Below are positions 1 through 64,000 of a stretch of 64,000 bases of DNA, in pieces. Under the pieces are notes generated by a model, which saw nothing but the letters and a program-made list of their open reading frames with translations, searched no databases and had not been told where the DNA came from. A program made the position numbers and the translations under genes. Every line of letters begins with the position of its first letter. Within the stretch, counting starts at the first letter, position 1. The DNA is from Tubiluchus corallicola (taxonomy: Eukaryota; Animalia; Priapulida): positions 124,001-188,000 of the forward strand of contig JAQGDQ010002379.1 in the NCBI GenBank assembly GCA_030141605.1. The letters are read 5' to 3'.

Positions 1-200
1 AGGGGAGGGGAGGGGAGGGAGGGAGGGAGGGAGGGAGGGAGGGAGGAAGGAAGGAAGGAAGGAAGGAAGGGGAGAGACAGAGAGAGAGAGAGAGAAAGAA
101 AGAAAAGAAAAGAAATAAGGGAAAAAAGAATGAAAGAAGAAAAAGAAAAAAAGAAAAAAGAAAGCAATAATGAATGCATGAATGAATCAATGAATGAATG
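1..200. repeat. Purine-rich microsatellites (GGGA/GGAA/GA/GAAA/GAAT)
   Basis: Direct reading. Confidence 0.9.
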
Positions 201-456
201 AAAAACAATATACAGGGCTTCTAGAAACAATGTTTACAATTTTGAAAACTTCTTAAGATGGAACTGAAAAGATACAGCATGTAATTTAGGCAACGATTGT
301 TCTGCCACACACACGTGGGCACTACTATTACTTGCTTGCAAGAACTAGCCAAGAAATACACCTAGACTCTAGAATCTAGATTTTGTGAAATTTCAAGATT
401 TGGATTTTTTTAATCAGTTGTATCAGAGTTGAGTTAATCTAAGTAAGGCAACGAAA

Positions 457-1127
457 CTTTGATAAGCACTTGGTATGTTACAACACAACCTCGATAAGCA
501 CTTGGTATGTTACAACACAACCTCGATAAGCACTTGGTATGTTACAACACAACTTTGATAAGCACTTGGTATGTTACAACACAACCTTGATAAGGACTTG
601 GCATGTTACAACACAAGTTTGATAAGCACTTGGTATGTTACAACACAACCTTGATAAGCACTTGGTATGTTACAACACAACGTTGATAAGGACTTGGTAT
701 GTTACAACACAACCTTGATAAGGACTTGGTATATTACAACACAACCTTGATAAGGACTTGGCATGTTACAACACAACTTTGATAAGCACTTGGTATGTTA
801 CAACACAACCTTGATAAGGACTTGGTATGTTACAACACAACCTTGATAAGGACTTGGTATATTACAACACAACCTTGATAAGGACTTGGCATGTTACAAC
901 ACAACTTTGATAAGCACTAGGTATGTTGCAACACAACCTTGGTAAGCACTTGGTATGTTACAACACAACTTTGATAAGCACTTGGTATGTTGCAACACAA
1001 CCTTGATAAGGACTTGGTATATTACAACACAACCTTGATAAGGACTTGGCATGTTACAACACAACCTTGATAAGCACTTGGTATGTTACAACACAACCTT
1101 GATAAGCACATGGTATGTTACAACACT
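457..1127. repeat. 32-bp minisatellite, about 21 copies
   Basis: Unit TTGATAAG(C/G)ACTTGGTATGTTACAACACAACC. Confidence 0.95.
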
Positions 1128-1250
1128 TTTGATTGAATTACCCTTTACACTGCGCTTGCACTAAATTTTTGAATTTGAAAAATACTCTGTAGACACCTGT
1201 GTATCAACCTGTATTTACATGTTGTTTGATCTTGTATTTTGAATTTTCAG

Positions 1251-4200
1251 ATTTAATGAGTTCTTGAGAGGGCAGCTGAATATTACCAATTTCTTTAAGC
1301 AAAAAGTTGATGAACATATGGAAAATTATAGCCCAGATGACACGAAAGATTTTATAGACGTCTATATAAAACAAGTAAAGCATGTGGAAAAGAACAACAT
1401 CCACGATTCAACTTTTACAGGTTTGCAATAATTAGATTAGATTAGATTATTATGTATTACGACAGCAAGGCTATAAATTACATAAAAATAAACATACAGT
1501 TAAAAGTACATTTACAATTATAATTACAAAAAAATATCTAAAACTACAATCATTAAGAAATAATAAAAGTACTAGAAAAATTCATTCTTAGACGTGTAAC
1601 ATTTTACCTTCGTTTTACCCAGCGGTTTGGTTTCAGTTGTCTACAGCTTAACGCCTATACGAATGTCAAATATTCGAATGTGCTTAAATATTAGAGACTG
1701 AAAATAGATATCTGAGTTCAAAATACATTGCACATAGAAGTTTTGCGAATTTTGTAGCCTAACAAATAGAGAGAAAGCTTAGCGTCTAACTATAACATCA
1801 AAAGTAAGGGATGTCGTAATCCAAGTACACATAGTTATATTGAAAGTTCAATCATTATCAGCTATAACTGATCTTTCAATATAGCTGATTGAACTTTCAA
1901 TATAAGTATGTGTACTTGGATTACGACATCCCTTACTTTTGATTTTATATTAATGCGGTAGAGTTGTAGGCAACAACTTGCATATGTAACGTGCAAAAAT
2001 TTTACAGAAATGTCATAGTCCTTAGCGTAATGTTATATAACCGTTTCAGCTTATGAAGCGAAGTGCGTTTCTCAAGATCTCTTCTTTGGTGGAAGTGACA
2101 CTACTTCTCTGACCTTGTATTGGGGATTCCTGTACTTGCTGCACTATCCAGAAGTGTTGAAACAAGTGCAAAAAGAAATTGATGACGTCATTGGAAGGTC
2201 AAGATTGCCATCAATGAGAGACATGAAAAATATGCCCTACACTGAAGCAACATTGGCTGAAATACAAAGAATGGGTCTGTATTTCTAATAATTCTAATAA
2301 TAAAGAATTATTAGTCAAAAACTGTAATTTACATATAATTACGTGCTTAAATGTTGATTTACTTGCAATTAAATCACTGTGGAATACAGCCACAGTTGCA
2401 AAGAAAAGTTTCAGGCAGGCCTAAACCAGAAAATATGAAATTTTAAGGGGATTTTGACAATGTGAAATTAGCTGTTCATAGCTAGTTTTGTAATTTTTAT
2501 AAATGACTCAAACTAAAACTTGAAGTGAAATTTGAATCTACGACCTTTCAAATGCAACCAATCATAATCTTTTATTGAGCACCCATTTTCGCAAATATTA
2601 CTGTCATTTGCAATAGTTTAAGACCAAAGTGATTTTTTCATGAAAATTGACAAAACCATCGTTTAACACGGTTCCATCTAAAAACTATTCATTTATTCTT
2701 CTAGAAAAATATACTACAGCATAGTCTGTATGTTTTTATCCAAAAATAGTCACAGTCCTTGAACATTTTAGTACTTTGTATGACCGCCGAAGTTGTCAAT
2801 CACTGCCTTCATTCTAAGAGGCATACTGGAAATTAGGTTTTGGCAGTACTCGGAAGTAATTTCTTGTCTTTATTATTAGTAGTCCTATTTTACCGAATGC
2901 TTCGCATTGTTCTTTAATTTATATGCATATTTCAGCCAATATCGCACCACTTGGAATTCCACACGCTGTTTCGCAAGAGGTGGTTTTGCGAGGCTACACA
3001 ATTCCTGCTGACACTCCAGTAATATTAAACATGACGGCTGTATTAAGAGATCCAAGAATTTTTCCAAATCCAGATCAATTTCTACCGAAGCGTCATCTTG
3101 ACAGGGAAGGAATTTTTGTGAAAAATGAAGCTTTGATACCGTTTTCTGTTGGTAAGAATCAATGAAGCTTTGATAACATTTTCTGTTGGTAAAAATCAAT
3201 GAAGCTTTGATACCATTTTCTGTTGGTAAGAATCAATGAAGCTTTGATACCATTTTCTGTTGGTAAGAATCAATGAAGCTTTGATACCGTTTTCTGTTGG
3301 TAAGAATCAATGAAGCTTTGATACCATTTTCTGTTGGTAAGAATCAATGAAGCTTTGATACCAATTTCTGTTGGTAAGAACCAAGACAAAGAAAATTCTA
3401 TTAGTCACAAACTAACACTATCACTAATAATTAGACCAATTAGACCAAGAATCAGGCCAATTGTAATATGACCTGATGCTTATTCACATGTGAAAATCAA
3501 TATACACAATTTGAACAATTGTGGTTGTAATATGGCCTAATTACAAACATTTGGGGCTATCAGTTACTTGGTAATTTGAACTGATACAATTGAGAAAACT
3601 GCAGAATGATCAGTAAAGTTAGTAACTTGTTACTGATGAGGCGCAGTTTAGCATTCCGTTTGGTAAAAAGCATTAATTTGGTTAACAGAAACTGCAGGTA
3701 CTATTATATAAAAATGTAATAATACTACTTACTCTATGTAGAAGAATGAAAACAAACTTTGGATTTTAAGATTGGAAACGCAGCTTAGCTCTGCAAAAAC
3801 CTAATACAGCACTTGAAAGAAATAAAAAACATAGGTTGTGTTATCTATGTATACTGATGCACCTATCTGATAATTTGCTCATGGCAGTTTTTTAATTGTA
3901 AAAAGTTAACATTGCTGACCTTTCCCGGTGTGATAAATAATTTAACTTTCGAATATTGTGGTCAATTTTGGACTTTTATACTTCTCATTGTAGTTTTTCC
4001 AGGCGATTTACCGTAACTGGATTAGACTACCAACATTTACACCTATAAAATCTACATTTATTGTAACTTAAACGAAATAAAGCCAGAAAGAGGCAACACG
4101 CGTTTATAGTTTTTACAGCTAAGCTTTCGAATTTGTGCGTCTTCTTCGGTACAAAACATAGAGAGATCCGACTTTCTGCTTTAAACTGACGAGCCCAAAA

Positions 4201-5093
4201 TTTAAGTGAAAACAGGGTGATTTTTCATATACTCCCCCTTTTCAAGTCCGGTAAAAAGTATACATTTTAACACAATTTACATTGCAAAAGCCTTTCTGGT
4301 ACTTAATTAATAAATTAAAAACTTAAGCAGTCGAGCTCCGCTACTGATGACATCACAAACTAACATAATTTTCAACAGCAAAAATATGCTATGAGCGTGT
4401 GTAGATTCAGTGTGTTGCACTAAAACTAGGTAAGGTTTAAGATAAAAATTGAAATTTCAAATTTACCGCTGTACTCACGCATGAGCTGTCGAACGTGCGT
4501 AGTTCGTCACAAACTAACATGTCTGAACTGGGAGGTACAGCTACAGCACTTCTTTTTTGTGCAATGCGTTTCCGAAATGCAGGCGCTAGTGCCCATCTAA
4601 CTAGCGAATAGTGAAATGCATATAACAGCGAGAAACTAGTGGCGCGAACGTGAAGTTTTGTTTGTGTGGTAATAATTCTTTCACGTAAGTCATTTTTGAA
4701 AAAAATGTTTTCTTTCAATATTTTAAAGAGTAGATTGTTTTGACCTACTGTTTAAGTTTGGTGTTCGCTTTTCCTTTAACTGTAAGAAATTATAAACTTG
4801 TGCTGGATCTTTGTGCGCTTATTCCTTTAAGTTGTAATTAAATATACAACGAATCTGCGCAGATTCGCATCGACAGTGGTATTTTTTCAATATTATAAAT
4901 TGCACTTCTAGGTCGCCGTGCTTGTATGGGGGAAGCCCTTGCCAGGATGGAATTGTTTTTGTTCTTCACCAGCGTGCTTCAGAATTTTGACATTGACCTT
5001 CCGCCGGGATCGGAAAAACCAACCCTACAGCCACAAATTGGCCTCATCTCAGCATCTGCAAAGCCGTACAAGATCAAAATGTCGTGTAGATAG
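1251..5093 (+). CDS. Cytochrome P450, CYP2 clan, 3' part (5' exons lie upstream of the window); exons 1251-1420, 2050-2274, 2936-3151, 4912-5093
   Basis: Phase-consistent GT-AG splicing gives ...[20 protein letters not shown]..., the I-helix [11 protein letters not shown], the K-helix EIQR (ExxR), the meander FLPKRHL and the haem motif FSVG|RRACMG split by the last intron. Stop TAG at 5091-5093. Confidence 0.95.
1791..1949. mobile_element. Palindromic MITE-like foldback in a CYP intron
   Basis: Near-perfect inverted arms of about 62 bp (1791-1853 and 1887-1949) around a short spacer, with TA-rich ends. Confidence 0.7.
3124..3382 (+). repeat. 37-bp tandem repeat, 7 copies, spanning a CYP exon end and its splice donor
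   Basis: Unit AATGAAGCTTTGATACC(G/A)TTTTCTGTTG|GTAAGAATC. Confidence 0.95.
4200..4780. repeat. Interspersed repeat, copy 1 (second copy about 18253-18830); TTAA-like ends suggest a Kolobok/piggyBac-type non-autonomous element
   Basis: Long diverged similarity between the two loci. The antisense ORFs 4437-4718 and 18507-18773 share [15 protein letters not shown]...VCDEL.TFDSSC. Confidence 0.7.
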
Positions 5094-6962
5094 AGTGTCG
5101 AACACCCACAAGTACAAGAGTTTCATATGAAAATCTGCATGATTGTTCATGCAACGTAGGGTCAAGCGGTAAGGGGCTAGGCGCCTAGAGGAGAAGTTTC
5201 AGATGCAAAAGCAGGAACTTTTGCCATGGGAGGAATTCGGTCAGACGAAGAACTCTAATCTGGGGGGAAATGTATTCTATGCACTGTGTATACACCTATA
5301 CTTAACCAAATGAACTGCTGCTAATATACACAAGTTAGTAAGCTGCGTGCAGACGAAAGTTAGAATTAAAACACATTGAAGTTTTGTGAAGATTTAATTA
5401 ACTATCATCTTTTTCTATTAATGCACTTAAACATTGAAGTTTTGTGATGATTCAATTAACTATCATCTTTTTTCTATTAATGCACTTAAAAAGAGGAGCT
5501 TTAAACTTGTAATTCTTTAGCAACTCATTTGGACATTAAATCATGTACATGTTTTATGACGAATTAAAATACTGATTTCGTTTTTCATTTGATTTAACTA
5601 ATTCAAGATTAAAGTTGTTTTAATAATTAAAGTGCAGAGGCAGAAAAATTAATGGAGTAAATTTAGGAAACCAGGAATCGCAAAGGTTGGCATGCGAATC
5701 AGAGCTCCGAGCGTCATTGGCTGGGGAATTGAACAAATACAGATGTTTCCAGAGCAAGGGTATACCTTGTTTTAGTCCTTTATTTCAAATACACGTTTTA
5801 CGTAGCTTGATAGATATCCAACTCTAGAATGTAAATAAATAATAGACAGCAAATCATGTGTTCCAGTAAAAATGACAAAGAAAAATTATTAAAACACGGA
5901 AGACTACAATGAAATTATATTTGTTGTAGTTTTAATTATTATATATATATATAATTGTTATAATATATATATATATATAAATATTAGAAACCTAAATAAT
6001 TACTGTTTAAATATAAATAAAAATAAAACGATGGGATGCTTTATCCTTTGATCTGAGGTCTGACAACTGTATAATTCTCGTCAACGCAACACGCCTTGCA
6101 AGTATCACAAGCCCTGGAATAAGAAAAAAAACCGTCTAATTATTATTAATAAAATTGGATACTTTTAAACTGTTGATGTGTATCGATATTTTTATCATTT
6201 AACCGTTACATAGGATAAATGGTTGGGGCTTTCTGACAGTCTATTGTGGCTTTTTGACAATCTATTGTGGCTTTCTGACAATCTATATTTAGAGGTCATC
6301 TGATGCAACCGTAACCTGCAAAATTACAACCGTTAAAACAAAAAACCAAACAAACACAAAAACAAACAAATAAACAAACAGCAGACACAAACACACAAAT
6401 AAACAAACAGACAAACAAGCAAGCAAACAGCTAAAACAAAAGCCAAATTCCCATGCAGAGATTAAAAAGTCCTATTCAAAGTCCTATTCAATTTATTGTA
6501 CTTACGATTTGATACTTACACACATTTCTCATGATATCCACACTGCTTAATTCTGGGATCGCATGGCCACACAAAACAGTAATACGTAACTGGAGCCCAA
6601 CAACCTGTAACCAAGAAAACTCCTTTTACGAGTGTCGTGGTGGCTGTCTCTCTGCCGGAGTGCACCACCATAATGGACGTTCTCTATTACTTAATAAACA
6701 TTTCCGAAATTTAACAACAATTACGACGTATCTGAACTGAAAACGTAGGTGGAAGTTCAAAACAAACAAGCGTAGGAGCGATTAGATGTAAGTAACCTCT
6801 TGCAAAAGTAATTCACCATTTGTTTTGATCCCGTTAATAGTAAGTGCATTTAATCTAGACAACGGAATTCTAATTTATCACTGTAACAACTTGAAAGAAC
6901 AGTACTCACCGCTTAGGAGACATTCATTTTCTGGTGGATGTTTCAATTTATCAAAAAAACTT

Positions 6963-7215
6963 GCAGCTGTCACTTCTAAATTAAAAAACACCAAACCGTA
7001 TTACTGTAAGTTATGTACGTCTATACTGTACGGTACTTGTCAAAAAACTTTCAGTTGTCACTTGTAAATTAAAACTACCATACCGTATTACTGTAAGTTA
7101 TGTATGTCTATACTGTACGGTACTTGTCAAAAAACTTTTCGTTGTCACTTCTAAATTAAAAAAACACCAAAGAGTATTACTCTAAGTTATTCTTAACAAG
7201 TCTATAGATACTGTA
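6963..7215. repeat. About 88-bp tandem repeat, 2-3 copies
   Basis: Unit GTCACTT.TAAATTAAAA...CCGTATTACTGTAAGTTATGTA.GTCTATACTGTACGGTACTTGTCAAAAAC. Confidence 0.8.
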
Positions 7216-7819
7216 CGTATAGAACATAGATTCGTATAGAATACTATGATTTCAAATTATAATAATGCAAACTTACCGTATCCTAAGTTAGCAACTAGCC
7301 CCACAAAAACACAAACCATGAAAATTGTCTTTGACGAATCCATTTCAAAATGTCTTGCAACGTTGTTGGCGTATAAATGTTTCTTAATTCAATTTCTGAA
7401 ATTCAGTGTCTTTATGAATTCATTTACGACTGTACGTTGAGGTAACATACGTCCTGCAGTCTTGCTTCGACAGTAAACTATCGCATTAAATGTTCAAGGG
7501 TATGAGGGCTGTATATATACGTAATTCATACAAGACTCGTGCTCACAAACAACAACATACAATAGTTTGTGGAACAGGATGCTGGTGTTTCCTTTTAGCT
7601 ATTTAACTACTCACGACTACATGTAGTGTAATAACTGATCCGTGTAGCTTCTGAGAGCTCAAAAAGTTGTTACGTACGTAGCCTTTCTGCATCACAATTT
7701 TCTTAAGTATAGACCTACATTTATTAGAAACGAAAATACTTCGCTCAGACGGAAACTTGTAAACACAAAACATCACAGACATTTTAATAGTCCAGCAGGG
7801 AACATCTCTTTGTTCATTG

Positions 7820-8158
7820 CCATCACCACTACATTCACTAACAGCATCACCATCACCATCATCGTCGTCGTCATCATCAACAACGACAACGACAACAGCA
7901 GCAGTAACAACAACAATAACATCATCGTGGTCATCAGCATCATCATCATCATCAACGACAACGACAATAACAACAACAGCAGCAGCAACAACAATAACAA
8001 TAACATCGTCGTGGTCATCAGCATCATCATCATCATCCTCACCATCATCATCAACGACAACAACAACAACAGCAGCAGCAGCAGCAGCAACAACAACAAC
8101 AATAACCTCGTCGTGGTCATCAGCATCATCATCATCATCATGATTGACGATAACAACA
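7820..8158. repeat. Compound trinucleotide repeat (CAT/CAA/CAG/CGA) with about three higher-order blocks
   Basis: Direct reading. It explains the four overlapping low-complexity ORFs. Confidence 0.9.
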
Positions 8159-8805
8159 GGTACATTCGTGGGCATTGCTTAAGGTACTATGAGGCCAACC
8201 CTTATGTACATAAATGATAAAAAACCATCAAACATAATTATTAGAATCTATAGTTTAACGAGTGATTATTATTTTTCTAAAACGTCACGGATATTAACAT
8301 TCTGTACAGGAAAACAATCAAAGCTATACATAACAAAACTAATTCCTCATAATCAGGCTGACTTGAGCCAGTAATATAGCAAATTATGTTCAAAAAACAC
8401 AGTGAAATTGTCAACGAATTACAGATTATTTAATACATGATACTTAATCAATAGATAATTAACGTTTAATAAAATTAATTTACTGTCAGTAATTGTCAAA
8501 GAGTTTCGTTCACCAACTTAAGAAAACGAAACAAACACTGCACAAACCGTTTAAACAAATTAAACTGCATACAGTTTTTCGCTGTTCAGAAACTGAGGTT
8601 TACATTACCAAAATTATTATGCTTAATGAATGAATAGTTTAATAATACTTGTTAATGAAGTATAGAGTTACCATAATAAAAAGTCATCAATCATCGAAAA
8701 ACATGCTTTCAACGATTGTTGGCCATCTTTATTACACTAAACTGCGTTCAAAATCAAGTAGTCGAATATTTTAACCACTTATCGTGAATCCACTTTGTTG
8801 CGTAC

Positions 8806-9207
8806 AGGGGCGTATCAATACTTTACAGCGTCCTAGGCTGATTATTCTGTCTGGTCCATTTCTATTGCGAACTTATATAATGAGCACGATAAACAATTAC
8901 TTGTGGTGTATTAGAAACACTATTAACCTAGTTTTACGTGGTCATTATTATTAACATGTATTTGCACAGCGCAGGCTGCGCAACTGCTTTTTGTGTAATA
9001 CCTTGCACCTGTTCGTTATGTGGCACTTATATAAAAGTTGCTCTCACTAATATAAAATGATGTATTAGAAAATGCGCCCTTTACATGAATATGAAAGTAC
9101 ACACATTTTCCAAGTAAAATAAGAATTTTTTCTAAAACGTGACGCTCTTCGGACCTTTGGCGCCCTAGGCTTTAGCCTAGTTAGCCTATTTGTTAATACG
9201 CCCATTA
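8806..9207. mobile_element. Probable non-autonomous DNA element
   Basis: Ends CAGGGGCGTAT and ATACGCCC form imperfect TIRs, with internal GCGYCCTAGGC motifs near both ends. Confidence 0.45.
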
Positions 9208-9439
9208 TTGTATACAATGTCTGCGAGCAAACAAGAAAAGAACATTACGTTAAAATTGCAACCCAACATAAATCATCACAATTATTTTGCAACGTGAAAG
9301 ACCTGCCTACTACACAAATACAAACTTTATCGTGAACTACATAAGTTATCAAAGCACGCAAGAAAAGCCTGCCACATTGATTCGGAATTCAAGAGATGAT
9401 TTCGTCTTAAATGAATTCTACAAAATTTATAATGTAATA

Positions 9440-10075
9440 TTCTCTCAAGTATGGGCCATAATCGTAATGACATAGTAGCTAAAACTCTGATCAATACATA
9501 TTGTCTACCCAATGTCTACCATACATATTTGTTATACGGATGCGAAATTGGGGGTATATCAGACAATGAAGTTAATGCCATTAGGGTAAAATGGAACACT
9601 GCTTATAGAAAAATATTCGATTTTAGACAAAATGAAAGCGTCAAATTGTTAATGTATTTTTGTGGCGCATTGCCTGCGAGTTATTTAGTAGATAGTCGAA
9701 AATTAAACTTTGTGAGAAAAATTGTAAACTCCTGCACATTGAGAATTCCAAAGCCATGCTACTATGTAAATAACAGTCAAGTAACTTTAAGATTTAAACA
9801 TGGTTGTACTGTAGCTCTAAATCCTAAACGAAAATGTAAAATTAAAGGTTAAGAACTCATTTAAAGATTATGTTTTAAGATATCTATTATAGCTCCTTAC
9901 AACACTGTATAATGTAATATAATTACAAGGGAACTACAATGTGTGGTTATTATAAAGTTGAATGTCTGTAGATATGTTATTTTACTAATATCGCATTACC
10001 TGTTTTACTAACATTTTTATCTTTGTGAGCTGTATATTTTTTATACGAAATAAACTCATAATAACAATAATAATT
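9440..10075 (+). mobile_element. Degenerate LINE 3' fragment just downstream of the Wnt8 stop
   Basis: ORF 9451-9852 has post-RT motifs (TYCLP...LLYGCE...WNTAYRKIF). AATAAA near 10049 is followed by an (ATA)n-like tail. Confidence 0.6.
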
Positions 10076-10275
10076 GTAAGTTTCTGTGAAATAATAGTTA
10101 AGTTGAAAAGAATTTGGCAGTAGCTATTCACACACTTGCGGGGCAGGCGGGGCAGAGGACACAATCGATTACAGTGCCATGCCCACAGTGGCTATTTTGG
10201 ATGGCATCAAGAAAACTTAACACACAGTATTATAAGACATAATAATATTTACATTTCAGACTTGCACTGGCATTA

Positions 10276-13200
10276 TCATGCCACGCAAGTTAGTTTATCA
10301 ACAGTTTCACGACATTCTTCACATTTTACTTCGCAACACCATTCGAATTTACAATTGCAGCTTGTAAACAGTTGCAGGGTCTGTCGGCGAACTTTCAAAC
10401 CGCAGTTTTTACACAAGGTTTTACAGCTTCGTCTCTCTGATTGTGAAATTTCTTTTCCCTTTCGTTTAGAGCAAAGCCTGCCCGCTGTTCCAACATGTCC
10501 TGTAATTCATTGAAAGCCACATAAATTTGTATTGTGAACTGATACACATTTGTCTTAAAAAAACCCAAGAATGCAGCGACAATAAGATCAAGATTAAGCT
10601 TATAGTTATGAGAACTTTTTTACCTATTCTAAATTTGACAGTACATGTTTACGTCATGATACTTTTATTAATTTAGCAAACTGATAAATGTGCATCAGCG
10701 CTTGGTATTAAAAATAAAATTTATTATGTGAAGAAAGACTTTGTTCATCTAACTGGGCACCAAGTCAAAGGATGTAATAATCATTATGCTATATATGGGT
10801 CGCAGAAACAGAGGCTTAAAAGTTTAGCACCAAAACGCCAAAAGATTGAGTTCAACTAACGAAACGGTTAAACATCTCGCATAAAAAAGCTAAACAAGAA
10901 ACTTCATGACCCATTTGTTACTGTCAATGAAAAATGATAGGAATGCTTACAGAAAGCCGCGATTTTGTTTCAATATAAATATATGCATAACCTGTATTCT
11001 GAGGATTACCCACATATCACAATACCGAAAGTAAAGTAAAGTAAAGTAAAGTAAAGTAAAGTAAAGTAAAGTAAAGTAAAGTAAAGTAAAGTAAAGTAAA
11101 GTAAAGTAAAGTAAAGTAAAGTAAAGTAAAGTAAAGTAAAGTAAAGTAAAGTAAAGTAAAGTAAAGTAAAGTAAAGTAAAGTAAAGTAAAGTAAAGTAAA
11201 GTAAAGTAAAGTAAAGTAAAGTAAAGTAAAGTAAAGTAAAGTAAAGTAAAGTAAAGTAAAGTAAAACAAAGTAAGGTAAAGCAAAGCAAAGTAAAGTAAG
11301 GCAAAGTAAAGTAAAGTAAAGTAAAGTAAAGTAAAGTACAGTAAAGTAAAGTAAAGTAAAGTAAAGTAAAGTAAAGTAAAGTAAAGTAAAGTAAAGTAAA
11401 GTAAAGTAAAGTAAAGTAAAGTAAAGTAAAGTAAAGTAAAGTAAAGTAAAGTAAAGTAAAGTAAAGTAAAAGTAAAGTAAAGTAAAGTAAAGTAAAGTAA
11501 AGTAAAGTAAAGTAAAGTAAAGTAAAGTAAAGTAAAGTAAAGTAAAGTAAAGTAAAGTAAAGTAAAGTAAAGTAAAGTAAAGTAAATTAATGTAAAGCAA
11601 AGCAAAGAAAAGCAAAGTAAAGTAAAGCAAAGCAAAGTAAAGTAACACAAAGTAAAGCAAAGCAAAGCAAAATACGGCAAAGTGAAGTAAAGAAAAGTAA
11701 ATTAACTTTAAGCAAAATATGGCAAAGTAAAGTAAAGTAAAAATAATGCAAAACAAAGTAAAGCTAAGTATATTGTAAAGTTGTAAAGTTGAGTAAGGTA
11801 AGGTAAAGTTAGACAAAGAAAAATAAATTAAACATCGTACCGGACTTCATACCTTCTGTAATATTAGCTTTGCAATAGTCATGGGATGGTTCCAAATAGA
11901 CGAGACTCCTCCTTTTTAGGGAAGGTATTTCTTCAATACGTCCTGTATTCATCAATTTCAATTCGCCGTTTTTATAGTCAACTTTCACCGCTTTCCAGTA
12001 TCTCTTCTTCAAGTAATCGCCAACTTTCCGGAAATCGGACAACTGCAGCCAACATGTTTGCGTCGAACAACTTCCGGATACGCCGTGGCACTTGCAGGTT
12101 CGTTTTAGAGTATGGCGGACCGCCTGATAACAACAAATTTTGCTCTTTAATCTTGACCATAATCAATGCAAACAAATATTCTAGTAGACGTAAGTTAAAA
12201 CATACTGCAAGAGCAATCTGTATTTCAATTTAGAGATAGCATGTACTTCTACGACCTTCGACACGTGATCAATTGTTTCTTTGGCTGTTGCTGCATTTGG
12301 CCGTTAGGCAACTTTTGCAATCGAGTTTTCTAGTTATTCAGTTTTGTAACAAATAAAAATAAAATTCAACAACAAACAACTTAAAAAATAAATTCAAGCC
12401 AGAAATTCAAAAAATATTATATTTATTAATCAAAGAGGCGTCACTTTAAAATACCTCATCTTTCTTACCAGTAGATAGCACCACGTTATGCATATTACGC
12501 TATTACTAGCGCTGTTTACGTGGTAGAGTCCCCATCTACTAAAATCAGTGTTAAACTAAAAAAGTTAGTACGCCTTTAATTTCAATTATTCATAATTTCT
12601 ATTATTACACTTTGCGTTAAGTAGTGAAAATATTCAATTGTGCTTTACTATGTTAATATAAATAAAGGTGTTAAGTGAACTTACTGCTCTCCCTGCTTTA
12701 TTATTGTGCAGATTCATCAAAGCTGTTGCATCTTTCCCAGTTTCCAAAGCGTCTACGAACTGCTTACTTATTTGCTCTCCAAATTTGACATTGTCACTGC
12801 ACCCACCCCAAGTCCAGCCCGGAGCTGCTATAACAAAACAAAACACAAAGATGGCAGAAACAAAGTATTAAGAAACAAACTGCGAAGATATTTGACAGGT
12901 AGAATTTTCCATAGATGTAATTTCTAGGTGTCAACTAAACTAAACTAAACTAAACTAAACTAAACTAAACTAAACTAAACTAAACTAAACTAAACTAAAC
13001 TAAACTAAACTAAACTAAACTAAACTAAACTAAACTAAACTAAACTAAACTAAACTAAACTAAACTAAACTAAACTATACTATACTAAATATGGAACTAT
13101 ATAATAAAACGCCTTTCAGAGCAAAAATGATCAGTCACGATGTGTTAATACCAAGAGACATCTATATCATACACCTATTCCGAGATTTCAAAGACTATTC

Positions 13201-16091
13201 ACTTCAGTTTACACGTCTTTTTGCACAGTTTCGCAACTTGGTAAGACGTCATCTCAAAACGAGTGTGGCGGGACCCGAACTATTCTCACTCATCATCAGG
13301 GATAAGCCTGTACGATGAGACAGTGACCCAGCAAAAATATTCAGTACGTACAATTGCATGCGCGTGTCTTCCTCGAGAAAAGAAATGACTGAATATCGGC
13401 TGTCACCTCTCCATTAACTAACCAGATCTGGCGTTACTTAACCTTGCAGCTAAGCACGCACTGCCGGCCCTGTCTTATTTTCGGAAACATTACAACTTAA
13501 AATTCAGATGTAGTGTTTGTAGTTCTATTTCTAATGAAAGTGTGGTAACGGTGTTTTAGTAAATACAGGTGCGTCTCAAATAATTGTCAAAAATATAAAT
13601 ACCTTGGCCTTTGCGCCTGTCATCACAACCGCAGTTTTCAAATTCTCCAGAACTACAGTTTCGGGTCAACGTGTACATAACTCCAGCTGAACTGATGGCA
13701 TGAACAAATGAGGTTTCCCGTGTTGCTGAAAACATTGTTACTGTTTTAGCCGAATAGTCCTTTTTAAAATTATCTAGTGTAAATGTAACGTGATCAAATG
13801 AGATGTAATACGGCAATTTCATATATAATAGCATCGACGACGATAACGATATGTGATGGTGGAGCTGCTGCTGCTGACGATGTTGATGATGGTGATGGTA
13901 GTGAAGAAAACGAAGGTGACATAATGATGATGATGATTATCCTATGTTGAAAATTGGTGTTTCATATTTGCAAGAGATTAAAAATACTGAAAATGCTGAA
14001 TGCTTATCTACAAAACACTTAATCAGGCCCTATGATGTAGTAATGTAATGTAATATAATGTAATGTAATGTAATGTAATGTAATGCAATGCAATGCAATG
14101 CAATGCAATGCAATACAATACAACACAATGCAATACAACACAATACAATACAATACAATATAATATAACATAATATAACATAATATAACATAACATAGCA
14201 TAACATAGCATAACATAACATAACATAACACAACACAACATAATATAATATAGTATAATATAATATTTTTACCTGCAGGAACACTGTGAGAATAAAGGGG
14301 TAATGACGATCGAGGACAGTTCCATCTCTCCCAGGCAAACTGATGCTGGCACTCTTCCATCCCAATTTGTGCTCCTGCTGCCACACTCGCAGAAAACGTC
14401 AAATACGCCTGAAAACAAACGGACGAATGAAAACGAAAGAATGAGTGAACGAATGTATTATTGATTCTATGGACGAATGAACGAGTGACTGACTGACTGA
14501 CTGAATGAATGAATGAACGAATGAACGAACGAACGAACGAATGAATGAATGAACGAACGAACGAATGAATGAATGATTGACTGACTGAATGAATGAATGA
14601 ATGAATGAATGAATGAATGAATGAATGAATGAATGAATGAATGAATGAATGAATGGAGTCGCCAAAAGAAAGAAAAAAGGAAAAGGAAAATAAAACCAAT
14701 CAATCAGCTAGTAATCAGTCAATCAATTCATAGAAACATCGTTCAGCCTATAAAGCAGTACATTATTAGTCACACAAGCCACAACCAACATTACAAGCTG
14801 CTACACAACGAGAAAGTCTTTTACTAACGTGAAATGATTGTGGCGGGAATGAAATCTCTTCAATATCAAAGATATTTTTTTAAATGAGACACTGAATCAA
14901 CAGGGGTGCCTTGGCCTTAATTGTGCATCCCCCTCAAAAGAAAAGAGCTACTGTAGCATGTGACAGTATACGGGAAATTAAAGTAATAAGAAGCAGATTT
15001 CCTGCCTGTTACTCATCAGGCTCGACGATGCTTAACTTCATAACTAGTCCTGCACCTTGACCATTTAGTTATTTTCTCGGTATAATAGAACAAGTCAAAA
15101 ATGAACACCAACGTTTTTCGTACAATTCCTCTGTGAAATCATATCTAACGCTTCGGTAGCTACGTCATTAATTAACTCATTCGAGGGTTAATAAGCCAAA
15201 TTTGCCAGTCGGCTAAAACTCAATAGAGTTGCGGAAATTTTTGTTTGCTATTTGCACCTCGTCGTGTGGCAGGCGCCAATTACCTTATTGTTACACCATA
15301 CTCGAACACGATTCGAAGTTATTAGCCTAATTCAGCTCCCCTGAAGTTACCGACAAGCGTGTCCAGACTTTGGCTGGTCGGATTTAGAGGCAGTGGTCAA
15401 TAACTAGTATGGACCTAACAGGAGAAGCAAGCATTGCTACTTGTTGAGCAATGTATTTCCGACTTCCGGTGAAGGGGTTAATAACATTTTTTGAAATAAA
15501 TACTCCAACAAAGCTTGTAATCACACAGGAATAGATATTAATCTAAATTAAGTACAGCTTGGAATGTTGCTGTAAGAAAACTTTGGAATTTACTGTTTAG
15601 ATCACACAAATACTGTCTTCCTTTTATATGTGATATCGTTCCGCCAGTTAAACAGTTACAGAAACCGTTTGTTAAATTTACCATAGTTGTTTAAATAGTG
15701 AAAATCGCATAGCCAATTTTTTTACACACAATTCTCGATTTCATGGCTCTTGTAATGGGTTATAATTTGTTATCTATTTGTAACGAGTACAAAACTTTTT
15801 ACACAAATGAAAATTTTCTTTCTAAAGTTTTTTCCTGTACATGAGATGTAAAAAGTAATGTTAGCAAAGAACAAATACGGACTGTAAATTTCATTACCGA
15901 AGTTACTTGGGCTCTAGAACGTAATTGTTTTAATTTTCTGACAGGAATGAGTTGTACGCCATACTAGCATATCTTACTCTCACTTAACGGTATATATTCA
16001 CATTGCTTACTATTCTTGTTGACTAATGTTATTTTGCTTGTTAATCTGTTTGTTTATTTTATGTGATTGTTCCACGAGTACGAATGAAATG

Positions 16092-16164
<73 letters not shown>

Positions 16165-16205
16165 TGTGTGTGTGTATATATGTGTATATATATATATATA
16201 TATAT

Positions 16206-16243
<38 letters not shown>

Positions 16244-19200
16244 CTGTTATCTAACACATAAGATTAACGTGAGAAAGAAAGCACGTATAAGAAAGATTTA
16301 GTTTATTTAAGCTTGCTGTTTAAAAAATTAATAAAATCTTCATTAATGTTTGTTAGATTAGGTATGGCTGCACTTGATTTACCCTGCATGCTTATCAGGC
16401 TGTGCTTCACAAATAAATGTGACCAATTACAGAGCATACAGAATATTATGCCGCAGGAATATTGAGCTTCGCTTTTTATTTTATATCTATTTACTCAACT
16501 TTAAAATCTGACTACAAAACGTCCATAGAAATGTTTTTGTTACCTCTTTTACCTCTAAAATGCTCGTCGTTTGCAGTATCGGAAAACAAAAGTTCTGAAT
16601 TCCTTGTTTTCTGTTTTATTTTCCCCTTTTTGGTGATAATTTTTAGTAATTCATTCCACAGCCTTTTCTAAGAATGTTGATTTATTCTTAATCCGAATAG
16701 TATATCAAACTATCTAAAGAAACGCTAAGTACAAAATAAAGAAAATTACTTTTTTTACACAAAATGTACCATTATTTGTAGTACTCACAACTGAACGTCT
16801 GCCTCTGTAAATACAAATTGCAGAAATTAACTAAAATCATTTTTGTATATTAATCGTTTCTTTAAATTTTTAATCATTTCAAAAGTGCACGAATTTCAGC
16901 TAAGCACTGATCTTTGATAACACATCGTACAGAAAAGTTTTGGCAAATGACAGATGGCACCCTATGAAAAAACGAAAAACCAATATGTATATAAAACTAG
17001 CAAGCAAGCGTAATGAAAGGTCTAATCATTTCATCTTTCAGTTATGCTCCAGAGATTGCTCAAAAGCCGTCCAATGAATTTGGATAAAACGCACTCTGAC
17101 GAAGAGAATAGTTTCAAGTTTAACAACAAACAGCAAATAAACCACTACTGCAAATTCGTGTTCAAGAACAGATCATATTTTTACTTAGGAGACAATCAGA
17201 ACAAGAAATAGCAATGGGGCCAAGAAATAACAAACAAAAACAAGAGCACGTTGAACAAGATCGCACAGGACTTAAAATCCCAATATCCTGGTCAATGTAC
17301 TAAAGCTAGACTATGGACGGATGGCTGTATCATGTCCAAACAACAAACCATGAATACATACCGACGTTTAGAGATTATAGTGCATCCGTATTGTCAAGGT
17401 ATAATAGGTGATTAACAAGACAATACTTTCCTATCATTACATATTACACGCACCCAATGTGTTATGTTAAACATGATAATCTACCGCGAGATAATCCAGA
17501 GCCTTGAGATTAGCTTAATAAAGGCATAATGCAGAGCAGACAGGTTATGCGGAGTCCATTCAGAATGGGATGGCTTACTGGTTTAAATGGAGTGTTTTCA
17601 TCTTACTTGTGATCCAGTTTATACGGTTGCAATAGGGCACAAAAAGGAACAAATTTTCCCACGAGAATATTTTTGCAAGGAAGTCTTTCGGGAAAAATTG
17701 GCGGTGACTTTCAGCCCGTCTTAAAAATTAGTGCATCACCAAATCATATATTAATAAATATAATAATTAAAAAAGGTATGCCTATGTAAAATTAACTGGG
17801 TCAAATATAGTATAATTCTCATACTTTAAAAGAAGACAGAATGATTTTTCATATTCAAGTACGGTAAAAGTATACATTTTAACACAAATAATACTGCAAC
17901 AGCGTTTCTGATAATTATATAATACATTAAAATCTTAATTAACAACGGGCGAGCCCAACTGTTGATTACATAAAAAACTAACGTAATTTTCAACAGCAAA
18001 TACATTCCACATGAATGGAGTGTTTTCATCTTACTTGTGATCCAGTTTATACGGTTGCAATAGGGCACAAAAAGGAACAAATTTTCCCACGAGAATATTT
18101 TTGCAAGGAAGTCTTTCGGGAAAAATTGGCGGTGACTTTCAGCCCGTCTTAAAAATTAGTGCATCACCAAATCATATATTAATAAATATAATAATTAAAA
18201 AAGGTATGCCTATGTAAAATTAACTGGGTCAAATATAGTATAATTCTCATACTTTAAAAGAAGACAGAATGATTTTTCATATTCAAGTACGGTAAAAGTA
18301 TACATTTTAACACAAATAATACTGCAACAGCGTTTCTGATAATTATATAATACATTAAAATCTTAATTAACAACGGGCGAGCCCAACTGTTGATTACATA
18401 AAAAACTAACGTAATTTTCAACAGCAAATACATTCCACATGTTGTACGTGTTTGTAAAAGGGAAAATTGAAGTACGGTACTTCTGTATGAGATTCAGTGT
18501 GTTGTATTAAAACTCGGCAAGTTTTAAGATAAAAAAAAGTTCAAATTTCAAGTTTACCGCTGCACTCATGCATGAGCTATCGAACGTGTGTAGTTCGTCA
18601 CAAACTAACACATCTGAACTGAGAAGTACAGGCGCTATTGCCCGTATAACTAGCGTATAGTGAAATGCATGTAACAGCGAAGAACTAGTGTCAAGAACGT
18701 GAAATTGTGTTTGTGTGGTAATAATTCTTTCACGTAAGTCATTTTTGAAAAAAAGTACGTTTCCTTTCAACATTTTAAAGACTGTATTGTTTTGACTTAA
18801 AGTTTAAGATTGGATACGGTTTTGCTTTAAATTCTCTTTCATTTTTATGATTAATACGAAAAATTTTTGAACACTAATAATGCTTAACATTTTATTTTAC
18901 GTTAAAAATATGCCTTCAGTAGATGTGCATTGTGCAAACTTTATAACACATCATAAAGGGGAACAAACGAACAAAACAAAAATCGCTAGTCTGAACAGTG
19001 AACGCCAAATCTGCATTCAGAAGGTACAACAGGCCATACTAGCTAACCTGAGTAAAATCTTAAAAGAATTTTTCCATACATTCAACATTTTCCAATTATA
19101 ATTTAATTGACGTATATATACGCTGCAATTTTATATACAGATTTTTTATATTAATAATTCGTATAAACTTTATTTAAAAGTTTCTAACTCGCAATTGTAG

Positions 19201-21381
19201 TGGCTTTTATGTTAACTAAACTTGCATGTTTTGTATTTGTAAAAAACGCACAAATTTCTCACCTTGGGACCAGTCATCAGGAAATTGTTCACCGTCCTAA
19301 AAATAAAAACAAATAGATTATTTGTTTTAGGTGTAAATTATTTGCGCATTTCTTGTGTTAAAAATGTCGTGTTAGCTAGTATGCATGACATTGAATTGAA
19401 TAGAATTTGTTGACTAACAGAGATAAAGTATATTAACAATACATCACATACAAAGTTGTAAAGAGTTAGTCCTAATTAATAGCGGTAACGATGAGTCTAA
19501 ATGGTCAGTCACACGGATAAAAACACAGGCTTACAATGAACGAAGTGATTACAACAAAATCATGTCAGATAGTTAAAAATATAAAAAGTTTAACAAATAT
19601 AACACTCAATTAAAGAACTCAATTGAAGAACAAAATTTATAAGACTTATTTGTAGACAACTGTAGCATCAAATGATATAAGAACAGATTGAAGCTGTCAT
19701 GTGGATACTCGATTGCTGGATACTGGATCGCCTAATATTGTTACGCATATCATGATGCTATAAACGTTATTAATATATTATATCAACTGCTATAGCTAAA
19801 CTACGTTTACGTTTTTCTTATGCTTTAAAAACGAATATTCTGGGGAGGAAGTATCCAAAATCTGCGCTATAATTTAAAAAAAAATAACTCGAAGGTTTTG
19901 CGTACTGCTAGGGCAAAGTAAACGGTTTTAAAGTCGTACTTGTTGTTTGTTAAAATGCTTCTCATAACAATAAATAATAATTATAACTTAGAACGCCAAT
20001 TATAAATTAATTGCTATTAGTACGGCAGTATCTAAAGTTTGCATACGAGATGAATTTTATTTAACTGATAAAATGTACAACCAGGGAAGAAAACTTAGCC
20101 TATTTAAATGGTGAAAAAAAATTCTCAATTTCGTTAACTTTTCAGTTATTTCGATTTTATAATGGTAAAAAATTTCGAATTATTTGAGCAAATTTCAAAC
20201 CAATTCTTTGATCTGCTTTGTTTCACATGTTCTTTTATTTTAGGAAATTTAACTACGCCTTTTTGTAATTGTCATAGTGTAAAATGTGGTGATATTCATA
20301 ATCAAAATTCTACATTTATTCTAGATTTACCCACAGTTGTATTCATTAATCAAAGAGGTTACTAATGTCACTGTGTTTGTACCGACTAATGACTTTTACC
20401 GAGTAAATATAAAGTTTGGTACTTTGGTGAATTTATCTGCCAACCTTGCTTTTTAAGACTTACTAAATACATCACAATAAGTTTATGAAAATGTATGACG
20501 GCTTTGGCTTACCTGCACGCACGAATGTTAATTAGGCTGTTTATATAAATATGGCCAATTAGAGATCATACAGGACTATATTCCAAGAATATCGAGGTTT
20601 GGTTTTTATTTTATATCCGTTTACTTAACCTAATTTTGTCTATGAAACGTCAATAGAAACGTTTTCGTCATCACTTTTAGCCCTTTGACAAAATCCGCGT
20701 CATTTGCAATATTGAAAGTCTAAGTCTATATGCAATATGCAATAGTTTAAGTGACAAGAACTTTTTCTTTTTTTCTCGTTTCATTATTTTATTGATGAAA
20801 TAACTAATAGTTGGTTTCACAATTTTTTCTCCTATAGTTATTTTATTCTTAATAAAATAAATCCAAATTGTATATCAAAATTAGGTTGTAAAAATACGCG
20901 GGAGTACAAATACTCAAGTTGTAAATCGAACGTACAAAATAAAGAAAATTATTTGACTGTTTATATAATTATTTATATCAGTCAAAAGTCAACATATGCA
21001 AGCTTCGCACTGTAAACGCAAATTACAAAACCTGACTGAAATTAATTTCGTGTATTAATCTTTTCTTAAATTGTAAAAATAACATTTAATTTTAAATAAT
21101 CTAATTACTATTTTCCTACCAATAATAATAAATGTCGAAAAGCGAATATCTTTGGGATTAACGAATTAATCACCTAGAAAACTAAACATTATTACACAAT
21201 GAAGCAAATTTTTATATATGTACGAAGACAGGTGTATAAACATTTTCGCACAAACGCCCTTTTAAAATATTTAAAAAACTAGTAGAGTGACAAAAACTTA
21301 CCATGAATACGCACTCAAACTACAAAAAGATATTAAAAGCAGCGTTTCATGCAACACTTTTAAGTGTCGATATTTGCACAT
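10276..21381 (-). CDS. wnt8: Wnt8 ligand, about 335 aa; coding exons 21381-21302, 19296-19263, 14408-14273, 13725-13603, 12827/12824-12685, 12123-11853, 10499-10276
   Basis: Signal peptide followed by the Wnt8-type N-terminus [12 protein letters not shown]|[31 protein letters not shown]. Also [25 protein letters not shown], the acylation motif [10 protein letters not shown] and the C-terminal [16 protein letters not shown]. All introns are GT-AG and phases are consistent. Confidence 0.96.
11028..11810. repeat. (GTAAA)n pentanucleotide microsatellite in the last Wnt8 intron
   Basis: Direct reading. It degenerates toward 11810. Confidence 0.97.
12933..13088. repeat. (CTAAA)n microsatellite in a Wnt8 intron
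   Basis: Direct reading. Confidence 0.97.
14037..14265. repeat. Compound pentanucleotide microsatellite (TAATG/CAATG/ATACA/ATAAC)
   Basis: Direct reading. Confidence 0.92.
14425..14655. repeat. (GAAT/GAAC/GACT)n tetranucleotide microsatellite
   Basis: Direct reading. Confidence 0.92.
16091..16241. repeat. (TA)n/(TG)n microsatellite
   Basis: Direct reading. Confidence 0.92.
17586..18441. repeat. Apparently perfect 428-bp tandem duplication
   Basis: 17586-18013 matches 18014-18441. Both start AATGGAGTGTTTTCATC and end CATTCCACATG. Confidence 0.9.
18253..18830. repeat. Interspersed repeat, copy 2 (same family as 4200-4780), in Wnt8 intron 2
   Basis: Direct sequence similarity to 4200-4780. 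Confidence 0.7.
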
Positions 21382-21479
21382 CGTAATTGTTCACAGATAA
21401 TTAACTTCGTTTTTCTGTAAATATTTTTTAACAAATTGATATTATCTTCTTCTGCTAATTAATCAACTTGATATCAGTT

Positions 21480-21870
21480 GTTTCTTTCACCTGATAAGAA
21501 TCAACATGCAATTTATCACCTACTGACACCCAACTTACCTGGACCAGAAGGAGGAGTCAGATACCTTCTTAACCAATCACGTCCTGGCGGCATTGATTAG
21601 AACAAAGGCAACACCTATCAATAACAAAAATAGCTGACGCCGATTCCATAAAGGCACGCTTTCAACTCACAGGTACGGCAGGTAAGTTGTTTTTGTATTG
21701 TTCCAGCAAAGAGCATCCTTTCCCTTTTTGACCGTATGGGTCTTTTGTCGGAATCTCGGCACCTTTGATGTTTACTTTATTATATATACCTGTACTATAT
21801 GCTCACCATATTTTTGTCTCTTACGTAAAAAAATGGCCGTGTGTCATAGTCAGCTTTTGATATGATCAGA
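21480..21870 (-). promoter_or_regulatory. Putative Wnt8 proximal promoter/enhancer with a TCF/LEF site, an HMG site, a CCAAT box and CAGGT(A/G) motifs
   Basis: CCTTTGATG at 21762-21770, GAACAAAGG at 21600-21608, CCAAT near 21573, and CAGGTA/CAGGTG at about 21488, 21536, 21670, 21679 and 21787, all 100-500 bp upstream of the ATG. Function is inferred. Confidence 0.4.
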
Positions 21871-23151
21871 GCCACTGTTTATTAAATTTCTTATTGTAGT
21901 AATTATGTAGGCCTAAATGTAGCTTTGGTGGATTTTGATTTTAACTCTTATATTATACGTGATTACGTGCCTCAGTTACCCATTGTTAGTGTAGTTAAAT
22001 ATGTGGGCATTCAACTTAACACAAAATCTTGCAGAGTAAATTTGTTAAAGTTCAAATATTTGTTTTATAATCCAGGTATAGTCATTTGAATTCGATTATA
22101 AATCACTTACAAATTAATAAATTTTAAAAATTAAACTTGACTGAAAGGCAGAAAATGTGAAAAAGTCGAGATTGAGATTAGACTTATGCTTAAGCGTTAC
22201 ACCAGGCAATCCTTAGGAACGTAGCAGATTTTAAATAATTATTAATGGCTCATAAGTTAATTATTAGTATTTAATCAATTACACATTGAATTAGTCTCTT
22301 AAAGTTCACGTGTTTAGTAGTTGCTAAACTAATAGAATTAAACTAAGGCCTATCATGATCACAAGAAGCTTCATGATCTAGTGGACATAGCGTTCGATTT
22401 GTAATACAAAGGACCTCGGTTCAAATCCACGCTAAATTCTGACTAGTTCGCATTTTTCGGCCACGTGTTTTTATTTGTCAGAAACAGATTACAACTTTAA
22501 TTTCTGTTGGAAGACCGCCCAGAGTCGCCATTGGGCTTGCTTAGAGCGATTTGTAAAAAAGTCTTTGTTTCAAAAACTCAGTAATTGCCATGTTGTTTTT
22601 CCTTGGGCATATCATTTTATCAATAAAAATTTGCAAGTATCGTTCTGTATTAAATACAATTACACTATCCACTTTCTGTAATTATATGAACTATCCCTGT
22701 AATAATACAAGTGAAACCGCGTGCTCAGAATGGCACTTGATGGCAGGTGAGGAATACAAATTCAAAGAACCTCTTATCATAAAACAAAAGCTTCCCACAT
22801 CGATTAGGAAAACTTAGATACCTCACTTGCTTACTTTTTCTTTTCTCTTTCTCAATAAGAGTATACTGTTTACAGTGATCTCTACGGTGCGCATCAAAGA
22901 ATTAGCGAATCTATCACGGTATTTTCTAAGCAATCACTTTCTAAGCAATGCACCCAAGTCTAAATATGGTTAAATTTCGCAAACCGTACAAAATTAATAA
23001 TGCTGCTACAGGTAAAATGAAAAAGCCATGTTTTTAATACGTAATTCATTTTTAATTACCTTGTGCACTGTGGGTGAACAATTTAAACTAAGACATAAGT
23101 TAGTTAGCTGCACTTATGATAAGAGCGTAAACATGCAGATGTAAATTGAAA

Positions 23152-23281
23152 ACACACACACACACACACATACACACACACGCACGCGAGCACACGCACT
23201 CCCGCATACATGCACACACGGACGGACGGACGCGCACGCGCACGCGCACGCACACGCACACACACACACGCACGCACACGC

Positions 23282-23357
<76 letters not shown>
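23152..23357. repeat. (CA)n/(CG)/(TA)n microsatellite
   Basis: Direct reading. Confidence 0.92.
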
Positions 23358-23358
<1 letters not shown>

Positions 23359-23374
23359 AACCTTTATTGTAGAA

Positions 23375-23586
23375 AATATACACTAGTACAGAGTGAAACA
23401 AATTACATCATATATAAAATTAGTGTATAACCAGACAGTGACAGACTGATGAGTGCAATTGTGTCAGTCAGTTTAAGTTAAAAATCATAAGAATAAAAGC
23501 ATTAAAATACTACATTACATATCTACAAATTTGTCTATATGTAATATAATATTTTAATGTTTTTATTCTTATGATTTTTAACTTAG
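23375..23586. repeat. Interspersed repeat (second copy about 27410-27580) ending in an AT-rich hairpin at 23474-23585
   Basis: Shared ACACT.GTACAGAGT...CAGTGACAGACTGATG...TGTGTCAGTCAGT.TAAGTTAAAAATCATAAGAATAAAA. In this copy the last part is inverted on itself. Confidence 0.7.
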
Positions 23587-24835
23587 TGAAGCGTTTTAAA
23601 TAAACAAATAAATAAATAAATGACTTTTATGTTCCTGCTTTCTCATTCATGACTTTATCAAAACGTAGAAGTTCTTGCTGATTACAATACGCAGGTTTTC
23701 CTGTAATTGCTAAATTTTACCTGCATTGACAAACTTCAGCTAATTCAAGATGCACCTACAAGAGAAAAATACAAGCTAATCTGTCGCTTTGTAAATCAAG
23801 CAAAATAATAAATAAAATTTAATTGAATAATGTTGTGTCTTTCATCTCTTCTTTACAGCAGAATAACTATTAAAGTCACACTGCAATATTATTTTATGAG
23901 TAAAGATTTAGGTGTTGTTCACAGATTGCTCAAGTCTTACCTCTCCTTTATAAAATTACTAAAAAAACTGTATAGCTAAATGCTTGTCTTATCAGTATAT
24001 TAAGAATTATATTATTTAGTATTATTGTCAAAGTTAGTAGATTTGTTCTTAATCAATAAGCCTAGAAATAATGAAGTTGAACTCAAATCAAAATGTATTT
24101 AACTCCTGTTGTTGATTAATAGCATTATTAACCCAATGTGTTTTTATCATTTCATAACAATTTTGACCTGTATTTCACATAAAATCTAAATGCAATTTTT
24201 AGTTTAATCAAGACTGACCTTATTTTGTTGCCCGCTAATTAAACTACATGTATATTCTTTTCTCTGGATTATATGGAAAATGTCATAATTTTAAAAATTA
24301 CTAATGTTTCCTAAATTAAACTGATAACATTAATGCCCACCAGTGTCTAAAAAATCTTTTTATCTATATTCGGTAAAGGATTGCAGTCTAGGTGACTTTA
24401 TAGTCTTTTCGCTATCCTTTCTCTAGTTCTAGATCTATCTATACATTTTAACCATTTTTCAAAACTTATTAGAGATTCTTTTATTAATCATGTTTTACTG
24501 TAACACTATAAAGAGATAAAAAAGTTGAATTTGAATTGTGATATAGGACAGGTCTAATAGGAGCAGATGTCGTACAATGATATAATTTCAGCAAACATTC
24601 ATAAGAAAATTAGCCGAATAAATAATAGTTTGAAACCATGCTACACCAGTCAGTAATATATAAAGGATATGAAGAATATGATCCATATGCCAATATTATA
24701 ATCTGCATTTATGGCACCACTGAAGTGTCATGTTATGCAGTCGGGTCGTTGTTCTTTTGAATGAATGCCAGTTTATGGACATTTAAGCAATCGAGCTGCT
24801 GACAAACTAAAGGACAAATGTCAGCAGCTAGAACT

Positions 24836-25510
24836 ATGATAAGATAAGATAAGATAAGATGATATTTATTTTCATCGGTATGATATAAACAGTACATATT
24901 TGTAAAACATGAGCTTAAAGCTCGTAAACCGATATCAAACATAATGTATATGAGCGATAACATGGTAATAATATGTACTTCTTAAAATCTTTTGGATGCC
25001 ACCAGAGGTATTGGTACAAGAAAAATTTATAACTACATAAAAATTTTAGGCAGTAACATTTTCTAAAATTTACACAAAAAGCTATCCAGGTCAATAAAAA
25101 ATTTTCCTGCCAACATTTCAGCATTTAATTACGACTTAACAAAATTGGGAAGTTCGCTGAATTTACAAATGGCACATTTACATGATACACCAGTCCATGA
25201 CTTAATTAGACGTTTAAATTCCCCAAGATTTTCGGCCATTCGGAGACAGTTTGGTAATTCATTCCACAATGTGGCTCCATAATAGGAGAAACTTTTCTTG
25301 CCATATGTAACACCATCATATGTAGGGTGTTCTGCAGTGTTCATTTTTCTGAGGAAGTAGCGGTTTTGCTTTCGTTCCTCTCTATCAGTCCATAAAGATA
25401 GGACGGGCAGTTTTTGGACAAAATCTTGAATACTTCGATAGCAATGAGAAGTTGAAGAGACACAAAATTGTCTTTAAACAATAGATTTTCGTAGGTACTT
25501 TCAAAATCAG
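24836..25510 (-). mobile_element. CR1/L2-like LINE 3' fragment
   Basis: YGKKSFSYYGATLWNELP motif in ORF 25129-25344. AATAAA and a (TCTTA)n tail lie at about 24838-24870 on the minus strand. Confidence 0.7.
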
Positions 25511-26530
25511 GTATGCTTTAGCTCCTTTCGACTGGCCTTCTTCCTTTAGCTTAGTTGATTAGCCCCGTCTTCATCTTTTTAGAAAACACATTTATCACAG
25601 TTTCACCACCAACATCAAATGCTATACTCGAAAGCAGATCTAACTGGTAATAGCTATAGTTTTAGTTCCGCTTGATTGTGCCAAACCATATGATCAGAAT
25701 CAGCGTGCTTCCTCAAACGATACTTTCCTTCCAGCGAATTTCTCAACTCCCGTGCGCCATCTGCCGGCAGAAGTCGAAAAAATTTCGCGCATGCTGCAGG
25801 TATATTGAAGCTGCCTTGCTTTGCGAATTGCTGAAAATGAAGCTGTTTCCGTGGCAACGGCAAGGTGCGTGTTGGTGTGATCGCGTAGGGAATTACATTA
25901 TTCCCGTTTTGGTTTGGTTATTGTTGTATGATATATGACAAAAAATGCAATAATGCTGATGAGCTTTTGTCACTTTAGTGAATTAACGGCCAAAACATGA
26001 AATGCAACAATTTGCTTATAAAGGTAGGCATTGTTTTGTGTCTAAAAATTCTTTTTATTCTTAAAGTTTTATTCTTATTCTTTGTACATAGTCATGTCCT
26101 TGTAATTATTGTTATCATAAATTCGGTATTAATTGTAATTACTACCAGGGTTTGTCTCGGTGTACTCGCGTTACAAAAGTACGTATCATTTAGCTCAAGA
26201 AATAAAATTTGATTGCCTTATATAACCACTAGTACGCTTTACTATGTGTTTAAAGCATTTGGATTAAACATGAAAAGGTTAAAAGTTTGTTAGTTTCGCA
26301 TTAATAAATGCGCAAATTCACATTAACTACGAAGTAGGCTTATGAAAACCAAAAAAATACACTTGGATATGAATATGGGCTCTTTTTACAAGTCCAAGCA
26401 TTTTGGCTCGACACAAAGTCTTAAATCCATGATACGGTATCACATATATTCGCTACTTTATGAACTATAGGCCTACAGTATCATTCACTTTCCGATTGGT
26501 TTCAGAGCTACATTTGTTTTAATTAATCAT

Positions 26531-26913
26531 TAGGGGTGAGCATCGAACGTTCGAGTTCGAACTCGATTCGAATCCAAAACTGTAGATTCAAATAATTCAG
26601 CACTTCAATCACATATGTTCCTGATCACTAAAACGATTGAAACAACATGCAATTAGCGTAATTTAGCAGTGATTTCTGTGCACAATTTTAAACAAATTAC
26701 TAGTCGTTTTATTGCAGAACAAAATCTAGTGATACACATGATCTTTGTAAGACTAATTTTTACTGGTGGTTCGAAAACTTGTTCGAAAATCATTCAATCT
26801 CAATTCGACTTCAGTTCGAATTTGAAACACTGAAGTTCGGTTAGATTCGAATTCGAAAGTCAGAAATTCGGTTCGATTCGAATTCGCTTTCTGGTAGAGA
26901 ATGCTCACCCCTA
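26531..26913. mobile_element. Non-autonomous hAT-like MITE
   Basis: 13-bp perfect TIRs TAGGGGTGAGCAT / ATGCTCACCCCTA, flanked by a near-perfect 8-bp TSD (TTAATCAT / TTAATCAC), with many internal TTCGAA subterminal motifs. Confidence 0.85.
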
Positions 26914-27849
26914 TTAATCACAAGCTGCTGCCTGCGCGTAGTGATTTAAGATGTTACACTCGTGACCAAAAGGTCGCCAGTTCAAATCCAAATTCAGTCA
27001 GGACTTTTATATTTCTTTCCTTCAGTTAAGTTTGTTCCAAAATTTTAACAACCTTACCTTTGCTGCATAAGTTTTGATAATCTTTAAACTGTGATCGTAG
27101 ACAGTAAAAAATTGTTTATTTACTAAATAAACATCAACACAAAACTAACAGCTGAACAGCTTACGTACTTAGTGAACTTTTTAAGAAAATCAACATTTTC
27201 ATTATCAGTCATTTGCAGGTTACCAATTAATGCGATTATCTGAGGATATAAAAATGTTATAAAATTTGTTACATGATGGATTATTTATCATACAGAAGAT
27301 GTTTTTGAAGTTCCAAAAAAAATTCAAAACTGTATATGTTAAACATATTAGAAACATCAGAATTGATATAAAGTAAGAATGATGAATTTCATTTATCTTT
27401 TTCATTTATATATACACTGGTACAGAGTAAAGCATTTTACATCATACATAAAATCAGTGTACAACCAGTCAGTGACAGACTGATGTACACTATGTACAGT
27501 TGTGTCAGTCAGTCTAAGTTAAAAATCATAAGAATAAAAACATTAAAATACAACATTACATAACTACAAATTTATCTACATGACGACATGATAGTGACTT
27601 ATGAAATATGGTAAATTTTAATATTTTTTGATACTTTTTGCTACTTTTTGCCATGCAAGTTTCCGTATGAGTCGCATATTTTTATAGTATAGACACTTAT
27701 ATTATGATGAATTTGTGAGTCTAGAGCGTTATGCGTTTTTGATATTCTCAATTATTGATGAATTCTACTTTATCGCTTTTATGTAAGGGTCTTTTGTGAG
27801 TTAGCAGTTTGTTTTTAGTTCTGTTTTAAACGTTGTTAATCCGTCTTTT

Positions 27850-28390
27850 GATTTTCTACTTAAGAGTGCTGAATTCCATAAGTTGATTTTTGTTTTGCTT
27901 ATCGAATTGTGTCCATATTTTTTGTAAGTAACTGTTTTAGATTATAGGTGCGTTCGTTTTTATGTTTATCGGGGTAAATAATAAACCATTTTCTTTGAAA
28001 ACTGGAATTATATCATTTATATATTTAAATAGAAATATTAAGGAATGGTAATAAATGTTTGATTCTATATTGGGTATTCTTAATTTTTTTCTATTAGTGG
28101 CTGAGTACATATGGTGTTAATTTATTTTCTTAGAAAAGTGGCCTAGTACATGTTTGAGCGCATAATTTTGAGTTGTATCTAGTCTACCTGTTTGGGTTTA
28201 GAAATGTTTTCAAGTAGATGGCAGCCATAAGTTAAATGAGGCATTATTAATCTTTTGTATATTAGTAGTTTGATTTCAATAGTAACTTTGGTATCAATAA
28301 TAAGCTGTTTAAATATTAAACGTTCCCCAGCTTCCTCAATTCCAGAGCTCTCTGTTCTATTTTTGTTTAAATTTAATTTTGCTTTCAATG
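27850..28390 (-). mobile_element. Degenerate LINE (Jockey-like) fragment
   Basis: KLLIYKRLIMPHLTYGC post-RT motif in ORF 28179-28388. Boundaries are approximate. Confidence 0.5.
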
Positions 28391-29455
28391 CGATCTTGAC
28401 TTAAAGAAGCTGGTGTCCAAAAATAACAATGAAAATTATTACACATAGTTTTTGTCAATTTTTTTTGTCATAAAGATGTAATATATTTTGTTTCAATGTA
28501 TGCAATATTAATTGATTGCACTACAGCCCAACAATGATAATGGTTATTACTGTGTGAGTAAAACTAGTAATTTTCTCTTAATAATTTGCTGTCCAAAAAT
28601 TTAGATATATAAAAATTTAGCTGAAAGGAAGATGACAGTTATAAGGCAACGACATTTTATATAACTGCTCGTGGACCAAGTGTGTTACATACCAGGTAAT
28701 CAAATTTAAAAACAAATAAAACTAATAAACCATTAAATGGTCATAACCGTGGTAAAATCAGTGCAAAGGTACAACCCCGGATGATAAATGGACAATTTGT
28801 CAAAAACGAACATTTAATGACGTTTTCAGTAAGTAGGTAAACGCAAAGAAAAGCAGCAGCTAATATATTTTATTCTATACAATTTTATGCTGTGTATAGT
28901 TTTTAGGCCACGCCTATGTAGGGTATAATTATATTGCAGTTCGGTTAATTACAAGTTTAGCAAGTTACATGCTGTACTTCTACTTGCAGTATTATTTATG
29001 ATAATTGTCCATAATAACAAATGTATTGCAAATGACAGCATAATGCTGCTTACCATCAACAAAGCTACAACGCTGGAATTATGAATCTGTTGTGTAACAG
29101 CTATGCAATACACACTGCCAAAGACAAACACTTGCTGGTTACAGGTTATAATAATAAATAAAGAATAACCCATTCTTCAAGTTTCACTCGTTTTTCACTG
29201 TCATTTTCTGTTAATCTACCCAGCAATAACCCTAAATTACATGAGTCAGAGACACGTAGGGGTTTTTGCTTTTCTAGGCCAACGAATGCAGATCATTTTA
29301 CCTAGATTATGACTGAGTAACACATTGTAGCCAATCTAGGTACTATTTAGTAATATTGTGCAATTTTTAAATGTTAGTTTGGACTTTAGAATACCCGTAT
29401 GAATTAAGACAGCTAAATTAAGTAGCGCTGTAAATAAACTTGCAAGAAAAATATA

Positions 29456-29529
29456 TGGCCAGTACGGGGGTCGAACCCGCGACCTTAGCGTTATTAGCAC
29501 CACGCTCTAACCGACTGAGCTAACCGGCC
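29456..29529 (-). tRNA. tRNA-Ile (anticodon AAT)
   Basis: Reverse complement GGCCGGTTAGCTCAGTCGGTTAGAGCGTGGTGCTAATAACGCTAAGGTCGCGGGTTCGACCCCCGTACTGGCCA folds as a canonical cloverleaf with A and B boxes. A T5 Pol III terminator follows within about 10 nt. Confidence 0.96.
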
Positions 29530-31524
29530 AAGTATACTAACAGGAAAGCAATAAAACTTGCTGAAACATCGCTTACTAACAGATAGCAGTGCACATGCGC
29601 TTTCGCAATATGTACTATGCGCAGAATCATTGTACAGAATTTATATCGCTCCCCGCGACCTACGTCGCTGGTTGTTCAGCTATTTACTAAAAATTGTTCT
29701 TGCATAGTGGCTGCAGTAATCGCTAGCCACTGGCAAATGTTACATTTACTGTGTTAATTATTAAGCTAATAATTTATTGTAGCTAACTACGTAGTGTGTT
29801 CAAATATTATCATATAAGAAGTTTTAACTTTCTTAAAAGAATTATTAATAATTTTTATACGATTCGGCACACTTGTTCAAAGCCAAAATTCAGCATTTAG
29901 TCTAAGTTAGGTATAAGTGCTTTCAGTGCACTGTTCCTGCGACATAGGCCTATTAATTGTATTTATAGGCCTAATTATATTACTAAATCGAATAACAGTC
30001 AATAACAGTTCTGTGTATAACAATATAGGTACTACCTGGTACATACAAAAGAAACAAAACTGAATTAAACGTTTATGAGAAAATAATTACCAAATGTCAC
30101 GTCACTAGTTTAAACAGACAGAAGCACAAGTAAATAAAAAAGAAATCTGTAAAAAAAAATAACAAAAAACTTTGTTAAAGGCTAGTAATGAAAATTAATA
30201 AACCTATGCAAAAACCGTGATAAATGAAAGAGGAAAACAGGGAAGGCAAAACGAAAAAACGGCACCTATGAAGTGGTACTTTTTTCTGTCGTATTTATTC
30301 GAGATAATTACACTGATATAGGAACAAATTTTCAAGTTTCACTCACAATTATCAACATAACTTATCTTGCCTATTTTAAATTTTTCTAGTGCTGATGACA
30401 CCATGACGGCATAGGCGAACGGGCCGATTTTTTCAGGAGGGAGGGTAAGCCACTTTTGCCGGAAAAATTCAGGGTCACCTCCGCGTCGGGAATTGCCTCA
30501 CCACACCCCATGATAAAAAAATGTCCGAATTTCGGGCACTTCATTTGGCAGCATGGAGAAATTGCGAGATTTCCTTTTATGAAAAATATTATTTTATAGT
30601 AATTTCGGTGCCCGAAAAAAATGTGTTTGCCCGAATCCGGGCGGGGGAGGCTGCAGACAAACAGCCACCCCCCACCCCCAACCCTTGCTCGTGCACGTCG
30701 GCTGTATTGTTTAAGAATTTTGTGTTAAGCCAATGATACACGGCCGCCACAAGACAAACCGGCAGACGTCGGCCGTGATAAAATGACCGCCCAAATTAGA
30801 CTACATTAATTTCAAATCAAAGATGAAACGCGGAGTTTATGGAAGTGGCCGTGAAGACAGCAGCCGTTCTAAAACAGAAATGAGTTCTATTTTGTACAGT
30901 ATGCACCAGCCGGCCAAGGGTTTTATCCAATCAGGGATCAGTATTCCAGCATTGGTTTTTGCTTTTCCCGCGACGTATTGTAACACGGTATGCATGAATG
31001 CTGTACGTATAATAGATAGATGGTTTATGTTAAGTGAATTTAACTTAAGCCTGAAGAATACTTGCATCATGCATTTAACAGAAGCCATGTAACCATTTAA
31101 ACTTGATTTAATAAGTTCACTATTTTACTTGACAAAAATTCCGCAGTTTTTAGCGTAACCTTATGCAACGGTTCAATACTATGCAAGATGTATTTCCGTT
31201 TTTCCCACTTAAATTGTAATGTGATGGTCGATATCAGAAAACTTCAGAATTTTTCAAAAACCAAACCGAATCGCGGATGTATGGCTGAATTTCAGTAGAC
31301 TCCGGGCCAAATCAGGAGGATGGCAACCCTAGCAGTGATACAAAAATTGAACTTAAAAAACAAGATAACCCACTAAACAATTGATTATAGATCTAAATTT
31401 CAACGTTAAAACACTACCCATGAGTACTTAAAACTAAACAGTGACGAAATGTTTGGCTGTACGGTCGTCATTAATGCTGCGCTCCCTTCTACACGGACGG
31501 CTGCGTATCAGATCTTTCGTTAGT

Positions 31525-33174
31525 TTGATTGAATGATTGAATATCTTTATTGACATAAACATATGATAATAACGATGTAATAATTCATGTGTTAATTAAT
31601 ACTGTAAAATGTTATTAAAGCTGTTTCCAGCCCACTTGGGCTTACAAGTCAATTTCATGAAAATTTATCACATAATAACTGTGCAGTTCATTTACATAGA
31701 ATATCAAATAAAAGAATATATATAATATGGAATTTTAACATATACCTGAATGGACAAGTCATGTATTAAATATATATCTTGCTTTGCCTCATTCTAAAAA
31801 TCTTATAAGCATATTTTGCAGTCCTAAGGACATTCTCTTCTGACATAATATATTTCCATTTATTTACATTATCTAATTGTTCCGGGTCCATGTTAATATC
31901 TTGGAAAAATTCTTCTCTCTCTAGTCTATAATGTGTACAAACAAACATAAAGTGAGATTCATCTTCTACATCTCCACAGCAACATATCTTACACAAACGT
32001 TCACCAACCTTAACATTTCTAAACCTACCATGCTCCAGTTCCAGGGGAAGAGTACCACTTCTTAGCTTTGCAAGCACAGACCTGTATTTTCCTTGCATAT
32101 TAATATAAACATATGGTTCTACTCCAAAGCTGTTCTTATACAATATATATGTTCTAAGTTTAGGGTAATCTGCATTTTTTGCTTTCCAATCAACACATTG
32201 TTTCTCATACAGCTGTGCCCATGCTCTGCTAAGAGGTACAGTATCCATATTAACAAAAGCTTGCTGGAACCCTGCTTCCTCTAGGACTTTAGAAATTTCA
32301 TATGACCAACCAACGTTGGTATTACAGTCCCAAAGAAATATTCTCTTAACAAGTCTAGAATTATCAAGTGTTAAAAGACGATTCCAATACCTTATCATAG
32401 ATGACTTTCTTCTAACTGAAGATGGTGACCATCCCATATCACCCTGTATACATTGATTAGCAGCAAAATTATGAACACCAAGAAATATTCTTAATGCCTT
32501 ATTCTGGACAGTATCAATTTTAGGGTACTTGTTATATCCCCATACTTCTGAACCATAATCAAGTATAGGACATACACCTGCATTGAATAACTTAGTAAAA
32601 GAATAATAACCCAGCCCATTTAACTTTTTATATTTACCAATCAAGGCATCCAGTGCTCTACTGCCTGAGTCTGCCAGTACTAGTGCTGTAACCTTATAAT
32701 CTAAATGTTCATTAAGATAAATCCCCAGATACTTATACCTATCTACAGTGCTCAAAATCTGATCACTAAGTTTAAATAGTACATCAGTTTGATTCACTTG
32801 GGGTTTTCTGAAATGGACAACATTTGACTTTTTACTGTTAAATTTGATTCTCCATTTCTTTCCCCACTCAGTGATCTTATCTAACATTTTCTGAAGATCT
32901 TCTTCAGATTCTGCTAAAATTACAACGTCATCAGCATACATTAAAATACAAATCTTATCATTACCAACAGGAATACCAATATTTAGGGACTTTACATCAT
33001 CTGCCATATCATTTATATACCAGCTGAACAGGGTTGGTGACAAAGTGTCTCCCTGCCTGACACCATATTCACATTTAAATTTATCAGTGAGGATACCATT
33101 TAGATTCACAGCACTATAGGTATCTGAAAGAATATTCTTAATGCTGCTATACATTTTGCCATCCACTATTACAT
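31525..33174 (-). mobile_element. 5'-truncated non-LTR retrotransposon (LINE, RTEX/CR1-group-like); RT ORF 33166-31766
   Basis: Uninterrupted 466-aa ORF with GVRQGDTLSPTLF, YADD, YKYLG and a C-terminal CxxC...EDESHF...C knuckle. The 3' UTR has AATAAA and a (TCAA/TTCA)-like tail near 31525-31545. Confidence 0.92.
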
Positions 33175-33836
33175 GTTAGTAATAAAATAATTTGTTCGTA
33201 ATTTGTCTGTATTAAAGGAATAGCTGGTATTCAACATAGGGCAGATCCAGACTGCTACTTGTTGCAGAGCCAGAATTCAGACCACACCTGTTTGTCAAGG
33301 ATAAACCTGTGAGACGAGATAGTGAAAAAATACAGGTAAGTAATTCTACCTCTGCCTGCATAATCAGATGCACACCGTGGATGTCTCTACGACTTAACCA
33401 GACTAGGTCCCTCAACGACTTAGCGAGAGAAATAACCTGCGAATGGCGCATCATTTTACTAAATAGGTCGAGTTCTATGACTGCTTAACCATGGCTTCGC
33501 ATTATCTACGAAGCTCCATTTAACCATTATTATTGCCCTAAACATAGTCTGTTAATTTATTCATTATGATTCATAGAATCGGTTAGTAGATTATATTGAT
33601 ATTAAAGCATGTTTTTTGGTATCTGTGAGAAATTCACGAATCCCACTTCAAACTTTTCAAGCTAATGAACATAAATAAATCAAAGTTCTTGTAACGCGTT
33701 TTCATCATTGATGGTTGCACAAATCATGTTGATGTCAGATAGCAACACTTAACAAGTATGTCAGATAACTTAATTAATAAACATTTTCATTGTGGTAGTT
33801 CTGTAGATTGCTGATGCCGATAGCTTAGCCTTCAAG

Positions 33837-36302
33837 ATGTTTGACAAGAAAGTTGCTTTGTGTCTAACATTGTCCATTCTCTGGCTGCAAAGTAAGTAAC
33901 TCAGCATAAAAAAGTTGTTTTTGATTTTGGTAAATTTGCTAACCTTTAGTCGTAACTCAAGCCGGTCGCCTGATAGTGATTCGACTCTCTACTATAGACT
34001 TTATAATGGTGGTCAGAAAATACTAAATTTCAAACGTTGACTCTCACGTTTTTATATAATTTCCAGTGTACTTCAGGACCGAGTAACGTCTACACTAGCT
34101 CAGCAATTTTGGAGGAGATAGATTATACAGACAGAAAAATACTAATTTTAGAAGTTTAGTAGAAAAGTACTAATTTTAGAAGTTTAGTAGAAAAGTACTA
34201 ATTTTAGAAGTTTAGTAGAAAAGTACTAATTTTAGAAGTTTAGTAGACAAGTACTAATATTAGAAGTTTAGTAGAAAAGTACTAATTTTAGAAGTTTAGT
34301 AGACAAGTACTAATTTTAGAAGTTTAGTAGACAAGTACTAATTTTAGAATTTTAAGTTTTATGACCGTTGTTAGGCATTTTTAACGCACAGCTATAGGTC
34401 AGATCCTACCTGCTGTGTAAGCTTTGTTCGAATCGTTTCAGAGATATCGGAGAAAGAGCAAACAAACACAAACAGTCAGACAGATAAAAATTCTAAATTT
34501 TGACTCCTACAACTTTTAGATAATTGTTCATTGTATCACAATATCCAGTTGCGTCTTCACTACCTCAGGAATAGAGATAGATTTTGAAGTCAGAAAAGTA
34601 CCAATCTTAGAAGTTGTTTTTATGCCGCAGGTAAGCGATCGTTGTCAGCATGGCCCCACAGTTTTTTACTGTATAACAAGTGTTCAGGCTGGCTTGGTTG
34701 CTTGCTTGGTTGGTTGGAATTGTATCAGCCGTCCCCGAGGAGTAGCGTGCAGAGGTAGGCAGGAAGGCGGGCGGACAGACAGGCGAACAGACTGATGCGA
34801 CTGAGAATAAAAGTTGGCTAAGTTGTGTTGTCTAATAGGTTAATTAGAGAAATGATAAACGGTATGAAAGCAATGTCAAAGCTTGAAAAGTGCGAAGAGA
34901 GAGAAAAAAGAGAAAGAGAGAGACAGATAGAAAGAGAAGGAGAACAGAAAAGGGAATAGAAGAGATGGTAAAATAATAATTTTTTGTAGTAAAATTAACA
35001 GGTAAGTTGCAATTTATATCTGTCTGTAACAAATTATGGCTCACCTACTGAGACGGAACTAATGTTTATTTTTGCTTTGCAGCACTGTCATATACAACCG
35101 AAGGAAGCTCATCAAATGCAAGATATGGAATCCCTTTATTAGACTTTGAAGATTACTTGCAGTGTTATGAATGTGAAGTATCGTTTCGCAAGACGTACAA
35201 TACGAATGATACCTGTTTTAGTGAAGATAGACTCATCAATAGCAGCTATTGGGTATTTTGCCCGAAAAAGTACAATACCTGCCAGGTAACTACTATAGTT
35301 ATTACTAATGTGTTATATGTGGGTCTTAAACGTCATAGTTAATATCTATCCTCTGGGTAATTTGCTTATGACTGTTCTTGCAGCTTCAAATTTGCATGTT
35401 ACAGACATTTCTGCAGACAAGTTCTTTACTTTGCTGAGGTGACTTGAACTGCCCAAATTAATACTATAATTAATATTCAGCACTAAAGCAGGTTAATAGC
35501 TGAGTGGTGACGTTCGTGTGTCTCACGACCGAAGTTACGCAACGCTACCGCCTGGGCTCGAATTCGATACTTGCCCTTGGCCATATATCACTCTCCATAG
35601 TGTTTTTGGTTGCTGGCCTTGTGCTTTTGTATCAAAACATGGCTAAGACGCCCCTTCTGGTTCAGTAGCTCACTTGGGTTGCACTTAAGGTTACTGACAC
35701 GAGGTAAGACGCCGATCTCGCCATAAACACCACCTTAAAGTGATCCCGCTGTTTAATGCTGCATTCCTGCTAGCATTGCTCCGCATTATGCAATACAATA
35801 ATGTATGAGAAACTTATCATTGCTGTTGTTTTTCCGGCTAGTGAAGCGAATGATGTTGCACAACAAAGCCACGTTCACACCTCGAATTCGCTCCGGCAAA
35901 TCAGAATTATACGAACCCTTGTGCAAGAGGTGACATGGTTTGGCAATTCGTCACTACACTTGCAACAAAAAGTGTTTATTTTATGCCTTTTTATTACTAA
36001 TATCAAATCTAAAATTTATATCACTTTCAATTGGCATAATTATTAAAATTTATTTTACGTTATTTTTGTAGACGGAGAGAAGAGAAGTGAATGGGGTTCT
36101 TGTTCTCCTCCTGCGGAGATGTGCTAAAGAATGTGAACCTGGCTGTGAGCTGAGTGGTTATGGAGTGACAATAAAATCATGCATTTCCTGTTGTAATTCA
36201 ACTCTTTGCAACGTGGACAATTTTGCCTTACTGATGTTGCCGTCCAGAACTACGATAACAGCAGTGCTGCTGATGTTGTTATATTATGAATATTTAATTT
36301 AA
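33837..36302 (+). CDS. Ly6/uPAR (three-finger) domain protein with 12 Cys, signal peptide and hydrophobic GPI-type C-terminus; exons 33837-33891, 35083-35285, 36072-36302
   Basis: MFDKKVALCLTLSILWLQ|T...LQCYECEV...TCF...FCPKKYNTCQ|TERREVNGVLVLLLRRCAKECEPGC...SCISCCNSTLCN then a hydrophobic tail. CxxC start and CCxxxxCN end are Ly6 hallmarks. Phases are consistent (1, 0). A likely 5'UTR exon donor (CAG|GTAAGT) lies at 33335. Confidence 0.88.
34139..34352. repeat. 28-bp minisatellite, about 7.5 copies, in the Ly6 gene intron
   Basis: Unit ACTAATTTTAGAAGTTTAGTAGA(A/C)AAGT. Confidence 0.9.
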
Positions 36303-38031
36303 TTCCATTTCGTTTTACATTTTATTATGGAAACTGCCGTACACAGCTCATCCTTACATTATGCCCCACATTGCTGGTACCGTGCAACCGAGAAAGCACT
36401 TTGCAAAACGGTTTTATGAAATTCCATGTAGCATGTAAAAATAGTAGAACCTCGACAATTAAATTTGTAACCAAACATACGTTAAATGCCGTAAACTCAA
36501 TAATGTTTTTCAACTTGTATAAAACTGTTATAAAAATAATGTACCCTGAAAGATGTACATTTTCATGTATTATCTCGTAAGATTATGAAAGGCAGCTAAC
36601 GATAATAAACTTAACTAAAGACTGCATAAGTTGTATAGAAAATACAAATCTTAATTTTTATCAAAGTATCAATTGAGAGAAACGTTAGAATATGTGGGGA
36701 TCTTTTTAAATTAATTGCTTTGTCTTCTTGTATGAAAATAACTTCACTACTTTTTTGTTGTTGTCAGTTTTTAATATATTTAATATACTTTTGCTAATAG
36801 TCTACTAACTTCTTTTAATTGAATCACTTATGTAACTTGACTGTACACGTGTGTTCGAAAATAAATGATGTTAATAATAACAGTTTACCTGCTAGTCATA
36901 ATGTTGCTGCTTCTGTTACTGGTGCTGCTGATGACGATGATAATAATAATGGTGATGACATGATGGCATGTATTATGGCACTGGCGATGATGATGACACG
37001 ACTGTGATAGTGATGGTGAGAGAGACAGTGATGATGACTGAGATTATGGTGATGAAGACGATGAAGACAATGACGAACGGTGATTAATTTCTTCATTTTA
37101 CTGGCAGCACCAACAATAATTTAGTTAATTTTGAGTTCAGTTTGGTATCATGATATTATGTTATTAAACTTTAGTAATTCTATTTAGATGTAACCATATT
37201 GTAGTATCATTTTACATTAAGAAAGATTATACATTATATTTTGTGTATACTTAATGTTGCCATAATATTTTGCGATAAATTAAACATAATTTCTTTTTCT
37301 CTATGAAAGTTAACATGTTTCCTGACGAATGCTCGCTGGTAAAAAACATTGGTGTAGCTATTGCTAAAGTGTTTGCCTGTCACGGAAAGGTGCAAAAAAG
37401 TGACATTTGAATTACTCAGCACGTATATATTGCTAAAACTTTTGCTTGACACGGTGATGTACTGTTCAAAGTGACATTTGAATTACTCAGAGCGTATATA
37501 TTGCTAAAACTTTTGCTTGACACGGTGAGGTACTGTTGAACATTTGAATCACTCACAGCGCATACATTGCTAAAACTTTCCCCTGTCTCGGTGAGGTTCT
37601 GTTGAACATTTGACTCACTCACAGTGCATACATTGCTAAAACTTTCCCCTGTCACGGTGAGGTACTGTTGAACATTTGAATCACTCACAGCATATACATT
37701 GCTAAAACTTTCCCCTGTCACGGTGAGGTACTGTTCAACAATTGAATTACTCACAGCGAATACATTGCTAAAACTTTTGACTGTCACAGTGAGGTACTGT
37801 TGAACATTTTAATCACTCACAGCATATACATTGCTAAAACTTTCCCCTGTCACGGTGAGGTACTGTTGAACATTTGAATCACTCACAGCGCATACATTGC
37901 TAAAACTTTCCCCTGTCACGGTGAGGTACTGTTGAACATTTGAATCACTCACAGCGCATACATTGCTAAAACTTTCCCCTGTTACGGTGAGGTACTATTG
38001 ATTATTTGAATCACTCACAGCGCATACATTG

Positions 38032-44206
<6,175 letters not shown>

Positions 44207-46627
44207 AATAACCCGTTTTTATCTTGATGAATAAACTGCGTTATAAAATTTGCAGCAGCTGAAGGTTATTGTACAAATATTGTTGTTAATAAGCGCAAGG
44301 AACTTTCTTGTTTGCACATCATTTGTCCCATTGTGGTAAAGCTTATTTCCATGTCTTCAATAAAATATATAGCGTCACCTTAGATATTGTCACGTGTGGG
44401 TTACGCCTTTTAACGACCGAAAAAAGCGTCAACAGTAGACATGTTAGCGTGCTGTACTTTCCACAAATGAGATCTTCAGGCAATTTAGAAGTTCCACATG
44501 AACGGGCGTTCAGGTTTTGTTCGCCAGCGTCCAAGTGGATTAAGCTTAACAATTTAACGTGGCTGGGAGGGTCGAGGGAGGCGAACACAAAACAACCTTA
44601 GCCTAGACACACGTAAAACTGGCCATCACGTTTTTAAATTATGGTAAACATGCAGAAATTGAAATCGTAGTTGTTTGAAAGCAGAATTTATTAATGAAGA
44701 TTCATTTGAGCTCATATATTTCCACTCGAATACCTAATTTTATGGGTCGCATGTAGCTATAAACTAATATCACCTTTCTGGCTAGTATTACATACTCGTA
44801 CTATTCTGAATTATTTTTATTTATTTATTTATTTATTTATTTAGTAAATGTAATTCCCTTTTAGGTAAGTTTAATAAATTACTTGAATTTTTAATTTTTG
44901 CTTTTCAGGCAGACAATGGGTTTTGTTGGATGACGTAGAATGTCAAAAAGGTCACTAAGCCTTCTTTCACGATTACGTTCTACGTCTTTTAATTTAGATT
45001 TACGTCTTTGCAACTAATACGAAAATATTTCTCACCAGCCGAATAATATTGATTGCAACAAGCTAAATCAGATTTTGACGAAACTAAGAATCAATTTTCG
45101 CCATCTTTAAAATGTAACAAATGAATACGTTTAATTGTCGCTGATTCACAATTGAATATATTGTGCAAAATAAAATTTATTACAGGAAAAACAGTGTTAA
45201 AACTAATATATTTTTTGTAGTTTGCCACACTAAAACGTAACATTGTGATACAAAATTAATAATTATGACTGGAATGAAAGAAGATGCGCCACGTGGTCTA
45301 TGTGAAGTGCAGAAATCACAACTTGGCATCGCAAAAATTCCAATCTTGCTTGTCATTGTCTTTACGGCTATTGTTCAATCGGAAAACTGTACTTCCTCCC
45401 AATGTTTCCTCTATTATCCACGTCAGGCACATGAACTTCACCACTGTCCTTTTTTGCTAAACACAAAAGAAACAAAATTATGTTTTATAAAACTTAAATT
45501 ATTATTTTTAAAAATTACACATTCCTGATACGCCATTTTCAAATTGCCAAAAATAATCTGTTAAACTAAATTTTGTTTTCTAAACTCTAGTTTGTAATAA
45601 TTAATGCAACAATAAGTGTTTTTGGAATGGCCGTAAAAGTTCCTTCTATAATCTATTCGTTCAATTTAATTGAAATTTATAAAAGTAGGCATTTGCGTTT
45701 TTGTGCTCGTCAGACATGCTTTTATAATATCATGCTGATTTTGAAAAAAATTGAATCCAAATTTTATTTTTGAAGAAAATTTGAATCCAAAAAGCAAATT
45801 TTACTTTTGCACAGGCTTCACCCACACTTTTGTGTAGCGCTTTTACTAAAACGTATTCTCGCGTTTAAAGTTGAAAAAACAAAAAAACTTAAAGCATTAA
45901 AACCAGAAAAAACGCATAAAAATTCTCTCTACCAACGATCGAACTATGGGCCTTCAGGTCAAAAACAAATAGTCTCATAACCGCATGATTGAGCTGTGAT
46001 ACAGTATCGGTTTTAAATCTTTTCAAATTTTCCTTCCTATCAAATTGTTAATTTGATTAGTGATAATTACTCTCTGTTATTTACATAGTTTTATCTTAGC
46101 TCTAATTACTTTTCAGTGCATGCAAGAAGGACATTAATTAGCACTGAATTGCGTTATTATTGCTACACAAAAATAAAAACATTCCCATACGAAACCTTCA
46201 ATTTTTTTCGAAACACTGAAGCTTGTTTCAGACATGTGACCTGGTGAACGTGCTACAAAAGTACCTGTAGAACACACCTATAATAAATAAAATAAATACG
46301 CACACGAGTTAGTTATTTAGCAACAGTCAAGAACCGTTAGTTAAAAAATAACGAGTTAATAACAACAATTTTTAACAATAAGTTAATAACACGAATTTTC
46401 CTATCTTTACTTAAGTAAATGTTTTTCTTACGTTTTAAAGGACAAGAAAAGGTGTACCTGAAGCAGGTTTCAGAAAAATCGCCTTAAAAAATTATATTAC
46501 TTTATAGCAATTTTATGCCTATATCTTACTCGCACTGAAAGTAATTTTGATTTGTTTTCATTTTAAATTTCCCGCAATACTATTCCGAAGTCGCCATTAC
46601 ATGACGTCATGCACCAAACGTAAATCA

Positions 46628-47606
46628 AGGGAAGAAAAGGCAATGTTAAATTATATCTCAAAAGACTTTCCGTGCAAATCTATATTACTTAGATTTTCGC
46701 TTACCTGCTAGAGAGATTTATGTAACTAGAAAAGAAAATTATTAATTATTTAAAATGTTTTCACCAATTGGTAAAATGTAGCTGACTCACCCTACAGGGT
46801 GCACCACTCACTAACAAAAAAACGTATTTTTAATCTTATTGACAAGACATAGTAATTTTAAATTTTATTTAGTTAGTGACTTGCGCGCTACGAATGCTCT
46901 GATTATTTTTTCAAACTTTACAAAATGTTATCTAAACTTGTTTCAAATGACCTGTCGTGAAAATGGCTGCGTCTAACGGTCATCGCGGGAGTTTAAATTT
47001 ACAGGTTTTATACAGCGTGACTGCCGATTGAAGTCCTGCATGCAAAAAGGCAGCATGTAAGCGAAACAAAATTTCAAAACGAATTTTTCAAGCTTTATGT
47101 TTATGAAGGGTTCTCTTGTGCTTTAAGCACCACACCGCTTGATTAAGTTCTTTCGGTAGACAATGTTTTGCAGCCTATACTGCCTTATTGCACACAGATG
47201 TTATATTAGCAATAATACTGTATAAAACATGTAAATTTAAACTCCCGCGATGACTGTTAGGCGCAGCCATTTTGACGGTAGATTGTTTGAAACAACTTTA
47301 GGTGACATTGTGTGAAGTTTGAAAAAACCATCAGAGAATTCGCAGCGCACTCTTCTGTTACTAAACAAAAGACTTAATTACTTTACATTACCAATAAAAT
47401 TAAAAATACGTTTTTGATAACTTAGTGGTGCATACTGGGCTGGTGAAACACTGACGATTTACCAGTTGGAGCAAACATTTTAAATTGCTAAAAAATTTCT
47501 TTTCTAGTTACATAAGTCCCTCAAGCAGGTAAGCGTATAGCTAAGTAATATAAGTTTGTGTGGAAAGTTTTTGTGAACATTCTTTAAAAATGTTTTTTCT
47601 TCCCCT
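46628..47606. repeat. Long imperfect inverted repeat (arms about 46628-47003 and 47230-47606); a third copy lies at about 51459-51810
   Basis: CATCGCGGGAGTTTAAATTTACA pairs with TGTAAATTTAAACTCCCGCGATG, and CGCTTACCTGCT...ATGTAACTAGAAAAGAAA pairs with TTTCTTTTCTAGTTACAT...AGCAGGTAAGCG. Confidence 0.8.
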
Positions 47607-48202
47607 TCAACATTTTTTGCTGTTTCAAGGAAATCAATGTGCACCACACGCTTAGCACACATGGAACTAATGGAAGGAATTCAGCCAAACGAGTCAAGAA
47701 CCAAACTTAGAGTCCTGGTTGCACCATTTGAAAACTAGGGCAGAGGCGGGCCAAACTGCTGGTGAAATTGAGGAAGCGCTTTTACATCTCCCTGGATATT
47801 CTGACATTTGGCACCGCTTCACTTAAACTTTCATAAATACTTTTTAAGAAAAAGCTTTCTTCCGATTAAAATTTTTCGTCTATAAATGGTAGTACTAAAC
47901 TAGTCATCTAGATAATTTAGTAAAAAAAGCAAGCGAAGGCAATTAGCTGATCGAGCGCCCGAAGTTAAGCAACAGCTGATCCTGAGCAGTAAATGAATGG
48001 ATAATCAATATGAAAATTGGTTCTGCGGCTTCTTCTGCTATATTTCCCCGGCTCTTTTCCCTGCTGAAGAGAGGTACAATCGCGTCCATCTTAGAGGGCT
48101 GTCTTCGATAATAAGCAAGATCCCGTCCAGTCACAACAATTTATAATAATCATTTGAACGCACGAAAGAATATTATATTAAAAAGTGTGAAAAATTTCAA
48201 AC

Positions 48203-48272
48203 CACCGCTAGGACTCGAACCTAGGACTTATGCTGTCCAGGCAGCTATACTAGCCGCTACACCACAAAGGCA
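48203..48272 (-). mobile_element. tRNA-derived SINE-like head or tRNA pseudogene (similar remnants near 22378, 26936, 42545, 48395 and 57820)
   Basis: The minus strand has an A-box-like TGGTGTAGCGG and a B-box GGTTCGAGTCC, but no intact cloverleaf. Confidence 0.45.
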
Positions 48273-49033
48273 CTTGACCTACTTGACGGCACGTATGCTA
48301 CTAGTTGTATATGAATGAGGAATTAAAGTCTACATTGTACCACATAGTACAAGATCAATTCTATGAACGCCCGAAAGCTGGTATAAATTATCCCTTCATC
48401 GGGATTCGAACTCATAACCTACAATCCGGGTTGCTAACCATTACGCCACAGAGAGATTTTTCAGAATAAAAAAAATACACTGGACGATGAAAAAGGTAAC
48501 TAGCAGGTTGACCTAATTAGCAAACGCCAAAAGACAAGATATTAGACAGGTTTCCATCATTTGTAAAAAATGTGGCACATGTTTTTCCTTCCATACAGGT
48601 GCTGCCAATGAAATTAGTATTCATCAGTTTGTTAGATTTGAGTGCACGCATGCGCAAGTCAACTCAAAAATAAATGTAAAGACAAGCATAATAATTAGTA
48701 AGTTACGGAGGTAACCTTAGTCATCAGAATACCGACCAACCAAAAGCTGTACTGCCTGTAGATTTTTGCATCAGTAGATTTAGTATAATAAATGCATATT
48801 ATGTTAAAAGTAATTTTTAATTTTTTTGTGCGTATGCGTTGAGAAGTTATATTTTGTAATTGAATTTTAATTTTACCTATGTAAATTTTATGTCTTTTAT
48901 TCACAATTTAAAAAATTAACTCTTGTAATAGTAGTTTAACACTATTGCCTACAACAGGCATTGAGTGGTTACACATATAGTATTTTCACGTATTTTATCA
49001 CACCTGTAAATGTGTAGAACTTATGCAATAAAG

Positions 49034-49083
<50 letters not shown>

Positions 49084-49175
49084 CACTGCTGTGATGGCAG
49101 TGCTAATCGTGCAAAGTTAACAGCGCAGTTCACAGCGGGTATTGCTCTCCTCAATTTTTCCCTAGTTCTTATGCA

Positions 49176-51069
49176 TTAAATAACAGCATATTTTAAGACT
49201 AACAATACCTGAGTGCTATTGGTTAATCTGCCATTGTAGTATTTAGTGTTCCTGTCGTGTGGATATCGCAATTCGCCGCAGCAGCTCCTGCTTTTCAGGA
49301 CAGCAATGAAACCCAACCGGAACTTCCGGTTCAGAAATCCGTACAGGACCGGATCAATCCCACTATTCGACGTGGATATCCATTGGCATATGGGTATGAG
49401 CAGTGCCAGCTGCGCATTGTTATCGGAGACAACTCCAAAATAAACAAACGCAAACGTCAAGTACAGTGGCAGCCAACTGAAGGCGAACACCATCACAACG
49501 ACTAGGACCATTTTTGCAAGTTTGAGCTTCTGTTTTCGAACCAGCGTTTCCAAGTCACGTGTTTCACCAATCACGGGACGTCGTAAGACGTGCAGAAATA
49601 TCAAGAAATAGCAAACACTTATGACAGCTAAGGGAACAATGTAGCACTGCAAAGCTACAACGCACAAGAAGTACCATTTTGCTGCAGCGGGATCGTGCCA
49701 TCCGAATTCGCCACAAACTGACAGTAATTGACCCTTGAATATTATATCTACGGCATCGTAATACAGCAACCAAGGAATGAAGGTCAGGCAGGAATATATC
49801 CATATAACAGCAATGAATCGTCCCGCTGCCTTCGTCGTCATCTCATACTTCATCGGATAAACAATAGAAATGTATCTGGAAATATAAATCTCATTATTTT
49901 TGCAATACAATAATTGCCAACAGGTGTCTCTAGTGAGAAATCCTTTTCAAGACCAGGGCCGGATTTTAATTTTGTAGGCCCCTGGGTTACAGATACATGA
50001 GGCTCCGGCCCCAGTGACAATTAAAAAAAGCGTGAATGTTGGATTCTTCAAATCAGCTTATTCAAATTCTACAAAATAATGCCAACATTAGGCCCACGTA
50101 GATGGGTGAAAGTTTAACACAACAAAAAGAGAAGAAATATTCTGATATTTACAAAATTAAAACATGGAATACATACGAATTACAATAAATTGTAATTTTG
50201 TCACAGGAGGTGACCTCAATTCCTCTAAAATTGTGTCATTGTAATCAGATTGCTAGTGTATTTGGCAGTATCAATGAGTTCAAATAATGAACAAGAAAAC
50301 AATTTCAGTGTATTATTACACAGTATATTAATGCATTCTCTAGCAACTTTTCACAGTAATTTACTTTCACTTAATTTCTGGAGGCCCCTCAACTGGCAAA
50401 GGCCCCTGGGCTGCAGCCCATAAAGCCCATGCTCTAGTAACTTTTCACAGTAATTTACTTTCAGAATCTCTGGAGGCCCCTCAACTGGCAAAGGCCCCTG
50501 GGATGCAGCCCATAAAGCCCATGCTCTAGTAACTTTTCACAGTAATTTACTTTCACTTAATTTCTGAAGGCCCCTCAGCTGGCGAAGGCCGCTGGGCTGC
50601 AGCCCATCTGGTACTGTTAAAGACAATTAATGAGTTTTGAGAACTCAGCTGATTCACGGCTGTTTCAACTAGAAAATGCTCACTAAGCAGCATTAGGTTT
50701 TATACTGTACTGTGTTATACTAGCTTTAAAAATCTTTGCATGTTTGTTAGAGATTTCGTCGTCTTTAATATAACATCAATAATTGATTCATTAAACCACC
50801 ATGCATCGTCTCCCAAAAGACAGTCACCAAACTAATTTTCTTACTTATTTAATCGTTGGTAAAGAGCAAACATGACTGACTTATTCCTTATTCATTATAT
50901 TAAACACTTACTGATTAATAAGACCAGATTTCAAAAGCAAGCCTCCCTTGCTCGTGTGTATTTGCTTACCTCTCTACAGATATGGTAGCCAGTGTGTTCA
51001 CGGAAGAGGAAACGGAAACAGCTTGAAGCCAGACAACTGTTTTGCACGCCCCATCCGAGAACGGATAAC
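49176..51069 (-). CDS. Rhodopsin-class neuropeptide GPCR, SIFamide/NPFF receptor-like, distal TM3-TM7 cassette; exons 51069-50970 and 49875-49176 (or donor at 49209 to a short last exon 48755-48717)
   Basis: YPFSDGACKTVVWLQAVSVSSSVNTLATISVER|YISIVYPMK..., TM6 FAFSWLPLY, TM7 QWISTSNSGIDPVLY and the tail KFRLGFIAVLKSRSCCGELRY, which resembles the SIFamide receptor tail as I recall it. No TM1-2 exon found. Confidence 0.88.
49953..50612. mobile_element. MITE-like element (CAGGGCCGGATT end) in the GPCR intron, with three tandem copies of a 90-95 bp unit at 50340-50610
   Basis: The unit ...TTTTCACAGTAATTTACTTTCA...GGAGGCCCCTCAACTGGCAAAGGCCCCTGGG...GCAGCCCAT occurs three times. A related terminus CAGGACCGGATT lies near 43691. 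Confidence 0.5.
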
Positions 51070-51458
51070 CTTTAAAAGAAAGCTTGTGCTAGCAAACTAG
51101 AGTTTAGATCTATTACTGTATTAGTAAGGTACTAATTATATCTTTTATTTATCATTACTAATTGTTTTGTCTGTATTCAGGTTTTGTGGTTTTCTGCCGA
51201 GGAAAGCGCCAGTGATGCAAAGACGACAGATATATTTTATTCAAATTTGAAAGTAGCTAATGCAAGAAAACACTTTTCATAACAAAAGTTTAAAAAATCG
51301 TCTTGAAATTTTATATCACTTACATGCTGATTGTAAATTAAAGTACAAGAGAACACTCTTCATAAATAAAGCTTAAACATCGTCTTGAAAGGTCATATTG
51401 CTTACATACTGTCTTATTGCATACAGGGCTTACGTTAACAGTAGCGCTGTATAGAGCT

Positions 51459-51810
51459 CGTAAATTTAAACTCCCGCGTTAGGCGCAGTCATTGTAATGT
51501 CAGTCGTTTGAAACAAATTTAGATAACATCGCATAAAGTTCGAAAAAATAATCAGAGCATTTGTAACACGCTCCTCGCTAACTAAGCAAAAGTATAAATT
51601 GCTTTACATTATCAATAAGATTAAAAATACGTTTTTGGTGAATCAGTGGTGCACGCTGGGATGGTGATGCAGTGCCATTCCACTAGTTGTCGCGAGCATT
51701 TAAAATTATTAAGAAATTTCTTGTCTAGTTACATTTGTTTTTCAAACAGATAAGAATGATGCATACAGAAGTAATGTAACTTCATATCATGGAAAGTTCC
51801 TAGAGACATA
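51459..51810. repeat. Third copy of the 46.6-47.6 kb repeat arm, same orientation as 47230-47606
   Basis: GTAAATTTAAACTCCCGCG...TTTGAAACAA...ATCAGAG...TTAAAAATACGTTTTTG...GTGGTGCA...CTAGTTACAT. Confidence 0.75.
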
Positions 51811-52599
51811 CTGTACTTTAAAAACCGTTTTGATTCTCGTTAAAAAATTTATTATGAGGTTTTCGGTGACCGCATTGGTAATTTTATTTCATGATATGAT
51901 ATGATGTGATTAACATGGTAATGTTATAGCAAAGAATGTTTTTTACTATAATGTTTACGAACTGTATTCTGTACAATAATAATTTGCTAATAAAACACGC
52001 TTCATTTCGTCAGTCACAAAACAGTTCAGGTCGTGGCATCATCCTGAATTCTGTTTGTCAGCTAAATCGATCTAGATTCGCCCTGCGTTATGACTTTCAC
52101 TTAACGCTACACAAATAATTTACATATTTCATTATTGTTGTGACTAACCGACTGACTCAATACTATCTGAGGTTAATACAGCGCCCTTTTCGCCTAGAAA
52201 TATACTGTTTTTTATTTTGTATTAATTTGCATTTAATAATGGATAAAGTTACGATGATTTTATGCATGAGATGAGTTTTCTTACTGCAGTTACAAATGTT
52301 TGCGGCCTAAAATGTTTCACTGTTTACCTGTGTTTGTCCTGCACCTCCTATTAACACCGTGTATTATTTGAAATTAATTAAGATTGAACAAAAGATGGCG
52401 CTTCTATCAAAGAATTGAAACTTGAGTAGTTTTGTTACGTTAACGCCAGTGACGCACTACAAGTCCTTTTTTGTAACTTTTGTCAGCAAACAATGATGAA
52501 TTAAGAAAGAATAAATGGCTTCCCATTCTTTGGGGCAAAAATCTTGTGCATATGTCATAGATAAGAAAAAAATTAAATGTTCAAGCAGAAAGTCAGTCT

Positions 52600-53030
52600 G
52601 TGTCACCAGAAAATCATCGACTCTGCCAATCGGTTAGTAGATCAGCTAACCATCTACTTTTCAACCTGGTAATCGATGAACTGATCTCGAAAGTCGGTTC
52701 TCGATTTGGCTATGGGATCGACGAATACCAAGTGGCTATAGTTGGTTTTACCGATGACCTAGTCCTAATCTCAGCCTCGAAACATGGCATGGGAGTTTTG
52801 TTGGAGACAGCCAATGGCTTCTTCACGAAACGAGGTATGACACTGAACGCCAACAAGTGCAAAGCCATGAAGCTAGTCAAGGCATACCAGCGAAAGGCTA
52901 TGAAAGTGTTAATAGAGCACACATGGAAGATCTGCCAGACTCCTATTCCAATGCTGGGAGTCAGTGATACGTATAAATACCTGAGAATCCCCATGACTGC
53001 CAACCTGTCTAGTCAACCAGCTGAGCAAAT
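52600..53030 (+). mobile_element. Reverse transcriptase fragment (R2/NeSL-like non-LTR element)
   Basis: LLFNLVIDEL...VGFTDDLVL...GMTLNANKC...YKYL RT motifs. Truncated on both sides. Confidence 0.75.
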
Positions 53031-54910
53031 TTATTTATCAGAGAGTCCAAAGATATACCATTTGTGCTGGTGCAGCATGTAACCACTAGCGTGTGTAAAA
53101 TTTAGAAAATCACGCTTAACTTCTGAGAAAACAAAACAATAATAACAGATATGAGATTAATACTGTTTCACTTTTATATTTCACAAATATGAACTTTCAC
53201 TTCATAAACAATGACGTCAGGATTCGCCAGTTAAAATAATCCAATCCAGAAAAATGTGACACATTAATGATAAAACAGTATAGATCTTAAATGTACCACA
53301 AAAATACTGGTACTTATGTAAGTGATTTCTAGTGATGTTGACTTTTCAGCAGTATCAGTCCTGCGTGACTTATAAATGAACAGTCAATCGCAAGGTACAA
53401 TTATACGAGCTGTCATAGAAGAAATAAACTGGGGAAATAAACCTGTTAAGCAGTAACTATGACATCAGCTACCGTTCTGTCGGTTTCTCCAATCATTGGC
53501 ACCTAGTAAGAAAACTACGTCTCTAGGAATGGCAACTTAACTTTATGATGCGTCCTTAAATGTCAATACCTTATTTTAAACTAAGTGTAAAGAAAGTGTA
53601 TCAAAAAATGATGACACTATTTGCAGCAAGATAGAAAACCAAAAATGGCAGACGGTAATAACTTTATAATTTTATAACTTTATAACCTAATTTTATAATA
53701 TCAGCAGTCAATTGACCAAGATACTCATAATGACGAAAGTTTAGTTCATACTTGATTTAATACTTTTTGCAAGCTATATTATTACTGTCTTGTGTAGGAT
53801 CTAACTACAATGATACAGAGCCATGTAGTAATGGTTTTTAATTCATTTGTTGCCAATTCCAAAACCAAGTACAACATCCGGACAAACTGCAGAGCTGATT
53901 CAGTCAAAAGAAGCTGGAAAGTATTGCAACTTTAGAATAGAGAATGCACATGAAATATTTCTTACTATCTCATGGTCACATCCCGTAGAGCAGACTAAAA
54001 ATTATATCGTTAAGCATAATCAATGAAAAACAGTGACAACATATGATACCACTAACATCAACATAGACCTAAATCAGACAGTGAGGGCAACTCAAAAAAT
54101 ACACTGGTCTTGAAAATATAATTTTTCAGATTGCTTCAAACTCCATTGTGATTTATATCTTCCCTGATACCTGATAACTTAATAACAACATTCAAATATT
54201 GCACAAAGGTAACATCACATTATATTAGATAGTGTAATATAACAGGCAGCTACAACATCGTAAAGATTGCTCATACTGCCAAGTGTTAACTAAACAGGCT
54301 ACTAAACAAGCCTGCTCAATCCATCAGTTCATTTATTACAAGTACACTTCTATATTCCATACTCATTACACTAATGTGTACAATCATTTTCATTGTCAAC
54401 TAACTTCAACCTAGGCAAGATCAGAAGACAATATTTGGTCACATGCTTGTCGCTACAAAATTTTCCAATCGTGAAGACAATAGCACAAGTTTCATTTGCT
54501 TTAAAATTGGTGCAATAACATCTTTGAACTTGTGAATGTAATATAGCGTGTTTTATACAAATAGTCTGTGATTCACTTCATGACCAAGAGACCATCACAA
54601 AATTCGGCTCACATTCCAGTATCTGCAAATAGGATTATGACAAGTACACTATTTGGGAATAATTTAACAGATGTATTGGTAATCTTGGAAACTAGTCACC
54701 ATTCGAGTTACAAAGCGAACACATCACACTTAGCCCGCACATTGTGCAGAAAAACGTTCTCTTGTAAATTTCTCTTCTGTTATTGTTGCTGGTAACAAAA
54801 AAGCAGCTCCGTCACATGTAAGAAAAGTACCAAGTAGACGCCATCATGCACAACCATCAATGACACTAGCGACATGTGGAGCTGCTTTCAGAAACTCCTC
54901 TTCATTTTCT

Positions 54911-56040
54911 TCACACATCGTCTTTCAAAGTCGCCATACAGTAATCTACATGGGTCTGTTCAGAAACGATCCTCTGACTATTTACTGCAGATGTGGTATA
55001 GTGTCCTATCCTGTCTCCAGGATACTTCAGCTTCTTACAACAAGACCCACTCATCACTATGGCTTTGAACCCTTGCCTGTATTTTCGGTTTAAGTAGGCA
55101 TAGATGCACGGATTAATACAACTATTTGCAGTGGAAACCCACTGAAGGACGGGAACAGCGTGATTGACGTAACTTAGTGCCACGTCATCAAAACTGTTGA
55201 AGTAATAGCCGATGAAGATGGCGTACAAAGGTAGCCAAGAAATGGCGAAAATCAAGACTACCACCAGAAGCATTTTGATGACTTGGATCCGTTGGCGACG
55301 GACAATATTCTCATACTCTCGAGCATCGCCGATTAAATCTCTTTTCCACACAGCCAAGAAAATGTTCATGTAACAAAAACTGATTGTTAAAAGTGGGGCA
55401 ACATAGCAGAGGATGAAGACATTGAACAACAAATTCCACTTCATCGCGTGTTCGTACCCGTTCGGCCATTGTTCCATGCAGTAGCGTATGATTACTTGGC
55501 GATCTGCTGACGGATTATCAGTTATTTGGAAAAAAGCAAACCATGGAATAAAAAACGCCCCGGCGCAAATCCAGATGGCAGCACAAGCTTTTCTAGCTGT
55601 CCTCAATGTCATCTGAAATTTCATTGGGTGGCAAATGGCAAAGTATCTGGAAAAATAACAATAAAGACAAAGTTATATGAAACTTGTTGGCTGATTGGAG
55701 TTGAACATATGTCAGATATAGCGGGGTTTTAACAAAACGGAGACAGGCTAGGAAATAGATAGAAGGTAACTACAGTTAGCAAACACTGACTAAACTGAAA
55801 AAGTTAACAAAAAATGTCTGACCATTAAGTTGGATGTTGCTGATGACTTCATTCAATAAAACTATTTTCAATCCTGTAAGACGGCAACTTACTTTGCAAG
55901 ACTACATTTACAAATGTCAGTGCCACTTTTGCAGGCTTACCTATCAAGAGAAATTGCCACCAAAGTATACACAGATGTCGCCACCGACAAACCCTGAAGC
56001 CATGACACCAACTTGCATGGTATCATGCCGAACTGATAAC
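54911..56040 (-). CDS. Rhodopsin-class neuropeptide GPCR, SIFamide/NPFF receptor-like, proximal TM3-TM7 cassette; exons 56040-55941 and 55646-54911
   Basis: YQFGMIPCKLVSWLQGLSVATSVYTLVAISLDR|YFAICHPMKFQMT..., VIKMLLVVVLIFAISWLPLY, QWVSTANSCINPCIY, KYRQGFKAIVMSGSCCKKLKY. 5' exon(s) not seen in the window. Confidence 0.9.
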
Positions 56041-57979
56041 CTATAATACAAAACACTCATGTTATAATAATAAACTAACAAAAATATCATTATGCATAAA
56101 ACGATTATGCATAATTATACATAAATTATAACACTACATCAGCATAATTAATGTTAAACAATGCTAAACAATGTTAAACCCACAATAATTAATTAGCTAT
56201 TGTCGTTGCTTATAGTTTTTGATCACATCAGTCAGTTAGGCACCTTCACAATAATTAATGTGTTTTAAAAAAATGTAAAACAAAAAGCAATTGTCACAAT
56301 GCGATGTAATGTAAAATTTATTTTAGTCGTAATTATAAGCACTGGGCAACTACATTACGACTGTAACAGTCAGTTACACAATAATAAGGCTTTCACAGTT
56401 TCGTTGTGCGCACGCGCAGTTGTTGTAGGTCGTAGGTTAAGTGTACCACAGCAACCCGTCGTATCTACAATCGTCACGTGACATGTGGGTAAAGTAAAGC
56501 CCAGTTCAGTAACGTCAGTGTTTTCGTGGACTTCACTTAACTGTGCAATAGTCTGTGCGGGATCTTGTTTGGGAACAAGAGAAAATGAATTAGAATTAAT
56601 TACTAATCCAATAGCATGGACTGCGAGGTGTGGTCAAGTGAACACAAATGCGTTGTCTGGTACATTTAACCTTTGACCTTTCCACGATCATCATCAATCG
56701 CTGGAACTGCGAAAAGGCTTATTAACTGACTGTACAAGCTACTGCTATTACTATAGCTAATGCTGCTATAACTGCTACATTACCATTGCTATATAATAAA
56801 CTAATTATATTAATTAATTAGCATAATTTAATTATTAGCAGTTTTCTGTATTAGTAATTATACCAATTAATCAGACCAACACTAGCAGTTAATTATCAGT
56901 ATTATAATAATTCTCAATTGTTAAAACCTAATAACACTTATTATTATTATAAGGCATAATAATTCCGTTTTGTGCAATACAACACACAATTTAACAATTG
57001 CAGACTTATCATCATCAAGTTTACAAAAATCATGGCATGTAAATTCCCTGCTCACAAATAAAAAATTAAACACAGTTAATCATGCTTTTGTGTTTAAATT
57101 AATTGTATTTGCGGGCGCTTAGAACTGCAAGAATGTGTTGGTGACATGCAGTCCACTGCACCTACATGCAGTTTACATGCAGACACGTGACATGCATGCG
57201 ATAGTTGTTCTGAAACGCATAATAATTAATATGACGTTGAACGTTGGAGGTCTGTTTAATTTCTCGCAGCTTCAAAATGAAGCCATTAATTAGGTCGTCA
57301 TTGCAGCACGATAAGTGCTCGGTTCAGCTAGAGATAATGACTTATCTTCATTATGTTAGTACGATGTGACGAAAATTACGTGTTTATTAAGCGAAAAACC
57401 ATCACGCATACCGTAGATGTCAAAACCAGAAGTGCCCATTCTGAGAAAAGTAGGAAAAAATTATGGCAAATAATCATTTGCGGATGTCGTAGTAGCCAGT
57501 TAGTAAATGAATCAGCTACACATAGTGATGATAACTGTTTATTTGGTATAATACAAAATGTAAAGGCATAACAACTCTTTTTGCAGTAGAACTTGAGTAA
57601 ACACTTTTGTATCCAACTTATACCTGATGTAAAAACTATACAACTGATTATGTTATAAAGTCACAATGATTGTATGTTAATGCATGCCCAGTTGGTTAAT
57701 GGAATAAGTAGCATAAATATGAACAATTCTGACAATTTCTCAGTCAAAAAAGCTTTTGTCGTTTTAACTTTAACACTCATAGCTAGTTTATTGGACAACA
57801 AGCGTATTTTCTGTTGGGAGGTTGCGGGTTCGATACTACGGTGGGGTAATACAAACACTTTTTACGTGGCACCTGCCTGGGTGGATTAACGATTCTGTAA
57901 TGTAGCTGTAGTTGTTATTTACAGCCGCTGATAAACGCCTAGTGTTGTCTATTGAGTTTAAAACCATCTTTAAATAAAG

Positions 57980-58062
<83 letters not shown>

Positions 58063-58099
58063 TATTACTATTATTATTACTATTATTATTATTATTATA

Positions 58100-58172
<73 letters not shown>
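57980..58172. repeat. (TTA)n microsatellite
   Basis: Direct reading. Confidence 0.95.
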
Positions 58173-58173
<1 letters not shown>

Positions 58174-61029
58174 AAGAAAAGCAAGGCCCTCTAGGAAGTT
58201 GGGCTTATTTCAAAAATGTTAGAAAGATTTAGTAATAAAATTGCTATAAGTGCTTCGTGTAATTAGTAAAATCTCCTTAAAATCGCGATCATTTCACGGT
58301 TGGGCGCTGCTATTTTTAAGGCCTGTTCTTCCCCTAATGACATCGTTCATCAAAAGCAGCCCACTCTTATTTGCCGTCAAAACTGTAAGTTTTCATAAAA
58401 AATTATACAGCTAATTTTTTGATATTTTTGTTCGAACATTAGGTATGCTGCAGAAGCTTGAATTAGTTTATGCAGCGCGTGCTTACGGAAACTTACGATG
58501 CGCTTACGAAAAGTCACGAAGTCCACCAGTTACGCCACAATTTCAAGTGAACGGTGGCAACCACCGCGCCGGAAAATTTCAAATAAAGCGAAAGTAAAAA
58601 TTAACTTTATGCTTTATAGACAATTTTTGCAATTTTACTTCTTATATTTTTCTACATTTAGGTGATAGCAGTAAAATAAACCCAACATGCTAAGTGACTT
58701 GTCATTTCTTTAAAGAAAATAAGCCTAAAGGTAAAGACGAATGATGAAATATGCTTAGCTTTAGCAGGCAGCAACTTTCTTACACAAACTGTCACTAATA
58801 ACATGTATTGTTATGGTCACAGCAGCCCCGAGCATTTCCTTTATTCGAGATTTAGTAAACTTCAGCGTTTCTTACGTCTGTTGAAAAGTGCAGATCGAAA
58901 TCCATTACGCTTGTTTGATGCTTCAGCGGTGTGCCTTTTCTAATTCACTTATCAGTCTGAAGCAGCGGAAATAAATTATGAGGAAAAGTTTACGCGGTGT
59001 GACGACACAATTACAGAGTGAGTCCACAGAATGGTGATGCTGCGGTCAGTGATTCCCAGTCGTCCAAATATTTTTCTTGAAACAACCGGTGATTTTCACT
59101 GAGTTGGTTGTTCTGAGATGAGGGAAGCAGAACAGCCGAGTGGCCACGGCGTGTACTTCGCGAGCAAGGCTAAGCCACGCCAGGCAGATGAATCAATCAC
59201 TTGTGACCGCTTGTGTTCCATACTCTCTCTTGGCGGTTTCATTGGCCATACGAACTGTGGATGTTTACGTTCGAAGACTAGACGATTTGAGTGCAGTGAG
59301 ATGCAGCCCCAGCCGATTCAGTCCAACCTCATCCTAGCAGGTTAACTTCGTAATGAGTCACAAGGTGCAGAACGGTATAAAAAATAAAATACTCTTGGTA
59401 AAATGGCAAAAGGCAAGAAGGTCTCAGCTGGCTTTGAACCAGGTGTCTTCAGGTACACAGGTACTGTTCTTGCTGTCATCGCGTAATTTTCGTTGATTTA
59501 AAAGTGAACTCGGTAGAACTGAGAAACTTTGGCCCACCTTACAGTGAGGAGCATTCCTTGGGGCATTCCTCATGGAACACATTGTTTTTTATGGCGCATT
59601 TCATACAGACGTCTCATGTGGAAATCAGATAAAAAAGTTTGGGATTCGTGAAAACAGTACGGATAGCAATCGCAGCACGAGTGGACCATTTGTGTGGCAA
59701 GTTAACCCCGTAGTTTAAGAAAAAACGAAACCAAAACCAGGTTTTGTTTAATTTTCTGCATTCTGAGTAAAACGTTCAAATTTTTGATTTTTACAAAAAC
59801 ATTGGCCTATGAACGTTTTAAACTGAATTCACTTTTTTTAGGAATGGTAGCCTATTTAAAAATGTACAACATAAATATTATTTTTGCCTAAAAGAAACGT
59901 CAATATGTGTACTTAGTTATACTTATAAAGCTTTTTCATAATATATTTACTTTTAGTCTAAGTATCATGATGTAGCCAACATTGTTACAATTGTGTTTTT
60001 GAAAGCGTCATTTTCCTTGCGTCCTCAGTGTGAAGTGGGCCTTAGGAATTTATGTTCACCACGATCAGTGTTCTATTTTTTCGTTTTTGTAGTTGTTGCT
60101 ATGGTCACGTTGTTGTCGTCATTGTCATCATCATCGTCATCGTCATCGGAGCCTTTCAGACGTTTAGACACTACAGAAAGCAACATCATTTATGGTGCTC
60201 TCAAACTACACATATTGGTAAAGGGGTAAAGTTGCACAGTTCACATCATGCCGAGATATTTTTGGTTTGAACTTGTCGTAAGTCGATAGATTGACGAACA
60301 AGAACGAAGACAACTCCTATAGAAAGCGAATACAGCCGCCAGCGGCAATCTAGGATAAATATCCCCTTGGAATCACTTAAGCGAGCGCCGAAGTAACGCG
60401 CTCAGTAATATTTATTTTGGGCAATACATTTTAGCTTGTAATTAGCTGTTTCAAAAATGCCATCTGCAATCGTAATATAAGATAATACTGTAATTAAAAA
60501 TGTAACATACGTATTTTGTGGAATACGTATACATTAGTGCTGGATCCTGCATGCAATAGCCGCTGCTACAAAGTATGAGAAGCATTTTCATGCACTAATT
60601 TAAAAATGTGGTAAAGGCATGCTTATTATTCGTAATATATAATGCAGTGCCAGTGCTATACATGTATAAATAACAACCAAACGTACCCATTGCAGCAGAA
60701 AGCGGTAACTTGCAGACGGTGTACAACCATAATCTCATTGTCCAGGTAAAATAAAAAAAATCTGGAGCCATCCACAAACGCACGTCGAACAGCAATAAAA
60801 ACCGAGGGTAGAAAAAAGGAATGCAAACCAAAGCAATAGAAAGCACATAAGCACGAAACAGGTGCGAGCCACAACATCTAGATTAAAATGCGAAAAATTG
60901 TAGCATGTTCTGAAAAACTTGTAGGGGCTTTGTGACAGATATTTAACTATGGTGCAGGCTGTGTGTTTTTGCACCATCACAATTTTAAAAAGATGTAAAA
61001 TAACCACATTTTAAAGTATATCACACTTA

Positions 61030-61155
61030 ATACGCAGGATACAAACGGAGGTGTACCACAAGGATCCACTGTAGGACAACTGCTTTTTCTTAGCTACATC
61101 AATGATCTCTTTCTTATTACTGATTTCAGTACATATCTTTTTGCTGATGACAGAC
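61030..61155 (+). mobile_element. Short CR1-like RT remnant
   Basis: Translates to GVPQGSTVGQLLFLSYINDL...YLFADD. Confidence 0.7.
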
Positions 61156-64000
61156 CCCTTAATCAAATCCATCCACTAATTCATTTCAGTTCCAACATCA
61201 CAATAACAGAGAGCTAACTGGATAGAAGCATACAAATTATCAGCTAATTACACCAAAATTAAATATATGATACTAATAAGCAGCAAAGGATGTCTCTATT
61301 GGTGATCGCAAGATGTAAGGCATTCGCAGTACGGAGCACAAAAATAATTGGGAACAGATGCCCCTGTACGGTAAGTAGGTGTTTGTCAGGTGATGGATTG
61401 ACTTCAAAGCCTTAAATACAGTCAGTTAACTTACGATCTTATACAACTTACGTGCCCTCTTGGCTGGTTGCTCGTTGTAACTAAATTATCACTAAGCCCC
61501 CGGTTCATTTGTTCATGCTATGTTTCAGTTTATTGCTTTCTTGCCTGCTTTATAAAACCTATGCGAGCGAATGCAGTAATAAGAAGCAAAAAAATTTGCG
61601 TTTTGCCAAAAATAGCTGAACTAGCAGTGCTGAGCTATATGTAATAGCTTTTTATAGTAGCTATTTAAAACGCAAAATTCGCCCACATAAATGGGTCACT
61701 GCAAAATTTTATACAAGGTGTCTAAAAAGTCAGTTTTGTAATTTTCGTGTAATTTAAGCAGGATTTCAAGTTTCTAAAAGTAGCAATAAATTACTCAGGA
61801 TCTTCGTTGGCTTCAAGCTACAACCAAAGAGCGTGGACAAAAGAAGCTCGATTCTAAATTCAGCAAGATTGGTGGATACTGTTTGACAGAAAACTGAATT
61901 ACCTGAAGAAAATTAAATTGCGTGAGGAATGGTAACGAAATCAAGTCTCTTCATACGCCAGAAATTATTGTGAAACGAAAATTTTCCAATAAAAATCAAG
62001 ACGAGTTGATTCCACGACAGAATGGTATTTGGTCAATATTAGCTTTTTGTTGAACTGAGCTGTTTTGTTTTGCTTAAGTTATGCTGTTTAACATAAACAG
62101 GCTTTTCCACTGTTTTTTGGTACTCCAAAAATTTATAGCAACAATAGCTATTGTGATGACTTGCAATAGCTATTATACTAAAACTAACGCTTTATACACC
62201 GTGTATGCATAGCTATAATGAAACCTAAAGGTAAGAATAACAGGGTAGTAATCATTGCGCACATCAAAGTCATCCATAAAAGAAAGACCTATTATAACGT
62301 AGGTCAGAAAAGTATTGTACACATACTTAAAAGTGCAATAGAAGTAATCTTGGCAGGTTATACTGAAAGGTGCTAATAGTTATTATTATAAAATACTATT
62401 AAATGATATTTTATAATATCATATATATATAATATAATATCGTCTTTGTTTGTTATTGTTTAGGTCATTAATTAAGTCTTGTCCATGTTGAGCTTAGCTC
62501 ATAAGTTAATTTCTTCTACTACGCTCATAGCACTGCAATGCAATGTTAATTTGTAATTGTATAACTTTTGTATTGTGCTAAATTGATGAATAAATTAATC
62601 TAAATCTAAATATGTTTTATAAACGTACAGGTTAACCAACTAAAGTAGGTCCCCACTGGAGAGTGCTACGACACTCGTAGATTATTTCTACTAATGCCAT
62701 CATGCATCAGGGATTTGTAAATTTAAATTTACAGTTTGCTGTAAAAATATAGTCAACCATTGGGACAATGAGCAACTGAGCTGTATATACTTCTAGGCAC
62801 GTGTAAGTGAAATAAACTGGGAACCATTAAAGTTTTTGCTCCTCTGTGTGTGTGTGTGTACTGTAGACAAGCATAGAAATAGAATTATCATTTTTGTGAA
62901 GCTCAGACGCTTCTGATGCAGATCTCATTTGAATTCAGAGACGTGACCGTATTTTGCAAAACAAAAAAAAACTAGCTGAAGAGTCGATACGTCGCTTAAC
63001 CAAACGTCCACAAAGCAGTCAGTTGTCAATACTCGTCGGTTGTAGTCACACTGTAAGTTCCAATATATACTAAAATTATCATCGTCGTCGTCGTCGTCGC
63101 CATCGTTGTCATCACCACCATCATAATCAATATTCACTACCATGTGGCACCGCAACTAACACAAACATCAACGCCAACAACACTATCATTGCCACTAACG
63201 CCCCATGACCTTATTCAGCCACCATTTTTAATTTTGCTGTTTAAATTTTTAACACCAACGGCAGCTAGAATGTCAGCTGCATTCAGTACGATTTACTACA
63301 CGATGTTCACAATATTATAACGCTTTGTTTCACTCTCCTTTCATCAACCCTACACCTGGAGTTTAATACTTTCATCTGAACGCACTGATTATTTTAAATT
63401 ACCACACTTGTGTAAAAGATCACGTTTCTGTGACAGACTTGATTGTATGGTAAAGCGAGCGAGTCATCGTTTAATCATGACACCTGAGGCATGGCAGTGA
63501 TTAAAAGAATTGTCAGTAGTAGAACTAAAAATCATAATAAAGGTCATTCTCACAGAAGCACAATGGGGAAAATAATTATACTGCAAGTCTGTAATTTGAG
63601 TGAAAGTCAGATTCAAATGTAAAGATGAATGATCATTGTTATCTATGTATAGTATTAAATGTTGACTTCATGGTTGTTGATGTTGGCACAGCAGTTGCTG
63701 CTGCTGCTGCTGCTGCTGCTGCCCTACTTTTGCTGCTCCTGTTCCTGTTGTTTTTTGCTGTTACTGCCGTTGTTGCTGTTGCTGTAATATTCTGGAATTT
63801 GTGATTAAGTACGAACGTATTGCCAATGTCTAACTCGCTTTTGTACTAGAAATATTCAATCTGGGTGATGTACCAGACAGGCTGATGAAGTAGCTGTTAT
63901 TGTTGGTGTTGCTGTTGTTTCTAAAATTCTATTTCAACTGCCTTTTTATAAATTTTGACGTCATTTTATGTCACAGTTTTCTGAAATTCTGTCCCTATAA

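What the first reader, a model, noticed from the sequence alone, without database searches (positions are those of the whole stretch)
49176..56040. One gene, two receptors? Tandem alternative TM3-TM7 cassettes of a SIFamide/NPFF-type GPCR with no private TM1-TM2 exon
Seen: two intact, clearly diverged cassettes with the same architecture. Each has a 100-nt phase-1 exon starting AG|GTTAT (ECL1-TM3, ending in the D/ER|Y motif) and then a large TM4-TM7 exon. Between them (51070-54910) I find only repeats, an RT fragment and UTR-like sequence, with no GNxxV/TNxFIxNLAxAD exon, and none is evident from 56041 to 64000 either. Inference: a shared N-terminal/TM1-TM2 exon beyond the window splices to either cassette, with alternative polyadenylation, giving two receptors that differ over most of the ligand pocket and all G-protein loops after ICL1. 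Known precedent: insect ETH receptor A/B mutually exclusive 3' exons. I do not know of this arrangement for SIFamide-type receptors.
Basis: partly seen in the sequence, partly recalled or inferred. Interest (0 to 1): 0.85.

Follow-up and report, generated by a model that had tools for sequence, protein, structure and literature searches.

The report
SIFamide-type receptor, two swappable back halves
A neuropeptide-receptor locus, likely from a priapulid worm or a close relative, carries two intact, long-diverged copies of the exons for helices 3-7 but no exon for helices 1-2 between them, so it likely splices one distant front exon onto either copy and would make two different receptors from one gene.

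Summary
On the minus strand lie two open TM3-TM7 cassettes: A (56040-55941 + 55646-54911) and B (51069-50970 + 49875-49176). They are 46% identical in protein, with saturated silent sites. No TM1-TM2 exon lies between them or up to 64000: the best minus-strand HMM hit has E=19, while a 21-residue control scores 4e-5. B's 100-nt exon has no start codon, so B needs an upstream coding exon.

Both cassettes fall in the protostome SIFamide/NPFF-type receptor clade and outside the arthropod SIFaR1/2 pair. They form a group whose only named member is from Priapulus caudatus.

New here: abalone RefSeq isoforms show the mirror design. Two or three different TM1-TM2 fronts join one identical TM3-TM7 body at the same ECL1 junction.

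Best reading (0.65): one gene with a shared distant front exon and alternative terminal cassettes, like insect ETHR-A/B but swapping five helices. No transcript junction could be obtained, so the splicing is inferred. Several front exons, a recently orphaned B, or an assembly loss remain possible. Verdict: new variant of a known kind; interest 0.5.

The parts
55941..56040 (-). Cassette A, exon A1 (100 nt, phase 1 in, phase 2 out): ECL1-TM3 to D-R|
54911..55646 (-). Cassette A, exon A2 coding part: end of TM3, ICL2, TM4-TM7 (NPCIY), helix 8, tail, stop; intron A1-A2 is 294 nt
54332..54337 (-). First AATAAA after the A stop; candidate proximal poly(A) signal, untested (10 AATAAA/ATTAAA hexamers lie in 51070-54910)
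52561..53082 (+). Reverse transcriptase fragment (LINE-like) between the cassettes, opposite strand
51338..51754 (.). Partial copy of a high-copy inverted-repeat element also present at 46629-47604
50970..51069 (-). Cassette B, exon B1 (100 nt, same phases as A1): ECL1-TM3 to E-R|; no Met; in-frame stop 7 codons upstream in the intron
49176..49875 (-). Cassette B, exon B2 coding part: end of TM3 to tail, DPVLY in TM7, stop; intron B1-B2 is 1094 nt
48896..48901 (-). First AATAAA after the B stop; candidate distal poly(A) signal, untested
56041..64000 (-). At least 8 kb of presumed intron upstream of A1 with no TM1-TM2 coding exon; the front exon is inferred to lie beyond the window

Best explanation
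The locus holds two intact TM3-TM7 cassettes of a SIFamide/NPFF-type receptor with no TM1-TM2 exon between them, and is likely one gene whose distant front exon would be spliced to either cassette to give two receptors. Inferred origin: an old partial tandem duplication that began inside the long intron after the TM1-TM2 exon. Inferred mechanism: the front exon's phase-1 donor pairs with the A1 acceptor (56040) and the RNA is cleaved after A's stop. Or the RNA reads through A's poly(A) site, skips A1 and A2, and joins the B1 acceptor (51069). The two products would share the N-terminus, TM1, ICL1 and TM2, and differ in TM3-TM7, ECL2/3, ICL2/3 and the tail. They are predicted to differ in peptide potency, G-protein coupling or cell type, as ETHR-A/B do. 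The splice phases also allow a third in-frame product, A1 joined to B2. A1 joined to B1 shifts the frame, so the two small exons exclude each other.
For: Shown: (1) Two open cassettes with identical phases. (2) 46% amino-acid identity over 233 aligned codons with saturated silent sites: pS 0.83, 8 of 37 four-fold sites identical, pN 0.38. Both keep 11 of 11 class-A motifs checked. (3) No TM1-TM2 exon in 51070-54910 or 56041-64000, with working controls, and 0 ATG-started exons of 40 or more codons ending in a phase-1 donor in either interval. (4) B1 has no Met and the first Met of B is residue 41, after ERY, yet B's TM3 is conserved, so it must be read from an upstream exon. (5) The 100-nt exon is an old unit of this family: exactly 100 nt with the same phases in 5 of 5 unrelated loci checked. 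(6) Abalone RefSeq isoforms join different TM1-TM2 fronts to one body at the same G|W junction: H. cracherodii X1/X2 fronts 42 of 91 identical to the other type, bodies 263 of 263; H. asinina X1/X2 fronts 53 of 89, bodies 297 of 297. The two modules are therefore annotated as exchangeable at this intron. (7) Precedent: Bombyx ETHR-A/B (PMC8175484, passages).
Against: The shared exon itself was not seen, and no junction was seen. Of 151 proteins with a usable front, none formed a convincing pair with the same front and a different back (2 weak pairs: one across species, one apparently an internally deleted form). The only Priapulus caudatus protein found (XP_014677779.1) is a single model without an isoform label. 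An open frame does not exclude recent loss of function: 885 of 2000 simulated copies stay open at 2% neutral change and 302 of 2000 at 5%. B has D in place of N in NPxxY where P0039, P0041, P0048 and P0054 keep N. Acceptor pyrimidine tracts of A1 and B2 are unremarkable (287 of 605 background AGs as rich).
Confidence: 0.65

Rival explanations
1. Two or more TM1-TM2 front exons lie upstream of the window, as in abalone. A and B are then served by different fronts (interleaved genes) or by all of them (a front-by-back combinatorial locus).
For: Abalone genes of this family are annotated with 2-3 alternative fronts at the same junction. Nothing in the window shows how many fronts lie beyond 64000.
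Against: It needs a second duplication. No protein set examined shows both multiple fronts and multiple backs in one gene.
Confidence: 0.18
2. B was a complete tandem paralogue that recently lost its promoter and front exon, and is now an untranslated remnant that has not yet decayed.
For: Mobile-element pieces lie between the cassettes. The frame survives small neutral divergence fairly often. B has the DPxxY change.
Against: No trace of a TM1-TM2 exon in the 3.8 kb gap. A's own front intron is over 8 kb. Both B splice sites and all motifs are intact. B's branch is only slightly longer than A's (0.83-0.88 against 0.69-0.72).
Confidence: 0.1
3. Assembly artefact: a stretch holding B's own front exon was dropped between 51070 and 54910.
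For: High-copy repeats lie in the gap. No listed contig piece spans the whole gap.
Against: The window has 0 N. Run X1, probably DNA, has depth in 30 of 30 bins; it may be the source sample, so it is not independent.
Confidence: 0.07

Closest known systems
Arthropod ecdysis-triggering hormone receptor ETHR-A / ETHR-B (PMC8175484, 12 passages read)
   Same: One class-A neuropeptide receptor gene with common 5' exons and two tandem, homologous, mutually exclusive 3' modules, each carrying its own stop. In Bombyx the isoforms differ in ligand sensitivity and in the neurons that express them.
   Different: ETHR switches at the end of TM4 (about 60% of the protein, one exon per module). Here the switch would be at ECL1, five helices, with two exons per module. 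The family differs (SIFamide/NPFF-type). ETHR splicing is shown by experiment; here it is inferred.
Arthropod SIFamide receptors 1 and 2 (bioRxiv 10.1101/2020.09.17.302331, 11 passages; PMC4237046, 12 passages)
   Same: Closest named sequences: 36-46% identity among the best hits. Two receptor variants per species.
   Different: They are described as two genes. In my trees they form their own clade without A or B (97/98; 94/95), so the A/B split is a separate duplication.
Haliotis SIFamide-receptor-like RefSeq isoforms (XP_048248397.1, XP_046352960.1, XP_046352961.1; XP_071107175.1/176.1; XP_067671930.1/931.1)
   Same: Same family and same ECL1 junction used as the switch point.
   Different: Mirror image: alternative fronts on one body. 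These are database models; I did not check their RNA support.
Priapulus caudatus XP_014677779.1 ('neuropeptide FF receptor 1-like', P0048)
   Same: Only named member of the six-row clade that holds A and B (96/95). It carries part of TM2 in front of the TM3 segment.
   Different: Single, N-terminally short model; 41-46% identical to B and about 37-43% to A. Its gene layout could not be fetched.

Membership tests
Class A (rhodopsin-like) GPCR | 7tm_1 match above cut-off and core motifs (C3.25, D/ERY, W4.50, ECL2 Cys, P5.50, xWxP, N/DPxxY, helix 8) | tested here: met
   99 and 92 bits against a cut-off of 30.5; 11 of 11 motifs in each cassette (the position labels are recalled)
Class A (rhodopsin-like) GPCR | All seven helices encoded | tested here: inconclusive
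   TM1-TM2 are absent from the window; sequence beyond 64000 is not available
Protostome SIFamide (NPFF/GnIH-type) receptors | Groups with arthropod and lophotrochozoan SIFamide-receptor-like proteins, apart from NPFFR, RYamide, NPY and QRFP-type receptors | tested here: met
   31-row clade at 100/97 in a 38-row tree
Protostome SIFamide (NPFF/GnIH-type) receptors | Activation by SIFamide/FF-type peptide | not testable with these tools
   Needs a cell assay; ligand pairing of the family is from PMC4062910 (6 passages)
Arthropod SIFaR1 / SIFaR2 pair | A and B each orthologous to one arthropod paralogue | tested here: not met
   The arthropod clade excludes both
ETHR-type alternative 3' cassette gene | Tandem homologous 3' modules with matching splice phase, each with its own stop | tested here: met
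ETHR-type alternative 3' cassette gene | Distal module has no private front exon | tested here: met
ETHR-type alternative 3' cassette gene | Transcripts join one shared 5' exon to each module | tested here: inconclusive
   No RNA holder listed; no joint at 56040 or 51069 among the rows shown
ETHR-type alternative 3' cassette gene | Switch point at the end of TM4 | tested here: not met
   The switch is at ECL1, before TM3
ETHR-type alternative 3' cassette gene | Both modules conserved across species | tested here: inconclusive
   A pairs with unnamed P0039 (97/95; 94/94). B pairs with Priapulus P0048 + P0054 at 91/85 but is unresolved. A+B as sisters is not rejected (p-AU 0.073)

The most novel reading that the evidence does not exclude
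The ECL1 intron of protostome SIFamide/NPFF-type receptor genes is a standing hinge that splits the receptor into a two-helix front and a five-helix back. Abalone multiplies the fronts and this animal multiplies the backs. This locus may do both and add an A1-B2 hybrid, giving a small combinatorial set of peptide receptors from one gene.
Probability: 0.12. Interest if true: 0.8.

Novelty: new variant of a known kind. Interest (0 to 1): 0.5.

Why it matters
If confirmed, it extends the ETHR-A/B design to a second ancient neuropeptide family and, likely, to an early-branching moulting animal, with a larger swap (five of seven helices) at a different point. With the abalone isoforms it gives natural front/back exchanges at one junction. 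These make it directly testable how much TM1-TM2 and how much TM3-TM7 set peptide selectivity and coupling in the SIFamide/NPFF/GnIH family. It also warns that gene callers and receptor counts will miss or truncate such back halves. The design itself is known, which caps the interest.

Tried and rejected
Whole genome: none held, so sequence beyond 64000 could not be read.

RNA: no RNA holder listed (2 runs). Both runs were laid on 44100-64000 and X2 alone on 48600-56380 at 80%. Both are contigs. Of 10 X2 records laid, 8 were shown: 7 lie on the repeat near 51.3-51.7 kb and one (189 nt, 80 aligned, 6 differences) covers 54881-54960 across A's stop. X2 is only guessed to be RNA, so this is not used as evidence. 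No joint at an exon edge was shown; 210 joints were not displayed.

Metagenome scan: 54 loci, none with a high-identity match to A (best long segments 24-40%) and none with two tandem cassettes; most are short.

Shared-front/different-back protein pairs: none convincing among 151 proteins.

Third cassette in the window: none.

Truncated five-helix receptors from internal starts: possible for A (Met at residue 5 of A1), rejected for B (no Met before residue 41).

Recent partial duplication that was never functional: rejected, because silent sites are saturated while 46% of residues are kept. dS could not be computed because of saturation.

A/B equal to arthropod SIFaR1/2: rejected.

Trees: FastTree, 125 of 185 proteins plus A and B; 36 chosen proteins plus A and B; 16 plus A and B. 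Rows were picked by name and coverage.

No structure or complex prediction was run, since the front exon is not available.

Earlier-finding look-ups returned nothing.
Full report
1. Observation. On the minus strand there are two cassettes of the same build. Cassette A is a 100-nt exon (56040-55941), a 294-nt intron and a large exon (55646 to the stop at 54911). Cassette B is a 100-nt exon (51069-50970), a 1094-nt intron and a large exon (49875 to the stop at 49176). Both small exons start ag|GTTATC and end AG|gtaagc; both large exons start ccag|ATAC. Spliced, they give open frames of 277 and 265 residues running from ECL1 to the tail. Pfam 7tm_1 covers positions 52-260 of 260 in both. No third cassette is in the window.

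2. No front exon. A TM1-TM2 profile finds nothing in the six frames of the window: best E 0.33, on the wrong strand. A TM3-exon profile built the same way finds both small exons at E 6e-14 and 2e-12. A larger profile (69 segments) gives a best minus-strand hit above 51070 of E=19. It finds TM1-2 exons in 6 of 9 control loci; the other three (L008, L017, L052) showed no such exon either. It also finds a 21-residue TM2 piece of the Priapulus protein at E 4e-5. No ATG-started exon of 40 or more codons with a phase-1 donor lies in either interval. A very small or multiply split front exon cannot be fully excluded. B cannot start by itself: B1 has no Met, and its frame closes 7 codons upstream.

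3. Both cassettes were long under selection. Over 233 aligned codons they share 46% of residues and 52% of bases; pN is 0.38, pS is 0.83, and 8 of 37 four-fold sites are identical, which is chance level. Introns and flanks show no real similarity. Each keeps 11 of 11 motifs checked; B reads DPVLY in TM7. This rules out a young duplicate that never functioned. It does not rule out a recent loss of function, since 44% of simulated copies stay open at 2% neutral change and 15% at 5%.

4. Family and animal. The best named hits are SIFamide receptors of ticks, crustaceans, horseshoe crab and insects. Solved relatives are orexin and NPFF receptors. In a 38-row tree, A and B lie in the protostome SIFamide-type clade (100/97) and outside the arthropod SIFaR1+2 clade (97/98). 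In an 18-row tree they form a clade (96/95) with three unnamed proteins and Priapulus caudatus XP_014677779.1; that clade had only 79/78. The animal is therefore likely a priapulid or a near relative, which is an inference from one named member. A has its own unnamed partner, P0039 (97/95 and 94/94; 50% identity). B's grouping with the Priapulus protein is moderate (91/85) or unresolved, and a tree with A and B as sisters is not rejected (p-AU 0.073). So the split is old, but its age relative to Priapulus is open.

5. The junction is an old hinge. In 5 of 5 unrelated metagenome loci checked, the ECL1-TM3 exon is exactly 100 nt with the same phases. Cluster look-ups showed abalone RefSeq isoforms with alternative fronts on one body, switching exactly at this exon's start. 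H. rufescens X1, X2 and X3 print three different fronts before the same WQLG... start. H. cracherodii X1 and X2 have fronts 42 of 91 identical and bodies 263 of 263. A second gene in H. asinina has fronts 53 of 89 and bodies 297 of 297. One front type is 99 of 100 identical between two species. These are database models whose RNA support I did not see. An Owenia model marked 'partial' begins at the same exon start, on a contig of the same length as a full-length paralogue; this is a lead only.

6. How it most likely works. Shown: the anatomy, the constraint, the missing front, B's dependence on an upstream exon. Inferred: a duplication starting inside the long intron (over 8 kb here) copied only the back. 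The front exon's donor now chooses between the acceptors at 56040 and 51069, with cleavage after A's stop competing with read-through. AATAAA lies at 54337 and 48901, but such hexamers are common in this AT-rich DNA. From the phases, front-A1-A2, front-B1-B2 and front-A1-B2 are in frame, and A1-B1 is not. [quoted passage not shown] Confidence 0.65. Rivals: several fronts upstream 0.18, recently orphaned B 0.10, assembly loss 0.07.

7. What could not be shown. No genome is held, no RNA holder was listed, and the laid contigs showed no exon junction. The metagenome scan gave no close relative with long flanks.

8. Literature. Two SIFamide receptors per species are described as separate genes in cockroach and termite (bioRxiv 10.1101/2020.09.17.302331, 11 passages, with 0 occurrences of 'splic' or 'exon' in the main text; PMC4237046, 12 passages). 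The preprint's supplement of receptor sequences was not seen. SIFamides as ligands of protostome NPFF/GnIH-type receptors is from PMC4062910 (6 passages). I found no paper describing alternative back or front cassettes in SIFamide-type receptors in searches. I saw only their listings, and the library lacks most subscription journals. Earlier notes of this scan report similar two-cassette layouts in other neuropeptide receptors (unchecked), which suggests that the design recurs.

9. Verdict. The feature is real. It works like ETHR-A/B, if the splicing is confirmed, but is not an ETH receptor and switches two helices earlier. It is a new variant of a known kind, with interest 0.5. The bold case, a front-by-back combinatorial receptor locus, has probability 0.12 and would merit 0.8.

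Noticed in passing
P0015, P0308, P0310, P0307, P0312, P0071, P0188 (Haliotis RefSeq proteins): Two abalone SIFamide-receptor-like genes are each annotated with 2-3 alternative N-terminus/TM1-TM2 fronts on an identical TM3-TM7 body, switching at the ECL1 junction; no paper on this turned up in my searches.
   Followed up: partly
P0073 and P0079 (Owenia fusiformis, contigs of the same length, 38.9 Mb): One model is 'partial' and starts exactly at the TM3 exon; the other is full-length; bodies 136 of 249 identical. It may be a second case of a front-less back cassette.
   Followed up: no
window 11809-14400 (-): Wnt gene exons; the 11812-12162 piece is closest to Wnt8 among solved structures (E 1.5e-25 against 6e-21 for Wnt5a).
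   Followed up: partly
window 2860-3165 (+): Cytochrome P450 exon (Pfam p450, E 4.6e-23).
   Followed up: no
window 38032-38808 (-): 258-codon frame with two PPxY-like motifs and no Pfam match; weak Atlas likeness (0.84-0.85, lead only) to PRR7/TMEM51/LDLRAD4-type tails.
   Followed up: partly
window 31766-33175 (-): 469-codon LINE-like reverse transcriptase frame (RVT_1, E 4.4e-21).
   Followed up: no
window 46629-47604: About 1 kb imperfect inverted-repeat (fold-back/MITE-like) element, very high copy in run X1 (depth about 10,000 against about 5), with a partial copy at 51338-51754.
   Followed up: no
window 17586-18441: Perfect 428-nt tandem duplication (100% identity); recent duplication or assembly artefact.
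   Followed up: no
window 50334-50607: Three tandem copies of a unit of about 93 nt inside the B1-B2 intron.
   Followed up: no
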